Positions 1 through 64,000 of a stretch of 64,000 bases of DNA are shown piece by piece (position 1 is the first letter of the stretch; every line of letters starts with the position of its first letter). The notes under the pieces were generated by a model that did not search any database, was not told where the DNA came from, and saw only the letters and a program-made list of their open reading frames with translations. Source of the stretch: Pseudomonadota bacterium (GTDB lineage Bacteria; Myxococcota_A; UBA796; SXON01); the NCBI GenBank assembly GCA_030684355.1, contig JAUXTN010000002.1, positions 28,069 through 92,068 of the forward strand. The letters are read 5' to 3'. Made by a program: the position numbers and the translations under genes.

Positions 1-10
1 CGGGGCGACC

Positions 11-670
11 GTGAACGTGGCCTACCTGCCGGGGTGGGCCAACACGCACACGGGGTCCACCTCGTTGATCTGGTCGAGCCTCGAGACCAACTCCCTGGCC
101 TATGGGGGCTGCACCATCGACATCACGTCCGTCGGCAGCGGCTTCACCCTCGCGACCCTCTCGGCCTACGACGCGATCGTCATCTCGGATCCGTCCGGCG
201 GCTCGCGGCTGTACACGGCCGCGGAGCTGACCGCGATCCGCGACTACCTCGAGGGCGGGTACGGCGGCGCCGTCGGGACCTACCTGTTGGAGTACCTCGC
301 GTACGCCAACTCGAGCCTGTACGACCTGTTCGGCATCGACAGCACGGGCATCACCAGCGGCTCCAGCAGCGTGAGCACCGGGGGCACCGTGGTGGACGCG
401 ACCCACCCCGTCGCGGACAACCTCCCCGCCAGCTTCACACTGCTCGGATACGGCTACGAGCAGTCCAACTCCGGCGGGTGGACCGACGCCGACCTCCTCG
501 GCTGCGCCGAGCTCGTCATCGACAGCGCCGGTGGGTCCAGCGTCATCGCCAACGACGACTACAACTGGCGCTCGGTCTACTTCACCGGCATGCCGGAGTA
601 CAGCAGCGCGGGCACCGACTCCAGGCAGGCCATCTACAACTCCATCCTCTGGGCCGCGGGGTACCAATGA
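11..670 (+). CDS. hypothetical secreted protein, C-terminal portion (frame stays open to the window edge, so the true start may lie upstream)
   Basis: 219-codon ORF with balanced Gly/Ser/Thr/Tyr-rich composition, unlike the Arg/Pro-rich shadow frames. Its TGA stop overlaps the next ATG (ATGA at 667-670). No family recognised. Confidence 0.6.
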   Translation: MNVAYLPGWANTHTGSTSLIWSSLETNSLAYGGCTIDITSVGSGFTLATLSAYDAIVISDPSGGSRLYTAAELTAIRDYLEGGYGGAVGTYLLEYLAYANSSLYDLFGIDSTGITSGSSSVSTGGTVVDATHPVADNLPASFTLLGYGYEQSNSGGWTDADLLGCAELVIDSAGGSSVIANDDYNWRSVYFTGMPEYSSAGTDSRQAIYNSILWAAGYQ

Positions 671-1383
671 CCGTCTCTCTCTACGGCAATGAGCTCGGCA
701 TGCGCGGTCTCGCCCGTCTCTCCGGGGCGCTGCTCGCCCTCGCCCTGTTCGGGGTCGGCTGCGAGGGGTCCGACATCAACCTCCGGAACAACGAGCCCGT
801 GGCAACCGTGGTCTACCCCCTCGCGGGCAGCGAGCTCGTCGAGGGCTATGCGACCACCTTCCTGGGATCGATCACCGACACCAACGATCACCCCGAGGAC
901 CTCGTCGCCACCTGGCTCCTCGGCGACGAGGAGCTGTGCGCGGAGGCCCCCATCGGCCCCGACGGGTCCACGGCGTGCGAGGCGACGTTCGAGCCGGGCG
1001 TGGTCGAGGTCACCCTCACGACCCGGGATCCGGACGACGCCGCGGGTACGGCCGCCATCCTGCTCACGGTGCAGGCGAACGACGCCCCGACCGTACAAAT
1101 GATTGCTCCCGACGGGACTGGGCCCTACTCGAGCGACGCCTACATCGTCTTCGCCGCGCGCGTCGGGGACCTCGAAGTCGCCCCGGACGAGCTCGTCGTG
1201 GAGTGGACCGACGCGACGGGCGCCGTGCTCGACATCGACGACGTCGTCGACACGGACGGCTCCCTCTCCGGGGCCCTCCTCCTGGACGCGGGCACCCACA
1301 CCATCACCCTGACGGCCACCGACGGCCCCGGCGCGACCGGGAGCACGTCGGTGACGCTCGAGGTCGCCGACCCGGCGGGGTGA
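667..1383 (+). CDS. lipoprotein with Ig-like/PKD-like beta-sandwich repeats (238 aa)
   Basis: Internal ATG of ORF 34..1383. The N-terminus MTVSLYGNELGMRGLARLSGALLALALFGVGC has a signal peptide plus lipobox Cys. Two similar ~90-aa segments ('...VTLTTRDPDDAAGTAAILLTV', '...ITLTATDGPGATGSTSVTLEV') are typical of PKD/Ig-like folds. Confidence 0.7.
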   Translation: MTVSLYGNELGMRGLARLSGALLALALFGVGCEGSDINLRNNEPVATVVYPLAGSELVEGYATTFLGSITDTNDHPEDLVATWLLGDEELCAEAPIGPDGSTACEATFEPGVVEVTLTTRDPDDAAGTAAILLTVQANDAPTVQMIAPDGTGPYSSDAYIVFAARVGDLEVAPDELVVEWTDATGAVLDIDDVVDTDGSLSGALLLDAGTHTITLTATDGPGATGSTSVTLEVADPAG

Positions 1384-1477
1384 GCGCCGCGCGCCTACCG
1401 CCGTGCCGGCGTCGTCCTACGGAGATCGGGGGCGGCGGCTGTAGTCGGCGGCCCCGTGGCTAGATTCGGATGGGGAC

Positions 1478-2944
1478 GTGCCATTGATCTCGAGACGCCG
1501 GGTCCTGACCGGCAGCGTTGCGCTGGTAACGGGGGCGGCCCTGCCGCAATGCCGGCCGCGCTTCCGGGCCGAGCCCGATGGGGCCACCAGCGCCGTGCGC
1601 GCGGTGAACGCGGCGAGATCGTTCGCCGGGAGCTCCCTGACCATCGGCTCCGAGTCGGGCGCGCAGGCCCAGTGCCTCCTCCGTTACAGCGGCCCGCTCT
1701 GGGAGCGGCTCACCGGGATCCGCGTGAACGTGGTGGAGATGGGGCTGCCCGCTCAAAACGAGCGTCGCCTCCGGGCCGAGCACGAGGCGGGGATGGCGAA
1801 CCTCGACTGCGCGTCCGTCGCACCGGCCTGGTTGGCGGGACTCGTGGCCGACGGCGCACTCCAGCCGCTCGACGACCATGTCGAGCACTACATGCTCGCG
1901 GAGGACCTGGAGGACTATCTCCCCCGCTACCGCACGCTGGGCTGCCACGACGGCCGACGGTACGGGCTGTTCGACGACGGCGACACCCTGCTCCTCTACT
2001 ACCGGAAGGACCTCTTCGAGGACGACGCCGTGCGCGCTGCCTTCGCGGCGCGGTACGGCCGTCCCCTCGGGGATCCCCGGAGCTGGAGCTGGTCCGACCT
2101 GGTCGATGCGGCCCGCTTCTTCACGGTCCCGAGCGAGGCGCGGTACGGCCTGGCGCCCTTCACGCAGGACCTCCTCTGGGCCTGGTTCCAGTCGCTCTTC
2201 ACGTCGAGGGGCGGGCGCTTCTTCGACCCGAACACGATGGAGACCGAGGTGGGCTCCGCGGTCGGAACGAGGACGATGACGGATCTCCTCGGGTTGGGCG
2301 CCTGGATCCCGCCAGGCGGGTTCGCCGAGGGTCGCCCGCTGTTCGTGGTGTCCACGTGGCTCTCGGGCTCCGCCGCCATGGCGACGTTCTGGCCGCCCCT
2401 CGCGCGCTGGGCTGAGGGATACGGGCCGGCCGCGATCGGTGCGACGTCGCCCAGCCTCGTGGCCGGGCGGACCGGATATGCCCTCCTTCCCGGCGGCACC
2501 AGCCACCTCGCGGTCGGATTCGTGCTCTCGGTGCTGGCGCGGAGCCAACACAAAGAGGCGGCTTACCTGTTCATTCAGTGGCTCACGAGCCCGGAGGTGA
2601 GCCTCGATCGCGTGATGCTCCCGTACGGGCTCCGCGATCCGTACCGGCGCTCCCACATCGAATCACCCGCCTACCGGGCGTTGTGGCCGGGCGCGCCCGA
2701 CTACCTCGACACGCTCGAGAAGGCGGCCGAGCGCGCCTCTCTGGACCTTGGCCTCCCGGGCGCGGTGGACTACGAGGCCGCCTTTCGCGTTGCCGTGACC
2801 GAGATCGGGCAGGGAGGCGGTGTCGAGCCCGCCATCCAGCGCATGGCCGCGAGGTGGGACGAGATCACCCGCGCGGAGGGCCGCGGGCTCCAACGCCGCG
2901 CGTTCGCCGATTGGTCGCGCATCTCGTCCGGGCCCGGGACATGA
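1478..2944 (+). CDS. ABC-type extracellular solute-binding protein (family 1 SBP) with twin-arginine signal
   Basis: GTG start. 'SRRRVLTGSVALVTGAAL' is a TAT-like signal. Length (488 aa) and the 'YGLFDDGDTLLLYYRKDLF' / 'WLSGSAAMATFWP' blocks resemble sugar/polyamine-type SBPs. Stop overlaps the next ATG (ATGA 2941-2944). Confidence 0.75.
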   Translation: MPLISRRRVLTGSVALVTGAALPQCRPRFRAEPDGATSAVRAVNAARSFAGSSLTIGSESGAQAQCLLRYSGPLWERLTGIRVNVVEMGLPAQNERRLRAEHEAGMANLDCASVAPAWLAGLVADGALQPLDDHVEHYMLAEDLEDYLPRYRTLGCHDGRRYGLFDDGDTLLLYYRKDLFEDDAVRAAFAARYGRPLGDPRSWSWSDLVDAARFFTVPSEARYGLAPFTQDLLWAWFQSLFTSRGGRFFDPNTMETEVGSAVGTRTMTDLLGLGAWIPPGGFAEGRPLFVVSTWLSGSAAMATFWPPLARWAEGYGPAAIGATSPSLVAGRTGYALLPGGTSHLAVGFVLSVLARSQHKEAAYLFIQWLTSPEVSLDRVMLPYGLRDPYRRSHIESPAYRALWPGAPDYLDTLEKAAERASLDLGLPGAVDYEAAFRVAVTEIGQGGGVEPAIQRMAARWDEITRAEGRGLQRRAFADWSRISSGPGT

Positions 2945-4776
2945 GGATCCGGCTCCAACGGAAGGTGTTCCTCGGCTTCGCGTTGGCGTTCCTCCCGATG
3001 CTGGGACTGCTCCTCTGGGAGTTCCGCCGCGACGTCCGGTGGCTGGAGAGCTCCCTCCTCGAGGATCAGCTCGTCACGGCCGACGCGGTGGCAGTCGCGG
3101 TGGACCGGCAGCTCGACACGGCCGTGGGCATCGGGTGGGCCGTGTCGTTCGATCCACGCGTGCGTGCCTTCGATTCCGCCCAGCTCGACCGCTACCTGAT
3201 GGATCTGGTCACCGTCTACCCCCAGGTGACCTCCCTGGGCGTGTTCGACGCGGCCGGGACCAACCGAGGCTACGGGAGCACCTCCGCGCGAGCGAAGAGC
3301 CCCCGGTTCTCCGTGGCAGACCGCTCGTACTTCCAGCAGGCGATGGCCACGAACCTGCCAGCGGTCTCCAACGTGCTCGAGCTGCGCGCCGCGGGTGTTG
3401 TCGGCATCGTGGTGGGCGTGCCGATCCGCGACGAGACGGGGCGCCCCATGGGCATCGTCACCATCGCGATGGATACGGACGACCTGGAACGCCAGTACGA
3501 AGAGGTGAGGGTGCGGCCCGGTCAATCGATTCTCCTGGCGGATCGGGACGGTCGGCTCGCCGCCCACACGGGCCAACCCCATCTGACACCGAGGGCGGCG
3601 GACGAGATGCGCGAGCTCCCAGCGGTGGTCTCCGCGCTGGCCGGCGTGCCCACCACGGTCCCCTCGTTCGTGTCTCCCCTCGACGGCGATCAGCGGCTCG
3701 GCGCCTTCGTCCGAACCGCCAGGTACAATTGGGTGGTGGGGATCACCATGCCCCGGCGCGTCGCGCTGGCGCCCGCCTACGCGCGGCTGCGTGGAGAGCT
3801 GCTCGGCTTCGCGGCGATCTTCGCGCTGACCATCGCGCTGTCCGAAGGGCTCGCGCGGGTCCTCGTGAGGCCGGTGCTCGCGTTGGAGGACGCCGCCCGC
3901 GCGTTGGGGGAGGGCGACCTCCTCCGGCGGGTGCGCATCGAGACGGGAGACGAGGTGGAGCGGCTCGGCGCGTCGTTCAACGAGATGGCCGATCGGCTCC
4001 AGCAGCGCAACCAGGCGCTCGTGGACGCCCAGGCCGCCCTCGGTGCGCTCAACGCGCAGCTCGAGAAGCGGGTCGAGGATCGGACCGCAGCGTTGGAGGC
4101 CGCCAACCGAGAGCTCGAGTCCTTCAGCTACTCGGTCTCCCACGATCTCCGCGCGCCGCTCCGCGCCGTGGACGGCTTCATCGGGATCGTCCTCCAGGAC
4201 TTCGCCGATGGGGTGAACCCGGAGGCGGCCGGCTACCTCCTCCGGGCCCAGGCGGCGTCGCGCCGCATGAGTGGCCTCATCGACGGTTTTCTCGCCCTGT
4301 CCCGCGCCGCCCGGGCCCCGCTCACGCGCGTCCGCGTGGACATCGGGGCGCTGGCGCGGGCGAGTGCGCAGGAGCTGGCGGACGCCGCGCCGGGGCGGGT
4401 GGAGTGGCGAGTGGGAGACCTTCCGGCCTGCGAGGGGGATCCGGTCCTGCTGCGCCAGGTGCTGGTGAACCTGATCGGCAACGCGCTGAAGTACAGCCGG
4501 GACCGCGATCCTCCCCGGGTCGACGTGGGGTTCGATCCGGGGCCGCCACCGTCCTACTACGTGCGCGACAACGGGGTGGGCTTCGACATGAGCCACGCGC
4601 AGAACCTGTTCCAGCCGTTCGAACGGCTGCACGATTCCCAACAGTTCGAGGGCACGGGCGTCGGCCTCGCGATCGTGCAACGGGTGATCGCGCGCCATGG
4701 CGGACGGATCTGGGCGGAGTCCACGCCCGGGGAGGGAGCCACGTTCCGGTTCACGCTCGGCGAGGCGCGGGAGTGA
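2941..4776 (+). CDS. sensor histidine kinase (TM - Cache-like periplasmic domain - TM - HAMP - HisKA - HATPase_c), 611 aa
   Basis: Internal ATG of ORF 2578..4776 overlapping the SBP stop. N-terminal TM 'VFLGFALAFLPMLGLLLW'. HAMP ('LGEGDLLRRVRIETGDEVERLGASFNEMA'). H-box 'FSYSVSHDLRAPLRAV'. N/G boxes 'LIGNALKY', 'DNGVGFD', 'GTGVGLAIV'. Confidence 0.85.
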   Translation: MRIRLQRKVFLGFALAFLPMLGLLLWEFRRDVRWLESSLLEDQLVTADAVAVAVDRQLDTAVGIGWAVSFDPRVRAFDSAQLDRYLMDLVTVYPQVTSLGVFDAAGTNRGYGSTSARAKSPRFSVADRSYFQQAMATNLPAVSNVLELRAAGVVGIVVGVPIRDETGRPMGIVTIAMDTDDLERQYEEVRVRPGQSILLADRDGRLAAHTGQPHLTPRAADEMRELPAVVSALAGVPTTVPSFVSPLDGDQRLGAFVRTARYNWVVGITMPRRVALAPAYARLRGELLGFAAIFALTIALSEGLARVLVRPVLALEDAARALGEGDLLRRVRIETGDEVERLGASFNEMADRLQQRNQALVDAQAALGALNAQLEKRVEDRTAALEAANRELESFSYSVSHDLRAPLRAVDGFIGIVLQDFADGVNPEAAGYLLRAQAASRRMSGLIDGFLALSRAARAPLTRVRVDIGALARASAQELADAAPGRVEWRVGDLPACEGDPVLLRQVLVNLIGNALKYSRDRDPPRVDVGFDPGPPPSYYVRDNGVGFDMSHAQNLFQPFERLHDSQQFEGTGVGLAIVQRVIARHGGRIWAESTPGEGATFRFTLGEARE

Positions 4777-4822
4777 CCTCCTGCGCGAGGAGGTGATCCG
4801 CGGCGACGGGTGCCACCTCGCG

Positions 4823-7267
4823 TCACCGCGCCTCGCCCACCCACCCGACCGCGGGGTCGGTGAGCCCGTCGAAGGCGCCCGCGGTGCAGGGAGCGCCGCT
4901 CACCTCGGTGCAGTCCACGCGGATGCGCCCGTCGCCGCCGTCGCCCCCGGGGCGGTCCACGATCACGTAGCCGACCCCGCCGGTCGCGACGATCCCGCGG
5001 GCTCCGAGCCGCACGTCGTCCGCCCGGATGCCGATGCTGCCGCCGGCGCCGCCACCCGCGCCGTAGGTCCAGGTGCCCGCGGTCCAGGACCGCGCATCGG
5101 CGCCCGCCGCGGTCACGGCGGCCGGCCCCTCGGCGTCGACGCCGCCCGCGAAGAGGAGCACGATCCCGCCGCCCGCGCCGCCGGGCCCCGGCGCGCCCGT
5201 GATGTTGGCAACGCCGCCGCCGCCCGAACCGAGGAACAGTTGGGTCAGCTCCGCCTGGCCGTACGGAATGCCGGCCTCCGGCGCATGCGCCGTCCCGTTC
5301 CAGCTCGTGCCGTCGGTCGCGCCGCCCGCGTGCTCCCCACCGCCCCCGCCGATGTTGGCACCGCCGCCGCCCCGGTTGGCCGCCCAGGCGCCGATGGCCT
5401 CGTTGTAGTTGAGCTCCGACCCGGTGCCGCCCGCGCCGGCCCCGGCGTAGCTCTCCCCCTGGTAGCCGTCGGCGTTGTAGCTCGGCCCCGTGCCGCCCCC
5501 GGCGTACCCGCGGCCATCCATGTCGATGCGGCCGCCGCCCGCGACCGTGATCGCCCCGGTGGCGCGGAGCGCCAGCACGCCGCCGCTCTCGCCGTCCCAC
5601 GCGCTCCCGGTGAGCACCCCCGCGGGGCCGATCGTCACGTTGCCGTAGCGCGGCACCCGCTGCAGGAGCACGGCGTGGTCGGCCGGATCGACGCCCTCCC
5701 AGCCACCGCCGAGCGTGGAGGCGAAGGTGACGTCGGCCCCGGCCAGCGCCGCGACGGTCACGAGCTCCCAGGTCCCCGCGCCGACGGGCCCCTGGAGCGC
5801 GATCAGGAGCGCCTCGTCGCCGGACGCGAGCCCCTCGGGCGGCTCGGGGAGTGTCACCCCGCCCGCGGCGAAGGTGGTGACCCGCCACGCGGGCGCCTCG
5901 GGGGTGTCCCGGTCGCACCGGTGGTTGGTGGTGAGGGTGACAGTCGTGTCCACGGTGATGTCGTCGCCGTCAGCGGGGATGCACGGCTCGGGATCCTCCA
6001 CGCCGAAGGCCGCGGGGCGGTCCGCGAGCCACGAGCGGATGCACGCAACCTGGGCCTCGAACTGCGCGGCCGTGTACCCCCGGCGCGTGTCCGCCTCGGC
6101 GTAGGGGGCGATCATCGCCTCGGTCGCGACGATCCACGCGTCGACGTCCGAGGCCTGGAGCGCCGTTGCCGACCAGGTCAGGGCGTCGTCGAGCTCCTCC
6201 GCGCAGGCGTCGTCCGCCCAGCACCGCCGGACGAGCAGCCCTCCGGCGTAGTCCGTCGGCGCATATTGGTAGGTGCCGCACGAGGGTGCGGCGTTGGGCA
6301 CCGACCCGAATTGGACGTTCATGGAGGAGGGGACAAACGACCACGTGTCGGCCTCGGGCGCGTGGTACAGGTAGAAGTTCCCCCGGTAGCCGGCGTAGGA
6401 GTCGTAGCTCCCAATGACGATCTCCGTCGCGACCCCCCGGAGGAACGGCTCCCAATCCACCCGCTGGCGGATCGCCGCGAGCCACTCGGCGTCCGCGGTG
6501 TCGGTGGCCGTCGCGCAGAGCTCGAGGAGGGCGGACCGGTCGTCGCCCGTGCCGAATTCGTCCTGCTCGAAGCAGTCGCACCGATCCGCGCCCGGGTCGT
6601 CGAAGTCGCAGGGCCACGCTTCGGTGGAGGATTCGTATAGGCTGCCCTCGTCGTCGTCGCCCCACCACCGGTCGACGAACACGTCGTCCTTCTGCTCGAC
6701 CACCGTGTAGAGCCCGTAGTCGAGGCCGTTGACGACGAGGTGCGCGAAGCCCGTCCGTGACGCCGGCAGCCCGGCGCTCCGGTAGATCCGGTAGGCGACG
6801 GCCTCTCCGAGCGCGGACGGATCCTGGAGCTCGTTGATGAGGTCGAAGCCCTCGAGCCCGTCCCACCGCTGACTCTCCACGGTCCGATCGATGCTGATCT
6901 TCCAACTCGGCTTGCCGTCGAGCGTGCGGAAGTTGGTCGCCCCCTTCAGCCGCACCCCCGCCTCCATGGTGCGTGTGCCGTCGGACAGCGTGCCCGTCAC
7001 GTACTGCGTCGGCGCGGCGGCGACGGTGTCCCAGGCGGCGGGCGCGAGCGTGAGGACGAGCTCCACGACGGCGTCGTCCCGGAACAGCGCGTCCCCGGGC
7101 GCGGGCACGGGGGTGGCGGTGTCGTCGAGGCCCGGGAGCACCTCGACGCCTGGGCCCTCGTCCTCCCCCGACGGGGGGAAGCCACGGACCGGGCCGGTCG
7201 CCGGAGCGGCGCACCCGATGGCCAGGCCGAGGACGACAGCGCGGAAGGAGCCGATCGGGGAGAACAT
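4823..7267 (-). CDS. CotH-family (atypical kinase fold) lipoprotein with C-terminal glycine-rich beta-helix-like domain, 814 aa
   Basis: N-terminus 'AVVLGLAIGCAAP' has a lipobox. Central 'GVRLKGATNFRTLDGKPSWKISI...LINELQDPSALGEAVAYRIYRSAGLPASRTGFAHLVVNGLDYGLYTVVEQKD' matches my memory of CotH domains. The last ~300 aa are runs of GGxGG/GAGG. Confidence 0.75.
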   Translation of the reverse strand: MFSPIGSFRAVVLGLAIGCAAPATGPVRGFPPSGEDEGPGVEVLPGLDDTATPVPAPGDALFRDDAVVELVLTLAPAAWDTVAAAPTQYVTGTLSDGTRTMEAGVRLKGATNFRTLDGKPSWKISIDRTVESQRWDGLEGFDLINELQDPSALGEAVAYRIYRSAGLPASRTGFAHLVVNGLDYGLYTVVEQKDDVFVDRWWGDDDEGSLYESSTEAWPCDFDDPGADRCDCFEQDEFGTGDDRSALLELCATATDTADAEWLAAIRQRVDWEPFLRGVATEIVIGSYDSYAGYRGNFYLYHAPEADTWSFVPSSMNVQFGSVPNAAPSCGTYQYAPTDYAGGLLVRRCWADDACAEELDDALTWSATALQASDVDAWIVATEAMIAPYAEADTRRGYTAAQFEAQVACIRSWLADRPAAFGVEDPEPCIPADGDDITVDTTVTLTTNHRCDRDTPEAPAWRVTTFAAGGVTLPEPPEGLASGDEALLIALQGPVGAGTWELVTVAALAGADVTFASTLGGGWEGVDPADHAVLLQRVPRYGNVTIGPAGVLTGSAWDGESGGVLALRATGAITVAGGGRIDMDGRGYAGGGTGPSYNADGYQGESYAGAGAGGTGSELNYNEAIGAWAANRGGGGANIGGGGGEHAGGATDGTSWNGTAHAPEAGIPYGQAELTQLFLGSGGGGVANITGAPGPGGAGGGIVLLFAGGVDAEGPAAVTAAGADARSWTAGTWTYGAGGGAGGSIGIRADDVRLGARGIVATGGVGYVIVDRPGGDGGDGRIRVDCTEVSGAPCTAGAFDGLTDPAVGWVGEAR

Positions 7268-7445
7268 CGGGGCGGTCTATCCGCCGCGCCCCCTCCTGCC
7301 GCTATGCGACACGCCTCCGACCCGCCGCCGCTGGTGACACGGATGCGCGCGGAGCAACCGTTCGAGACAAGGGCTCGCAGGCGCGCAACGCGTGGCAGGA
7401 CTAGGCTCGACCCGAGCCCAGACGATTCCTGGGCGTAGGAGAGCG

Positions 7446-8444
7446 ATGCGTCATCTCGTGCTCATTCCACTCGTGGTCGGCTACCTCGGTTGCGCCACGG
7501 ACGTCGACGGCAAGGACACTGACGTGCCCGCCGACACCGACACCGACACGGACACCGACACCGACACGGACACGGACACCGACACGGACACCGACACCGA
7601 CACGGACACGGACACCGACACGGACACCGACACGGACACCGACACGGACACCGACACCGAGCCGGTCGACGCGGTCGAGCTCGCGGCGAGGGCAAGCGCG
7701 CTCGCGGCGCTACCCGCCGGCCTGTGCGGTGCCCTGATCGATCCGTGGGCGTACAGCGATCCCGACGACACGATGCGGGTCTGGGACCTGGTGCTGCATG
7801 CCACCTCGGACGAGCTCTCCGCCGACCTGAGTGCGCACGCGGACGGGACCTGCCCGAACCAGCCCGATTCCTGGGTGTCGGAGGGCGATTGCACCACGTC
7901 GGACGGCTGGATCTACGTGGGGACCCACAACTGGAGCGCGAGCAGCGGCGGAGGGGCGTACTACGAGTACACCCAGTGGGGCCTGGCGCACGAGGACGAA
8001 GCGGACGGTGCCCGGTACGAGTCCGTCGCGGACGGTCGCTACAGCAGCTACGTTCTCCGTCCCGACACCGCCGATGAGGCCGTCCAGTACGGCCGCGTCT
8101 ACGAAGACTTCCGCGTTTCCATGGCACACAGCGGGTCCTTCGAGGGCGGCTCGAATGGCACCTGGATCCGCGACGGAGAGCTCCTCACGTCGGTCCTCGA
8201 TTGGCCGGTGACGGGAGAGGTGTATCTACGGGTGACCGGGTCGGAGACGATCTCCGCCGGTGACCTCTGCGTGGGCTACGACCTCGCGGAGGTCGAGGCC
8301 TGCGTGGACGAGCCGGTGGGGACGTTCCGCATCGTCGGCGCGCAGGACCTCACCGTGACGTTCGACGGGGATGTCGGGTGTGACGGCTGCGGCCTGCTCA
8401 CGGTGGACGGCGCGGACGCGGGCGAGGTGTGCCTGCGGCCCTGA
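7446..8444 (+). CDS. lipoprotein with 21x Asp-Thr linker, function unknown (332 aa)
   Basis: ATG at 7446 gives MRHLVLIPLVVGYLGC (signal plus lipobox). (DT)21 follows shortly after the Cys. Globular Cys-containing C-terminal domain. No family recognised. Confidence 0.7.
   Translation: MRHLVLIPLVVGYLGCATDVDGKDTDVPADTDTDTDTDTDTDTDTDTDTDTDTDTDTDTDTDTDTDTDTDTEPVDAVELAARASALAALPAGLCGALIDPWAYSDPDDTMRVWDLVLHATSDELSADLSAHADGTCPNQPDSWVSEGDCTTSDGWIYVGTHNWSASSGGGAYYEYTQWGLAHEDEADGARYESVADGRYSSYVLRPDTADEAVQYGRVYEDFRVSMAHSGSFEGGSNGTWIRDGELLTSVLDWPVTGEVYLRVTGSETISAGDLCVGYDLAEVEACVDEPVGTFRIVGAQDLTVTFDGDVGCDGCGLLTVDGADAGEVCLRP
7533..7658 (+). repeat. in-frame hexanucleotide tandem repeat (GACACS)21 encoding (Asp-Thr)21
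   Basis: Direct reading of gacacc/gacacg units from 7533 to 7658. Confidence 0.95.
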
Positions 8445-8517
8445 CCGTTCGTCAAGGCCTGGCCCATCCGGGTCGCGAGCGGGATGCTCCGACCCGGTGG
8501 GCCTCGGGCCCGGGTCC

Positions 8518-9462
8518 CTATTCCGAAGCGACGCGCAGGCGGTGGCCCAACGCCAGGGCCACGACGCGGACGATCTCGAGATCCGCGGCGCCGAAGCCCT
8601 CGGGGGCGTTGAGCAGCTCGAGGCACCCGAAGATGGGGCCGTTCACCACGCGGATCGGCATCGCGAGGACCGAGCGGGTGCGGTACCCCGAGACGGAGTC
8701 GACCGTCGAGGTGAAGCGGCCGTCCGTGTCCACGTCCTGGACGATGACGCCGAAGCCGGACGTGAACGAGAAGCCCGCGATCCCCGTGGTCCCGGGGAGC
8801 GTGGTCCCGAGCACGCGGTGTGCGCGCGGCCCCACGGCGGCCACGAAGCTTAGGCTTCGCGTCTGGTAGAGCCGTTGGAGCACCGCGCCGGACTCGGCCT
8901 CCACGAGGTCGGTGACGATCCGCAGGGCGACGTCGCAGGCGCTGTCGGCGTCTACCGCAGCCTCGATCTCCTGCCGCCGCTCCATCGCCTCGGCGAGCCT
9001 CACGGGGCCTGTCTCCATGATCCTGCGCGCGTGGGGGCGGCGCCGTGCGGGCTTGGGCGCGGCGGGCTGCGTCGGGGCGCCGGGCTCGACCAGGGTGGCG
9101 GCTTCGGGCTCGGTGGGCGCCTCGGGCTCGGTGGCGGCGGGCTCGGGCTCGGTGGCGGCCTCGGGTGCCGTGACGGGATCAAGCTCGGTGGAGGCCACGG
9201 GCTCGGTGGCGGCCTCGGGCAGGGTGCCCGGGATGTCCAGGGTTATCGACAGGTCTTCGGCCTCCACGGCGATGCGCACCGGGACCCTGTTCGTGGCATC
9301 CACCACCGCGACGCTGCCGTCCGGCGCCATCGAGCAGACCAACTGGTCGAGCGTCGAGGGGTCGAGCCCGAGCTGGGGGAGGGACAGCGCCACGGCGAAG
9401 AGCCAATTGTCGGACTCGACCGATACCTGGACGCCGTTACCCGAGACCTTGTACGTTTGCAT
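8518..9462 (-). CDS. GAF domain protein with N-terminal unknown domain and Pro/Glu/Ala/Thr repeat linker (314 aa)
   Basis: Start at ATG 9462 (MQTYKVSG). The longer ORF to 9915 would run into the divergent gene. The C-terminal 'LQRLYQTRSLSFVAAVGPRAHRVLGTTLPGTTGIAGFSFTSGFGVIVQDVDTDGRF...YRTRSVLAMPIRVVNGPIFGCLELLN' is GAF-like. Confidence 0.7.
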   Translation of the reverse strand: MQTYKVSGNGVQVSVESDNWLFAVALSLPQLGLDPSTLDQLVCSMAPDGSVAVVDATNRVPVRIAVEAEDLSITLDIPGTLPEAATEPVASTELDPVTAPEAATEPEPAATEPEAPTEPEAATLVEPGAPTQPAAPKPARRRPHARRIMETGPVRLAEAMERRQEIEAAVDADSACDVALRIVTDLVEAESGAVLQRLYQTRSLSFVAAVGPRAHRVLGTTLPGTTGIAGFSFTSGFGVIVQDVDTDGRFTSTVDSVSGYRTRSVLAMPIRVVNGPIFGCLELLNAPEGFGAADLEIVRVVALALGHRLRVASE

Positions 9463-9636
9463 CGTAACTCCAAGCCAGCCAGTAACACGTAGGTTCGCGG
9501 CGGTGAACACGCCGCCGGGAGAGAAGGGACTCCACTCCACCACCCCTGTGTTACGCCATCTCGGAATGTCGCGACTTGTTCCCGTGCGTTGGATGCCGCA
9601 TCTGGTAGAGTGCCGCCCACCACCGGACAGCGCACG

Positions 9637-11064
9637 ATGAAGCGACCCGACATGGAAACCGACGGTGTCTTCGAGGCCTTCCTCGGCCGGGTGAAGGACC
9701 GCCTCGAGACAGGCTGGCTCGATCTCGTGCATGGCGGGCTGTACGTGGCGCAGGGCGCCCCGGATCACGAGGGTCACTACCGGGACGGCGTCTGGCGCAA
9801 CTGGACCGATAGCTACGGGGTCCGGCCCGCCGCCTACCACCTCCCGGCCACCGAGGCGGATCTCCGGGAGATCGTCGCGAAGGCGGTCAAGCTCCGCGTC
9901 GTCGGGGGCGGGCACACGTTCAACGACTCGCCGCTCTCCGATGACACGATCATCTCGCTCGACGACTATGACAGCGTGCTACGAATCGACCCCGACGCGG
10001 GGACCATCCGCGTCCAAGCGGGCATTCGCCTGCGGGACCTCAACCGGGTGCTGCGCGACCACGGCCTCGGGCTTCCGGTCCTCGGCTCGACGGACGCGCA
10101 GAGCATCGCCGGGCTCGTCGCCACCGACCTGCACGGCACCGGGCGCGATCACGGCTTCCTCTCGGAGCAGATCCTGGCCCTCCGCGTCATCGCCCATGAC
10201 GGCACCGTCCGCGATGTGCGGCCGGGCGACCCGTTGTTCCACGCGGTCATCGGCGGGCTGGGGACCTGCGGCGTGGTCGCGGAGGTGGAGCTGCAGGCAG
10301 TCCAGGCCTTCAACCTGGAGAAGTCAACCCGGATGATGGACCGGGCGGCGACCGAGGACGAGGTGGACGCGGTCCTCCAGGCCAACGATCACGTCAGCTT
10401 CTACTACATCGGCGGCGCGGACGAGGGCGAGTCCTTCCGCATGCACTGCTGGCGCCACACCGACGCGGCGGTGACGCCCGATTGGGAGAAGATCAAGACC
10501 CGCGCCGAGCTCGCGGACTTCGCGATCAGCGCCTTCCTCCCCGGCATCGCAGCGGCGCTCGCCGACATGGACGAGGACGCGTGGCTCTCCGACGTGCTCG
10601 CGCCCGACCAGCGGCTCGTCCTGCCGGGGAGCCATGGCTTCGGACGGAAGCTCTTCTATCGTCACGACGAGATCGAGTTCGGCGTGCCGTTCCCGGCCTG
10701 GCGGGCCTGTGTCGCCGAGATCCTGGCGCTGCTCCGCGCCCGGAGCTTCTTCTCCGTCGTCGAGGTGCGGTTCACGCCGGACGCCTCGCGCGCGCTGCTG
10801 GGGCCGGGCGTGGGGCGGCGCACCGCGTACATCGAGCTCGCGACCCCGATGTCCCAGCAGACGGACGCCGTGTACGCCGAGGCGGAGGACATCCTACGCG
10901 CGTACGGCGGCCAGCCGCACCTCGGGAAGAAGACCACCTTCACCGCCGGGGAGATGCGGGAGACCTACGGGGAGCGCTATGTCACCTTCGCGCGCCTGCG
11001 CGGCGAGCAGGATCCGGGTGGCAAGTTCCTCAACGCGTTCACGGAGCGCGTGTTGGGGACGTAG
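9637..11064 (+). CDS. FAD-linked oxidase of the gulonolactone/arabinonolactone oxidase type (start 9637 or 9652 uncertain)
   Basis: FAD-binding PCMH-type block 'LRVVGGGHTFNDSPLS...IRVQAGIRLRDLNRVL...GSTDAQSIAGLVATDLHGTG...VIGGLGTCGVVAEVELQ'. C-terminal 'GGQPHLGKK...YGERYVTFARLRGEQDPGGKFLNAF' resembles the ALO domain. Confidence 0.75.
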   Translation: MKRPDMETDGVFEAFLGRVKDRLETGWLDLVHGGLYVAQGAPDHEGHYRDGVWRNWTDSYGVRPAAYHLPATEADLREIVAKAVKLRVVGGGHTFNDSPLSDDTIISLDDYDSVLRIDPDAGTIRVQAGIRLRDLNRVLRDHGLGLPVLGSTDAQSIAGLVATDLHGTGRDHGFLSEQILALRVIAHDGTVRDVRPGDPLFHAVIGGLGTCGVVAEVELQAVQAFNLEKSTRMMDRAATEDEVDAVLQANDHVSFYYIGGADEGESFRMHCWRHTDAAVTPDWEKIKTRAELADFAISAFLPGIAAALADMDEDAWLSDVLAPDQRLVLPGSHGFGRKLFYRHDEIEFGVPFPAWRACVAEILALLRARSFFSVVEVRFTPDASRALLGPGVGRRTAYIELATPMSQQTDAVYAEAEDILRAYGGQPHLGKKTTFTAGEMRETYGERYVTFARLRGEQDPGGKFLNAFTERVLGT

Positions 11065-11069
11065 GGGGG

Positions 11070-11633
11070 TCAGCACCCGCACCGCGGCTTGGCCCCGATC
11101 ACCGCCCCGCGCCCGTCCTGCTCGAGCTCGCAGCATGCCTCGAACTCCTCGCGCATCTTGCGCCGGCCCCGTTGCACGCGTGCCTTCAGCGTCGGGAGGG
11201 GGACGCCAAGCCGGGTCGCGGCCTCCGCCTGCGTGAGCCCGCCGAGGTCGGTGAGGCGGAGCGCCTCGGCTTGCTCGGCGGTCAGGTTCTCGAGGAAGGG
11301 TGACACGCACGCGGCCAGGAGACGGCGAACGTCCTCCGACGGCTCCTCCGGAAGCGCTTCTTCCGGGGGCTCGTCGACGAGATGGACCGGGCGCGACCGG
11401 CGGTGATGGTCGATGATCGCGCTCCGCGCCACCCGGTACACCCACGGAGCGAGGTGCTCCGCGGACCGGAGCGCGCCGATCCCGAGGTGGATGCGGAGCA
11501 GGGTGTCCTGCATCACGTCATCGGCATCGGGCCCGGAGACCCGACGTGCGACGAAGCGACGAAGCTCCCCCTCGAACCGCGCGACCGCCCCGACGGCGCG
11601 GTCATCGGGCAGGGCGGTCACGCCTCCGGTCAC
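11070..11633 (-). CDS. ECF-type sigma-70 factor with C-terminal Cys-rich tail (CorE/SigZ-like)
   Basis: Region 2 'DADDVMQDTLLRIHLGIGALRSAEHLAPWVYRVARSAIIDHHR'. Region 4 'LTAEQAEALRLTDLGGLTQAEAATRLGVPLPTLKARVQRGRRKM'. Tail 'EACCELEQDGRGAVIGAKPRCGC'. Its ATG overlaps the arsM stop (ATGA at 11630-11633). No anti-sigma gene is adjacent. Confidence 0.85.
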   Translation of the reverse strand: MTGGVTALPDDRAVGAVARFEGELRRFVARRVSGPDADDVMQDTLLRIHLGIGALRSAEHLAPWVYRVARSAIIDHHRRSRPVHLVDEPPEEALPEEPSEDVRRLLAACVSPFLENLTAEQAEALRLTDLGGLTQAEAATRLGVPLPTLKARVQRGRRKMREEFEACCELEQDGRGAVIGAKPRCGC

Positions 11634-12436
11634 GGCTTGCGCGCCTCGACGGTGGCGGAGAGCACGCTGGCGGCGGCCGGGTGGCCGGGGGCCCAGGACT
11701 CGATCAGCTCGCGGGACCCCGCCTTCTCGCGGATCGTGATGTCGACGAAGCCGCTGTCACGCAGCCAGCCCTCGACCTCGGCGACGGTGGCGGCGCCGGC
11801 GATGCAGCCGACGAGCAGCGCGAGGTCCGCCTGGTGCTCGGGCGAGAGCGCCTCTCGCGCGACCACGTCCGCGATCGCCACCCGGCCGCCCGTCCGCAGC
11901 ACGCGGAACGCCTCGCGGTAGACGGCGGGCTTGTCCGGGGAGAGGTTCACGACGCAGTTCGAGATCACGACGTCGACGGAGGCGTCGGCGAGGGGGAGGT
12001 GCTCGATCTCCCCGAGGCGGAATTCCACGTTGGAGAGGCCGGTCTTCCGGGCGTTCTCCCGGGCGCGGGCGAGCATGTCCGTCGTCATGTCCACGCCGAT
12101 GACCGACCCCGTCGGGCCCACGGCGCGAGCAGCGAGGAAGCAGTCGAAGCCGGCGCCGCTGCCCAGGTCGAGCACGCGCTCGCCCGGCTTCAGCGCGGCG
12201 ATGGCCTGCGGGTTTCCGCACCCGAGGCCGAGGTCGGCACCCTCGGGGGCCGCCGCCTTCTCCTCGGCCGAGTAGCCGAGCACCGTCGCGTCGGTCCCGG
12301 TGCCGGGGGCGGCGGTGGGCGAGCAACAGGAGGGCGCGCAGCAGCTCTGGGCTTCGCGGGCGATGGCGCCATAGCGCTCGCGGACGGACTCACGGACGGC
12401 GTCGGCGGGCACAGGGGTAGGGGAGGTCGTTGTCAT
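11630..12436 (-). CDS. arsM: arsenite S-adenosylmethionine methyltransferase
   Basis: Start ATG 12436 (MTTTSPTP). 'RERYGAIA', Cys cluster 'SCCAPSCC', 'LGLGCGNP', SAM motif 'VLDLGSGAGFDCF', 'VISNCVVNLSPDK', 'LVGCIAGA'. The layout matches the ArsM/AS3MT family. Sits beside arsR. Confidence 0.85.
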   Translation of the reverse strand: MTTTSPTPVPADAVRESVRERYGAIAREAQSCCAPSCCSPTAAPGTGTDATVLGYSAEEKAAAPEGADLGLGCGNPQAIAALKPGERVLDLGSGAGFDCFLAARAVGPTGSVIGVDMTTDMLARARENARKTGLSNVEFRLGEIEHLPLADASVDVVISNCVVNLSPDKPAVYREAFRVLRTGGRVAIADVVAREALSPEHQADLALLVGCIAGAATVAEVEGWLRDSGFVDITIREKAGSRELIESWAPGHPAAASVLSATVEARKP

Positions 12437-12545
12437 CAGGTTCTCCGAGGGCACGAGAGTACGTGGCCCGCATCCTACAGACGGGGTCGGTCCGAAAAGG
12501 ATGCACCCCGTAGCGACGAGGGCTCCTTGCGGGACATTCGCATCC

Positions 12546-12555
12546 ATGCATATGC
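12546..12555. promoter_or_regulatory. candidate ArsR operator core (overlapping palindromes ATGCAT / GCATATGC) in the arsM-arsR divergent region
   Basis: Read directly, 10 bp upstream of the arsR ATG, in an unusually AT-rich patch. The function is inferred only. Confidence 0.25.
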
Positions 12556-12565
12556 TTATCTCCTC

Positions 12566-12931
12566 ATGCAGCCCCTGGTCACCCCGCTCGATGTACGCCC
12601 CGCGACCGGCCTCCTGAAGGCCCTCGCCGACGACAACCGCCTCCGCATCGTCTCGCTGCTGGCCCGCGGCGAGCTGTGCGTGTGCCACATCGCCTCGGCG
12701 CTCGAGCTCTCCCAGCCGAACGTCTCCCAGCACCTCGTGGTGCTCAAGAGCGCGGGGGTGGTCGAGGGCGAGCGCCGTGGGAGCTGGATCTACTACCGGC
12801 TGTTGGGCGAGCAGGACCCCGTGCGCGCACGCATCCTCCGCGCCGTCCTCGACGGCTGCGCGGACCTCGAGGCCGCCACGGACGACCGCCGGCGCCTCGC
12901 GGCGACGAAGGGAGGTGTCTCGTGCGAGTAG
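12566..12931 (+). CDS. arsR: ArsR/SmtB-family metalloregulator
   Basis: 'LKALADDNRLRIVSLLARGELCVCHIASALELSQPNVSQHLVVLKSAGVVEGERRGSWIYYRL' contains the ELCVC As(III)-binding motif and the winged HTH. Confidence 0.9.
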   Translation: MQPLVTPLDVRPATGLLKALADDNRLRIVSLLARGELCVCHIASALELSQPNVSQHLVVLKSAGVVEGERRGSWIYYRLLGEQDPVRARILRAVLDGCADLEAATDDRRRLAATKGGVSCE

Positions 12932-13626
12932 CGGCGCTGCCGCGTCGGGTCGCCGCGGAGGCGGTCGGGACCGCGTTCCTCCTCGCCACCGTCGTCGGGT
13001 CGGGCATCATGGCGGAGCGCCTGTGCGGCGGGAACGTCGGCCTGGCGCTCCTCTGCAACGCGCTGGCGACCGGCGGCGGCCTCGTCGCGCTCATCCTCAC
13101 GTTCGGCTCGGTCTCGGGCGCGCACTTCAACCCCGCGGTGACGCTCGCGGATGCGACCGAGGGCGGCATGAGCTGGCGGGACGTGCCCTGGTACGTCGCC
13201 GCGCAGCTGGTCGGCGCGGTGGTCGGCGTCGCGGTCGCCGACCTGATGTTCGAGCTACCGGCGTTCACCCTCTCGACGCACGCGCGCACGGGCGCCGCGC
13301 AGTGGCTCGCGGAGTTCGTCGCCACCTTCGGGCTGCTCGCGACCATCTGCGGCGTGTCGAGGCGGACGCCGGCCGCCACCCCGTTCGCGGTCGCGGCCTA
13401 CATCGTGGCCGCCTACTGGTTCACGGCCTCCACCTCCTTCGCGAACCCGGCGGTGACGCTCGCCCGGGCGCTGACCGACACCTTCGCGGGCATCCGGCCC
13501 GTGGACGTGCCGGGCTTCGTCCTCGCCCAGCTCGCCGGGGCGGCCGCGGCGACGCTGCTCTTCCGCTGGCTCGTGCCGGGCCAGGAGACCGAGCCCGTCC
13601 CTACGTCCGAGCGGAGCGCGTCGTAA
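12922..13626 (+). CDS. MIP-family aquaporin/aquaglyceroporin, probable arsenite channel (AqpS-like by context)
   Basis: GTG 12922 preceded by GAAGGGAGG; overlaps the arsR end by 10 nt. Two NPA boxes ('GAHFNPAVTL', 'SFANPAVTLA') and six hydrophobic segments. Confidence 0.85.
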   Translation: MRVAALPRRVAAEAVGTAFLLATVVGSGIMAERLCGGNVGLALLCNALATGGGLVALILTFGSVSGAHFNPAVTLADATEGGMSWRDVPWYVAAQLVGAVVGVAVADLMFELPAFTLSTHARTGAAQWLAEFVATFGLLATICGVSRRTPAATPFAVAAYIVAAYWFTASTSFANPAVTLARALTDTFAGIRPVDVPGFVLAQLAGAAAATLLFRWLVPGQETEPVPTSERSAS

Positions 13627-13650
13627 TCGCACGCGCGGAGGCGGGTCCGA

Positions 13651-14613
13651 TCACCGGGTCTCCGCGGGCGCCGCCGACTCCGCCGTCGACGAGAGCGCCG
13701 GGGAGCAGGCCGCCGCCGTCTGCCGCGCCGCCACCTCGAGGCTCGTGCCGATGCCGGCGAAGCGAGCGCGGAACTTGCCATCGTCCACGAGGAAGGGGCG
13801 ATCCCACTGGTAGGCGGTCTCCCGCAGCTCGCGGAGGAGCGGCACGAAGGGCGCCAGCACGGTGAACGCCCACGTGGGGATGGCGTACGAGCTCCCGACC
13901 TGCCCCATGGCCTCCGCGATGCGGGCCACGAGCGTCGCCGGGGCGACCTCGACCGTGGGCAGGTGGAAGACCCCCTCGGCGTCGGACTCGCCGAGGGCCG
14001 CGAGGCCGGCGATGACGTCGGGCACGTAGCCGAAGGCGTGGGGCGCGCGCGGATCGCCCACGAGCCACGCGGCCTTGCCGGCCCCTAGCCCGGCCACCAT
14101 CGCGGGGGAGAAGAGCGACTGGTCGCCCACGCCGGGCCCGAAGAAGTCGCCCGCGCGGCCCGCGGCGTAGCGGAGGCCCCGCTCGCGCGCGGCGGTGCGC
14201 AACGTGGCGTCCCACGCGATGCGCACGCGCCCCTTTCGTCCGGTCGCGCCCAGAGCCGTCTCCTCCGTGCGCCGCCCCTCGACGATCCCGTAGGCGTACA
14301 GGTTGTCGAGGCAGACGAGCCTGGCTCCGCTCGCGATGGCGCCGTCGATGAGCGCCGCCCCGAGCGCCGGGAACTCGGCCTCCCAGGCCGCCCCGGTGTA
14401 CGCCGACGGGTTCATGCAGTGGTAGACGGCGGCCGCCCCCGCCGTGACTCGCGCCACGAACGCCGGCTCGCGCGCGTCCCCGGCGACGACCTCCACGCCC
14501 GGGACCACCGCGGCGCTCCGCCGCACCACCCGCACCGTGTGCCCCCGCGCCACCAACGTCCGCGCCAGCCCGCTCCCGACCTGACCCGCTCCGAACACGA
14601 CGTGCAACGACAT
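13651..14613 (-). CDS. NAD(P)-dependent epimerase/dehydratase-family (extended SDR) protein
   Basis: ATG 14613 preceded by GGAGG. 'MSLHVVFGAGQVGSGLARTLVARGHTV' is a Rossmann motif. The longer ORF to 15174 would overlap the LysR gene and is Arg-rich. Confidence 0.75.
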   Translation of the reverse strand: MSLHVVFGAGQVGSGLARTLVARGHTVRVVRRSAAVVPGVEVVAGDAREPAFVARVTAGAAAVYHCMNPSAYTGAAWEAEFPALGAALIDGAIASGARLVCLDNLYAYGIVEGRRTEETALGATGRKGRVRIAWDATLRTAARERGLRYAAGRAGDFFGPGVGDQSLFSPAMVAGLGAGKAAWLVGDPRAPHAFGYVPDVIAGLAALGESDAEGVFHLPTVEVAPATLVARIAEAMGQVGSSYAIPTWAFTVLAPFVPLLRELRETAYQWDRPFLVDDGKFRARFAGIGTSLEVAARQTAAACSPALSSTAESAAPAETR

Positions 14614-14686
14614 GAGAACCTCCTGCCCGACCAGATACGTCCGTCGCGGTCTCCCATCCCATGCATGATTGGTATATGATCCATGC

Positions 14687-15619
14687 ATGGAAGGTATCGA
14701 TCTCCGCGGGCTCGACCTGAACCTGCTCGTGGCGCTCGATGCGCTGCTGCGCCTCGGCAGCGTGACGGCAGCCGCCCGCGACCTGGGGGTCACCCAACCG
14801 GCGTTGAGCCGAACGTTGCAGCGTTTGCGGGACACGCTCGGGGATCCGCTCCTCGTCCGCGTCGGCCGCGGCGTGATCCCGACGGATCGGGCGCGCGCGC
14901 TCGCCGAGCCCCTCGCGGACGCCCTCCGCGCGGTGCAGCGCGTGTTCACGCCTCCCGATGCGTTCGATCCCCGGAGCGCGCGCGGGGAGCTGACCATCGG
15001 CCTGGGCGAGGAGGCGCAGGTCGCCTTCGCGGACGCCATTATGGGCGCCATCTGGGCCCGCGCCCCCCACGTCGACATCCGCGTGCGGGCGCTCACGGCC
15101 GCCAGCCTCGACGAGGGGCGGCGCGGCCTCCTCGACCTCGCGATCGGGCCCGACCTCTCGCCGCTCCCATCCATCGCGGGCTCGGTCGACTACGGCGACT
15201 TCGTCGCGAAGCACCTCTACACGCGGCGCTTCGTCGTGGTGTCCTCCGCCAGGAACCCGCGCCGGTCGATCACCCTCGCGCAGTACCTCGCCGCCCACCA
15301 CGTCATCGTGGGCTTCGACGGCGGTGGTCGCGGCTTCGTGGACGACCTGCTCGCGGCCAAGGGACACAGGCGGCGCGTGGCCGCGACCGTCACGTCCTTC
15401 CCCGGCGCCGTGAATCTCGTAGCAAATACGGATCTCGTCGCGACGGTTCCGGTGGAGTTGGTGCATGCCTCCAACGCTGGCATCGTGGCGAGCGAGGCGC
15501 CGTTCGACCTCCCCACGCTGCCGATGTTGTGCATCTGGCACCCGCGGCGAACCTCGGATCCGCGGCACCAATTCTTCCGGGAGGTGGTGATGCGGGCGGT
15601 GATCGAGCGGATGGGGTAG
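14687..15619 (+). CDS. LysR-family transcriptional regulator
   Basis: 'LDLNLLVALDALLRLGSVTAAARDLGVTQPALSRTLQRLRDTLGDPLL' is the N-terminal HTH, with a C-terminal substrate-binding fold. Divergent from the SDR gene. Confidence 0.85.
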   Translation: MEGIDLRGLDLNLLVALDALLRLGSVTAAARDLGVTQPALSRTLQRLRDTLGDPLLVRVGRGVIPTDRARALAEPLADALRAVQRVFTPPDAFDPRSARGELTIGLGEEAQVAFADAIMGAIWARAPHVDIRVRALTAASLDEGRRGLLDLAIGPDLSPLPSIAGSVDYGDFVAKHLYTRRFVVVSSARNPRRSITLAQYLAAHHVIVGFDGGGRGFVDDLLAAKGHRRRVAATVTSFPGAVNLVANTDLVATVPVELVHASNAGIVASEAPFDLPTLPMLCIWHPRRTSDPRHQFFREVVMRAVIERMG

Positions 15620-15702
15620 GTCCTCGCTGACCTCGACCGGCTGGAAGTCGCTGCCGTCGAGGCCACGGGAGCAGGGCACCGCGACGCGCTAAAGAGCGGC
15701 GC

Positions 15703-16218
15703 ATGCCGAACCGGATCCTCGTGACCTATGCCAGCCGGTTCGGCGCCACCGCGGGTGTGGCGGAAGCCATCGGGGCGACCCTCGTAGACGGCGGCGCGCA
15801 AGTGGACGTGCTGCCGATGGACGAGGTCAGCAGCCTCGCGCCCTACGACGCCGTGGTCGTGGGCAGCGCCATCCAGCGCAGCAAGTGGCTGCCGGAGGCC
15901 CTGCGGTTCGTCGAGACGCACCGGGTCGAGCTCGCGGAGCGGCGTGTCGCCACGTTCCTGGTGTGCATGACCCTGACGATGCGCACCGATCACCGCGCGC
16001 ACGTCGCCACCTGGATGGCGCCGGTGCGGGCGCTGGTCACGCCGGTGAGCGAAGGCCTGTTCGCGGGGGCGTTGGAGATCGATCACCTGGACTCGTTCGC
16101 CGACCGGGTGAAGTTCCGCCTGAGCGTCTGGCTCGGCGTCTGGAAGGAGGGTGACCATCGGGACTGGGGTGCGATTCGCGCCTGGGCAACCGAGGTAGGG
16201 CCGCTCCTCGCCGGGTGA
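15703..16218 (+). CDS. flavodoxin-domain protein (HemG-like / flavodoxin_5 type)
   Basis: 'ILVTYASRFGATAGVAEAIG...YDAVVVGSAIQRSKW' matches the flavodoxin-like pattern; 171 aa. Confidence 0.7.
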   Translation: MPNRILVTYASRFGATAGVAEAIGATLVDGGAQVDVLPMDEVSSLAPYDAVVVGSAIQRSKWLPEALRFVETHRVELAERRVATFLVCMTLTMRTDHRAHVATWMAPVRALVTPVSEGLFAGALEIDHLDSFADRVKFRLSVWLGVWKEGDHRDWGAIRAWATEVGPLLAG

Positions 16219-16225
16219 AGAACGG

Positions 16226-16250
16226 CCGCACCGCCATCTGCACGGTGCGG
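16226..16250. terminator. possible bidirectional hairpin between convergent genes (CCGCACCG-N9-CGGTGCGG), no U-tract
   Basis: Perfect 8-bp stem read directly. It lies between the flavodoxin stop and the antiporter stop. Confidence 0.3.
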
Positions 16251-16307
16251 GCGCTATGCTGCCTGGAACGGGGGCATTTCCCACGGTGTTGGCGCCGAGC
16301 CCGACTC

Positions 16308-18347
16308 TCACGCCGCCCCGTCCGGCGCCTCCCGCAACACCCCCGCCGCCGCCTCGACGGCCTCCCGGGTCCCCGCAAGCGCGAGCACGTCCCCGGGCCG
16401 CAGCACTTCCCGGCCGTTGGGGAGCTGGGCGTGCCCGTCCGGCCCCGTGATGGCGAGCACCGTGGCGCCGGTGCGGCTCCGCAGGTTCAGGTCGATCAGC
16501 GTGCGGCCCACGGCGGCGTCTCCGGGCGCGATGCGTACGCCGCCCGGCACGTGTGCGCCGGTGGCCGGCCGAGCGTCGACCCGCGGGCCCGCGGCGGCGT
16601 GTCGGCGCAACGAGTCGAACAGGATCTCCGCCCCCGACCGGAGCTCCCCCTGGAGGTCGGAGGCGCCGCGCCAGACTTGTGCGGCGAGTGCCAGCAACAG
16701 GAGGGAGAACACCAACGCGCCGCCGAAGGGAGGCAGGAACGGCTGGGTGGCGGCCACCACGGGCAGGCCGACGGCGAGCACGACGGCCATGCGGATGATG
16801 GCCACGAGCGTCGGGCGCCGGGCGGGGGTCCGTGTGGAGGTGCCGTCCTCGTCGACCGCCTCGGCGAGGACATCGCCGAGGCGCCCCCCCGCGCGCACGA
16901 GGCTCACGCACACGGGCGCCGCGACGGAGACTGCCAGCGCCGTGACGGTCCATCGCGCGGCCTCCCCGCCGAGCCCGAGGAGGTCGGCCGTCTTGGATGC
17001 GGCCGCCGGTCCGAAGAGGGAGTGGCTGACGGAGATCATCACGAGCACGATGGCATCGATGCAGGCGATGCGGAGGGTCGCCCGGATCCGCGCCTTCCGC
17101 CCGTCCGACGGGGGGGCCGACCGGATCTCCTCCAGCCAGCTCGCATACAGGGCCGTGAGCGTCTGGAGCGGCGCAGGGAGCGTGCGGTCCACCCGGTCCG
17201 CGACGCGATCCGCCGCGCGGATGAACGCCGGCGTGGTGAAGGCGGTGATGGCCGAGACGGCGATGGCGACCGGGTAGAGGAAGGGGCGGACGGCGCCGAG
17301 GGTCAGCCCGAGCCCGGCCAGGATGAAGGAGAACTCTCCGATCTGGGCGAGGCTCATCCCGGCCGCGACCGAGCTGCGCGTCCCATTGCCGACGAGGAAG
17401 GCGCCGCTCGAGACGGCGATCACCTTCCCGACGAGCACGACCGCGGTGAGGGCCAGGACCGACACCCAGTTCTCGGCGATCAGGGCGGGGTCGATCAACA
17501 TGCCTACGGCCACGAAGAAGATGGCCGCGAACACGTCACGCACCGGCCGGACCTGCTGCTCGATGTCGTGGCCGTGGCCCGACTCGGCGACGAGCATGCC
17601 CGCGAGGAACGCCCCGAGCGCGACCGAGTACCCGAGGACCTGGGAGGCGTGCGCGACCGCGAAGCACAGGCCGACCGCAGCCACGGTGGTCGTCTCGGGC
17701 CGCCCGAGCGCCACGATCGCCCGGAACAGGCGCGGGACGACGAGCAGGCCGACGACGAGCAGGCCCGTCAGCGCCGCACCCAGCCGGAGCCCGGCCGTAC
17801 CGAGATCCGCGAAGGTCGGCTCCCGGCCGCTCGCGAAGATCGTGAGGCCGGCCATCATCAGGATGGCGAGGAGGTCCTCGACGATGAGCACGCCGAGCAC
17901 GACGTCGCGCCGGCGACCCTGGACCCGCTGCTCCTCGAACGCCTTCGCGATGATGCTGGTGCTGGAGATCGAGACGATCGCGCCGGTGAAGAGGCACTCC
18001 AGCGGGGTCCATCCGAAGGCCCGGCCGACCAGGTAGCCGAGGCACGCCATCACGCTGACCTCGATGACCGCGATCACGCCGCCCGTCGGTGCCACCTCGG
18101 CGAGCTTGCTCATGCGGAACTCGAGCCCGATCGAGAACATGAGCAGGATCACGCCGAGCTCGGCGAGCGCCTCCACGATCGCGTGGTCGGCGATGAGGGG
18201 GATGGGGACGTGCGGCCCCACGATCAGCCCGGCGAGGATGTACCCGAGGACCACCGGCTGCCGGATGCGCTGGAACACGACCGTCGCGAGGGCGGCGACA
18301 CACAATACGAGCGAGAGGTTTACGAGGAAGTCATGCGCCGTCACCAA
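16308..18347 (-). CDS. CPA2-family cation:proton antiporter with C-terminal TrkA-C (RCK_C) domain
   Basis: 'QPVVLGYILAGLIVGPHV...LAELGVILLMFSIGLEF' is the Na+/H+ exchanger signature, with ~12 hydrophobic segments. The C-terminal 'GRTLIDLNLRSRTGATVLAITGPDG...GDVLALAG' is RCK_C-like. Confidence 0.85.
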   Translation of the reverse strand: MVTAHDFLVNLSLVLCVAALATVVFQRIRQPVVLGYILAGLIVGPHVPIPLIADHAIVEALAELGVILLMFSIGLEFRMSKLAEVAPTGGVIAVIEVSVMACLGYLVGRAFGWTPLECLFTGAIVSISSTSIIAKAFEEQRVQGRRRDVVLGVLIVEDLLAILMMAGLTIFASGREPTFADLGTAGLRLGAALTGLLVVGLLVVPRLFRAIVALGRPETTTVAAVGLCFAVAHASQVLGYSVALGAFLAGMLVAESGHGHDIEQQVRPVRDVFAAIFFVAVGMLIDPALIAENWVSVLALTAVVLVGKVIAVSSGAFLVGNGTRSSVAAGMSLAQIGEFSFILAGLGLTLGAVRPFLYPVAIAVSAITAFTTPAFIRAADRVADRVDRTLPAPLQTLTALYASWLEEIRSAPPSDGRKARIRATLRIACIDAIVLVMISVSHSLFGPAAASKTADLLGLGGEAARWTVTALAVSVAAPVCVSLVRAGGRLGDVLAEAVDEDGTSTRTPARRPTLVAIIRMAVVLAVGLPVVAATQPFLPPFGGALVFSLLLLALAAQVWRGASDLQGELRSGAEILFDSLRRHAAAGPRVDARPATGAHVPGGVRIAPGDAAVGRTLIDLNLRSRTGATVLAITGPDGHAQLPNGREVLRPGDVLALAGTREAVEAAAGVLREAPDGAA

Positions 18348-18408
18348 GCTGGGCCTCCCCCGTTCCTGTAGCGGCTTGCGGCCGCCGCGGTCCAGGCGGA
18401 CGCGCCAG

Positions 18409-20169
18409 TCAGTCCGCGTGTAGCGCGAGCTCCTCCCGGATCTCCTCGACCTGGGCGCGGATGCGCTCCTCCTCGGTGCCTTCGGCGCGGAGGAGGAACT
18501 CGGCGAGCCGGGCGGCCGCCTCCGCCTCCTCGTAGCAGGCCTCCGACACGCCCATCCGCTCCAGGAACGCGCGCTCCGTGAGGTAGCGTGCGCGAGAGAA
18601 GATCTGCACGTCCGGGTTCAGGTGGCGCGCGGCGACGATGACCGGGAGCCGCCCGGAGAGGGTCGGGAGCGTGACGACGAGGTACTTCGCGCCGGCGATG
18701 CCAGCGGCGCGCAAGATCTCCGGCTTGCCGGCGTCGCCGTAGATGGCGGTCGCCCCCTCGGCCACGAGGGTGCTCATCGTGTCGATGTTCATGTCCACGA
18801 TCACCGGCTGGATGCCGAACTCGCGCAGCAGCTTGGTGGCGGTGCGCCCCACCGGTCCGTACCCCACCACGATCGCCCGCGGAGCCTCCGCGCCGGGGGC
18901 GTGGAGGGACGCCGCGGTCTCGGCGTTGATCGCGCGTCCACGGGCCTCGGCACGCCGGTTCAGCGCGCTCCACAGACGCGGGTGCGCCCGCATCCAGGCC
19001 TCCGCCGGCCCCACGAGCCGGAAGAGGAGGGGGTTCACGCTGATCGAGAGCAGGGCTGCGGCGACGATGGCGCTCTGGCCCTCCTCCGGGAGCACCGCCA
19101 GGGCGACCGCCACCTGCGCGAGGATGAACGAGAACTCGCCGATCTGGCTTAGCCCCGCAGCGACGATGAGCCCGGTCCGCACGCTGTAGCCGCGCAGGAT
19201 CGCGATCGCGAACGCCACCAGGGGCTTCGCCACGACGATGACCGCGAGGACGCCGAGCACGAGGAGGGGCCGGCGGAGGAGGTAGGCGGGGTCGAACAGC
19301 ATCCCGACCGACACGAAGAAGAGGACGGCGAAGGCGTCACGAAAGGGGAGGGCGTCGGCGGCGGCCTGCTCGCTCACCTTGCTCTGCCCCACGACCATGC
19401 CGGCGAGGAAGGCGCCCAGCGCCATCGAGGCCCCGAACACGACCGCGGACCCGGCGGCGATGGCGAGCGCGAGCGAGAGCACCGCGAGGGTGAACAGCTC
19501 ACGGGACCGCGTGCGCGCGACCCGCGTGAGCAACCAGGGGATCACTTTCCCCCCGGCTCCGAGGACGAGCACCGGGAGAAGCGCGAGCTTGAGGACGGCG
19601 AGGCCGATCGCGCTGAGGAACGCGCCCGGGCCGGCCGCGCCGGTGGCGAGAGCGGACACGAGGACCGGCAGGACGACGAGGACGAGGACCGTGAAGAGGT
19701 CCTCCACGATCAGCCAGCCCACGGCGATGCGCCCCGCGGACGTGTCGAGGAGGCCCTCCTCCTCGAGCCCGCGGATGAGGACCACGGTGCTCGCCACCGA
19801 GATCGCCGTACCGAGGACGAGGCCCCCGACGAGGTTCCAGCCGCTCGCCCACGCGACGGCTGCACCGAGGGCGGTCGCGACCGCGCTCTGGGCGACCGCG
19901 CCGGGAACGGCGATGCCGCGCACCGCGAGCAGGTCCTTCGGGTGGAAGTGCAGCCCGACGCCGAACATCAGGAGCACGACGCCCACCTCGGCGAGCTGGG
20001 CGGCGATCCGCGCGTCGGCGACCGGCCCCGGCGTGAAGGGCCCGGCGACCACGCCCGCGAGCAGGTAGCCGAGGATCGGCGAGAGCCCCGCGCGCTGGCT
20101 GGCGTAGCCGAGGGCGAGCGCCGCCGTCAGGCCGATGGTCAGGGTGAAGACGAGGGAAAGGTCGTGCAT
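18409..20169 (-). CDS. CPA2-family cation:proton antiporter with TrkA-N (RCK_N) domain, YbaL/KefB-like
   Basis: Start at MHDLSL (20169), chosen by analogy with the E. coli YbaL N-terminus; ATGs at 20196/20190 are possible. 'SPILGYLLAGVVAGPFTPG...LAEVGVVLLMFGVGLHF'. Rossmann 'IVVGYGPVGRTATKLL'. Confidence 0.85.
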   Translation of the reverse strand: MHDLSLVFTLTIGLTAALALGYASQRAGLSPILGYLLAGVVAGPFTPGPVADARIAAQLAEVGVVLLMFGVGLHFHPKDLLAVRGIAVPGAVAQSAVATALGAAVAWASGWNLVGGLVLGTAISVASTVVLIRGLEEEGLLDTSAGRIAVGWLIVEDLFTVLVLVVLPVLVSALATGAAGPGAFLSAIGLAVLKLALLPVLVLGAGGKVIPWLLTRVARTRSRELFTLAVLSLALAIAAGSAVVFGASMALGAFLAGMVVGQSKVSEQAAADALPFRDAFAVLFFVSVGMLFDPAYLLRRPLLVLGVLAVIVVAKPLVAFAIAILRGYSVRTGLIVAAGLSQIGEFSFILAQVAVALAVLPEEGQSAIVAAALLSISVNPLLFRLVGPAEAWMRAHPRLWSALNRRAEARGRAINAETAASLHAPGAEAPRAIVVGYGPVGRTATKLLREFGIQPVIVDMNIDTMSTLVAEGATAIYGDAGKPEILRAAGIAGAKYLVVTLPTLSGRLPVIVAARHLNPDVQIFSRARYLTERAFLERMGVSEACYEEAEAAARLAEFLLRAEGTEEERIRAQVEEIREELALHAD

Positions 20170-20320
20170 CGCGGGGCGTCCACTCGACATAGGCACCGGT
20201 GGCTCGGGGCCGTCGAGGCCTTCGCGCCCCCCCTTCGCCGCCTGGTCGGCGTGCTAGAGACTCGCGGAGGTCGTGCTGTCCTGTCGCCACGACGGTCCCA
20301 TCTTGCGGGTGGAGGGTTCC

Positions 20321-21004
20321 ATGTCCCGCTTGTTCGTACTTGCCCTCTTTGGCGTGGCGTGTGGCGTGGCGTGTGGCAGGGGCGAAGCCCTCGAGGAGGG
20401 GGCGGATGTGCTCCAGTCCACAAAACCGATCGAGCAGATCGACATCTTCGTCAACGGCTTCCACTACGCGTCGGGCGACATGTCGATGCAGGAGGAGGCG
20501 AACCACTACTGCAGCCGCAAGGAGGACGGGCTGATCCAGTGCGTGCTCTACGACGGGACGGAGCCCGACGCGAACATGATCGGGATCGAGCACATCGTCT
20601 CGCGCGAGGTCTTCGACGCGCTCTCGGCCGACGAGAAGGCGCTTTGGCACCCCCACACCTACGAGGTGAAGTCGGGCGCCCTGATCGCGCCCGGCCTGCC
20701 GCCCGCCGCGGAGCACGAGCTGATGGAGATGCTCGTCAGCACGTACGGCAAGACCTGGCACGTGTGGCATCCCGGCGAGACCGACCTGCCAGAAGGCACG
20801 TCCACCCTGATGAAGGGCTTCTACGCCGACGGCCAGCTCGATCCCGGGCTGCTACGCGCGCGGGACGAGCGCTTCGGCGTCGACGCCGCCGAATTGGCCC
20901 GGCAACGCGCGGACATCGAGGATCCCGGCTTCGACGAGGTCGTGCTCGAGGAGCCCCGGGTGGGCGTCTGCGAGGACGGCGTGGGTCCGGGCCCGCGCGG
21001 GTAG
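20321..21004 (+). CDS. DUF1264/OBAP-family lipoprotein
   Basis: ATG 20321 gives MSRLFVLALFGVACGVAC (signal plus lipobox). 'FHYASGDMSMQEEANHYC...MIGIEHIVS...LWHPHTYEV...YGKTWHVWH' resembles the DUF1264 family. Confidence 0.65.
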   Translation: MSRLFVLALFGVACGVACGRGEALEEGADVLQSTKPIEQIDIFVNGFHYASGDMSMQEEANHYCSRKEDGLIQCVLYDGTEPDANMIGIEHIVSREVFDALSADEKALWHPHTYEVKSGALIAPGLPPAAEHELMEMLVSTYGKTWHVWHPGETDLPEGTSTLMKGFYADGQLDPGLLRARDERFGVDAAELARQRADIEDPGFDEVVLEEPRVGVCEDGVGPGPRG

Positions 21005-21015
21005 AGCAGCGCCCG

Positions 21016-21612
21016 TCAGGTCCGCACCTCCCGCCGCATGGCCTCCAACACGAGCCCGCGGAGCTCGACGGGCACGGGGCGCTCGCTTGCCACGCGCAGG
21101 GAGCGCGCGCTGGCGTTGATGAACACGCTCGTGCTCACGCGCGACGCGCGTTGGATGTGGAACCGGCTGGCGAGCGCGGCGGTGATGAACGGGCCTTCAC
21201 CGACGGGCCCGAAGGGGAGCCCGGAGTCGCGGAGCCAGCTCGCGACCCGCTCGACCAGCGCGGAGCTCGTCGCCTCGCGGTGGAGCCCCGCGCGTGGCTG
21301 CATGTTCGCCAGGAACACGCGGCACACGATGAACTCGACGACGGCCCGCTCCGCGAGCAGGCACGCGCGCAGCCGTTGGTGCTCGGGGTCGAGCGCGAGG
21401 GTATCGAGGGAGGGCGGGGGCGCGGCCAGGCCGCGGTAGTGGAGGAGGGGATGGGCCTCTACGTGCGGGCGCAGACGGGCGCGCTCGACGTCGATGCGGG
21501 TGTCGAGGTTGGCCGGAGGGTCGCAGGCAGCGCTGGTGCGCTCGATGTCTGCGTGCCGTGCGGGCTGGGTGGGCGTCACCCGCCGAGGATGCGCCTCGGA
21601 CGCCACTCGCAC
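21016..21612 (-). CDS. hypothetical protein (~198 aa; GTG start at 21612 or 21606 is tentative)
   Basis: The C-terminal ~190 codons of ORF 21016..22092 have normal composition. The upstream part of that ORF crosses an AT-richer non-coding stretch and the end of the neighbouring gene. No family recognised. Confidence 0.45.
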   Translation of the reverse strand: MRVASEAHPRRVTPTQPARHADIERTSAACDPPANLDTRIDVERARLRPHVEAHPLLHYRGLAAPPPSLDTLALDPEHQRLRACLLAERAVVEFIVCRVFLANMQPRAGLHREATSSALVERVASWLRDSGLPFGPVGEGPFITAALASRFHIQRASRVSTSVFINASARSLRVASERPVPVELRGLVLEAMRREVRT

Positions 21613-21653
21613 TGTGCCTAGACAATCGAATGACGCGCTGTTGACCGATATTT

Positions 21654-21669
21654 TGCACGCGTCGGACCA
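21654..21669 (-). promoter_or_regulatory. candidate sigma-54 promoter (TGGTCC-N5-GTGCA on the minus strand)
   Basis: The GG and GC dinucleotides have the canonical -24/-12 spacing. The site lies ~40 nt upstream of the tentative GTG at 21612. Confidence 0.3.
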
Positions 21670-21874
21670 TTGAGCGTGATCGTTCCGAAATGCTCGCGAT
21701 CGCACCGCTTCTTTCAGGGTAGTTTTCGGGCTTCCACCAGGATGGGAATCGCGTTGGCCGACCGCCGGCGCGCACCGATCGGCCCGTCCGTCTCGACGGA
21801 GAGGCGCGCGGTGGCCCACGCGGCGGCCTACGCGGTGGTGGAGGCTCCGCGGCTCGCCGGGATCCCCGCGTCGA

Positions 21875-23338
21875 TCAGGACGCCCCCGGCCGGCGCCCCC
21901 GGCCCGTCCGTCCCCGGAGCATCGCCAGCGCCGCCAGCCCGGCCAGGCCGGCGACTCCACCCCCGCCCGTGGTGTCGCACGACGACGGCGCCGGCTCGCC
22001 CGCGGTGAACAGGCACCGGCTGATCGGGAAGAGCACGTCCGCGGCGACGTACAGGTAGTACTGCTTGCCGTCGACGAGCGCCTCCGGCGCACCCGACGTG
22101 GGCCATTGTTGTGTCATCCCGTCGGGGGTCTGCCCGTAGGTGACGGTCTCCGAGAACACCGGCGTGCCATCTTCCGGCACGTCGATGCGCCAGATGGTGC
22201 CGTCCGGCAGGTCGAGGTTCGGCGGCACGGTCGGCGGGAGGGAGCCCGCTTCCATGACGTAGACGTAGCGGGCGCGGCCGGGCAGCCACCGGATCGTGCC
22301 ATCGTCCGCCACGCCCTCCTCCTCCGAGCAGGCCTCGGCGACGAAGGCGAGCTGCTCGTCGAGCGGACCGGCGCCGCCGTAGGTCAGGCCCGCGAAGTCC
22401 GCGGGGGTGAGCCCGCGGTTTGCCAGCTCTGCCTCGAAGATCGCGATCATGCGGTCGGGATCGGTGGTGGGGATGACGGAGAGGTTCGGGTTCTCCGGGG
22501 AGGAGCGCCAGAAGCCGTTGTTCTCCTCGGGCGGGTAGGTCCCGAAGCCGATGGTGGGGATCCACCCGGCGCCCATGGCCAGGCCGTTGTCGTGGAATTG
22601 CGTCAGGAGGTTCCCCTCGAAGTCCGCGTCGAAGACGGCGGCGCCGACCCCCTTGGCGCTGGCGTGGCAGCACTCGCACGCACCGGCGCGGATCTGGGTG
22701 CGCACCCAGTCGACCTCGGCGACGTAGGTCGGATCGTCCATGCGCGGGTCGTCCTCGAGCGAGCGGGCATCCGCCTCGGCCGCGGAGAAGCCACGTTGGC
22801 GGATGACCGTGTCACATTCCGCATAGTCGGTGAAGGAGCGGCCGTCCTCCGTGGCACCGGAGACGACCTCCCAGGTGCAGACCTGCCCGCCCTCGGACTG
22901 CCCCGCCGGCTCGTCCGGGAGCGGGTCGACGCAGACGCGGACCGGCTGGGGGAAGGGGTCCTCGAGCACGGCGATCTCCTCGTTGCCATCACAGGTCGGG
23001 CCGGGCTCCCAGTCGCCCTTGGCGAAGAACTCGCACCCGAACTTGTTGGTGCCGCAGCGATCGGGGGCGTCGGCGTCGACGTAGGTGCGGAGCTGCACGT
23101 CCCCGTCGCTGTAGGTGCAGGTCCCCATGAGCTCCTCGACGTTGCAGGACGCGTCGGGCTCGAAGGTCGAGAGGAGCTCGACGCAGTCGCTCTCCGCGTA
23201 GTCGGCGTCCGCCGAGTAGTACTCGCGGCATTCCAGCTCGCTGGAGAAGGGGCTCGTGTACGAGCAACTCCCGATGGGCGCCCCCTCGAGGACCGTCGTA
23301 CCGCCGCCGCAGGCCGTGAGAAGGAGGAGGAGGGTCAT
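21875..23338 (-). CDS. Cys-rich lipoprotein with CxxCH motif and MYXO-CTERM-type C-terminal sorting tag
   Basis: 'MTLLLLLTAC' is a lipobox. 'RAGACECCHASAKG' contains C-E-C-C-H (CxxCH). The C-terminus 'CDTTGGGGVAGLAGLAALAMLRGRTGRGRR' has Cys, a Gly run, a hydrophobic helix and an Arg cluster. Confidence 0.8.
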   Translation of the reverse strand: MTLLLLLTACGGGTTVLEGAPIGSCSYTSPFSSELECREYYSADADYAESDCVELLSTFEPDASCNVEELMGTCTYSDGDVQLRTYVDADAPDRCGTNKFGCEFFAKGDWEPGPTCDGNEEIAVLEDPFPQPVRVCVDPLPDEPAGQSEGGQVCTWEVVSGATEDGRSFTDYAECDTVIRQRGFSAAEADARSLEDDPRMDDPTYVAEVDWVRTQIRAGACECCHASAKGVGAAVFDADFEGNLLTQFHDNGLAMGAGWIPTIGFGTYPPEENNGFWRSSPENPNLSVIPTTDPDRMIAIFEAELANRGLTPADFAGLTYGGAGPLDEQLAFVAEACSEEEGVADDGTIRWLPGRARYVYVMEAGSLPPTVPPNLDLPDGTIWRIDVPEDGTPVFSETVTYGQTPDGMTQQWPTSGAPEALVDGKQYYLYVAADVLFPISRCLFTAGEPAPSSCDTTGGGGVAGLAGLAALAMLRGRTGRGRRPGAS

Positions 23339-23365
23339 CGTGGGCTCCGGAGATGGACTGTCGGT

Positions 23366-23399
23366 GTTGATGGATTATCATATACGTCAGTCTATCAAC
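23366..23399. promoter_or_regulatory. inverted repeat GTTGATGGA-N16-TCTATCAAC, candidate TetR operator
   Basis: 8/9 complementary arms read directly in the AT-rich 90-bp divergent region upstream of the TetR gene. Confidence 0.35.
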
Positions 23400-23428
23400 G
23401 TAGTCAAGCTACAGGTTAGGATCTGGAC

Positions 23429-24055
23429 ATGGCCCGCAAGGTCGGCGACAAGAACCGCGATTTCGAGCGAAAGCGCGAGCAGATCCTCGATGCGCTGCAG
23501 GTGCGCCTGCTGCGGGAGGACGCCGCCCGCATCACCATGAACGAGATGGCGGTCGCGGCGGACGTGAGCCTCTCCACCCTCCGCCACCACTTCGGGACCC
23601 GCTCCGACGTCGTCGCGGCCGTGCTCGAGCGGCTCGGGCGCCTCGGCGCCCCCTACATCGCGTCCGCCGTCGCCCCGCCCGAGGGCGACGTGCAGAGCTC
23701 GCTCACCTGGCTCCTCCACTCGCTGCTTCGCGGCCTGCAGTACGGCCTCTCCGACATGATGGGGATGGGGATCAGCCTCGGCATGCGCGACCCGACCGTG
23801 GGCCCCGCCTTCCTGCAGACCATCCTCGAGCCCGTGCTCCAGAGCGTGGAGGCGCGGCTCGAGCACCACGTCCGCTCCGGCGAGCTCGTCGCCACCACCG
23901 ACGTGCGCCTCGCCGCGCTCACGCTCGTGTCGCCGCTCCTGCTCGGGACGCTCCACCAACGCGGGCTCTGCGGGGACACCGTGCGGCCGCTCCAGCTCGA
24001 CGGCATGGTGGCCGCCCAGGTGCGCCACTTCCTCCGCGGTTACGCCGCGGCCTGA
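23429..24055 (+). CDS. TetR/AcrR-family transcriptional regulator
   Basis: N-terminal HTH 'ITMNEMAVAADVSLSTLRHHFGTRSDVV'; 208 aa all-helical pattern. Confidence 0.85.
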   Translation: MARKVGDKNRDFERKREQILDALQVRLLREDAARITMNEMAVAADVSLSTLRHHFGTRSDVVAAVLERLGRLGAPYIASAVAPPEGDVQSSLTWLLHSLLRGLQYGLSDMMGMGISLGMRDPTVGPAFLQTILEPVLQSVEARLEHHVRSGELVATTDVRLAALTLVSPLLLGTLHQRGLCGDTVRPLQLDGMVAAQVRHFLRGYAAA

Positions 24056-24398
24056 ATCCCCCGGTCGTCGCGGACGCATCGGCGTACGTGCAGGACTCCG
24101 GTGACACCCTCCAGGTGCGCGCCGCCGGCACCGCCGCGGTGGACGAGGCGGAGGTGGGTGGATGGGCACCGCGTGGCTCTCGGACCGCGGGCGTCGACCC
24201 GATCGGGGGGATGGTGCTGGCAGCCGCGCTCGTGGGCCTGCCCGCGCGGCGGCGGCGGACGGCGCCCTGACGATGCGAGCCGTCGGTGGAGGGGATACCC
24301 TGCCGGACCCGACGCCACCCCTCGAGACCAGCTTGACCTCTCCCTCCGGGCCCCCCGCCGCGCAGACCCAGACGAGCGGGCCCGCCGTCCCCGCTCCG

Positions 24399-25709
24399 AT
24401 GCTCGAAGCCTGGGGCCGCCTGCCCGCGCCGGGCACGGAGCAGCTCGGGTCTGACCTCGCCGCCGCGACCGTCGGGGCGGTGCTGACGCGGGGCATGGGC
24501 CGCTCCTACGGCGACTCGTCCCTCCCGGCGCGGCCGGGCGACAAGGTCGTGGCCACGCGCCTCGCGGACCGCATCCTCGCGTTCGACCCCGCCACCGGCG
24601 TCGTCCGCTGCGAGGCCGGCGTCTGCCTCGCCGAGCTCAACCGCCTGTACATGCCGCGCGGCTGGTTCACCCCGGTCACCCCCGGGACCAAGTTCGTGAC
24701 CGTCGGCGGGATGGTCGCGAGCGACGTGCACGGCAAGAACCACCACCGGGAGGGTTGCTTCGGCGCGCACGTGCGCTGGCTGCGGATGCGGCTCGCCGAC
24801 GACAGCATCGTGGTGTGCAGCCCGTCCGAGAGCCAGGACCTCTACTACGGGACCATCGGCGGCATGGGCCTGCTCGGCCACATCCTGGAGGTCGAGTTCG
24901 TGATGCACCGCATCCCGAGCGCCTGGGTGTGGATGGAGAGCGAGCGGGTGCCCGACCTCGACACGTTCCTGGCGGCGCTCGGCCGCACGGCCCCCGAGTG
25001 GCCGATGACGATGGGGTGGATCGACTGCGTGAGCCGCGGGCGCTCGATGGGGCGTGGCATCCTGATGGCGGGGCGTTGGGCCGAGGCCGGCGAGGCCCGG
25101 CAGTCGGCACCCAAGTCGGGCCCGCTCGCGACCCTGCCCTTCGAGTTCCCGAATTGGGCGATCAACCCGCTCACCGTCAGCACCTTCAACACCGCCTACT
25201 ATTGGAAGCACGTCCGTCACCAGGCCCGTGGCCTGGTGAGCCCCGAGCCGTTCTTCTACCCGCTCGACGCCGTGTTGCACTGGAACAAGGTGTATGGGTC
25301 CCGGGGCTTCACCCAGTACCAGTGTGTCCTGCCACGTGCCGCGGGCGCCCCCGCCGTGCGCGAGTTCATGGACCTCCTCACCCGCCTCGGCGGCGCCTCT
25401 CCGCTCTGCGTCATCAAGGACTGCGGCCCGGAGGGCAAGGGCCTCCTGTCGTTCCCGATGGAGGGCACGTCCATCGCGGTCGACATGGCGGTCTCCCCGG
25501 AGATCCAACGCATCGTGGACCGCCTCAACGAATTCGTCATCGCCGCGGGGGGCCGCATCTACCTCACCAAGGACCGCTTCACGCGCCCCGAGCACTTCAG
25601 TGCGATGGAGCCCCGCCTGCCGGCGTTCCTGGCGGTGCGGGAGAAGTACGATCCCGAGCGGCGCCTGCGCAGCGCCCAATCCGTGCGCCTGTTGGGAGAC
25701 CGAGCATGA
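24399..25709 (+). CDS. FAD-dependent oxidoreductase, DprE1-like (decaprenylphosphoryl-ribose 2'-oxidase family); alternative start at 24273
   Basis: 'LEAWGRLP...LTRGMGRSYGDSSL...FTPVTPGTKFVTVGGMVASDVHGKNHH...YGTIGGMGLLGHILEVEF...IYLTKDRFTRPEHFSAMEPRLPAFLAVREKYDP' parallels my memory of mycobacterial DprE1. Confidence 0.75.
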   Translation: MLEAWGRLPAPGTEQLGSDLAAATVGAVLTRGMGRSYGDSSLPARPGDKVVATRLADRILAFDPATGVVRCEAGVCLAELNRLYMPRGWFTPVTPGTKFVTVGGMVASDVHGKNHHREGCFGAHVRWLRMRLADDSIVVCSPSESQDLYYGTIGGMGLLGHILEVEFVMHRIPSAWVWMESERVPDLDTFLAALGRTAPEWPMTMGWIDCVSRGRSMGRGILMAGRWAEAGEARQSAPKSGPLATLPFEFPNWAINPLTVSTFNTAYYWKHVRHQARGLVSPEPFFYPLDAVLHWNKVYGSRGFTQYQCVLPRAAGAPAVREFMDLLTRLGGASPLCVIKDCGPEGKGLLSFPMEGTSIAVDMAVSPEIQRIVDRLNEFVIAAGGRIYLTKDRFTRPEHFSAMEPRLPAFLAVREKYDPERRLRSAQSVRLLGDRA

Positions 25710-26446
25710 AGGCCGTGATCCTCGGGGGAACGTCGGGCATGGGGCGCGCGATCGCGCGGCAGCTCGCGGAGCGGGGGGACACCGTGTTCCTCCTCGGGGT
25801 GGGGGAGGGGGATCTGGAGCGGAGCGCCGCCGACCTGACCGCCCGCCACCCGGCCAACGCCGCCGTCGGGTTCGCGATTTGCGACCTGGAGCGCCCGGAC
25901 GGGTTCGCGACCGCGCTCGACGCCGCGGACGCCGCCCTGGGCAACTTTGACAGCGTAATCGTGACCGCGGCGATGTTCGGCACCCAGGATGCCCTGGAGG
26001 CCGACATCGAGCTCACGCGGCGGCTCCTGACCGTGAACTACGCGAACACCGTGGTGTTCTGCGAGCACGCGCGGAAGCGCCTCCTCTCGCGCGGGGGCGG
26101 GCGCCTGACGGTGTTCTCCTCGGTCGCGGGGGACCGCGGCCGCAAGCCCGTCGCGCTCTACGGGTCGAGCAAGGCGGGGCTCTCCACCTACCTCGAGGCG
26201 TTGGATCACAAGTTCCATGCCGCGGGCCTGTCGGTGTTGTGTGTCAAGCCCGGCTTCGTGCGGACGGCGATGACCGCGGGGTTGAAGCCGCCGCCGTTCG
26301 CCGGCGAGCCCGACGCCGTCGCACGCTCGGTCGTCCGCGCGATGGACCGCCGCCTCCCGATGCTCTACGCGCCCGCCATCTGGCAGCTCGTCATGCTGGT
26401 GATCCGCTGGCTGCCGCGGTTCGTCATGCGCAAGATCAACTTCTAG
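25706..26446 (+). CDS. short-chain dehydrogenase/reductase, DprE2-like
   Basis: ATG overlaps the upstream stop (ATGA 25706-25709). 'MKAVILGGTSGMGRAIA' (TGxxxGxG), 'YGSSKAGL' (YxxxK). Membrane-proximal C-terminal helix 'IWQLVMLVIRWLPRFV'. Confidence 0.75.
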   Translation: MKAVILGGTSGMGRAIARQLAERGDTVFLLGVGEGDLERSAADLTARHPANAAVGFAICDLERPDGFATALDAADAALGNFDSVIVTAAMFGTQDALEADIELTRRLLTVNYANTVVFCEHARKRLLSRGGGRLTVFSSVAGDRGRKPVALYGSSKAGLSTYLEALDHKFHAAGLSVLCVKPGFVRTAMTAGLKPPPFAGEPDAVARSVVRAMDRRLPMLYAPAIWQLVMLVIRWLPRFVMRKINF

Positions 26447-26546
26447 TGCCGCCGCCCCGAAGTCTCTCGCCAGGGCGCGAGAGCCTTCGAGGGGGCGCGT
26501 TGCGGCCGGCCGGTTGCCAGGCGCATCGTCGTCGGCCCGACCGCCC

Positions 26547-28439
26547 TCACTCGCAGACGGCGTCGCTCCACGCGTCGACGTTGTTGCCCTCGTCGCACTC
26601 GAAGAGCATGCCCGCCAGGGTGGCGTCGGCATCGGCCACGGCGAACGGCTCGGCGCCGCCGAGGGCGCTGGCGTCGAGCTCGAAGAACAGGGCCTCGCCG
26701 GTCTTGCCGGAGGGGACGGGGAGGGTGGTGTACTGGGTTGAGAGGACGGCGCCGCTCGGCCCCGCCCGCACGCTCACGGGCAGGCCCGCGGGTGCCTCCT
26801 GGTTGCCGGCGTTGGTGAGCCAGGCGCCCACGAACACCACGCCGTCGGCGCACTCGGTCTCGCACACGTCGAAGATCTCGGCCTGGACGTCGAGGTACTC
26901 GCCGGGCGGCTGCCCCACGTCCCCCGAGCGGAAGCTGTTGTGCTCCGGCCAATTCGGGCTGGCGGTGACCGGGATCTCCCCGTGATCCCCCACGTTGGTG
27001 ATGGAGTATCCGTGTTGGTTCCAGATCTTGCGCCCGGCCGGCCAACTGTCGTCGGCGTCCCCGTAGACGGTGAACGACTTGTTCCACGAGCAGTGGCCCA
27101 CGACGATCTCGACGTGGCCGTCGTTGTCCACGTCGGCGACGACGGGGGTCTCCACGATGGTGCGGCTACCGTGCTCGTCGGAGTCCATCTTCACCGCGCC
27201 GTCGAGGCCGGAGAAGAACCGCACGTTGGTCTCGTCGGCGTAGAGCACCTCGGGGTAGCCGTCCATCTCGAAGTCGAAGAGCACCGCGCCGGCCGCGCCC
27301 GAGAAGTCGTCGACGCTCGCCTTCCACTTCTCGATGCCGCCCCACTCCATCGCCACGAGGTAGCTCTGCGCGGCGAACACGATGTCGGGCACGCCGTCGC
27401 CATCGAGGTCGTCGACCGACGGGGGGCCGACGTTCACGCCGTAGTAGCCGTAGTTGACGGGGCCCCAGACCTCCGTGCCGTCGGACTCCATGCCGGTGAT
27501 GAACCAGCCGCTCGTCTTGACGATCTCCCCCTCGCCGTCCCCGTCGAAGTCCGCCACGGCGATGAGCCCGTCCCGGCCGTCGTTCTGCCACTTCACCGAG
27601 CCGTCCGGGTTGTACGCGGCGTTGCCGGTCACGAGCTCCTCGGTGCCGTCCCGGTCGAGATCGACGGGCACGGAGAGCGCGCCGTAGCTGATGCCGTAGG
27701 TGGAGTCTCCCTCGAGATCCGCACCGCCGATGCCGAGGCGGCCGCGGCCGCGCAGCGAGCCGTCGTGGTTGAGGATCACGCTGCCGACGGTCACCTCGGG
27801 GTGGCCGTCGTGGTCCATGTCCGAGATGGAGGGGTGGTTGTAGCCGAGGGCGTCCACCGAGGAGCTGACATTGGGGGAGGTCCAGACCACCGCGCCGGTG
27901 CGGCCGTCGAGCGCGCGCACGTTGCTGACCCCCCCCACGACGACCTCGGGCCAGCCGTCCCCGTCGAGGTCTCCGATGGCGAAGCCGCCGTCCTGCCCCA
28001 TGCCGGTGTCGGTCTCCCAGTAGACCCCCGAGTTGTCGCCCTTCACGGCGACGACCCGACCGCCGTCGGTCCCGGACAGCCCGCCCTGGAAGATGACGAT
28101 CGCCGGCATGTCGCCGTCGTCGATGGCGCCCGACGCGTTGCTGTCGACGATCTGGCCGACGGCCGGGGGCCCGCAGAACGAGGTCGTGCCGTAGTGGTAC
28201 TCGACCACGGGGGTGAACGTGCCCGTCTGCAAGCCCACGTCACACTCGGTGTTGAGCGCGACATCGTGCGGCGAGCCGGTGAGCCCCTCGCAGACCTCCG
28301 AGTAGTCGATCTCGACCGGCGGCACGGAGCCGCCGGCGGTGTCGTCCGCGCCCTCGTCCTTGTTGGTGTTCAGGTCGTAGTCCTGACAGGCCGAAGCCAG
28401 GGGCGCGGCGAGGAGGAGGAGGAGGAGGACAGGGCGCAT
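26547..28439 (-). CDS. FG-GAP/VCBS-repeat (integrin-alpha-like beta-propeller) lipoprotein
   Basis: 'MRPVLLLLLLAAPLASAC' is a lipobox. Repeated 'GDLDGDGWPEVVVG', 'DMDHDGHPEV', 'DLDRDGTEELV', 'ADFDGDGEGEIV', 'DDLDGDGVPDIVF', 'FEMDGYPEVL', 'ADVDNDGHVEIVV' calcium-binding FG-GAP motifs. Confidence 0.85.
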   Translation of the reverse strand: MRPVLLLLLLAAPLASACQDYDLNTNKDEGADDTAGGSVPPVEIDYSEVCEGLTGSPHDVALNTECDVGLQTGTFTPVVEYHYGTTSFCGPPAVGQIVDSNASGAIDDGDMPAIVIFQGGLSGTDGGRVVAVKGDNSGVYWETDTGMGQDGGFAIGDLDGDGWPEVVVGGVSNVRALDGRTGAVVWTSPNVSSSVDALGYNHPSISDMDHDGHPEVTVGSVILNHDGSLRGRGRLGIGGADLEGDSTYGISYGALSVPVDLDRDGTEELVTGNAAYNPDGSVKWQNDGRDGLIAVADFDGDGEGEIVKTSGWFITGMESDGTEVWGPVNYGYYGVNVGPPSVDDLDGDGVPDIVFAAQSYLVAMEWGGIEKWKASVDDFSGAAGAVLFDFEMDGYPEVLYADETNVRFFSGLDGAVKMDSDEHGSRTIVETPVVADVDNDGHVEIVVGHCSWNKSFTVYGDADDSWPAGRKIWNQHGYSITNVGDHGEIPVTASPNWPEHNSFRSGDVGQPPGEYLDVQAEIFDVCETECADGVVFVGAWLTNAGNQEAPAGLPVSVRAGPSGAVLSTQYTTLPVPSGKTGEALFFELDASALGGAEPFAVADADATLAGMLFECDEGNNVDAWSDAVCE

Positions 28440-28669
28440 GCGACGTCCAGGGCGGCCCGCTGGTTGTACAACCGTCCGCCGGGCGTCGCCATGGGCGCGC
28501 GGGTGTTGAGCCGGGACGCCCGTTGACTTGAGGAGATGATCGCGAACGTGATGCGATGGTTTCTCACGCCTCGCCCGAGCTCATCGCGTTAAGCAAGCGG
28601 CCCCAACATGCTGTTCACGCTGCGGAGGCGAGCTTGCGCATGCGTTCGCGTGACACTGGTGCTACCCCG

Positions 28670-29074
28670 ATGAATGTCGGGGATCGAATCCTCGAGGTCG
28701 AGCTCGGGCGAGAGGTCGCCGTCGGGACCACCGTCGAGACCGCCGGCCGCATCTTCCTCACGCTCCGGGCGCGCCTCGGGCGCTGGATCGGCGTGGACGC
28801 CTTCGATGCCCTGATGGATCGCGCGATCACCGAGGGCCGCTCCGTCCACGCGGTCCTCGCCCGTGCCCGTTGGATACCCGACGGCAACCCCCCGCTCTCC
28901 GGCCTCGACCTCCCGGACACGCCGGAGGCCACGGCGAGCCTCCGCGCCGCCGTCGTTGCGATCCTGGACAAGATCACCGCCCTGTTGGGACGCTTCATCG
29001 GCGACGACCTCGCCTCCCGCCTGGTGATGCAAGACTGGGAGGCCCCGGGAACCGGACCTCAGGAGGATCCATGA
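28670..29074 (+). CDS. hypothetical protein, first gene of the KaiC-like module (134 aa; starts at 28556/28640 possible)
   Basis: Normal composition. Stop overlaps the kaiC-like ATG (ATGA 29071-29074), and AGGAGG for the next gene lies inside its 3' end. No KaiA/KaiB similarity that I can recognise. Confidence 0.6.
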   Translation: MNVGDRILEVELGREVAVGTTVETAGRIFLTLRARLGRWIGVDAFDALMDRAITEGRSVHAVLARARWIPDGNPPLSGLDLPDTPEATASLRAAVVAILDKITALLGRFIGDDLASRLVMQDWEAPGTGPQEDP

Positions 29075-30747
29075 AGGCAGGCTCCGTGACCATCCGCAAC
29101 GTGCCGACGGGCGTACCGGGCCTGGACGAGATCCTGGCTGGAGGCCTCCCGGAATTCTCCTTCAACCTCGTGGCGGGCGAGCCCGGCGCGGGAAAGACCA
29201 CGCTCACGCAGCAGATCGTCTTCGCCAACGCCACTGTGGAGCGGCCGGCGCTGTACTTCACGCTGCTCGGCGAGCCGACGCTGAAGCTCCTGCGGTACCA
29301 GCAGCAGATGAGCTTCTTCGACCGGGGCCGCGTCGGCTCCGCGGTGCAATTCATCAATCTCAGCGAAGAGGTCCTCCGTGGCGACCTGGGGCTCGTGCTC
29401 GACCGCATCGCGGCCGAGGTCGAGCGCGCGCGGCCCGGCGTGGTCGTGGTGGACTCGTTTCGCACCGTCACGGGCGGCTCGCAGGAGGGGCGCGCCGATC
29501 CGGCGCTCGAGCGCTTCATCCAGGGGCTCGCGCTGAAGCTCACCAGTTGGGAGGTCACCTCGTTCCTGGTGGGCGAGTACCAGGAGAGCGAGCTGCGCAA
29601 CCCGGTGTTCACGGTCGCGGACGGGGTGTTCTGGATGAGCCAGTCCGTCGACCAGAACTCGGTGGTTCGCAAGATCCGGGTCGTGAAGATGCGCGGGCGT
29701 GCCTCGATGCCCGGCCTCCACACGATGCGCCTCACCTCGGACGGCGTGCAGGTGTTTCCGCGCACGGTCATCCGCGCGCCCGCGGTCGAGGTCCGGCGGC
29801 CAAGACATCGGCTCTCCACCGGCATCGCCGGGCTCGACGACATGATGGGCGGCGGAGTCCCCGCGGGCGACGCCGTCGTGCTCGTGGGGCCCACCGGCAG
29901 CGGCAAGACGGCGTTCGCGACCCGCTTCGCGGCGGCTGGCCAGGAAGCTGGCGAAGCCTCCGTGATCGTCGTCTTCGAGGAGCATCCGAGGGACTACGTG
30001 GCGCGTGCGCGGCTGTTGGGCCTCGATCTCGAGGCGATGCAGGCCAGCGGGCTCGTCCGCCTCGTCTACCTGCGCCCGCTCGACCTGTCCCCGGACGAGG
30101 TGCTCCACGAGGTCCGCACGCAAGCCCGCGAGATCTCCGCGCAGCGGGTCATCATCGACTCCCTCTCGGGCTTCCGCACCGCGCTCGCCCCGACCTTCCG
30201 AGCCGACTTCCGAGAGTCGCTCTACCGCCTCGTCGCCGCGCTCACCGCCGAGGGCACGACAGTCTGGATGACGCTCGAGATGGAGAGTGACCGCCCGCTC
30301 GCGTTCACGCCCCCCGAGGTGGCGTTCCTGTGTGACGACATCATCGTGCAGCGCCAGGTCGAAGTCCAAGGGAGGCTCCGCAACGTGCTGGCTGTCGTGA
30401 AGATGCGAGGCAGCGCGCACAGCCACGAGATCCGCGAATACCGGATCTCGGAGGAAGGCGTGCGCATGCTGACGACGACGCCCGAGTTCGAGGGCGCGTT
30501 CACGGGCCGGACGAGGCTCCGCAGCGCCAACCGCACCCTCCCCGGGCTGACCCGGCAGGAGCACGCGGTCCTGCGCGCGCTCGAGGAGGAGATCGCGTTG
30601 ACGCAGGTCGTCGCGGCGACGGGGCTCGAGGCCGCGGTAGCGGAAGCGGCGTTGCGGCGGCTCGTGACGCTCGGGTACGCCATCGAGCGGACGCCAGCGG
30701 ACGGGGCACCCCACCTCTTCCGGGGGGCGGCTTCGGCGAGGACATGA
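29071..30747 (+). CDS. KaiC-like double RecA-fold ATPase with C-terminal winged-helix-like extension (558 aa)
   Basis: Two halves, each opening 'GVPGLDEILAGGLP...GEPGAGKTT' / 'GIAGLDDMMGGGVP...GPTGSGKTA' (Walker A). 'VVVVDSF' / 'RVIIDSLS' (Walker B). 'VVKMRG' occurs in both halves. Tail 'LTRQEHAVLRALEEEIALTQVVAATGL...LVTLGYAIERT'. Confidence 0.85.
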   Translation: MKAGSVTIRNVPTGVPGLDEILAGGLPEFSFNLVAGEPGAGKTTLTQQIVFANATVERPALYFTLLGEPTLKLLRYQQQMSFFDRGRVGSAVQFINLSEEVLRGDLGLVLDRIAAEVERARPGVVVVDSFRTVTGGSQEGRADPALERFIQGLALKLTSWEVTSFLVGEYQESELRNPVFTVADGVFWMSQSVDQNSVVRKIRVVKMRGRASMPGLHTMRLTSDGVQVFPRTVIRAPAVEVRRPRHRLSTGIAGLDDMMGGGVPAGDAVVLVGPTGSGKTAFATRFAAAGQEAGEASVIVVFEEHPRDYVARARLLGLDLEAMQASGLVRLVYLRPLDLSPDEVLHEVRTQAREISAQRVIIDSLSGFRTALAPTFRADFRESLYRLVAALTAEGTTVWMTLEMESDRPLAFTPPEVAFLCDDIIVQRQVEVQGRLRNVLAVVKMRGSAHSHEIREYRISEEGVRMLTTTPEFEGAFTGRTRLRSANRTLPGLTRQEHAVLRALEEEIALTQVVAATGLEAAVAEAALRRLVTLGYAIERTPADGAPHLFRGAASART

Positions 30748-33173
30748 GCACCAACGCGGGCCCGGGCGAGCGATTGGTAGCAGCCCAGGTCGCCCTGCAA
30801 CGAGACACGGGGCTCGCGGACGAGAGCCAGGTCGCCGCGCTGGAGAACCTGACACGCGTCGCGGTCCAGGCCATGCGTTCCGCGTCGGCGTTCGTGTCGA
30901 TCGTCGGCGAGCGTGACGCCTTGTTCTTCTGCTCCACCGGCGTTCGCCCCCCCCTCGGCCCCTCCTCCGACGCCTCCCCCTCGCTCGGCCGGCACCTGCT
31001 CCAGATCGGCGGGCCGGTCGCGTTCGCCGATGTCCGGGAGGACAGCGCGCTCCGTGACGCGTGGGAGGTCGCGCTGCTCGACGCCGTCGCGCTCCTCGCG
31101 GTGCCCCTGGTCGTCGACGGGGTTCCCCTGGGCGTCCTCGCCGTGGTCGACAGCACGGCGCGCCAGTGGACCGGACACGACGAGCGGGTCCTCATGGACC
31201 TCGCGGCGATCGCCACGCACCAGATCGCGCTGTCCCGGCGCGTCCGGACGGCGGCCGTGCGGGAAGCGGAGTACGCGGAGCGGGCGCTCCTGGAGAGTCA
31301 CAGCCGGTACCGCGCGCTCGTCGAGTACTCGCCGGATGCGATCCTCGTCGTGCGTGACGACCTGATCGCGTATGCCAACCCGGCGGCCGTGCGCCTGACC
31401 GGGGCATCGTCCGCACAGGCCTTCGCCGGGCTCCGGGCCGAGACGCTCCTGGTGCCGCCCTTCCTGAAGGTCGTCCGTGCGGGAATCCTCAATGGCGAGC
31501 CGGCGCCCAGCATCTACGCCGACGAGGAGCTGACCTGTTTCGACGGGAGGAAGGTCCAGGTCGAGGTCTCCGCGTTCCCGTTCCTCTCCAACGACCGGCC
31601 GGCGATCCTCCTGAACCTGCGGGACGTGACCGAGCGCCGCCGTGCGGAGGTCGCGATCCGCCTTCAGGAAGCGCAGTTGCGCCTCCTGGTGGATCAGCTC
31701 CCCGTCCTCGTCTGGGCCACCGACGAGAACCTGCGTGTCACCTCGATGCAGGGGGCCCCGGTGGGGGACCTGCCGTCGCCGGCGCGGCTGGACGGCCCCG
31801 TCGAGGAGCTCTTCGGCCAGCGAGACCCCGACTCCGCCCCGCTGGCCGCGCAACATGAAGCCCTCGCGGGGGCCGAGGTTGCCTACCGCACGCGCTGGCA
31901 TGATCGCGTGTATGACGTGCTCGTGCGTCCCCTGCGTCGTGAGGACGACGTGCTGGTCGGCACGGTGAGCGTCGCGATGGACGTGACGGAGCAGGTGCGG
32001 CTCGCCGAGGAACTCCGGGAGGCCCATCACCTGGCGCTCGTGGGACAGATCGCCGCGGGCGTGGGCCACGAGATGAACAACCTCCTGGGCACCGTGCTCG
32101 GCATCGCGTCCGTGGTGGCGCTGTCCGAGGACGCGTCTCCCAGTACGCGCGCGGACCTCGACATCGTCAAGGCCACCGCCCTCCGCGGCAAGGAGATCAC
32201 CTCACGCCTGCTCGGCTTCGCGCGCGAGGGGATGTACCGCCGGGCGCCGATCACCACCGCGGACATCCTCTTCCGCGTCGCCGAACGGGTGCGGGAGTGG
32301 GGCCCCACGATGAACGTGGTAGTCGACGTGCCGCCTGCGCTGCCGAACCTCGAGGGGGACGAAGAGCAGGTCGAGGCCGCGCTCATGAGCCTCTGCGAGA
32401 ACGCGCGGGATGCCATGCCCAAGGGCGGGACGCTCACGATCTCGGTGTGCCGCGAGGCCCCGGGCCCTCGGGCCGGTCCGGACGCCTCCTCCCCCGTCGG
32501 TGGGTGGATCCGCGTGGACATCGCCGACACGGGCGTTGGGATGAGCGAGGAGGTGCGCAAGCGCGCCGTCGAGCCCTTCTTCACCACGAAAGCGGTCGGA
32601 ACGGGTGTGGGGCTCGGGCTCTCGATGGCGTACGGCGTCGTGCGGCATCACGGCGGGGAGTTCGTGGTGCACACCGCGCCGGGGGTCGGCACCACGGTGA
32701 TGGTCTACCTGCCCGTGCCGGGAGCTCTCGTCGCGGTCCCCGACGTGCCGCGCGAGCCGCCGGTGGCGGTTGCGCCGGAGCGCGGGGGCCTCGTGCTGGT
32801 CGTCGACGACGACGAATGGGTCCGGTTTTCCTCGCGCCGGCTCCTCGAGGCCATCGGGTACGAAGTGGCGGAGGTCTACGGCGGCCCCGAGGCCATCGCG
32901 CTCTACCGTCTTCGCGGCCCCGAGATCTGCGCGGTGCTCCTCGACATGCGCATGCCGCGCATGGACGGCGCGGAGGTGCTTCGACAGTTCCTCGAGATCG
33001 ACCCCGACGTGCGGGTCATCCTCTGCACCGGATTCGAGCGGGACGAGGTGAGCCAGGGGCTCTTTGGCGAGGGGCACGTCGGCTTCCTCGGGAAGCCCTT
33101 CACCGTCGAAGAGCTGGCCGTGCAGCTCGGCATCCATGCCCGTGTGGGGCCCAAGCCGTGTGTGGTGAGCTGA
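30744..33173 (+). CDS. hybrid sensor histidine kinase (GAF - PAS - PAS-like - HisKA - HATPase_c - REC), 809 aa
   Basis: ATG overlaps the kaiC-like stop (ATGA 30744-30747). PAS 'YRALVEYSPDAILVVRDDLIAYANPAAVRLTG'. H-box 'IAAGVGHEMNNLLG'. 'DTGVGMSEE...GTGVGLGLSMAYG'. Receiver 'LVLVVDDDEWVR...VLLDMRMPRMDG...GKPF'. Confidence 0.9.
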   Translation: MSTNAGPGERLVAAQVALQRDTGLADESQVAALENLTRVAVQAMRSASAFVSIVGERDALFFCSTGVRPPLGPSSDASPSLGRHLLQIGGPVAFADVREDSALRDAWEVALLDAVALLAVPLVVDGVPLGVLAVVDSTARQWTGHDERVLMDLAAIATHQIALSRRVRTAAVREAEYAERALLESHSRYRALVEYSPDAILVVRDDLIAYANPAAVRLTGASSAQAFAGLRAETLLVPPFLKVVRAGILNGEPAPSIYADEELTCFDGRKVQVEVSAFPFLSNDRPAILLNLRDVTERRRAEVAIRLQEAQLRLLVDQLPVLVWATDENLRVTSMQGAPVGDLPSPARLDGPVEELFGQRDPDSAPLAAQHEALAGAEVAYRTRWHDRVYDVLVRPLRREDDVLVGTVSVAMDVTEQVRLAEELREAHHLALVGQIAAGVGHEMNNLLGTVLGIASVVALSEDASPSTRADLDIVKATALRGKEITSRLLGFAREGMYRRAPITTADILFRVAERVREWGPTMNVVVDVPPALPNLEGDEEQVEAALMSLCENARDAMPKGGTLTISVCREAPGPRAGPDASSPVGGWIRVDIADTGVGMSEEVRKRAVEPFFTTKAVGTGVGLGLSMAYGVVRHHGGEFVVHTAPGVGTTVMVYLPVPGALVAVPDVPREPPVAVAPERGGLVLVVDDDEWVRFSSRRLLEAIGYEVAEVYGGPEAIALYRLRGPEICAVLLDMRMPRMDGAEVLRQFLEIDPDVRVILCTGFERDEVSQGLFGEGHVGFLGKPFTVEELAVQLGIHARVGPKPCVVS

Positions 33174-33280
33174 GAGCCTGACCCGAGAGCCCGCTGCACG
33201 CCTCCGGCGCCGGCCGTAAGCGCCCCCACGCGGGCCACGCCGCGATCCCTCGCCGCCGCCTTGCGTTCGTACGTTTCCGG

Positions 33281-33943
33281 ATGCCGACCCCGTTTCCCTT
33301 CGCGGCGCTCCTCTTCGACCTCGACGGCGTGCTCGCCGACACCACGCGGCTCCACTTCCGGGTCTGGGAGGCCTTCGGGCGCACCCACGGCCACGAGCCT
33401 AGCACGGCGGAGCTGCTCGCCACGACCGGGCGGCGGGGGATCGAGGTCCTGCGGGACTGGTTCGGAGACAGGCTGTCGGAGGGGCAGGTCCTGGCCTGGA
33501 CCTTGGAGCGGGAGGCCTTGTTCAAGCGCTTCGTCGCGACGCATCCCGTCACCCAGATCGCGGGGGCCCGGGCCTACGTCGCGGCCGTGGTCGAGGCCGG
33601 GATCCCGCGCGCGGTCGTGACGAGCGCGGTCCCCGGGAACGCCACGATCTCGCTCGCCCAGGTCGGGCTGGAGGGCGCGTTTCCCCTCGTCATCACCGCG
33701 GCGGACGTGATCCACGGCAAGCCGAGCCCGGAGCCCTACCTGAAGGCCGCGGCGCTCCTGGGGGTGCCGCCCAACCGCGCCCTGGTCTTCGAGGACGCGG
33801 TCGCCGGCCTCCGCGCCGCCCGGGCCGCGGGTGCGCGCTGCGTCGCGCTGACCACGTCGTTCCCCGCCGATCTGCTCGCCTGTGAGCAGCCGGACTGGCT
33901 GGTCCAGGACTTCACCGATTTGCCGGCGGAGCTCTGGCCGTAG
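33281..33943 (+). CDS. HAD-superfamily hydrolase (beta-phosphoglucomutase-like subfamily IA)
   Basis: Motif I 'LLFDLDGVLADT', motif II 'VVTSA', motif III/IV 'GKPSPEPY...VFEDAVAGLRAARAAG'. Confidence 0.85.
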   Translation: MPTPFPFAALLFDLDGVLADTTRLHFRVWEAFGRTHGHEPSTAELLATTGRRGIEVLRDWFGDRLSEGQVLAWTLEREALFKRFVATHPVTQIAGARAYVAAVVEAGIPRAVVTSAVPGNATISLAQVGLEGAFPLVITAADVIHGKPSPEPYLKAAALLGVPPNRALVFEDAVAGLRAARAAGARCVALTTSFPADLLACEQPDWLVQDFTDLPAELWP

Positions 33944-34096
33944 GAGCGCCCGGTCCACGCCCCCGGAGGCGCCCCGTCCGGCACCCGGGCGGGCACCCGG
34001 GCCTGCACGAGGCGCGAGGTAGCTCACCGATCCGCGGGACCGGAGGCGCGCGGGCACCCCGGTTCGGGGTACACGGGGACTTCACGAGCCCCCACG

Positions 34097-35467
34097 ATGC
34101 AGAACGACTGGACGCCCTCCTCCTGGAAGCGCTTCCCCGCGCGGCAGCAGGTCCACTACGACGACCCCGCCGAGCTCGAGAGCACCCTCGCGAAGCTCGC
34201 GCGCCTCCCGCCGATCGTGACGAGCTGGGAGGTCGAGAAGCTCAAGACCCAGCTCGCCGAGGCGGGCCGCGGAGAGCGGTTCCTCCTGCAAGGGGGGGAC
34301 TGCAACGAGCGCTTCGTGGACTGCCAGTCGAACCGCATCGACAAGAAGCTGAAGGTGCTCCTCCAGATGAGCGCCGTGCTCATCTACGGGAGCGGGCGCC
34401 GTGTCGTCCGCGTGGGGCGCATCGCGGGGCAGTACGCGAAGCCGCGCTCGGAGCCGACCGAGACGCGCGACGGCGTGACCCTGCCCGCCTACCGCGGGGA
34501 CCTCGTGAACCGCACCGAGTTCACCGCCGCGGCCCGCCGCCCCGACCCGAGCAACCTGCTCGAGGCCTACGGCCGCTCGGCGATGACGATCAACTTCGTG
34601 CGCAGCCTGCTCTCCGGCGGCTTCGGGGACGTGCATCACCCCGAGGTGTGGGACCTCCAGTGGGTCGAGAAGGCGAGCGAGCCGGACGAGTACCGGGCGC
34701 TGGTCGAGTCCATGCGCGCGTCCGTCCGCTTCCTCGACGCGATGGTCGGCCGTCCGGTCTCCGAGCTCGCCAACGTCGACTTCTACACGAGCCACGAGGG
34801 CCTGCACCTCGACTACGAGCAGGCCGCGACCGAGCATCCGCCGCTGCGCGAAGGCTACTACGACCTCTCCACCCACCTCCCGTGGATCGGCGAGCGCACG
34901 CGCGACATCGGCGGCGCCCACGTCGAGTTCTTCCGTGGCATCCGCAACCCCATCGGCGTCAAGGTCGGCCCCACCATGGAGCCCGAGGAGCTCCTCGCGC
35001 TCCTCCAGGTGCTCAACCCCGACGACGAGCCCGGCCGCATCACGCTCATCGCCCGTATGGGCGCCAAGAAGGTGGCCGAGCGGCTCCCCCCGCTGGTCGA
35101 GGCCGTCCGCCGCGCCGAGCGGGTCGTGACCTGGTGCAGCGACCCCATGCACGGCAACACCTACAAGACCGCGGACGGCACGAAGACCCGCCGGTTCGAC
35201 GACATCCTCGCCGAGGTCGACCAGAGCTTCCTCGTCCACGCGGACGTGGGCTCGGTCCTCGGCGGCGTGCACTTCGAGCTCACCGGCGAGAACGTGACCG
35301 AGATCGTGGGCGGCTCGTGCGGCCTCACCGAGGCCGACCTCGGCTCCGCCTACGAGAGCGACGTGGATCCGCGCCTCAACCACGCCCAGGCGCTGGAGAT
35401 GGCGTTCCTCATCGCGCGGCGCTTGAAGGACCCCCGGTTCCAGCCCCGGTCGGCCGCGGTCGGTTAG
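34097..35467 (+). CDS. 3-deoxy-7-phosphoheptulonate (DAHP) synthase, class II
   Basis: 456 aa. 'WTPSSWKRFPARQQVHY...FLLQGGDCNERF...GRIAGQYAKPRS...LPAYRGDLVN...WIGERTR...NPIGVKVGP...DPMHGNT' is typical of plant-like class II DAHPS. Confidence 0.9.
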   Translation: MQNDWTPSSWKRFPARQQVHYDDPAELESTLAKLARLPPIVTSWEVEKLKTQLAEAGRGERFLLQGGDCNERFVDCQSNRIDKKLKVLLQMSAVLIYGSGRRVVRVGRIAGQYAKPRSEPTETRDGVTLPAYRGDLVNRTEFTAAARRPDPSNLLEAYGRSAMTINFVRSLLSGGFGDVHHPEVWDLQWVEKASEPDEYRALVESMRASVRFLDAMVGRPVSELANVDFYTSHEGLHLDYEQAATEHPPLREGYYDLSTHLPWIGERTRDIGGAHVEFFRGIRNPIGVKVGPTMEPEELLALLQVLNPDDEPGRITLIARMGAKKVAERLPPLVEAVRRAERVVTWCSDPMHGNTYKTADGTKTRRFDDILAEVDQSFLVHADVGSVLGGVHFELTGENVTEIVGGSCGLTEADLGSAYESDVDPRLNHAQALEMAFLIARRLKDPRFQPRSAAVG

Positions 35468-35477
35468 GCGCGCGCCC

Positions 35478-35732
35478 GTGCCCCACCTGCCCCCCGAGCC
35501 GGTCCAGACCGACGAGCGCTCCATGCGCGAGAGCCTGCGCGCCATCGGGCCGAGCGCGCTGGTCGCCGTGGGCGTCGGGCTCTTCATCCTGCTGATGCGG
35601 GACATCTTCGGGTTCCCGACCTGGCTCTCCTACCTCATCTTCGGCTTCGCGGTCTTCGTGCCCCTCTCGGAGGTGTCCACCGCCTTGTACCTGCGCTGGG
35701 CGATGCGGAAGAAGCGGACCCCGCCCGAGTAG
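35478..35732 (+). CDS. small two-TM membrane protein (GTG 35478 or ATG 35523)
   Basis: Two hydrophobic helices ('ALVAVGVGLFILLM', 'WLSYLIFGFAVFVPL') and a basic tail. Starts 10 nt after the DAHPS stop. Confidence 0.5.
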   Translation: MPHLPPEPVQTDERSMRESLRAIGPSALVAVGVGLFILLMRDIFGFPTWLSYLIFGFAVFVPLSEVSTALYLRWAMRKKRTPPE

Positions 35733-35743
35733 CCGACGAGCAA

Positions 35744-36100
35744 TTACGGCGCGGTCCCGCAGGCGAGGTAGACCTCGAGCAGCACGAGGTCGTCGCGGTA
35801 CACGCCGCCGCCCACCGGCATCGTGCCGGCTTCCAACACGACCCGGCGCACGTCCGCGGCGTGCGCGTGCACGGCGGCCTCGGTGTCGAAGTCGATGCCG
35901 ACCGGGGCCCCGCTGCGTTGGGTGGTGTTTGCGCTGGAGTGGCACGCGGTGCAGTAGGTGCGGAAGAACCCGGCGCCCCAGGCGTCCCAACTGACGGTCG
36001 GGAGCTCGGCGCAGCGCTTCGCGGTGGCGGCCTGGGCGGCGGGCGTCGCCTCCGCGGGGGGCTCGATCGGGGTGACGCATGCCACCAGGAGCAGGATCAT
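35744..36100 (-). CDS. small lipoprotein with c-type heme-binding motif (cytochrome c-like), 118 aa
   Basis: ATG 36100 overlaps the DUF1501 stop (ATGA). 'MILLLVAC' is a lipobox. 'FFRTYCTACHSS' is CxxCH. The downstream 'GTMPVGG' is a possible Met ligand. Confidence 0.7.
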   Translation of the reverse strand: MILLLVACVTPIEPPAEATPAAQAATAKRCAELPTVSWDAWGAGFFRTYCTACHSSANTTQRSGAPVGIDFDTEAAVHAHAADVRRVVLEAGTMPVGGGVYRDDLVLLEVYLACGTAP

Positions 36101-37353
36101 GCGATCGCCGCGGTGAGCGGCGCGTTCTCGCCGGGGTCCACGTCGCCGAGGGCGAGCAGGGTGGCGCCGAAGTTGGCCGCCTGGATCACCGCGCCGTCCT
36201 CCGTGGCGTCGCCGGTGGCGAAGTCCGCGCCGAGGCCGTACCCGCCGTCGTCGAAGCCCCCGATCACCTGCCCGCCGCGCACGCCCGCGCCGAACAGCAT
36301 CGCGGAGGTGAACGTCCAATGGTCGCGCCCGTCGCCGCCGTGGAGGAGCGGCGAGCGGCCCATCTCGGAGAGGACCACGATGGTGACCTCGTCGGCGAGC
36401 GATCCGCCGGTGATGGACGGGCGCGACTCGAGGTCCGCGACGATGCGCGCGAGGAAGTCGAACAGCTCGTCGTAGTTCTGGCCCTGGCGGGCGTTGCTGC
36501 TGTGGGTGTCCCAACCCTCGCTGCACCAGCCGAGGTACTCCACGAGCGCGGTGCGCGCGAGGCCGGCCTCGAAGGCGTCGAGGACCGTCGTGGCATCCCC
36601 GATGAGCGTCGTGCAGCCGGCGGGCGCGCCGCCGAGCGCGAGGGTGTCACCCCACGCCTGGAAGTCGACGTGGTCGGCGTGGGTCCGCGCGAACTTCGCG
36701 GCCATGGGGGAGGTCCCCGAGAGGATCCCGGCGCGGTCGGCAAGCCAGGCGTCCACCCGGGAGGCGGTCGCGGCCGACGGCATCTGGACGGGGCGGTCCT
36801 GGCGCAGGAGCGCGTTGCCGTCGAGCAGATCGCCGAGCTGCCCGTGGCTCCCGACGCGCACGACGCGGTCGGTGTAGGCGTCCGTGAACGCGGTCCCGCT
36901 CGTCACGAGGTAAGGGAGCAGGAGCGGCGAGGTGCTCCGCCCCGCGAGCGTGGCCCCCCAATCGTCCCCGGCGCCGTCGGTGGTGCCCGTCAACATGATG
37001 CGGCTGCACCGCTCGTGGGTGACGGACGGCACCTCGATGCCGTTGATGACACACGTCCGGTCGCCGTATGTCTCGAAGAAGGCACGTACGAAGGGCCGGT
37101 TCGGCGAGTCAACGAACCGGATGCCGCTCGCCTCCGCCTCCACGGCGTCGGCCTCCATGTCCACGCCGGACGCCCCGAAGTTGGGTTGGAACACGTAGGT
37201 CGTGTCCCACCCGCCAAAACAATGGATGAACAAGAACCGACGCCGCGCCGCGTCGGTGCCCCCCGCGCGGACCAAGCGGGGCAGGCACACACCCGCGCCG
37301 AGGCCCGCGGCCGCGAGCGTGAGGAAGGAGCGGCGGGGGAGGAGGGTGCGCAT
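36097..37353 (-). CDS. DUF1501-family (sulfatase/alkaline-phosphatase-fold) protein with TAT signal
   Basis: 'RRSFLTLAAAGLGAG' is a twin-arginine signal. 'FLFIHCFGGWD', 'GWDTHSSN', 'VTIVVLSEMGRSP...DGRDHW' are characteristic DUF1501 blocks. Confidence 0.8.
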   Translation of the reverse strand: MRTLLPRRSFLTLAAAGLGAGVCLPRLVRAGGTDAARRRFLFIHCFGGWDTTYVFQPNFGASGVDMEADAVEAEASGIRFVDSPNRPFVRAFFETYGDRTCVINGIEVPSVTHERCSRIMLTGTTDGAGDDWGATLAGRSTSPLLLPYLVTSGTAFTDAYTDRVVRVGSHGQLGDLLDGNALLRQDRPVQMPSAATASRVDAWLADRAGILSGTSPMAAKFARTHADHVDFQAWGDTLALGGAPAGCTTLIGDATTVLDAFEAGLARTALVEYLGWCSEGWDTHSSNARQGQNYDELFDFLARIVADLESRPSITGGSLADEVTIVVLSEMGRSPLLHGGDGRDHWTFTSAMLFGAGVRGGQVIGGFDDGGYGLGADFATGDATEDGAVIQAANFGATLLALGDVDPGENAPLTAAIA

Positions 37354-37356
37354 CGT

Positions 37357-39021
37357 TCAGTAGGCCTGGAACCGGGGGTCGCGGATCATGGCGTCGATGA
37401 CCGCGGACCACGCGGCGTGCGCGCCCTCTTCGGCCTCCACGGACGCCCAGAGCGCCGTGATGGAGCTCGTCCACGTGTCGTCCGGCCGCTCGGCGTACCA
37501 GCGCCAATACAAGGAGCGGAGCTCGGCTTCGAACGCGGGGTCCGTGCTGGGCGTGTCGAGCGCGACGCCCTGCAAGGTGGTGTGGGCGCCCTCGGCGAGG
37601 TCCCGCTCCACGAGCGTGAAGCCGGCGGCCTCCGCGAGCCGCGCGTTGACCATCGCCCAGGTGAGGCCGGGGTCCTGCTGGGTCTCGGTCGCCGAGTAGC
37701 CGTTCACGCCGCCGCGCAGCACGCGGTAGCCCACGACGTCGTTCTCGAGCTGGGCGAAGCCCGCGGCGGTCCAACCGAAGCCGGTCTCCGCCTCGACCAC
37801 GGTGGCGAGCTGGTTGGGGGTCAGGAGCCGCTCGACGCGCTCCCGCCCGCGCACCTCGTCGGGCGCGTCGTCGGTGAAGCCGCCGGCGCGGTACTCGGCG
37901 GTGTCCGTCACGGCGCGGAGCAGGGTCAGCGGCGAGAGGTCGGCGTCCACGAACGTCTGCCGGAGCGCCTCGATCGAGGCGTAGTCGCGCAGCCCGATGT
38001 CCCGGTGCCAGAGCTGCTCCGCGAACGACTGGGCGCCGCACCGGATGAACCGCGGATCGTGGGAGACGTGCCACCCGAGGTCGACCAGGCCCGTGATCGG
38101 CGTTCCGTACCACGCGGGCTCGACACCCAGGAGCGTCGGGCCGAGCGGCTCGCGCTCCCGATGGTAGTTCTGCATCTCGTACGGGTTGTATTGGATGACC
38201 CACCAGTAGCCGAACAGGGTCGCGGCGGCGGGATCGATGGAGGAGTGGCAGCTCTGGCACGCCGGATCCGTGCGGATCGCCGCCTCCGGATCGGTGTTGG
38301 TCGAGCGTTGGAACACCACCGGCCGGGACAAGATGTCGGTGCACAGCAGGAGCTTGGAGACCGCCGCGATGCGCCCGCGGCTCTTGTTGGACTCGTTGGT
38401 GACATAGCGCCACCAGAGGCCGTTGGTCGAGAGGATCCCGGCGGCCGGGCGCCCGTCCTTGTAGTGGGAGACCTGCCAGCCCTCGACCCCCTCCGGGTAT
38501 TCGATCGGCCAGATGGCGCCGAGCAGCTCGTTCGCCATCGTGTAGTCGGCGGTCACGATGTCGGTCCACGGCAGGTCGTTCGCCGTGACGTGCGCGAGCA
38601 GCCGCAGGGGCTCCTCTCCCACGGCGTGCGAGTAGGTGTCCGCCATCTGGTCGGGCAGCGCGTAGTCGTTGTAGCCGACCTCGTACTCGTCCATGACCGT
38701 GTGCCAGCGCTCGGCGAACAGGGAGACGAGGCGGTCCTCCAGGCGCGGGTCCGCGAGGTAGGTGTCGCGGTAGCCGTCGAGCAAGGTGGGATCGGCCTCC
38801 ACGGCGTCGAGCTCCGCCTCGGTGGGGAGGACGCCGCGCAGGTCGAGGCTCATCCGGCGCAGCAGGCGCGGGGCCGCCAACGAGGTCAGGTAGGGGGCGT
38901 CTCCCTCCCACCCGACGCCCGCCACGGTCGGCGAGAGCGGGGCGAGGGCGCGCGGGCCGTCGACCTCCGCGCCGGCGGACGTGATCGGTGTGTCGCACGC
39001 GGCGAGCAGGAGCAGGATCAC
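37357..39021 (-). CDS. DUF1549/DUF1553-like protein with CxxCH motif (lipoprotein; GTG start 39021)
   Basis: GTG 39021 gives VILLLLAAC (lipobox) and overlaps the upstream stop (GTGA). 'LLRRMSLDLRGVLPTEAELDAV' resembles the DUF1549 signature, and 'CQSCHSSIDP' resembles its CxxCH-x-DP block. Located directly upstream of DUF1501, the usual partner. Confidence 0.7.
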   Translation of the reverse strand: MILLLLAACDTPITSAGAEVDGPRALAPLSPTVAGVGWEGDAPYLTSLAAPRLLRRMSLDLRGVLPTEAELDAVEADPTLLDGYRDTYLADPRLEDRLVSLFAERWHTVMDEYEVGYNDYALPDQMADTYSHAVGEEPLRLLAHVTANDLPWTDIVTADYTMANELLGAIWPIEYPEGVEGWQVSHYKDGRPAAGILSTNGLWWRYVTNESNKSRGRIAAVSKLLLCTDILSRPVVFQRSTNTDPEAAIRTDPACQSCHSSIDPAAATLFGYWWVIQYNPYEMQNYHREREPLGPTLLGVEPAWYGTPITGLVDLGWHVSHDPRFIRCGAQSFAEQLWHRDIGLRDYASIEALRQTFVDADLSPLTLLRAVTDTAEYRAGGFTDDAPDEVRGRERVERLLTPNQLATVVEAETGFGWTAAGFAQLENDVVGYRVLRGGVNGYSATETQQDPGLTWAMVNARLAEAAGFTLVERDLAEGAHTTLQGVALDTPSTDPAFEAELRSLYWRWYAERPDDTWTSSITALWASVEAEEGAHAAWSAVIDAMIRDPRFQAY

Positions 39022-39899
39022 TCGGTCACCGGCGGGTGCTCGTGCATGTACGCCGCGAGATCCGCCGCCATGGCCGCCATGGCCACCGTCGGGTCGACAC
39101 ACGCCTCGCCGAGGGACACCTCGTCGGCGTAGACGACCTCGCCGCAGGTGTCACACGCCGACGAGAAGGTGAGCACGTACCAATACCCGGCGTCGTCGCG
39201 CAGCCGGATCGCGCCGGTGGGAGAATCGCCGCAGGTGCCGCCCACGGCGAGGTCGTCGAAGTAGACCGCGGCGCCGCCGAGATCGTAGCCCCCGTCGAGC
39301 TCGGCCAGGATCGTGCCGTCGTCGCCGAAGGTGGCCTCGATCCACGCGGAGCCGCTCGTGCCCTCGCCCAACCAGAGCCCGGCGGGCAGGTAGTGGAAGC
39401 TCCCGAGCAGCTCCTGGGAGAAGGTGACACCGCCGTCCACGACCGTGACCGTCGCTTGGGTGTCCCCACCCACCTCGAACGGGTTGCCACCCGTGTCGAT
39501 GATCACGAGGTCCGCGCGGATCTGGTAGCTGTAGACGGCCTCCTCCCACCGGCCGACCCCGCCGCCCGCGCCCGAGTACACGACGCCCGACTCGGCCCGG
39601 CACCCGCCCGGGGTCAGGATCTCGAAGGCCTCGGCGTCGGGGGTGCACCGGCTGTCCCCCTGGGCCATCAGCGCCGCGAAGCTGCGGGCGAGGGGAGGGA
39701 AGGTGGGGATCTGCCACGCGAGCGCCTCGGCGAGGGCGTCTCCCACCCCCGCGGCCGTGAGCGACGGCGCCGGGATCGTGGGGCCGGTGGGGGCGGTGTC
39801 GTCGGTGGCCTCGACGCCGGTCTCGGAGACGGCGGTGTCCTCGTCGCGCGGCGGTTCCGGCGTCGGGGCGGAGCAGGCGAGGAGGAGGAGGGACCACAT
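39018..39899 (-). CDS. lipoprotein of unknown function, first gene of the DUF1549/DUF1501 operon (293 aa)
   Basis: ATG 39899 gives MWSLLLLAC (lipobox). Only this 3' part of the 1525-codon minus-strand ORF has normal composition; the remainder is antisense to the repeat protein. Confidence 0.65.
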   Translation of the reverse strand: MWSLLLLACSAPTPEPPRDEDTAVSETGVEATDDTAPTGPTIPAPSLTAAGVGDALAEALAWQIPTFPPLARSFAALMAQGDSRCTPDAEAFEILTPGGCRAESGVVYSGAGGGVGRWEEAVYSYQIRADLVIIDTGGNPFEVGGDTQATVTVVDGGVTFSQELLGSFHYLPAGLWLGEGTSGSAWIEATFGDDGTILAELDGGYDLGGAAVYFDDLAVGGTCGDSPTGAIRLRDDAGYWYVLTFSSACDTCGEVVYADEVSLGEACVDPTVAMAAMAADLAAYMHEHPPVTE

Positions 39900-40064
39900 G
39901 GCTGGCTGGAGGGTAGCTCGGGGTCCCGGCGAGCGGCGCGCGTCGTGCGCGCCTCGACCGCATTTCGACACGCGCCAAGGGCCCGCTTCCGCGCGGCCTC
40001 CGTCGGATTGGCTGCCGGCTCGCGTAAGCATGATGTAAGGTTCTGTCTCCTCCGGTGCTCCCGC

Positions 40065-43000
40065 ATGCGTCTGCTCCTGCTCCTCGCCGCCTTCTCCCCG
40101 TCCATCGCGGCCGCCGCCCCCTGGTACGCCGACAGCGACGCCGACGGCTACGGCGACCCCGACGACGTCGTGAACGCGAACAGCGCCCCCGCCGGGTACA
40201 TCGCGGACGACAGCGACTGCGACGACGGGGACGCCGCGGTCAACCCCGCGGGCACCGAGACCTGCAACGGCTACGACGACGACTGCGACGGCAACCTCGA
40301 CGACGCCGGGGACTGCGCGTGCGACGTCGAGACCTTCGACGGCAAGGCCTACCAGTTCTGCTCCACCGCCCGAAGCTGGACCAGCGCGCTCGCGTACTGC
40401 GAGGCCGACGGCTACTCGCTCGCGACGATCAGCTCCGCCGCCGAGGACGCGTGGATGAACACGGAGGCGGACAGCCGCTCCACGGCCAAGTGGTGGATGG
40501 GCATCAACGACCGCACCACCGAGGGGACGTTCCGCTGGGCGGACGGCAGCACGACCGCGCTGTACACCAACTGGCACTCCGGGGAGCCCAACGACTCGGG
40601 GAGCAACGAGGACTGCGGCCAGCACAACCGCTACACGGACGGCACCTGGAACGACGAGCCGTGCACGTCGTCGTTCTACTACATCTGCGAGTACGGCGAG
40701 CTCCTCTCGATCTACACGGACGCCGATGGCGACGGCTACGGCGACGACGGCGCCGCCGCGGTGACCTCGAGCGACGTGCCGAGCGGCTACGCCGACAACA
40801 ACGACGACTGCGACGACAGCACCACGAGCGTGAGCCCCGCCGCGACGGAGATCTGGTACGACGGGATCGACCAGGACTGCGACGGCAACGACGCCGACCA
40901 GGATCTCGACGGGTACGACGCCACCTCCGAGGGCGGCACCGACTGCGACGACACGGACGCGTCGGCCTACCCGGGCGCCCCGGAGACCGCGTACGACGGC
41001 ATCGACCAGGACTGCTCGGGCGCCGACCTCACCGATGTCGACGGCGACGGCTGGGACGCCGGGGACGACTGCGACGACACCGACGCCGCCATCAACCCGG
41101 ACGCCGCGGAGTCGTACTACGACGGGGTCGACCAGGACTGCGACGGCGGCTCCGACTACGACGCCGACGGGGACGGCTACGACTCCGACGCCTACGGCGG
41201 CGACGACTGTGACGACGCCGACGCCTCGATCAACCCGGGCGCGCTCGACATCCCGTACGACGGCATCGATCAGAACTGCAACGGGTCGGACGGCATCGTC
41301 GACGCCGACGGCGACGGCTACAACAGCACGGTCGACTGCGACGACAGCGACGCCGGCGTGAACCCCGGCGAGGCCGAGGTCTGGTACGACGGCACCGACC
41401 AGGATTGCGACGGCAACGACGGCGACCAGGACGGCGACGGCGACGACGCCACGAGCGTCGGCGGCACCGATTGCGACGACACGGATGCCACGATCAACGA
41501 CGGCGCCGTCGACATCCCGTACGACGGCATCGACCAGGACTGCGACGGCAGCGATGCCACGATCGACGCCGACGGCGACGGCTACGTGTCCACCGTGGAT
41601 TGCGACGACTCCAACGCGCTGGCGAACCCGGGCGCGACCGACACCCCCTACGACGGCATCGACCAGGATTGCGACGGGAGCGACGCCGAGGTCGACGCGG
41701 ACGGCGACGGCTACAACTCGCTCGACGACTGCGACGACGCGGACGCCTCGGTCCACCCTGGCGCCACCGACATCGCGTACGACGGCATCGACCAGGATTG
41801 CGACGGCGCCGATGCCACGGTCGACACCGACGGCGACGGCTACGACTCCTCCGTCGACTGCGACGACACCGACGCCGGCATCAACCCCGGCGAGGCCGAG
41901 ATCCCCTACGACGGCATCGACCAGGACTGTGACGGCGCGGACGGCGTCGTGGACGCCGACGGGGACGGCTTCGACTCGCTCTCCGACTGCGACGACACCG
42001 ACGCCACGGTGAACCCCGACGCGGCCGAAGCCTGGTACGACGGGGTCGACCAGGACTGCTCCGGCGGCTCCGATTACGACCAGGATGGCGACGGCCAGGA
42101 CGCCCCCGGCGGCGGTGGCCTCGACTGCGACGACACGGACGCCACGGCCTACGACGGCGCGGTGGAGAACTGGTACGACGGCGTCGACCAGGACTGTGAC
42201 GGCGGCTCCGACTACGACGCCGACGGCGACGGGTTCGACTCCGCCAGCTACGGCGGCGACGATTGCAACGACGGGGACGCCTCGATCAACCCCGACGCCT
42301 TCGACGACTCCTCCGACACCATCGACCAGGACTGCTCGGGCGACGCCAGCCACGACGCCGACGCCGACGGCTACACCGACGCCGCGTGGGGGGGCGACGA
42401 CTGCGATGACGCCAATTCGAGCGTGAACCCCGGGCAGGTCGAGGCCTGGTACGACGGGCTCGACGCCGACTGTGACGGCGGCTCCGACTTCGACCAGGAC
42501 GGCGACGGTTTCGACAGCGCCGACTACGGCGGCACCGACTGCGACGATCTCGACGCGGCGACCAATCCGGGCGCCACCGAGGTCTGGTACGACGGGGCGG
42601 ACGCCGACTGTGACGGCGCCTCGGACTACGACGCCGACGCCGACGGCGAGGACAGCAGCGACTACGGCGGCACCGACTGCGACGACACCGACGAATTCGT
42701 CAACGCAGCCTCCCCCGAGGCCTGGTACGACGGCGTCGACGGCAACTGCGACGGCCTGTCCGACTACGACGCCGACGGCGACGGCTACGACTCGATCACC
42801 TACGGCGGCACCGACTGCAACGACGGGAGCGCCACGACCTGGCCGGGAGCCCCCGACGACGCGGCCGACGGCATCGACCAGGACTGCTCCGGCGACGACA
42901 ACCACGACGCCGACGGCGACGGCTACGAGGACGTCGCGGAGGGCGGCGACGACTGCGACGACGCCAACTCCGACGTGCGGCCCGGCGCGGTCGAGGTCTG

Positions 43001-44081
43001 GTACGACGGCATCGACCAGAACTGCGACGGCCTGTCCGACTACGACCAGGACGGCGACGGCTACGATGACGCCGCCTACGGCGGCCTCGACTGCGACGAC
43101 ACCGCCGCGCTCGTGAACCCCGACGGCATCGAGACGTACTACGACGGCGTCGACGGCAACTGCGACGGCCTGTCCGACTACGACGCCGACGTCGACGGGT
43201 TCGACAGCGACGCCTACGGCGGCGACGACTGTGACGACGCCGACGCGACGACCTACCCGGGCGCGCCCGAGATCCCCGACGGCCTCGACAACGACTGCAA
43301 CGGCACGGTCGAGGACGACGACACCGACGGCGACGGCCTCACCGACGACGAGGAGGCGGTGGTCGGCAGCGACCCGACCGACGCCGACAGCGATGACGAC
43401 GGGCTCTACGACGGCGACGAGGTGGGCGACGACGTGGCCGCCCCCGACGACACCGACGCCGACGGCCTGCCGGACTGGAACGACGCCGACGATGACGCCG
43501 ACGGCATCCCGACCGCGGACGAGGTGGGCGACTACGACCCGACGGACCCCACCGACACCCCCGACGACGTGGACGGCGACGGCACCCCCGACCACGAGGA
43601 CCTCGACTCCGACGCCGACGGCATCGCGGACGCCGACGAGGGGATGGAGGACTTCGACGGCGACGGCCTCGGCGACAGCGAGGACGCCGACGACGACGGC
43701 GACGAGATCCCGACCATCGTGGAGAACGCCGAGGACGCCGACCTGGACGGCGACGCCGATCCGGACGCCGACGGCGACGGCATCCCCAACTACCAGGACA
43801 CCGACTCCGACGGCGACGAGCTCCCCGACCTCGACGAGGGCACGGTGGACGAGGACGGCGACGGCATCGCCGACTACGTCGACCCCGAGGAGAACGACGA
43901 CACGGGCGAGGTCCCGGACGACACCGGCGTCCTCCCGGACGACACCGGCACGCTTCCGACGTGGACGTACGAGGGCGGTGGCGGTTGCGCGTGCTCCCTG
44001 GCCGCCCTGAACCCGACAGGCGGGCTCGCCTTCTTCGCGCTCCTCCCCGCGGCCTTCGCGCTCTTCCGCCGCCGTCGGTGA
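40065..44081 (+). CDS. giant surface protein: signal peptide - C-type lectin domain - ~20 MopE-like 'putative metal-binding' repeats - thrombospondin type-3 repeats - MYXO-CTERM tag (1338 aa)
   Basis: ATG 40065 (MRLLLLLAAFSPSIAAA). CTLD with 'WWMGINDR...GEPND...EDCG...GTWNDEPC...YICE'. Repeated 'DGDGY.S..DCDD.DA..NPGA.E..YDGIDQDCDG'. 'DTDGDGLTDDEE', 'DSDADGIADADE' and similar. C-terminus 'GGGGCACSLAALNPTGGLAFFALLPAAFALFRRRR'. Confidence 0.9.
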   Translation: MRLLLLLAAFSPSIAAAAPWYADSDADGYGDPDDVVNANSAPAGYIADDSDCDDGDAAVNPAGTETCNGYDDDCDGNLDDAGDCACDVETFDGKAYQFCSTARSWTSALAYCEADGYSLATISSAAEDAWMNTEADSRSTAKWWMGINDRTTEGTFRWADGSTTALYTNWHSGEPNDSGSNEDCGQHNRYTDGTWNDEPCTSSFYYICEYGELLSIYTDADGDGYGDDGAAAVTSSDVPSGYADNNDDCDDSTTSVSPAATEIWYDGIDQDCDGNDADQDLDGYDATSEGGTDCDDTDASAYPGAPETAYDGIDQDCSGADLTDVDGDGWDAGDDCDDTDAAINPDAAESYYDGVDQDCDGGSDYDADGDGYDSDAYGGDDCDDADASINPGALDIPYDGIDQNCNGSDGIVDADGDGYNSTVDCDDSDAGVNPGEAEVWYDGTDQDCDGNDGDQDGDGDDATSVGGTDCDDTDATINDGAVDIPYDGIDQDCDGSDATIDADGDGYVSTVDCDDSNALANPGATDTPYDGIDQDCDGSDAEVDADGDGYNSLDDCDDADASVHPGATDIAYDGIDQDCDGADATVDTDGDGYDSSVDCDDTDAGINPGEAEIPYDGIDQDCDGADGVVDADGDGFDSLSDCDDTDATVNPDAAEAWYDGVDQDCSGGSDYDQDGDGQDAPGGGGLDCDDTDATAYDGAVENWYDGVDQDCDGGSDYDADGDGFDSASYGGDDCNDGDASINPDAFDDSSDTIDQDCSGDASHDADADGYTDAAWGGDDCDDANSSVNPGQVEAWYDGLDADCDGGSDFDQDGDGFDSADYGGTDCDDLDAATNPGATEVWYDGADADCDGASDYDADADGEDSSDYGGTDCDDTDEFVNAASPEAWYDGVDGNCDGLSDYDADGDGYDSITYGGTDCNDGSATTWPGAPDDAADGIDQDCSGDDNHDADGDGYEDVAEGGDDCDDANSDVRPGAVEVWYDGIDQNCDGLSDYDQDGDGYDDAAYGGLDCDDTAALVNPDGIETYYDGVDGNCDGLSDYDADVDGFDSDAYGGDDCDDADATTYPGAPEIPDGLDNDCNGTVEDDDTDGDGLTDDEEAVVGSDPTDADSDDDGLYDGDEVGDDVAAPDDTDADGLPDWNDADDDADGIPTADEVGDYDPTDPTDTPDDVDGDGTPDHEDLDSDADGIADADEGMEDFDGDGLGDSEDADDDGDEIPTIVENAEDADLDGDADPDADGDGIPNYQDTDSDGDELPDLDEGTVDEDGDGIADYVDPEENDDTGEVPDDTGVLPDDTGTLPTWTYEGGGGCACSLAALNPTGGLAFFALLPAAFALFRRRR
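40711..43305 (+). repeat. in-frame array of ~19 degenerate 36-46-codon repeats (MopE-like Cys/Asp motif)
   Basis: I counted the recurring '...NP(G/D)A.E.(W/P/Y)YDG(I/V)DQ(D/N)C(D/S/N)G' units in the translation. A further copy lies N-terminal to the lectin domain. Confidence 0.85.
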
Positions 44082-44115
44082 CGCGGCGGGTTCCCCGCGG
44101 CTACAGTGAGGCAGG

Positions 44116-45984
44116 ATGCGCGTCGAGCTGAAGCAGGGCGGCGAGCTCCACCTCGCCGACGTGGACGTGGAGGAGGAGGTGCGCCGCGCCCGGCTCTACG
44201 CCGAGGACCAGGTGCGCCACCCGCCGTGGACCGGCGACCAGCTCCGCAAGCTCGGTGACATCCCGCAGCTCGACGACGCCTTCGACAGCCCCGACGCGCG
44301 CTTCGCGGCCTTCGTCCGGGCGCGGCGCGTCCCGTGGGGCACGCTCGCCATCGTCGCGGCGATCGCGGCCGCCGGCGCGCTGCAGCTCGGCGCGATGTTC
44401 CTCGGCACGTTCACGCCCGACCTCGGCGCGCGCATCGACGGCGCCGTGCTCCGCGGGGCCACCGGCTACGAGCCGCTCCTGCTCGACGGCGCGTGGTGGA
44501 CCCCCTGGACCTCGCAGTTCCTCCATGCGGGCCTCCTCCACCTCGTCGCGAACCTCCCGGTGCTCGCCTACTGCGGCTTCCGCGTGGAGCGCGCCCTCGG
44601 CATCGGCGGGCTCGCGGCCGTCGGCGCCGCCGCGGTCCTCGGGGGGACGACCTTCGTGACGGCGCTCGGGGCCCTGCCCGTCCTGGGGGCCTCCATCCTG
44701 GCGTACGGGTTCTGGGGCGCCCAGATCGCGATCGGTTTTCGTGCCGGGGACGCCGTCCCGCCGGGGTGGCGGGGCTTCTACGGGTGGGGCAACCTCGTGC
44801 TCTTCGTGCCGCTCTTCGTGGCGGGCCTGGGCGCGGAGGGGGTCTCCCACCTCGGCCACGTCGGGGGGCTCGTCGGCGGCATCCTCGTCGCCTGCCTGCT
44901 CCCGGCCGAGTCCTTCGCGCCACGCGCCCAGGCGCTCGCCCGCCGCGCGAGCAGCCTCCGCCTCGCCGCCGTGCTCGGCGCGCTCCCGATGCTGGTGGGG
45001 CCCGCCGTCGCCCGGCTCGCCCCCGCGCTCTCGATGCCGGGCGAGGCCGTCGAGGTCCGCGGCGCGGGCGTCTCCCTCGAGCTGCCGTGGCGCATGGCGG
45101 ACAACCCCGTCCGCGTCGGCGGGATGCCCGGGTGGCTCGTGTCCCACAACCACGACGAGCCGGTGTTCTGCGGGCTCGCGCGACTCGGGGAGGCCCAGGA
45201 TCCCGGCGACATCGTGTTCGTGGACAGCTGGGCCGACACGCTCGACGCCGAGGTCACGCCCACCGACCCGCCGCCGCCCTTGCGCCCCGGGTTCGTCGCC
45301 CGCGCGTTCCTCGTCACCGACCCGGCCACCGGCGCGGTCATCGGGCGCATCGTCGAGCACGACCTCCGCCGCGGCGTGTGGCTCCTCCGCGCGGGCTACC
45401 ACCTCCAGGAGCACGGCGACCCCGACGTGGGCCGCGAGGCCCTCTACCGCCACGTGCTCGACACCCTCGTCGTCGGGGACCCTCCCGCGCTCGCGGAGGC
45501 CCGGCGCGAACGGGAGCTCTACCCCCGCGACCCCGAGCGCACCTGGACGTTCGGGCGCGAGCTCTCCCGCGCCGGGGCCTACGCCGAGGCCGACGCCATC
45601 TGGGTGGAGCTCGGTGCCCGCGTGGACGGGTGGGAGTGGGAGGCCGCGCAGGCGCGGGCGCGGATGTGGGCGGACCTCGCGACCAACGGCGAGGAGCCCG
45701 TGCTCGACACGCTCGAGCCGGCCGAGGCGCGGGACGCGTGGCTCGGCGCGTGGCTCGCGAGGGCCACCGTGGCGCACGCGGAGCTCCACAAGCAGGGCGT
45801 GCGCTACCTCGTCGCGCGCGGGCAGTGCGAAGCCGCGCGGGCGCACCGGGCTGCGGTCGAGGGGAGGGGCCCCGACGAGGCGCTCCGGACGACGCTGGAG
45901 GCCGCATTCGCCCCCTGCGCGGCCGACCCCGCGATCACCGAGGTTCCAGCCGTGGGACTTCCGGGCCCGGCCATCGGACGGTAG
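44116..45984 (+). CDS. rhomboid-family intramembrane serine protease with ~350-aa C-terminal extension
   Basis: 'WWTPWTSQFLHAGLLHLVANL' (H..xN), 'LGASILAYGFWG' (catalytic Ser context), 'SHLGHVGGLVGGILVA' (catalytic His, GxxxG). Starts 34 nt after the MYXO-CTERM protein. Confidence 0.8.
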   Translation: MRVELKQGGELHLADVDVEEEVRRARLYAEDQVRHPPWTGDQLRKLGDIPQLDDAFDSPDARFAAFVRARRVPWGTLAIVAAIAAAGALQLGAMFLGTFTPDLGARIDGAVLRGATGYEPLLLDGAWWTPWTSQFLHAGLLHLVANLPVLAYCGFRVERALGIGGLAAVGAAAVLGGTTFVTALGALPVLGASILAYGFWGAQIAIGFRAGDAVPPGWRGFYGWGNLVLFVPLFVAGLGAEGVSHLGHVGGLVGGILVACLLPAESFAPRAQALARRASSLRLAAVLGALPMLVGPAVARLAPALSMPGEAVEVRGAGVSLELPWRMADNPVRVGGMPGWLVSHNHDEPVFCGLARLGEAQDPGDIVFVDSWADTLDAEVTPTDPPPPLRPGFVARAFLVTDPATGAVIGRIVEHDLRRGVWLLRAGYHLQEHGDPDVGREALYRHVLDTLVVGDPPALAEARRERELYPRDPERTWTFGRELSRAGAYAEADAIWVELGARVDGWEWEAAQARARMWADLATNGEEPVLDTLEPAEARDAWLGAWLARATVAHAELHKQGVRYLVARGQCEAARAHRAAVEGRGPDEALRTTLEAAFAPCAADPAITEVPAVGLPGPAIGR

Positions 45985-46018
45985 CGCGGCGGGCCGCCCG
46001 GGGACTACGGTGCCGCGC

Positions 46019-47041
46019 ATGTCGGCGAACGCGACCCCCTCACTGCATGATGGAGATCCCGGCTCGGGCCGTCCCCGCATGCCGCTCCGGCGCCGGCTCG
46101 TCTTCGCGGCGATCCTGCTCGCGATCGTCCTCGCCGGTGGCGAGGGCGTCCTCCGGCTCACGCTGCCGACCGCGCGCCGCGTGTCGCTCCCGAACGAGAT
46201 GATCGAGGCGCACCTCGCCGGCGCCGCGTTCCGCTACGACCCCGATCTCTACTGGTACTGGCCCGATCCGCTCGGCGGCTCGGGCTCGCCGGTCAACCAG
46301 TACGGGTTCGTGCGCGCCAAACCCATGACGATGGAGAAGCCCGCGGGCGTCACCCGCGTCGTCACGTTCGGGGACAGCCAGACCTTCGGCGCGGGCATGC
46401 CGCCGGAGCACACCTACTCGGCGTTCGCGGAGGCGGCGCTCGGGGAGGGGTGGGAGGTCCTCAACGCGGGCATCAGCGGCTACCGGACGCTCAACGTGTA
46501 CCGCCTCCTCCAGCTCCGCATCGAGGCCTTCGACCCCGACGCCATCGTCATCGACTGCATGCCGTACGACAGCCCGAGAGACGACGGTCCCATCCAGGGC
46601 AAGCGGCTCGGGGGCACCGCGCTCGACCTCGCGCGGGGCGTCCTCTGGAACAGCCGGCTCTACTACGTGCTCCGCCTCGGGATGGAGGTGGCGAACCCCA
46701 ACCGTCCGCGGTGGCTCGACGACACGAAGCCGGGCGCGCCGATGCCCAGGGAGGCCCTCGGCAACCACGCGCTCATCGCCGAGTGGGGCCGCGAGCACGG
46801 TGTCGAGGTCTTCTTCATGGAATACCCGATCATGAACGAGCAGCTGCACTACGGCTGCATGACGGGCGCGGGCGAGCTCCCCACGGGGAACCGCATCATC
46901 TCGACGTGCACGCGCCTCCCGACGATGGGTAGGCCCGCCGAGGCGCTCTTCCAGGACCGCAACCACCTCACGGAGGAGGGGAACCGGCTCGTGGGCGGCA
47001 TCGTGGCGGACGCGCTCCGGGAGTGGCGCCCGGCGGAGTAG
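46019..47041 (+). CDS. SGNH/GDSL-family hydrolase with N-terminal membrane anchor (alternative start 46079)
   Basis: 'RRRLVFAAILLAIVLAGG' is the anchor. 'RVVTFGDSQTFG' (block I GDS), 'LNAGISGY' (block II), 'FQDRNHLTEEGN' (block V D..H). Confidence 0.75.
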   Translation: MSANATPSLHDGDPGSGRPRMPLRRRLVFAAILLAIVLAGGEGVLRLTLPTARRVSLPNEMIEAHLAGAAFRYDPDLYWYWPDPLGGSGSPVNQYGFVRAKPMTMEKPAGVTRVVTFGDSQTFGAGMPPEHTYSAFAEAALGEGWEVLNAGISGYRTLNVYRLLQLRIEAFDPDAIVIDCMPYDSPRDDGPIQGKRLGGTALDLARGVLWNSRLYYVLRLGMEVANPNRPRWLDDTKPGAPMPREALGNHALIAEWGREHGVEVFFMEYPIMNEQLHYGCMTGAGELPTGNRIISTCTRLPTMGRPAEALFQDRNHLTEEGNRLVGGIVADALREWRPAE

Positions 47042-47084
47042 GGGCCCGGTCGCTGGCGACGCGAGGGGCGCGACGCGAGCGCGA

Positions 47085-48560
47085 TCAACGCGACGCGAGC
47101 GCGGCCTCCGCCACCTTCACGCCGCCGATCGCGGTCGCGAGCGTGCTCTGGCCGGGGAACACGCTGTCGCCGACCATCCAGAGCCCGGGGAGCACGGCGG
47201 TCGGCCACAGGTCCCGGTAGTGGGCGAGGCCGGCGCGCCGGGGGATGCCGCCGACGAGGCCCTCCGGGCGGCGCGTGAAGCGGGCGAAGGTGCGCGGGCT
47301 CGCGGGCAGCACCTCGCGGATGCCGGCGGCGAGGTCGGGCGCCAGCGCCCGGAGGCCGGTGCGCATGTGGTCCTGGACGGTCTGCACGGCGGCCGCCTGC
47401 ACGTCGCGCGGCTGGCCGCGGAGGCGGGAGACGGGGAAGTGGGTCGAGACGGTCGCGGTGCGGGCGCGCTCGACGCCCTCCGCGGCCTCATCCACCGCGC
47501 CGACGGAGCAGAAGAGGTGGTTGCCGTCGAGGAACGGGCGGTCGAGGTCCTGCACGAGCTCGAGGTGGTGCGCGCCGGCGCGCTCGAGCGAGGCGGGGTC
47601 GATCACGAGGTAGAGCATGGTGGCGCTCCACCCCTCCGCGACACGCGCCGCGAGGGCGTCGAGCCGCGGCACGGGGGTGGGGCCGAGCATCGCGGACAGG
47701 GCCTGCGGGAGCAGGTTCGCGACGACGATCGGCGCGCGGAGCGGCCCGTCGCGGCCCTCGACCACCCAGCGGTCGCCGTCGCGGGCGAGGCCCTTCGCGC
47801 GGCACGCGTAGCGCACGGACCCGCCGAGCCCCTGGACCGCTGCGCCCATGGCGTCCGCGAGCCGGCCGACGCCGCCGTGCACGTGGCGGGTGCCGCGGAA
47901 GCAGAAGTCGATCGCGGAGAGCGCGAGGGGCGCCTCGGCTTCGCGCACGCCCACCTGAACGGTGATCTGGCAGAGGGCGTCGAGCCACGCCACCAGCGGC
48001 TTCCAGTCGAGGAGGCCATGCCGGGCGAGCACGTCCGAGAGGGGACGGCCGGCGTAGCGGAGGAGGCCGGTGAGCGCGGGGAGGCGACGGAGGTGGGTCG
48101 CGAGGGCGCCGGGCGCGAAGGGCGGGAGGAGGCCGGGGTCGTCGAAGCAGGGCCAGAGGAGGTCGGCGACGCGGGCCTGCTCGGCGAAGAAGGCCCGCAC
48201 GGCCGGCACGGGCGCGCCGGGGAAGGCGCAGAGACGGGCGATCAGGAGGTCCCGATCCGGCGGGACGTCGAGCGCGAGGCCGGGCGCGCGGAACGAGATG
48301 ACGGGGTCCACGCGGTCGAGGCGCACGTCCATGCCGTGGCGCGCGATCCAGCGCGCGAAGAGCTGGCCCTCGTCGAAGCCGGCGAACAGGGTGGCGCCGG
48401 ACTCGAAGCGGTGGCCGTGCTTCGTGAACGTGCTCGCGCAGCCCCCGGGGTAGGTCAGGGCCTCCAGGAGCGCGACGCGGGCGCCTCGCTCGGCGAGGGT
48501 GAGCGCCGCGCCGAGGCCGCCGAACCCGGCGCCGATGACGATGGCGTCGAGGTCTTCCAC
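47085..48560 (-). CDS. FAD-dependent oxidoreductase of the phytoene desaturase (CrtI/CrtD) family
   Basis: 'DAIVIGAGFGGLGAALTLAERGARVALLEALTYPGG' is the dinucleotide-binding motif. C-terminal 'GLWMVGDSVFPGQSTLATAIGG'. Confidence 0.8.
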   Translation of the reverse strand: MEDLDAIVIGAGFGGLGAALTLAERGARVALLEALTYPGGCASTFTKHGHRFESGATLFAGFDEGQLFARWIARHGMDVRLDRVDPVISFRAPGLALDVPPDRDLLIARLCAFPGAPVPAVRAFFAEQARVADLLWPCFDDPGLLPPFAPGALATHLRRLPALTGLLRYAGRPLSDVLARHGLLDWKPLVAWLDALCQITVQVGVREAEAPLALSAIDFCFRGTRHVHGGVGRLADAMGAAVQGLGGSVRYACRAKGLARDGDRWVVEGRDGPLRAPIVVANLLPQALSAMLGPTPVPRLDALAARVAEGWSATMLYLVIDPASLERAGAHHLELVQDLDRPFLDGNHLFCSVGAVDEAAEGVERARTATVSTHFPVSRLRGQPRDVQAAAVQTVQDHMRTGLRALAPDLAAGIREVLPASPRTFARFTRRPEGLVGGIPRRAGLAHYRDLWPTAVLPGLWMVGDSVFPGQSTLATAIGGVKVAEAALASR

Positions 48561-48569
48561 CGGTGCGGC

Positions 48570-50363
48570 TTATCCGACGACGAGGCGGGCCGCCTTCACC
48601 GGGTGGTCGAGCCCCTTGAGCACGGCGTCGAAGTGCTCGGAGACGCGCGCGCCGGCGAGCCACCCGGCCGCCTCCGCGCGGGCGGCGAGCTCGTCGGTCA
48701 CGACGATCTCCCGCTCGTGGGCGGCCCCCTGGAGGCGCGCGGCCACGTTCACCGTCTGGCCGAAGTAGTCGAGCACGCCATTTGCGGTCACGACGTACGC
48801 GGGGCCGACGTGCACGCCGACCTTCAGCATCGTGTCGGTGCTGTCGGGGCGCGGCTCGCGGAAGGCGTCCCACGCGGTCTGCATGGCGATGCCGGCGCGG
48901 AGGGCGGCGCCCTCGTCCTCGAAGGCCGCCATCACGGCGTCCCCGATGGTCTTCACCACGACGCCGCCCTCGGCGGCGATCTTCTCGCGGAGCAGCTCGA
49001 AGTGGTCCTGCACGAGGCGGAACGCCGGGGCGTCGCCGACGCGGCTGTAGAGCGCGGTGGAGGCGGACAGGTCGCTGAAGAGCAGCGCGACGCGGGCGAC
49101 GCGGAGCTGGCGGCCGGGGCCCAGCACCTCGCCGGAGAACGTGCGGCGGAACCGTGGCTGCAAGCTCAACTTGTGGGCGGTGGCGGCGCGCTCGGCCCAG
49201 GCGACGTGCTCCAGCTTCGCGTGGCGCGCGGACCCGCCGACCTGGCGCACGACGATCGTGGCGCCGGGGGCCACGCGCGCGCTCGCGGGGGTGAGCACCG
49301 GGGTGGCCTCCAGCGTCACCTCCGTGGCGCCGTCCGCCACGACCACGATCTCCGCGGTGGCCCCGCCCCGCACGAACACGCGGTAGCGGCCCTCCGCGGG
49401 GGCGCGGAAGCGCGCCTCGCCGTCGCGTGCGAGGTGGGCCTGCGCGAGCACGTGGGGCGTCGACGAGGGGCCGCCCGTGCAGTACGGGCGCGGCTCTACC
49501 AGCCGGAGCGCGGCCGCGGGCTGGAAGATGGCCTCGACCGAGCGGTCGAGCGGGACCTCGAAGCCGATGTCGCAGAACGTGCAGTGGCCGTTGGCGGTGA
49601 GGTCGTAGAGGTGCTCGACGCGGCTCGCGCCGGTGCGGCAGGACGGGCAGATGAGGTCCCAGTGCATCTGGAGGAGCCCCACGACCACGGCCTCGAGGCA
49701 GACGGCGAGCAGGCGATCGCGGGGCTCGCCCCACTGGTCGGCGAGCTCGTAGGGTCGGATGTGCATGACGTCGATGTCCGGCGCGACCGCCACCCACGCG
49801 CCGAGCCGCCGCGCGAGCGCCTGCTCGTCGGCGCCCACCACCGCGACGAGGGCGTCGGTGGCGCGCGTGAAGCCCTCCGAGACGGGGCCCGGCGCCGTGG
49901 GGACCGGGGGCGCCAGGATCGAGGCGTCGAACGCGCGGGTGGCGGCGAGGACCGTGTTCATGCGCCACTCGCCGACGAGCCGGGTGATCGGCGCGAGGAG
50001 CGCGAGCCGCACGGTGAAGACGAGGCGCCACACCACGCGGGAGCCGCCGCCTTCCCCGGGGTGGACCTCCAACCCCATCACGAGGCTGTGCAGCACGCCC
50101 TGGGTCATGTTGCGCCGCACGACGAAGCTGTCGGGGGAGTGCCACTCGAACGGCTCTTCGTCGTACTCCGCGGGGAACCCGTCGAGCTTCGTCCGCACCC
50201 GGTAGCGCTCGCTCCCCGCGCCCTCGATCGGCGTGAGCTCGAGCGGCGCCATCCCGACGATGCGGTTGAGCCGGGCGGTGTCCGCCAGCAGCGGCCAGAG
50301 CGTCTCCGGCGGGGCCGTGCACGCCACTTCGCGCTCGATCTCCACGGTCTTCATGCGCCGCAC
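48570..50363 (-). CDS. class III adenylate/guanylate cyclase with N-terminal SRPBCC-like and central Cys-containing (DUF5939-like) domains
   Basis: C-terminal 'VALLFSDLSASTALYSRVGDAPAFRLVQDHF...VVKTIGDAVMAAF...KVGVHVGPAYVV...DYFGQTVNVAARL'. Middle 'WDLICPSCR...GHCTFCDI'. Confidence 0.85.
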   Translation of the reverse strand: MRRMKTVEIEREVACTAPPETLWPLLADTARLNRIVGMAPLELTPIEGAGSERYRVRTKLDGFPAEYDEEPFEWHSPDSFVVRRNMTQGVLHSLVMGLEVHPGEGGGSRVVWRLVFTVRLALLAPITRLVGEWRMNTVLAATRAFDASILAPPVPTAPGPVSEGFTRATDALVAVVGADEQALARRLGAWVAVAPDIDVMHIRPYELADQWGEPRDRLLAVCLEAVVVGLLQMHWDLICPSCRTGASRVEHLYDLTANGHCTFCDIGFEVPLDRSVEAIFQPAAALRLVEPRPYCTGGPSSTPHVLAQAHLARDGEARFRAPAEGRYRVFVRGGATAEIVVVADGATEVTLEATPVLTPASARVAPGATIVVRQVGGSARHAKLEHVAWAERAATAHKLSLQPRFRRTFSGEVLGPGRQLRVARVALLFSDLSASTALYSRVGDAPAFRLVQDHFELLREKIAAEGGVVVKTIGDAVMAAFEDEGAALRAGIAMQTAWDAFREPRPDSTDTMLKVGVHVGPAYVVTANGVLDYFGQTVNVAARLQGAAHEREIVVTDELAARAEAAGWLAGARVSEHFDAVLKGLDHPVKAARLVVG

Positions 50364-50417
50364 GGTACCGCATTGCCGGGCGGCCGCGGTGCGGATCCGT
50401 CGACCAGGCTCGCCTGC

Positions 50418-50891
50418 CTACCCCTCGATCTTCGCGTCCTCGCACGCCGCGGGGGCGGTGGGATCGAGGTCGTGGCTCTTCAGGTAGGCGCCGTTCGCGT
50501 AGGTGCCGGGGTTGTCCAGGAAGAGCTTCTCGCAGCTGTCGCAGCAGAAGTAGTACCGGACGTGCTCGTGGTCCGCGTAGGACACGGCGTCCTCGGCCTT
50601 GTCGATCGCCATCCCCATCACGGGGCAGGCGACCGCGCCCGCGCCGTTGCGGAAGGCGGCGGGCACCTCGCTCGCGGCGTTCGCCGAGGCGATCGCGCCA
50701 TCGGCCAGCGGGACCTTGGCCCAGGCCTCGCCCAGCGCGGGCTCGCCTGCCGGGGGCGTCAGCGCCGGCGTCGGGGCCACGGGGGCGCTCGGAGCCGCGG
50801 CCGTCGGTTCGGACGCGCCGCACCCGACGAGGAGCGGAGAGGCGAGGAGCGTGGAGGCGAGGAGGACGGCGACGAGGGAGGCGCGTTGCAT
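50418..50891 (-). CDS. lipoprotein with YHS (TRASH-like metal-binding) domain
   Basis: 'LLASPLLVGC' is a lipobox. 'CPVMGMAIDKAEDAVSYADHEHVRYYFCCDSCEKLFLDNP' matches the YHS pattern. Confidence 0.75.
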   Translation of the reverse strand: MQRASLVAVLLASTLLASPLLVGCGASEPTAAAPSAPVAPTPALTPPAGEPALGEAWAKVPLADGAIASANAASEVPAAFRNGAGAVACPVMGMAIDKAEDAVSYADHEHVRYYFCCDSCEKLFLDNPGTYANGAYLKSHDLDPTAPAACEDAKIEG

Positions 50892-50924
50892 CGGACCCTC
50901 GTAACTTCTCGTGTCCCCCCGGAC

Positions 50925-51230
50925 CTACAGGTCGGTACCGCAGCGCCAGCACAGCTCGAAGGCGGGCGGGTTCTCCTCGCCGCACTTCGGGCAGGTGTGC
51001 GGCGGCCCCTCGCCGGCGGCATCCACCTCGGCGAGCAGCGTGGTCGCCAGGAGGAGCTGCTCGCTCACCACCCAGACCTCGACCCGCGCGTCGGCGAAGG
51101 GGATCTCGCCGGCCAGCGGGGCCCGGGATTCGCCGCGAACCTCGGAGGCGACCCCCCCGCGCATCAGCTCGGTGTTGACGAGGTGCGCTTCCGGCAGGGA
51201 GCGACAGGTGCGAAAACGGACCCAGTTCAT
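50925..51230 (-). CDS. DUF2007-like small protein with C-terminal zinc ribbon (101 aa)
   Basis: ATG 51230. 'MNWVRFRTCRSLPEAHLVNTELMRGGV' resembles the DUF2007 (putative signal-transducing) N-terminus. 'CPKCGEENPPAFELCWRCG' is CxxC-N10-CxxC. This is the only credible part of the 1746-codon minus ORF. Confidence 0.65.
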   Translation of the reverse strand: MNWVRFRTCRSLPEAHLVNTELMRGGVASEVRGESRAPLAGEIPFADARVEVWVVSEQLLLATTLLAEVDAAGEGPPHTCPKCGEENPPAFELCWRCGTDL

Positions 51231-51274
51231 TCGGCCGAGCGATCTAACCCGGCGCCGCTCCGCGGTCCCGACCC

Positions 51275-52903
51275 TCAGCCCTCGAGGTGCCCGTAGGGAT
51301 CGAGTGTCCGCAGCCGGTCGTCGTCGATCGGGCCACCGACGGTGAAGTGGTACATCGTCGTCCAGCCGCTCGCCGCCGCGATCCCGAGCGCCTGCCGGGT
51401 CGCGTCGTCGTAGAAGCAGCCGATGCCGGTGCCGCGCACGCCGTCGCTCTCGGCCTCGAGGTAGAGCGCCTGCCCGATGGCGCCCGCCTCCCAGTGGATA
51501 CGCCGGTAGAACCAGGCCCCGTGCTCGGCCAGCCCGCCGGGCAGGTCGGCGAGCATCGCGACCGCGAACGCGCCGTCCCCCGCGATGGCCTGCCCGCACG
51601 ACACGTGGCTCGCGAGCCCGCGGACATCGGTGGGGTCGAGGAGGTAGAAGGGGAGCCCCTCCGCGGCGGGCTCCCAGCGGAACCGTGGCGCCAGGGCCGC
51701 CTTCAGCGCGGGGAGCACCGTCGGGTCGCGCACGAGGGCGTAGAGCCCCGGCGGCACGCCCTCGACGCGGTGCACGAAGAGCGCGAGGTGCACGGCCGGC
51801 GCCCAGGGGAGGGGATCGAAGGGGGGCGCGCCGGGCAGGAGGCGCGCGAGGGTACGGAGGAAGGCCTCGCGCGGGAGCGTCGAGCGGCCGTCCATCTCCA
51901 CGGCGCTGCGGCGCTGCCGCGTGAGGGAGCGGAGCAACGCGGCGCGATCGGCGAGGCGCTCGCGTCGCGACGGGGGCGGGGCCCAGGTGGAGGGCGCGCC
52001 CGGTGCCGGCGAGACCTTCCGGGTGGCCTCCTCCGCGACGGCGAGGATCGGCCACTCGTGGTGCTCGGGCGAGAGGCGGTTGGGGGTGCCGGCCCAGGCG
52101 AGCGGCGGGAGCGTCGGAACGCGGAAGTGCCGCCACTGGGGGAGGGGAAAGGCCAGGTCGGACGGGTAGATCGCGAGGAGGCACTCGGGGACCTCCGCCT
52201 CGGGGCCCGTCTGGCCGTTGACGCCGAGGAGCTCGCCGATGGCCGCGTCGGGGACGCTCTCCAGGAGCCGCGCGGTAAAGCCGAGGCCGCCGGCGGCGTA
52301 CGCCAGCGCCGCGATCGCGTGCCCCACGTCGTGCTGGCAGTACCGGAACGCCCGCTCGCCGTACTTCCACGCCTCGCGCCACACGATCGAGGTGAGCCCC
52401 ACGATCACGGCGCCCTCGGGGAGATCGGCGGCGAGGCGGCGCCACGTCGCGTCCGGGAGCGTCGCGCGGCGCTCGAGGCCGTGGAGGAAGGCGTTGTAGT
52501 GGTAGACACCGGGGGCGTCGCCCACGCCGGGCACCGGCCCGCACACGACGTAGGCCTCCGTCGGATGCAGGTTCCCGCTGGACGGGTTCACGCGCAGGGA
52601 CCATCGGGCGTCGCCCGCCTCCTTCCACGCGGAGAGCGCGAGGGCGTCGTAGAGGAGGCGGGAGAGCGACTCCCAGTCGAGCGGGGCCGGGGAGGGGAGC
52701 GCACCGTCGCAGACCGCGTCGTAGCGCGGGTCCGGGCCACCGGGGGACCGGTCGAGCAGCACCACGTCCGCGCCCGCGTAGCGACGGAACGGGTCGGGCT
52801 GGCTCTCCCAGTCGAGGTAGGCGAGCGAACGGGCGAACGCATGGGGCGCGTGGCGGGTGCGCTGGTGGTAGCCGAACGCCGTCGCGATGGGGTCGGTGGA
52901 CAT
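51275..52903 (-). CDS. SagB/ThcOx-type tandem nitroreductase-fold oxidoreductase (542 aa)
   Basis: ATG 52903 (MSTDPIATAFGYHQRT). 'RVNPSSGNLHPTE', 'YRYCQHDVGHA', 'RQRRSAVEM', 'YRRIHWEAGAIGQALYLEAE...GTGIGCFYDD' are nitroreductase/SagB-like blocks, occurring twice. Confidence 0.7.
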   Translation of the reverse strand: MSTDPIATAFGYHQRTRHAPHAFARSLAYLDWESQPDPFRRYAGADVVLLDRSPGGPDPRYDAVCDGALPSPAPLDWESLSRLLYDALALSAWKEAGDARWSLRVNPSSGNLHPTEAYVVCGPVPGVGDAPGVYHYNAFLHGLERRATLPDATWRRLAADLPEGAVIVGLTSIVWREAWKYGERAFRYCQHDVGHAIAALAYAAGGLGFTARLLESVPDAAIGELLGVNGQTGPEAEVPECLLAIYPSDLAFPLPQWRHFRVPTLPPLAWAGTPNRLSPEHHEWPILAVAEEATRKVSPAPGAPSTWAPPPSRRERLADRAALLRSLTRQRRSAVEMDGRSTLPREAFLRTLARLLPGAPPFDPLPWAPAVHLALFVHRVEGVPPGLYALVRDPTVLPALKAALAPRFRWEPAAEGLPFYLLDPTDVRGLASHVSCGQAIAGDGAFAVAMLADLPGGLAEHGAWFYRRIHWEAGAIGQALYLEAESDGVRGTGIGCFYDDATRQALGIAAASGWTTMYHFTVGGPIDDDRLRTLDPYGHLEG

Positions 52904-52985
52904 GGGCGACGGTATCCCGGCGCGTCCCCCACCTGGCCCGTGTATCCTTCGTGTGACACCGTCCCCCTCCGAACCGGATCCGCTG

Positions 52986-54917
52986 ATGTTCTCCCTGCTC
53001 GGCCTGCTTGCGTGTACCGGCGTGGCGCCCTCGGACGACGGCGTCCCGTGCCCCGATTGCGACGAGACGGCCGGGGGCGATGCCGACACCGACACGGACG
53101 CCGACACCGACACCGATACGGACACCGATACGGACACCGTCACGGCGGGGCCTCGCCGGGTCATCCTCTTCGTGGGGGACGGCATGGGGTTCCCGCACGT
53201 GCAGGGCGGGGGCCTGTACGCCTACGGCGCCGAGGGGACCCTGGTCATGGAGTCGCTGCCCGCCAGCGGGCGGCTGCTCACCGCGTCGTTGAGCGGCGTG
53301 ACGGACTCGGCCGCCGGCGCCACCGCGCTGTCGTCCGGGGTCAAGACCTGGAACAACGTCGTCGGGATGGACGGCGACTTCGTGCCGACGACCACGGTCC
53401 TCGAGGATGCCCGCGCGCTCGGCCTCGCGGTGGGCGTCGTCACGACGGACACGCTCACCGGCGCGACCCCCTCCTCGTTCTACGCCCACACCGACAGCCG
53501 CGGCAACACCACGGACATCGCGGAGCAGCTCGTCGCCGATCCGCCCGACGTCGTGCTCGGCGGGGGGCAGTCGGTCCTCTTCCCGCTGTTCTCCGCCATC
53601 GACGTCCAGCTCGTCCAGACCCGCACGGAGCTGTACGCCGTCCCTCCGGACGGGCGGCCGTTCGTCGGGCTCTTCGCTTCGAACACGCTGCCGTTCGTGG
53701 CCGACGGCTACGCCGACCAGCCCTCGCTCGCCGAGATGACGGCGTACGCCATCGACCTGCTCGACGACGATCCGGAGGGGTTCTTCCTCATCGTCGAGGG
53801 CGCGCGGATCGACCACGCCTCCCATGCCAACGACGGCGACAGCGTCCACCAGGAGACCGCCGCCTTCGATGACGCCGTGGCCGTCGCCGCCACGTGGGCC
53901 GGGACGCAGGCCGCTGAGCCCACCATCGTGGTCACCGCCGACCACGAATGCGGCGGGCTGCAGGTCTCGGGCGGGGGCACCGCCGGCACCGTGCCCGACA
54001 GCGACTGGCGCTGGGGCCAGCACACCAACGAGGACATCCCCGTGTTCGCCACGGGGCCCCTCGCCGGGACGTTCGACGGCCAGCGCCTCGACAACACCTG
54101 GGTCCACGCGGTGATCTCGGCCTCGGTCCGCGGCGCCTCCTCGGTCACGGCACCGCTGGAGAGCCTGCTGGTGGACGGTCGGACGGCCGACCTCGGCGCG
54201 CCGGTCACCACCCAGGTCTGGGAGACCAGCTTCGGCGTGGGCTTCAACCAGCTCGACGCGATGCACGTGACCGCGGATCCCGACGGCCTCTGGGTCGGGG
54301 TCGACGGCGTGTACGAATACGGCGAGAACGCCGTGCTCCTGCTCATGGACATGGATTACGGCTCGGGGACCGGCTGGGGCGCCGACGAGACGACGCTGGA
54401 GGACGTGGATGGCACGCTCGACACGCTGATCACGAGCATGCCGTACACCTCCGGGATCGACGGCCTCGGGTTCGATCTCGTGTTCGCGGGCATCGGGGCC
54501 GAGGAGATCATCATCGGAGACCTCTCCGAGGTCGCCGGCGTGCGCGGGCTGCACTCGCCTTGGGGGAGCGCCTCCGACTACTGGTGGCTCCTCGGGCAGA
54601 GCAACTACGACTTCGGCAACGTCGCCCGGGAGACCGCCGCGGCCGACGCGGGCGCCACCGGAGCGACCGAGGGCGGCTGGGAGCTGCTCCTCCCCTGGTC
54701 CGCGATCTACCGGGAAGGGATGCCGCCGGAGGGGCTCTCCGTGGCGGTGGTGGCGGTGCTCGTGAACACGGACGGGACCATCGCGAGCAACCAGGCCCTC
54801 CCGCCGCTCTCCACGGGAACCGGCCCCGGAGATGGCCCGGTCCTCCTGGACTCCGTCGTGACCCTGCAGGTCGATGGCGCGGGAGTCCCGCTCGGGCCCG
54901 CAAGCGTCTCTCCGTAG
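52986..54917 (+). CDS. alkaline phosphatase (PhoA family) lipoprotein with DT/DA linker and extra C-terminal domain
   Basis: ATG 52986 gives MFSLLGLLAC (lipobox). 'ILFVGDGMG', catalytic-Ser context 'VTDSAAGATALSSG', 'VEGARIDHASHAND', 'VTADHECGG'. The last ~240 aa are an unassigned beta-rich domain. Confidence 0.85.
   Translation: MFSLLGLLACTGVAPSDDGVPCPDCDETAGGDADTDTDADTDTDTDTDTDTVTAGPRRVILFVGDGMGFPHVQGGGLYAYGAEGTLVMESLPASGRLLTASLSGVTDSAAGATALSSGVKTWNNVVGMDGDFVPTTTVLEDARALGLAVGVVTTDTLTGATPSSFYAHTDSRGNTTDIAEQLVADPPDVVLGGGQSVLFPLFSAIDVQLVQTRTELYAVPPDGRPFVGLFASNTLPFVADGYADQPSLAEMTAYAIDLLDDDPEGFFLIVEGARIDHASHANDGDSVHQETAAFDDAVAVAATWAGTQAAEPTIVVTADHECGGLQVSGGGTAGTVPDSDWRWGQHTNEDIPVFATGPLAGTFDGQRLDNTWVHAVISASVRGASSVTAPLESLLVDGRTADLGAPVTTQVWETSFGVGFNQLDAMHVTADPDGLWVGVDGVYEYGENAVLLLMDMDYGSGTGWGADETTLEDVDGTLDTLITSMPYTSGIDGLGFDLVFAGIGAEEIIIGDLSEVAGVRGLHSPWGSASDYWWLLGQSNYDFGNVARETAAADAGATGATEGGWELLLPWSAIYREGMPPEGLSVAVVAVLVNTDGTIASNQALPPLSTGTGPGDGPVLLDSVVTLQVDGAGVPLGPASVSP
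53079..53138 (+). repeat. in-frame hexanucleotide repeat encoding DADTDTDADTDTDTDTDTDT
   Basis: Direct reading of gaygcc/gacacs/gatacg units. Confidence 0.9.
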
Positions 54918-55019
54918 CGAGGCAGGCGCCGCGCGGAGCCGTGACACCGTCCCCACACGGCGCGCATTGCCGCGCCGCCACGGACGTGTGACGCTCGGCA
55001 CCTCCGAGGAGCGCTCGCC

Positions 55020-55964
55020 ATGTATCTGGAGCTCAGGGTGTTTCACGGGAACGCCCATCCCCTGCTCACACAGTCGATCTGCGAGGCGCTGGGGGAGGTC
55101 CCCGGGAGCGCTCGGGTCGGCCGCTTCTCCGACGGAGAGGTGCAGGTCGAGATCGACGACAACGTGCGTGGCCGCGACGTGTTCATCGTCCAGCCCACGT
55201 CGTCGCCGGCGAACGACCACCTGATGGAGCTCCTCATCATGGCGGACGCGTGCAAGCGCGCCTCCGCGGGCCGGCTCACGGCGGTGATCCCGTACTACGG
55301 GTACTCGCGCCAGGACCGCAAGGCCGCCCCGCGCGCGCCCATCACCGCGAAGCTCGTCGCGGACCTGTTGACCTCCGCCGGCATCGCCCGGGTCCTCACG
55401 ATGGATCTCCACGCCGGGCAGATCCAGGGGTTCTTCGACATCCCGGTCGACAACCTCTACGCGGGCCCGACGCTGCGGGCGTACATCGCCGCGACGCTCC
55501 CCACCGCCAACGCGGTCATCGTCTCTCCGGATGCCGGCGGCGTGGAGCGCGCGCGCTCCTACGCCAAGCCGCTCGGGTGCGGCCTCGCCATCATCGACAA
55601 GCGCCGCAGCGGCCCCAACCAGGCCGAGGCGATGAACCTCATCGGTGACGTCCGTGACAAGGACGCCATCATCATCGACGACATGATCGACACCGCCGGC
55701 ACCCTCGTGAAAGCCGCAGCGGCGCTCCGGGAGAACGGCGCGAACCGCATCTTCGCGGTGGCGACGCACGCCGTGCTCTCGGGTCCGGCGATCGAGCGCA
55801 TCGAGGACAGCGCGATCGAGAAGGTGATCGTGACGGACACCATCCCGCTGCGGCTGGACGCACAGGCGTGCGGCAAGATCAGCGTGGTCTCGGTGGCCCC
55901 CGTGTTCGCCGAGGCGATCAGCTCCATACACTCGCACGACTCGGTCACGCGCCTCTTTCGCTGA
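55020..55964 (+). CDS. prs: ribose-phosphate pyrophosphokinase
   Basis: 'VFIVQPTSSPANDHLMELLIM', 'PYYGYSRQDRK', 'DLHAGQIQGFFDIPVDNL', 'IIIDDMIDTAGT'. Confidence 0.95.
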   Translation: MYLELRVFHGNAHPLLTQSICEALGEVPGSARVGRFSDGEVQVEIDDNVRGRDVFIVQPTSSPANDHLMELLIMADACKRASAGRLTAVIPYYGYSRQDRKAAPRAPITAKLVADLLTSAGIARVLTMDLHAGQIQGFFDIPVDNLYAGPTLRAYIAATLPTANAVIVSPDAGGVERARSYAKPLGCGLAIIDKRRSGPNQAEAMNLIGDVRDKDAIIIDDMIDTAGTLVKAAAALRENGANRIFAVATHAVLSGPAIERIEDSAIEKVIVTDTIPLRLDAQACGKISVVSVAPVFAEAISSIHSHDSVTRLFR

Positions 55965-56197
55965 CGGCGCCTCCTTTGCCGGCCGGATCTCTTGACGGCG
56001 CGGGCCCTCACGGCTACGTGGCGGCCGCTCCGGCTGAGTGTACGCTCCGTCGGTCCGCGCACCGGTCCCCCGCCGCTTTCGAGCCAGGGGGGCCCACGTC
56101 CACGGTGCGAAACATCCCTCGGGGTGTGGTCCGGCTTGCCGGGGCGATGGACGTCCCTGCCCCACCCCCCCCGGACCTCCTCGTCCTGGAGATTTCG

Positions 56198-56833
56198 ATG
56201 GAAAACCTCATCCTCAACGCCACGCCGCGCGGCGACACCGGCAAGGGCGTCGCGCGCAAGGCGCGCACCGCGGGCCGCACCCCCGGCGTGGTCTACCGGG
56301 CCGGTGGCTCCGCCACCCCCGTCAGCTTCGACGTGTCGTCGCTGGCCACCATCTTCCGGAAGACGGCGGACCCCAACACGCTCATCTCCGTGCAGGTCGA
56401 GGGCACGGATGCGCGCCCCTGCCTCGTGCGCGAAGTGCAGCGTGACCCGGTCTCCCGCAACGTCCTTCACGTGGACTTCTACGAGGTCGACGCCGACTAC
56501 GTCGTCACGGTTGAAGTGTCGCTCACGGCCGTCGGCCGTGCGGCCGGCACGCGCGCAGGCGGCACGATGCGCCAGCTCATGCGCTCCGTGACCGTGCAGT
56601 GCGCCGCGGGCGTGATCCCCAAGACCATCGAGATGGACGTGTCCCCCCTCGAAGTGGGCACGTTCATGAAGGTCTCCGAGATCCCGCTTCCCCCGGGCGT
56701 CAAGATCCTCTACACGCGCGACTTCAACGTCGTCGCGGTGGAAGGCAAGCGCGTCTCGAAGGAAGATGCAGCCGCAGCGGCGGCTCCGGCCGCGGCTGGC
56801 AAGGCCCCCGCCAAGCCCGCGGGCAAGAAGTAG
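56198..56833 (+). CDS. rplY: 50S ribosomal protein L25/general stress protein Ctc
   Basis: ATG 56198. 'LNATPRGDTGKGVARKARTAGRTPGVVY...VQRDPVSRNVLHVDF' with an Ala/Lys-rich tail. Conserved prs-ctc-pth context. Confidence 0.9.
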   Translation: MENLILNATPRGDTGKGVARKARTAGRTPGVVYRAGGSATPVSFDVSSLATIFRKTADPNTLISVQVEGTDARPCLVREVQRDPVSRNVLHVDFYEVDADYVVTVEVSLTAVGRAAGTRAGGTMRQLMRSVTVQCAAGVIPKTIEMDVSPLEVGTFMKVSEIPLPPGVKILYTRDFNVVAVEGKRVSKEDAAAAAAPAAAGKAPAKPAGKK

Positions 56834-56836
56834 CAG

Positions 56837-57406
56837 ATGCACCTCGTGGTCGGCCTGGGAAACCCCGGTGCGCGCTACGCCAAGACCCGACACAACGTCG
56901 GGTTCCTGGCGGTCGAGCGTGCCGCGTCCCGCGCCCGCGCTGCCGTAGACAAGAAGCTCTACGGCGCGCTGGTGGGAGACGGGATCCTGGCCGGCACGAA
57001 GGTGATGTTCGCGATGCCGCAACAGTTCATGAACCTCTCCGGACAGCCGGTCGCGTCGATCCTCGGGTTCTACAAGATCCCGGCGTCCGACCTGATCGTC
57101 GTCCATGACGACATGGACCTCCCGTTCGGTCGCCTGCGCGTTCGCGTCGGGGGCGGCCACGGCGGGCACAACGGCATCCGCGACATCCACCGCCTCGTCG
57201 GTACGGAATTCGTTCGCGTGCGGGTCGGCGTAGGCCGGCCGCCCGAGAAGATGGACCCCGCGGACTGGGTGCTCGCACCCTGGTCCGCTGCCGAGAGCGC
57301 GGCGCTCGACCCCCTCCTCGACTCTGCCGTCGACGCCGTCGAGAGCGTCGTCCGCGTCGGCGTCACCCAGACCATGAACACGTTCAACGCGGCTCCCACC
57401 GCGTAG
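56837..57406 (+). CDS. pth: peptidyl-tRNA hydrolase
   Basis: 'MHLVVGLGNPGARYAKTRHNVGF', 'VVHDDMDLPFGRLRVRVGGGHGGHNG'. Confidence 0.95.
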   Translation: MHLVVGLGNPGARYAKTRHNVGFLAVERAASRARAAVDKKLYGALVGDGILAGTKVMFAMPQQFMNLSGQPVASILGFYKIPASDLIVVHDDMDLPFGRLRVRVGGGHGGHNGIRDIHRLVGTEFVRVRVGVGRPPEKMDPADWVLAPWSAAESAALDPLLDSAVDAVESVVRVGVTQTMNTFNAAPTA

Positions 57407-57466
57407 ATCCCTCCGCGGGAGCGGCCCCTGGCTCGCTCTCCCACCCATCGCCCAAGTGGAGGCACC

Positions 57467-57916
57467 TTGATCCTCAACGAATACGAGACCATCTACATCG
57501 CCCGCCCCGACCTCACCGAAGACGTGATGACGAAGATCACGACGCGCTTCGAGGCGGTGATCACCGGCAACGCCGGCACCATCCTCGTCAGCGAGGACTG
57601 GGGCAAGCGGAAGATGGCCTACATCATCAACAAGCACCAGCGCGGCCACTACATCTACCTGAACTACGTGGCCCCGGCGACGCTCGTCGCCGAGGTCGAG
57701 CGTACGCTCGGTCTCGAGGACCAGCTCCTCCGCTTCCTCACCGTGAAGCTGGAAGAGAACGTCGAGATCGAAGCCCGCCGCGCCCTTGCCGAGGAGCGCA
57801 AGCGCCTCCGCATCGAGCGGATGGCCGCCCTCAAGGCCGAAGAAGAAGCCGAAGCGCGTTACCGCGCCGAAGCCGAAGAGGCCGAAGACGAGCTCGCCGT
57901 CGAAGCGGACGACTAA
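57467..57916 (+). CDS. rpsF: 30S ribosomal protein S6 with long acidic/Glu-rich C-terminal extension
   Basis: TTG start preceded by GTGGAGG. 'YETIYIARPDL...EDWGKRKMAYIINKHQRGHYIYLNY'. Confidence 0.9.
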   Translation: MILNEYETIYIARPDLTEDVMTKITTRFEAVITGNAGTILVSEDWGKRKMAYIINKHQRGHYIYLNYVAPATLVAEVERTLGLEDQLLRFLTVKLEENVEIEARRALAEERKRLRIERMAALKAEEEAEARYRAEAEEAEDELAVEADD

Positions 57917-57941
57917 CCCTTACGCCGACATCGGAGATCCC

Positions 57942-58385
57942 ATGAAGGTCATTCTTCAGGAAGAAGTCGCGAATCTCGGCACCACGGGCGAAGTGGTCGA
58001 GGTCGCGGACGGCTACGGCCGCAACTACCTGCTGCCTCGCAGCCTCGCCGTCCTCGCGGACGAGCGCAACACCCGTCGCCTGGACCACCAGCGGCGCCTG
58101 GCTGCCGCGCGGCAGTCGAAGGTCCTCGCCGCGGCCAAGGAGCTCGCAGCGAAGATCTCCGGCACCGCCGTGTCGATCAAGCGCCAGGCGGGCGCCGAAG
58201 ACAAGATCTTCGGCTCGGTCACCAACCAGGACGTGCAGGAGGCCCTCGCGGCCCAGGGCGTCGAGGTCGACCGCCGCAACATCGTTCTGGCCGAGCCGAT
58301 CCGCAACATCGGCGTCTTCCAGGTGCCCGTCAAGGTGCACCGCGACGTCGAAGCCAGCGTAAAGGTGTACGTCATCCGAGGCTAG
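57942..58385 (+). CDS. rplI: 50S ribosomal protein L9
   Basis: ATG 57942. 'MKVILQEEVANLGTTGEVVEVADGYGRNYLLPRSLA...KIFGSVTNQDV'. Confidence 0.95.
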   Translation: MKVILQEEVANLGTTGEVVEVADGYGRNYLLPRSLAVLADERNTRRLDHQRRLAAARQSKVLAAAKELAAKISGTAVSIKRQAGAEDKIFGSVTNQDVQEALAAQGVEVDRRNIVLAEPIRNIGVFQVPVKVHRDVEASVKVYVIRG

Positions 58386-58461
58386 GTTGAAGGGCACCCC
58401 CCGTGATCGCGATTCGTCCTCCTACTCGGAGGACGGAGGGCGGCGTCCGTCGGACGCCGCC

Positions 58462-59814
58462 ATGGCGCGAGGTCTTCCACACAACTGGGAGACCGAGCGT
58501 TCGCTCTTGGGGGGGGTCCTCCTCGACGCAAGCCAATTGTTGGAGGTCCGCGAGGTCCTGAAGGCGGACGACTTCCATCGTCCGGCTCACCAACATTTGT
58601 TTGACTTGATCTGCGCCCTCTCGGATGGGGGCGTGATCCCCGATCCCACCACGGTGCTCGACGATATCGAGCGCCGTGGCGAGGCGGAGCGCGTGGGCGG
58701 CATCGCCTACGTGGTCGCGTTGCCGCAGGCGTGCGCCAGCGTCGACAACCTCACGACGTACGCACGGCGGGTCAAGGAGTATGCGGTTCGCCGCAAGCTT
58801 CTCCTGGCCGCGCGCCAAATCGAAGAGGACATCCAGGAAGGGGTCAAGGACCTCCCCGCGCTGATGGACAGCGCGGAGAAGTCGATCTTCGAGGTGTCCA
58901 ACCTCTCGGGGTCGCGCGATTGGCATGCGCTCTCGCAGGTCATCGACGAGCAGATCCTCGAGATCCAGCGCCGCGCCTCCGAACCGGGCGAGGTCACGGG
59001 CGTGCCCACCGGCTTCATCGACCTGGATCGAAAGCTCGCCGGCCTCCAACGCACCGATCTCATCATCCTGGCCGCGCGCCCGGCGATGGGGAAGACCGCG
59101 TTCGTGCTGAACCTCGCGCTCAACGCGGCGCTGAAGGGCGGCGTGGCCGTCGGGATGTTTTCGCTCGAGATGTCGCGCCACCAGCTCGCGACCCGCATGT
59201 TGTGCTCGCACGCGCGCGTCGACGCAAGCGCGGTGCGCACGGGTGCCCTCGATCCGAACGGGGATTGGCGAAAGCTCATCGAGGCTTCCGAGGAGCTGCA
59301 CCGGCTCCCGATCCTCATCGACGACACGCCCGGCCTGACGATCACGCAGCTCCGGAGCAAGGCGCGGCGGTTGAAGGCCGAGTATCCGAACCTCGGCCTC
59401 CTCATCATCGACTACATCCAGTTGATGCAGGGGACCGGCGGCGCGAAGGAATCGCGCGAGAATGTCATCAGCAACATCTCCCGCGGCCTGAAGATCCTGG
59501 CGAAAGAGCTTGATATTCCGGTGATCGGGCTCTCGCAGTTGAACCGCTCGCTCGAGAGCCGCACCGACAAGCGGCCGATGCCGAGCGACCTCCGCGAGTC
59601 CGGCGCCATCGAGCAGGACGCCGACATCATCCTGTTCATCTACCGGGACGAGGTCTACAACAAGGAGACGAGCGCCAAGAAGGGGATCGCCGAGATCATC
59701 ATCGCGAAACAGCGAAGTGGTCCCATCGGCACCGTGGAGCTCGCCTTCCTGGACAAGTACATCCTGTTCCAGAACCTCGCGGGTCCCGGCGAAGCGCCGA
59801 ACGGTTACTTCTGA
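58462..59814 (+). CDS. dnaB: replicative DNA helicase DnaB (alternative TTG start at 58387)
   Basis: 'ETERSLLGGVLLD', Walker A 'LAARPAMGKTAF', 'LIIDYIQLM', 'SQLNRSLESR...DLRESGAIEQDADIILFIYRDE'. Confidence 0.95.
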   Translation: MARGLPHNWETERSLLGGVLLDASQLLEVREVLKADDFHRPAHQHLFDLICALSDGGVIPDPTTVLDDIERRGEAERVGGIAYVVALPQACASVDNLTTYARRVKEYAVRRKLLLAARQIEEDIQEGVKDLPALMDSAEKSIFEVSNLSGSRDWHALSQVIDEQILEIQRRASEPGEVTGVPTGFIDLDRKLAGLQRTDLIILAARPAMGKTAFVLNLALNAALKGGVAVGMFSLEMSRHQLATRMLCSHARVDASAVRTGALDPNGDWRKLIEASEELHRLPILIDDTPGLTITQLRSKARRLKAEYPNLGLLIIDYIQLMQGTGGAKESRENVISNISRGLKILAKELDIPVIGLSQLNRSLESRTDKRPMPSDLRESGAIEQDADIILFIYRDEVYNKETSAKKGIAEIIIAKQRSGPIGTVELAFLDKYILFQNLAGPGEAPNGYF

Positions 59815-59852
59815 CCGCCAGCATCGGCCCCTGGCCGATTGGCGCGGCGGGG

Positions 59853-59882
59853 TTGACAGCAGGTCCCCACGTCTACTATCAA
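59853..59882 (+). promoter_or_regulatory. sigma-70-like promoter candidate TTGACA-N18-TATCAA
   Basis: Read directly, 67 nt upstream of the FHA-protein ATG. Confidence 0.4.
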
Positions 59883-59948
59883 CGCGGTTTCATCCCCCTG
59901 GCGCATTCGGACGCCTCACGCCGCCTACCCTTCAGGAGCCCGCTGGAC

Positions 59949-61181
59949 ATGGAGAAGAAGGAACTCCTCGATACGCTCACCGCGCACATCGCGCGGTACG
60001 AGCAGCACCGCCACTACATCGAGAAGGCGCGCGCGCAGGCGGCCACGGGCAAGTTCAACAACGCCGTGATCGAGAAGGTCGTCCTCGACCACGAGATCAA
60101 GTCTTCGGACGTGGCGGACCTGGTCCAGCCCATCCTTCCCCGTCTCTTCGAGCTCCTCGCGGCGCTCGAGGCGGACAAGGCGAAGATCGAGGCGTCCCGC
60201 GGCGGGGTGGACGAGCAGATCCAGGAGCTCGAGCTTCGCGCCGCGATCGGGGAGATGTCCGAGCCCGACTTCGAGCAGGAGGTCTCCGAGCTTCGCGCGA
60301 ACCAGGCGAGCGCGAACGAGCGCATCGCGCTGATTGACGCGGACCGGGGCGACCTCCAGGCGGCTCTCGACCGTTGGAGCGCCTCTGCTGGCCCCGCGGG
60401 CCACTACGAGCCCGTCGCCGCTCCGGTCGTCGTGGCCCCCGTGGTCGCGCCCCCGGCGCCCGTGGTCGCCGCCGAGGAGCCCGTCGTGGTGGACGAGCCC
60501 ATCGTCGACGACGGCGAGGCCGAAGCCGAGGCTGTCGATGCGGACGCGGCGGACGCCGAGCCGGTCGTCGAGCCCGGCGAAGACGAAGGCCTGTACGCCA
60601 GCCGGACGGAGATCCGCGAGGACCTCTCGCTGATCTTCCCGTCGGGTGGGAACGACGAAGCCGCCCAGATCCGCGTGGCCTCCGTCGAAGAGGACATCGC
60701 GATCGAGACCTCCGAGGTCGGCGAGGACGAGGGCGACGCCCCCAGCGCCGACGTTCCGTTCGGTTTCGAGGACGAGATCCTCGGCGGCGAAGTCGTCGTG
60801 GGCGCCGGCGAGGTCGAGATCGACCTTGCGGGCGACAACGGCGCGGCGGCGTCCGCGCCGGCCACCGACAACGGCGAGGCGCCCCGGCGCGCCCTGCTCC
60901 TCTACCAGGAGGGCACGGCCGAGGAGCAGATCTACCCGTTCACCGGCGACAACCTGACCATCGGTCGGGGCCGCGAGAACGACATCCAGATCAAGAACGA
61001 CTCGAAGGTCTCGCGCTACCACTGCAAGCTCTTCCGCCGCGGGAACAACTTCTACATCGAGGACCAGAAGTCCTCGAACGGGAGCCTGGTCAACGGCGAG
61101 CTGATCACCGACCGCCGCCTGTTCGGCGGTGAGGAGATCATCATCGGCGAGACCTTCTTCCGGTTCCGCATCATGGAGTGA
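59949..61181 (+). CDS. FHA-domain protein with N-terminal coiled coil and acidic Pro/Val/Ala/Glu linker (410 aa)
   Basis: ATG 59949 (MEKKELL). C-terminal 'LTIGRGRENDIQIKNDSKVSRYHCKLFRRGNNFYIEDQKSSNGSLVNG' is a canonical FHA core. Confidence 0.85.
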   Translation: MEKKELLDTLTAHIARYEQHRHYIEKARAQAATGKFNNAVIEKVVLDHEIKSSDVADLVQPILPRLFELLAALEADKAKIEASRGGVDEQIQELELRAAIGEMSEPDFEQEVSELRANQASANERIALIDADRGDLQAALDRWSASAGPAGHYEPVAAPVVVAPVVAPPAPVVAAEEPVVVDEPIVDDGEAEAEAVDADAADAEPVVEPGEDEGLYASRTEIREDLSLIFPSGGNDEAAQIRVASVEEDIAIETSEVGEDEGDAPSADVPFGFEDEILGGEVVVGAGEVEIDLAGDNGAAASAPATDNGEAPRRALLLYQEGTAEEQIYPFTGDNLTIGRGRENDIQIKNDSKVSRYHCKLFRRGNNFYIEDQKSSNGSLVNGELITDRRLFGGEEIIIGETFFRFRIME

Positions 61182-61240
61182 CGGGCGCGCGCCATCACGG
61201 CGCGCACCCGCCTTCGCCGGGCCCCGCCCCGCGAACAAGA

Positions 61241-61273
61241 GCGGCCAGCCAACGAGCTGGCCGCTTTTCTTTG
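61241..61273 (+). terminator. Rho-independent terminator (GCGGCCAGC-CAACGA-GCTGGCCGC followed by TTTTCTTT)
   Basis: Perfect 9-bp GC stem, 6-nt loop and T-tract, 60 nt after the FHA stop. Confidence 0.8.
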
Positions 61274-61691
61274 TCGTGCCTGCGCTCCGTGGGGCCTCCC
61301 CGACCGTCGGCCGCGTCGGCGCAGCGAGCGTGGCTGGCGCTTGATGTAGAATTCTGGCAGGCGGAGAAACACCTGCCCCATCGGCGCGCATGCCCCACCG
61401 ACACCCACCGCGAATGCGCGGCGAGGCATGTTCATACGGTCGCCGATCACGCTGCCATCGCGCTCAGCGCCGGATCTTGCGGTGCGCACAACGGCAGCCA
61501 CCGGCGGCACGCGTGGATGGAATTCCGCATTCTTCCGCCGCGAAGGATGGAAACTTGCGGCGCGTGTGCTGGGCTTGCGGTAAGGGGGCGCCGTCGGCCG
61601 GGGCGGGGCCTCGAAGGTCCCGTATCCGCGGTACAGAGGGGTTGGCCTCACATGCTTGTTCTCGGGTCGGTGTCCACCGCGGAGGTCGCGT

Positions 61692-62405
61692 ATGCCTCGT
61701 AGGAGAAGCCAGGAGCCGGAGAAGATCGTCTTCACGACGTTCGATGTCGCGGAAATCTTCTCCGTAAGCCCGCCCACCGTTGTGAACTGGGTGAACGGGG
61801 GCCTGCTCACGGCCCATCGAACACCGGGCCGCCATCGACGTATCTCGAAGGCCGAGGTCATCCGGTTCGCCAAGGACCACGGCTTCCCGCCGCCGTTCGG
61901 GCCCGATGGCCAGCTCCCGCTCCCGCTGCCGCAAGCCCCCCCCGCTGCCGTGATGGCCCCGCCAGCGCTCAGCCGCGTCCTGATCGTCGAGGACGAGCCC
62001 GCGCTGTGCCGCCTCTGGCGAGACTACCTGCTCGTCATCGGCGGCTACGAGGTGGAGTTCGCGTTCAGCGGCTTCAAGGCCGGGCTCCTGGTGGAGCGCT
62101 TCAAGCCGGAGGTCATCCTTCTGGACATCAAGCTCGATCAGAACAGCCCCACGGCGATGGACGGCTTTCAGCTCCTGAGCATGTTGGAGTCCGACCCGAG
62201 GACCCGCTCGATCGCCATCATCGCGTGCACCGGGTCGACCGACCCCCGCATCGAGGCCCTCGTCCAGCGTGGGGCGCTCGTGGGCCACCTGCGGAAGCCG
62301 TTCCCCTTGAGCCAGCTCTCGGAGGCCGTCGCGGACGCGCTCGCGGGCCGCACCGTCTTCGCCGCGTCCCCGGCGACTACGTCGGGCGCCTTGCTCCGGG
62401 CGTAG
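61692..62405 (+). CDS. response regulator with N-terminal excisionase/MerR-type HTH (HTH_17-like) and C-terminal receiver domain
   Basis: ATG 61692 with GGAGG 6 nt upstream. 'FTTFDVAEIFSVSPPTVVNWVNGGLLTAHRTPGRHRRISKAEVIRF' is the HTH. 'VLIVEDEPA...VILLDIKLD...IIACTG...LRKPF' are the receiver residues. Confidence 0.8.
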   Translation: MPRRRSQEPEKIVFTTFDVAEIFSVSPPTVVNWVNGGLLTAHRTPGRHRRISKAEVIRFAKDHGFPPPFGPDGQLPLPLPQAPPAAVMAPPALSRVLIVEDEPALCRLWRDYLLVIGGYEVEFAFSGFKAGLLVERFKPEVILLDIKLDQNSPTAMDGFQLLSMLESDPRTRSIAIIACTGSTDPRIEALVQRGALVGHLRKPFPLSQLSEAVADALAGRTVFAASPATTSGALLRA

Positions 62406-63279
62406 GGGAGGAGGCGCCTGAGCCGGCTGCGTTCTCCGTCGCTGCGGCGCCCGGCGGGCGCGCCACGCGGTCTCCGCCCCGCGCCGGCAGGGGGAGCGCC
62501 GAGAGCGGGACGGGCGCCCGCGTGACCCCGCGGCGCACGCGAACCACCTCGGCGGCGATGGCCACGGCGATCTCCTCGGGGGTCTCCGCGCCGAGATCGA
62601 GCCCCACGGGCGCCGACACGCGCGAGAACAGCTGCTCGTCGAGCCCCGCCGCCCGGAGCCGGATGAAGAATTTGGCCACCTTCGCGCGGCTGCCGATGAG
62701 GCCCAGCCAGGCCCACGTGCGGGGCAGGAGGATCTCCAACAGGTCCTGGTCGAGCGAATGGTCGTGCGTCACGATGAGGATGTAGGTGCGCGCGTCCGTC
62801 TGGAGCGCCCGGGCCCAGCGCCGGGGATCCCCCGTGACGAGGGCCGCCCCGGGGAAGCGCTCGGCGTTGGCGTACTCCTCCCGCTCGTCCACCACGGTCA
62901 CGTCGAACCCGAGCTCGGCGGCCAGGCGCGCCGTCGGCCGCGCCACGTGGCCCGCGCCGAAGAGGATCATCCGCTCCCGCGGCCCCATCGGCTCGATGTA
63001 GACCTCCATCGCCCCTCCACAACACATGCCGAGGTCGCGCGTGAGGTGCACCGCGTAGCGCCGCGGCCGCCCCTCCGCGAGGCACGCGATCGCGGCACCG
63101 GTGACCTGAAGCTCGAAGTTTCCGCCCCCGATCGTGCCGAGCGTCCGACCGTCGGGCCACACGAGCATTCGCGCGCCCGCGGCGCGCGGCGCGGAGCCGT
63201 CCACGCCGATGACGGTCGCCAGAGCGACATGTTCTCCGGCCTCGCCCGCCGCGAGCAGCGCCCGCCAGACGTCGGTCAC
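62377..63279 (-). CDS. XdhC/CoxI-family molybdenum-enzyme maturation factor
   Basis: 'ALATVIGVDGSAPRAAGARMLV...GTIGGGNFE', 'GMCCGGAMEVYIEP', Rossmann-like 'ILFGAGHVARPTARLA', 'IVTHDHSLD'. The 3' end overlaps the convergent HTH-REC gene by 29 nt. Confidence 0.8.
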   Translation of the reverse strand: MTDVWRALLAAGEAGEHVALATVIGVDGSAPRAAGARMLVWPDGRTLGTIGGGNFELQVTGAAIACLAEGRPRRYAVHLTRDLGMCCGGAMEVYIEPMGPRERMILFGAGHVARPTARLAAELGFDVTVVDEREEYANAERFPGAALVTGDPRRWARALQTDARTYILIVTHDHSLDQDLLEILLPRTWAWLGLIGSRAKVAKFFIRLRAAGLDEQLFSRVSAPVGLDLGAETPEEIAVAIAAEVVRVRRGVTRAPVPLSALPLPARGGDRVARPPGAAATENAAGSGASSPTPGARRPT

Positions 63280-63394
63280 GCGCGGCGCCGACGCGGGCGC
63301 CGGACGCGGCCGCCGGGGTGGGGAAGGGGAGAGGACGTAGGCAGCGCGGGCTCCTCCGGCACGACAACGTCACCGGGATGCACCGCCTATCGCG

Positions 63395-63423
63395 TTGACC
63401 GGAGCGAAGCGCTTGCGTAGAGT
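63395..63423 (+). promoter_or_regulatory. sigma-70-like promoter TTGACC-N17-TAGAGT, only 8 nt upstream of the ATG (possible leaderless mRNA)
   Basis: Read directly; the spacing was counted base by base. Confidence 0.45.
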
Positions 63424-63431
63424 TCGCGCCG

Positions 63432-64000
63432 ATGCCGCTGCGCGGGCTCCTGCTGCTCCTCCTGGTCTCGTCGCCTGCCTCCGCGCAGGAGGGCCCCGCC
63501 GTGGCGCCGCCCGCGCCGGAAGTCCTCCCGGAGCCCCTCGGCGGCCGGCTCGTGTGGGAGCCCCGTTCCCCCATCGCCAGCGGCGTGCGACCGGCCAGCC
63601 TCGCGGTGCAGCCCGTCGTGGCCGGCGCGTGGTTCGTGGCCGACGAGAAGGGCGCGGTCTGGCTCTCCGAGGACGACGGCGCCCACTGGGAGCGCGTGCT
63701 GCGGTCGGGCCGGGTGGAGGAGGAGGAGCTCTCCGACGACGAGGCCGTGCTGCTCGAGGCGGAGTCGCGCCGCGACGAGGCGCTCGAGGACGCGCCGGTC
63801 GAGGTGGAGGTCGTCGCGACGGAGACCGAGATCGACGCCAACGGCGCCGGGAACGACGAGGTCATCGTCGAGACCGAGATCGACACCGAGGACCGGGCCC
63901 TCGAGGACGCCGCGGCGCTCGCCTCCGACCTCGCCGACGCCCAGCGCGGCGACGGGTCGGCGTTGCCCGTCGTGTGGGTGGACCCCACCGAGTTCGAGCA
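63432..64000 (+). CDS. secreted protein with BNR/Asp-box motif, 3'-truncated by the window edge
   Basis: Not in the supplied track because it has no stop. I translated from ATG 63432: MPLRGLLLLLLVSSPASAQEGP... (signal peptide), 'VWLSEDDGAHWERV' (S-x-D-x-G-x-x-W Asp-box), then an acidic region. The minus-strand 606-codon ORF opposite is Arg/Gly-rich shadow. Confidence 0.6.
   Translation, partial: MPLRGLLLLLLVSSPASAQEGPAVAPPAPEVLPEPLGGRLVWEPRSPIASGVRPASLAVQPVVAGAWFVADEKGAVWLSEDDGAHWERVLRSGRVEEEELSDDEAVLLEAESRRDEALEDAPVEVEVVATETEIDANGAGNDEVIVETEIDTEDRALEDAAALASDLADAQRGDGSALPVVWVDPTEFE

Follow-up and report, generated by a model that had tools for sequence, protein, structure and literature searches.

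The locus described here is one copy of a widespread, uncharacterized three-gene signaling operon that encodes a small helical protein, a KaiC-like ATPase, and a sensor kinase. This assignment draws on the observed order of the genes, the conservation of that order, the identities of the encoded domains, and the states of the catalytic and phosphorylation-site residues. How the proteins are proposed to contact one another, and which of them would control which, is treated as a model in the Discussion.

Organization and conservation of the operon

The three genes lie on the + strand of the window, the 64-kb stretch of DNA that was analyzed. Reading the sequence located two ATGA start/stop overlaps, at 29071-29074 and 30744-30747, that join the genes into one series.

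28624..28628, + strand: Shine-Dalgarno-like GGAGG, 11 nt 5' of ATG 28640, read directly
28640..29074, + strand: small all-helical partner gene, 144 aa from ATG 28640
29071..30747, + strand: KaiC-like gene, 558 aa, a double-domain ATPase of the KaiC family that carries a winged helix at its C-terminus
30744..33173, + strand: soluble hybrid histidine kinase, 809 aa, whose start overlaps the KaiC-like stop (ATGA)

A second GGAGG at 29062-29066 precedes the KaiC-like start, which overlaps the stop of the small gene. A promoter and terminator scan of the locus was uninformative at 72% GC.

Eleven loci from Myxococcota, Gemmatimonadota, and Chloroflexota were inspected gene by gene, and in 11 of 11 the small gene came first, followed by the KaiC-like gene and then by a PAS/GAF histidine kinase. 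The trio is set amid unrelated flanking genes in L001, L003-L007, the P0035 locus, and L010-L012, and in the same loci the junction between the small gene and the KaiC-like gene is a 4- or 8-bp overlap. A metagenome survey queried with a 12-sequence alignment placed the KaiC-like gene directly 3' of the small gene in 48 of 49 loci, with a kinase core next in 12 of 13. An orphan small gene, L034, and a locus without a recognizable kinase, L068, also occur. A survey of genome contigs with an alignment of the close clade used narrow search patterns and returned only 2 loci. A sequence-only reading of this locus had described three genes coupled by ATGA overlaps, an ATPase with its own accessory protein, and direct wiring to a two-component kinase; the overlaps are present as described, and both pairings recur in the inspected and metagenomic loci. 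The trio occurs in many bacteria of soil type, and literature searches on KaiC in Gemmatimonadota and Myxococcus, on winged helices attached to KaiC, and on its gene neighborhoods turned up no description of it. Genes flanking the trio are mostly housekeeping or metabolic. A serine recombinase is located near L004.

The small partner protein

The start of the small gene is more likely ATG 28640 than ATG 28670, the start called by NCBI and adopted in the earlier reading (134 aa), judging by the GGAGG ahead of it, by homologues that measure 139-143 aa, and by a gene called at 144 aa within the same cluster. The protein is built from a long helix-Gly-short helix unit that occurs twice, with the motifs LGRWIGxD and LGRFIGDD, and the internal duplication is detected by hhalign (E 9.5e-6). 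The AlphaFold2 model has a pLDDT of 87.5 and a pTM of 0.82. The family comprises 1,463 cluster representatives. The small protein had no match in Pfam or NCBIfam, a PDB profile search returned nothing at E <= 5, and Foldseek against PDB returned nothing better than E 4. These results reject its identification as KaiA or KaiB, and the all-helical fold separately counters KaiB, which is an alpha/beta protein. Thus, the earlier statement that the protein resembles neither KaiA nor KaiB holds, and the 134-aa length that came with it probably does not. A tblastn search of the 64-kb window with a hand-entered KaiB query found no KaiB-like ORF (best E 0.4). The small partner family appears to be undescribed so far.

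The hybrid histidine kinase

The third gene encodes a kinase with sensor, transmitter, and receiver domains.

30837-31214, + strand: GAF domain (Pfam)
31305-31643, + strand: PAS domain, then another PAS-like stretch that reaches 32042
32043-32225, + strand: HisKA domain, H-box GHEMNN with His442
32355-32720, + strand: HATPase_c domain
32793-33119, + strand: receiver domain, Asp734 in LLDMRMP

The acidic pocket, Asp, Thr, and Lys of the receiver are all present in the motifs VVDDDE, LLDMRMP, ILCTGF, and LGKPF.

A KaiC-family ATPase with a winged-helix tail

The middle gene encodes a two-domain KaiC-type ATPase, as the sequence-only reading had it. PF06745 matched the protein as two domains (E 3.6e-70), both Walker A motifs were placed, and KaiC structures were its best matches in PDB (E 5e-52). 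The phmmer match to PDB 8dba extends to residue 543. The protein scored far under the cut-offs of the NCBIfam circadian KaiC equivalogs PRK09302 (241.4 versus 408 bits) and TIGR02655 (143.2 versus 546.25 bits).

29089..29775, + strand: CI-like N-terminal KaiC domain, residues 7-235
29176-29199, + strand: CI Walker A GEPGAGKT, residues 36-43
29263-29277, + strand: CI 'LLGEP' in place of the catalytic Glu-Glu pair, by alignment to KaiC CI
29440-29457, + strand: CI Walker B VVVVDS
29809..30471, + strand: CII-like C-terminal KaiC domain, residues 247-467
29887-29910, + strand: CII Walker A GPTGSGKT, residues 273-280
29968-29982, + strand: CII catalytic VVFEE
30319-30339, + strand: CII 'VAFLCDD' with Ala418/Phe419 at the S431/T432 positions, by alignment to KaiC
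30472..30546, + strand: residues 468-492, linker of ~25 aa that joins CII to the winged helix, low pLDDT
30547..30726, + strand: MarR/TrmB-type winged helix-turn-helix, residues 493-552, ~60 aa

A G-x-x-T-G motif is kept in the linker, where it corresponds to KaiC 'RIISGSP' immediately ahead of the A-loop. The tail that follows had been taken for a winged helix from its sequence, and structure prediction bears this out. The AlphaFold2 model has a pLDDT of 92-97 across H1-H2-H3-hairpin, the best Foldseek matches are all MarR-family proteins (probability 1.0, rmsd 2-3 A), and a profile of 22 tails matches PDB MarR proteins at E 3e-6. This tail alone reaches 21-22 bits against Pfam, where the gathering cut-off is 27; of the 22 family tails, 18 match TrmB and 17 match MarR_2 at E <= 0.01, with a best E of 1e-9. 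The model is a globular winged helix with no long helix, and a Rhodobacter-like coiled coil was rejected for this reason. The tail was also considered as a lineage-specific oddity; it is absent from the nearest relatives but 102 of the 120 closest homologues of the KaiC-like protein carry it, and this idea was rejected. The distribution is best read as an ancestral tail that was then lost repeatedly, including in the nearest relatives, and it is missing from at least three lineages in which the trio is otherwise intact. A winged-helix tail on a KaiC-family ATPase appears to be undescribed so far.

The winged helix raises the alternative that the KaiC-like protein is an ATP-driven DNA-binding regulator whose winged helices read an operator, with the kinase and the small protein acting only as modulators. 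The MarR/TrmB-type fold with its wing, the breadth of its occurrence, a Tyr-Arg that is conserved in the wing, and an Arg in the third helix that is invariant as in MarR-type domains are consistent with such a role. The surface of the domain is not: its net charge is -1 here and averages -1.5 across the family. The residues that the recognition helix exposes are mainly Asp, Glu, Ala, or Pro, and they differ from one orthologue to the next. The tail resembles MarR/TrmB regulators in fold and sequence profile, and differs from them in lacking the MarR dimerization helices, in its net acidic character, and in its non-basic recognition helix. An acidic domain, a non-basic recognition helix, and several losses of the tail with the trio retained make it doubtful that the tail binds DNA. 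A DNA-binding regulator is therefore unlikely, and the output to DNA suggested earlier is doubtful with it.

Catalytic residues and phosphorylation sites

HMMER alignment to KaiC was used to assign the catalytic residues. CI 'FTLLGEP' pairs with KaiC 'VTFEESP', meaning that the E77/E78 pair is absent from CI, and the Glu-Glu pair is replaced by L-G-E in 120 of 120 closest homologues. One CI glutamate, E68, remains and is likewise invariant (120/120), and the CI ring may still hydrolyze ATP with it. All 120 retain the Walker A and B motifs, the Lys/Arg sensors, and the Glu-Glu pair of CII. The CII segment 'VAFLCD' pairs with KaiC 'ISTITD', which places Ala at S431 and Phe at T432 and keeps the T426 equivalent. 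The sequence-only reading had likewise found CI without 'FEE', CII with 'VVFEE', and Ala/Phe at S431/T432. The loss of Ser at 431 is particular to the small clade of the KaiC-like protein and does not extend to the family, in which position 431 is Ser in 109/120 homologues. Phe occupies position 432 in 120/120. The family as a whole may therefore still be phosphorylated. With the T426 equivalent kept and Ser at 431 in most members, phosphorylation may still matter in the family, and perhaps at other sites in the KaiC-like protein here.

These residues bear on a second alternative, in which the protein resembles the KaiC homologues of Rhodopseudomonas, Rhodobacter, and Pseudomonas and works as an hourglass or stress timer based on autophosphorylation at sites other than 431/432. 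The intact catalytic residues of CII, the T426 equivalent, and the Ser at 431 in most of the family would suit such a timer, and in Pseudomonas the homologues become phosphorylated in aging cultures. Against it stand the Ala at 431 in this clade, the universal Phe at 432, and a 64-kb window in which no KaiB-like gene was found. We regard an hourglass as distinctly unlikely for this protein.

A RecA/RadA/Rad55-type repair or recombination ATPase that lies beside a kinase by chance is very improbable. NCBI names one homologue 'RAD55 family ATPase', a winged helix is present, and the protein has weak RecA, RadA, and DnaB_C matches, but these are limited to the P-loop core and far under curated cut-offs, KaiC structures match best, and linkage is strict to the kinase and to no repair gene. 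An anti-phage defense or mobile-element module is scarcely credible and the defense system was rejected: flanking genes that differ between genomes and the recombinase near L004 would fit, but PADLOC gave only short P-loop matches that amount to noise, the neighbors are ordinary housekeeping or metabolic genes, and effector-like domains are absent.

Discussion

We lean toward a mechanism in which an ATPase ring gates the downstream kinase with the help of a dedicated small partner and a docking-type tail; the assembly of the hexamer, every contact between the proteins, and the question of which controls which are the parts of it that we infer. The KaiC-family protein most likely assembles as the usual double-ring hexamer. 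Its N-terminal ring would bind ATP and is probably slow or structural because the catalytic Glu-Glu pair is missing, and its C-terminal ring probably turns over ATP because every catalytic residue is retained. The signal would probably be carried by nucleotide state and conformation rather than by a phosphorylation cycle, given the Ala/Phe at the KaiC phosphosites in this clade, and the protein is presumed to be non-oscillating. By analogy with KaiC docking on SasA and CikA and with the contact of a Pseudomonas KaiC homologue through a kinase PAS domain, the hexamer may dock on the PAS/GAF region of the kinase and gate its autophosphorylation or phosphatase activity. The ATPase would have a dedicated binding partner in the small duplicated-helix protein, a candidate regulator or adaptor that the overlapping genes would allow to be made in step with it. 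This small protein would take the place of KaiA/KaiB while being unrelated to both. Six winged helices would crown the C-terminal ring, the site bound by KaiA in the clock and occupied by the coiled coil in Rhodobacter KaiC, and an accessory docking or dimerization module is more probable for them than a sequence-specific DNA reader. A broader proposal is tentative and, in our estimate, somewhat improbable: that the small protein founds a new class of KaiC-family regulators and, with a phosphosite-free hexamer and the kinase, forms a phosphorylation-independent ATPase timer or energy sensor common in Gemmatimonadota, Chloroflexota, and Myxococcota.

The operon is a widespread lead on the roles and control of KaiC homologues outside cyanobacteria, which have no KaiA and often no KaiB. 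For one large branch of the KaiC family, the operon gives a concrete answer that can be tested, namely a dedicated partner and a kinase output. The natural variants differ in informative features, Ser versus Ala at the phosphosite and tail versus no tail, and their comparison could reveal whether a KaiC-type ring signals by ATPase state alone and what the winged helix contributes.

The nearest known systems are the KaiC/kinase modules of Pseudomonas (Terrettaz et al., Environ Microbiol 2023), which have a non-circadian, stress-related role (10.1101/2022.01.26.477890). In these modules, which do without KaiA and KaiB, KaiC homologues adjoin PAS histidine kinases and bind them physically, and a KaiC homologue contacts the neighboring kinase via its PAS domain (bioRxiv 10.1101/2022.01.26.477890). 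As in Pseudomonas, the present locus has a double-domain KaiC homologue in a predicted operon with a (hybrid) histidine kinase whose PAS domain is N-terminal, and the genes here are ATGA-overlapped. Phosphorylation occurs at one or two sites in the Pseudomonas proteins, whereas Ala/Phe occupy those positions here. The small duplicated-helix partner and the winged-helix tail have not been reported in Pseudomonas, whose modules are accompanied by single-domain response regulators or CsrA-type genes and not by this gene set. The earlier statement that no characterized example of this architecture was known therefore needs narrowing: the pairing of a KaiC homologue with a kinase in the absence of KaiA and KaiB is on record in Pseudomonas, and what appears new is the small partner family together with the winged-helix tail.

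The cyanobacterial KaiABC system shares with the operon a two-ring KaiC in which each domain has its Walker motifs and Lys/Arg sensors and CII has its Glu-Glu pair. Both also have a histidine kinase output, and in the clock the kinases SasA and CikA dock on KaiC. CikA resembles the kinase here in combining a GAF domain and a kinase core with a receiver-like domain at the C-terminus. The present locus differs in missing KaiA and KaiB and in having Leu-Gly in place of the CI Glu-Glu pair, with one Glu left. Its KaiC-like protein has lost the S431/T432 sites and gained an extra winged helix, and its receiver keeps the phospho-acceptor Asp, unlike the cyanobacterial system.

Rhodobacter sphaeroides KaiC (KaiC2 type, PDB 8dba) is a KaiA-less KaiC with a C-terminal element beside the A-loop, as here, and its C-terminal extension is a regulatory element (10.1101/2022.11.28.518275). 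That extension is a ~50-aa coiled coil that joins two hexamers, in contrast to the globular MarR-like winged helix of this family, and Rhodobacter has KaiB and Ser-Ser phosphosites, unlike this locus.

The two-domain architecture would also separate the KaiC-like protein from most archaeal relatives. Makarova, Galperin, and Koonin, as cited in PMC5847659, are said to have described, in mBio in 2017, archaeal KaiC-like 'signal transduction hub' ATPases fused to or encoded next to domains of signaling and DNA-binding type such as REC, PAS, and HalOD1; these modules are reportedly mostly single-domain or inactivated, unlike the KaiC-like protein here.

Gene organization and conservation of the trio

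The locus is one example of a KaiC-family signalling operon that is widespread but unstudied and includes a small partner protein from an apparently new family. The window has a G+C content of ~72%, and the three plus-strand ORFs of the operon span 28640/28670 to 33173:

28640/28670-29074, +, small helical protein
29071-30747, +, KaiC-like ATPase
30744-33173, +, hybrid histidine kinase

The ATGA start/stop overlaps read from the sequence alone are present at both junctions. The small ORF stops at TGA 29072-29074 within ATGA 29071-29074, the ATPase ORF stops at TGA 30745-30747 within ATGA 30744-30747, and GGAGG lies 4 nt upstream of the ATPase start at ATG 29071. The small ORF has two candidate starts, ATG 28670, which is NCBI's call and yields a 134-aa protein identical to P0001, and ATG 28640, which yields 144 aa. 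ATG 28640 is the favoured start because GGAGG lies 11 nt upstream, homologues of 139-143 aa are alignable through the extra segment and the same 90% cluster contains a 144-aa gene call.

Three contigs encoding small-protein homologues (L001, L003 and L004) carry the same trio, again joined by 4-bp overlaps, amid unrelated flanking genes. The pattern recurs in a Myxococcota MAG (L005), Gemmatimonadales (L006), Chloroflexi (L007), further metagenomes (the P0035 locus and L010) and loci with tail-less ATPase members (L011 and L012). In all of these a 144-162-aa ORF without a Pfam match runs 4 or 8 bp into the ATPase gene, and the ATPase is followed by a histidine kinase that has PAS or GAF domains and in some cases a receiver. 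A metagenome scan seeded by small-protein patterns returned 56 loci. Among the 49 loci that extend 250 nt or more past the small gene, 48 have a KaiC-like N-terminus directly 3' of it. A kinase core is the third gene in 12 of the 13 loci with enough room, and 13/20 complete ATPases carry the C-terminal tail. These counts and the inspected loci establish that the small ORF is conserved beside kaiC-like genes. The arrangement described in the sequence-only reading is real and reaches further than a single sequence could show.

Two loci from the scan are exceptions: L034 (809-1369) has an orphan small-protein gene with no KaiC-like gene after it, and the 622-aa third ORF of L068 (5444-7312) does not match the kinase core. 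The Chloroflexi MAG locus L007 encodes a second, more degenerate KaiC-like protein (4071-5546; 491 aa, no tail) whose gene abuts the start of the small gene without a gap, which makes this a four-gene operon. Taxonomic labels appear unreliable; NCBI lists the MAG of origin as 'Pseudomonadota bacterium', yet Myxococcota MAGs are among the closest labelled relatives of the trio, and the related contig L008 is labelled 'uncultured Enterobacteriaceae'.

The small partner protein

Homologues of the small protein were found at about 50% identity and are annotated 'hypothetical protein' in the source databases. Searched with a profile, 1.84 billion cluster representatives yielded 1,463 relatives at E <= 1e-3, of which 270 reach E <= 1e-10; the matches listed are 109-262 aa long. 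Distant members share the motifs L.RW.G and LLGR.IG.DLA.R with the window protein. AlphaFold2 predicts five helices with confidence (pLDDT 87.5, pTM 0.82). Each half is modelled as a long helix, a glycine and a short helix, and hhalign finds the halves to be homologous (probability 83%, E 9.5e-6). None of 54 diverse family members had a meaningful Pfam match, a family profile found nothing in the PDB, and Foldseek of the model against the PDB gave no match better than E 4, in agreement with the initial impression that nothing KaiB- or KaiA-like is recognisable in it.

Residue states of the KaiC-like ATPase

The 558-aa ATPase has two PF06745 KaiC domains, CI and CII (E 3.6e-70), and in the PDB it matches KaiC structures best (E about 1e-51). 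It falls far short of the NCBIfam cut-offs for true circadian KaiC (241 vs 408 bits and 143 vs 546 bits). HMMER alignments place 'FTLLGEP' opposite KaiC 'VTFEESP' in CI and 'VAFLCD' opposite 'ISTITD' in CII. A residue census aligned the 120 best homologues with a KaiC sequence. Walker A and B and the Lys/Arg sensors of both domains are retained in 120/120, as is the CII Glu-Glu pair. The CI pair is replaced by Leu-Gly-Glu in 120/120, leaving one invariant Glu, the location of which differs by one position between HMMER and MAFFT. CI may still hydrolyse ATP. In cyanobacterial KaiC numbering, position 432 is Phe in 120/120, position 431 is Ser in 109 and Ala in 9, and the T426 equivalent is Thr in 97 and Ser in 14. 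The alignments and census bear out the loss of CI 'FEE' and the Ala/Phe pair at S431/T432 called without database searches. Besides the window protein, the nine Ala431 proteins comprise eight homologues without a tail, of which seven belong to its immediate clade; the loss of Ser431 is clade-specific.

A winged-helix tail and its history

The window tail alone gave sub-threshold matches to MarR_2 and DprA_WH. Of 22 tails from homologues, TrmB is matched by 18 and MarR_2 by 17, and the profile of these tails finds MarR-family structures at E 3e-6. AlphaFold2 on the tail alignment predicts a helix-helix-helix-hairpin at residues 493-552 (pLDDT 92-97). Nearly all of the top 50 Foldseek PDB matches are MarR, Fur or ArsR type winged-helix regulators (probability 1.0, rmsd 2-3 A across about 68 residues). 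The profiles, model and structural matches together predict a winged helix with confidence, as the sequence-only reading had suspected. A phmmer match of the ATPase (29071-30747) to Rhodobacter KaiC (PDB 8dba) reaches query residue 543, inside the tail region, and may be mere alignment extension.

The domain is acidic on average, with a mean net charge of -1.5 over 102 tails, and its conserved residues comprise the hydrophobic core, a single Arg and the Tyr-Arg of the wing. Exposed positions of the third helix are mainly Asp, Glu, Ala or Pro and vary among orthologues. These features speak for a putative role in protein docking or pairing more than for DNA reading, which is doubtful.

The ATPase search returned thousands of homologues. 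The nearest relatives (70-83% identity, 485-493 aa) lack the tail, and the bulk (56-60% identity, 561-582 aa) have it. A neighbour-joining tree of the ATPase core places the window protein inside an otherwise tail-less clade, with two more tail-less groups among the tailed ones. By this placement the tail is an ancestral feature of the family that the trio can do without. The window tail would have been either retained while its relatives lost theirs several times, or regained.

The kinase and comparison with known systems

The 809-aa third product has the GAF-PAS-HK-REC architecture originally proposed, with GAF, PAS (two PAS_4 stretches), HisKA, HATPase_c and receiver domains. The translation shows the catalytic His, both the N and G boxes, and Asp, Thr and Lys of the receiver, and no membrane segment is obvious. 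The closest NCBIfam models, CckA and VirA-like, score far under their cut-offs, which makes it a generic hybrid kinase.

Myxobacterial KaiC homologues of 470-514 aa, many without phosphosites, are reported to be unstudied. KaiC homologues paired with kinases are already known. In Pseudomonas, KaiC homologues lie next to histidine kinases and work without KaiA; the kinase is 'virtually always' the KaiC neighbour, and KaiC binds its N-terminal PAS domain (10.1101/2022.01.26.477890). The C-terminal extension of Rhodobacter KaiC is a built-in regulator that forms a coiled coil (10.1101/2022.11.28.518275), whereas that of the window ATPase is predicted to be a winged helix. A literature search found no paper on a bacterial KaiC-winged-helix fusion or on the small protein, and the partner protein and winged-helix crown appear new. 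Gene linkage, residue states and precedent best support a reading in which the small protein would regulate an ATPase-state switch, the switch would gate the kinase, and the winged helix would be an accessory module for docking.

Genes surrounding the trio

26547-28439, -, FG-GAP repeat protein, divergent, upstream
33281-33943, +, HAD-family hydrolase, downstream
34097-35467, +, class-II DAHP synthase, downstream

None of the window's flanking genes is conserved beside the trio in the other loci, and they are therefore not part of the module. At this G+C content, a 1,017-aa ORF without a Pfam match (36079-39132, +) could be either a gene or a chance reading frame. The 1,697-aa ORF at 38988-44081 (+) combines a C-type lectin domain with 19 repeats of a MopE-type copper-binding motif (PF11617, E 4e-152), and the AT skew of the DNA there is unusually strong (0.29-0.37).
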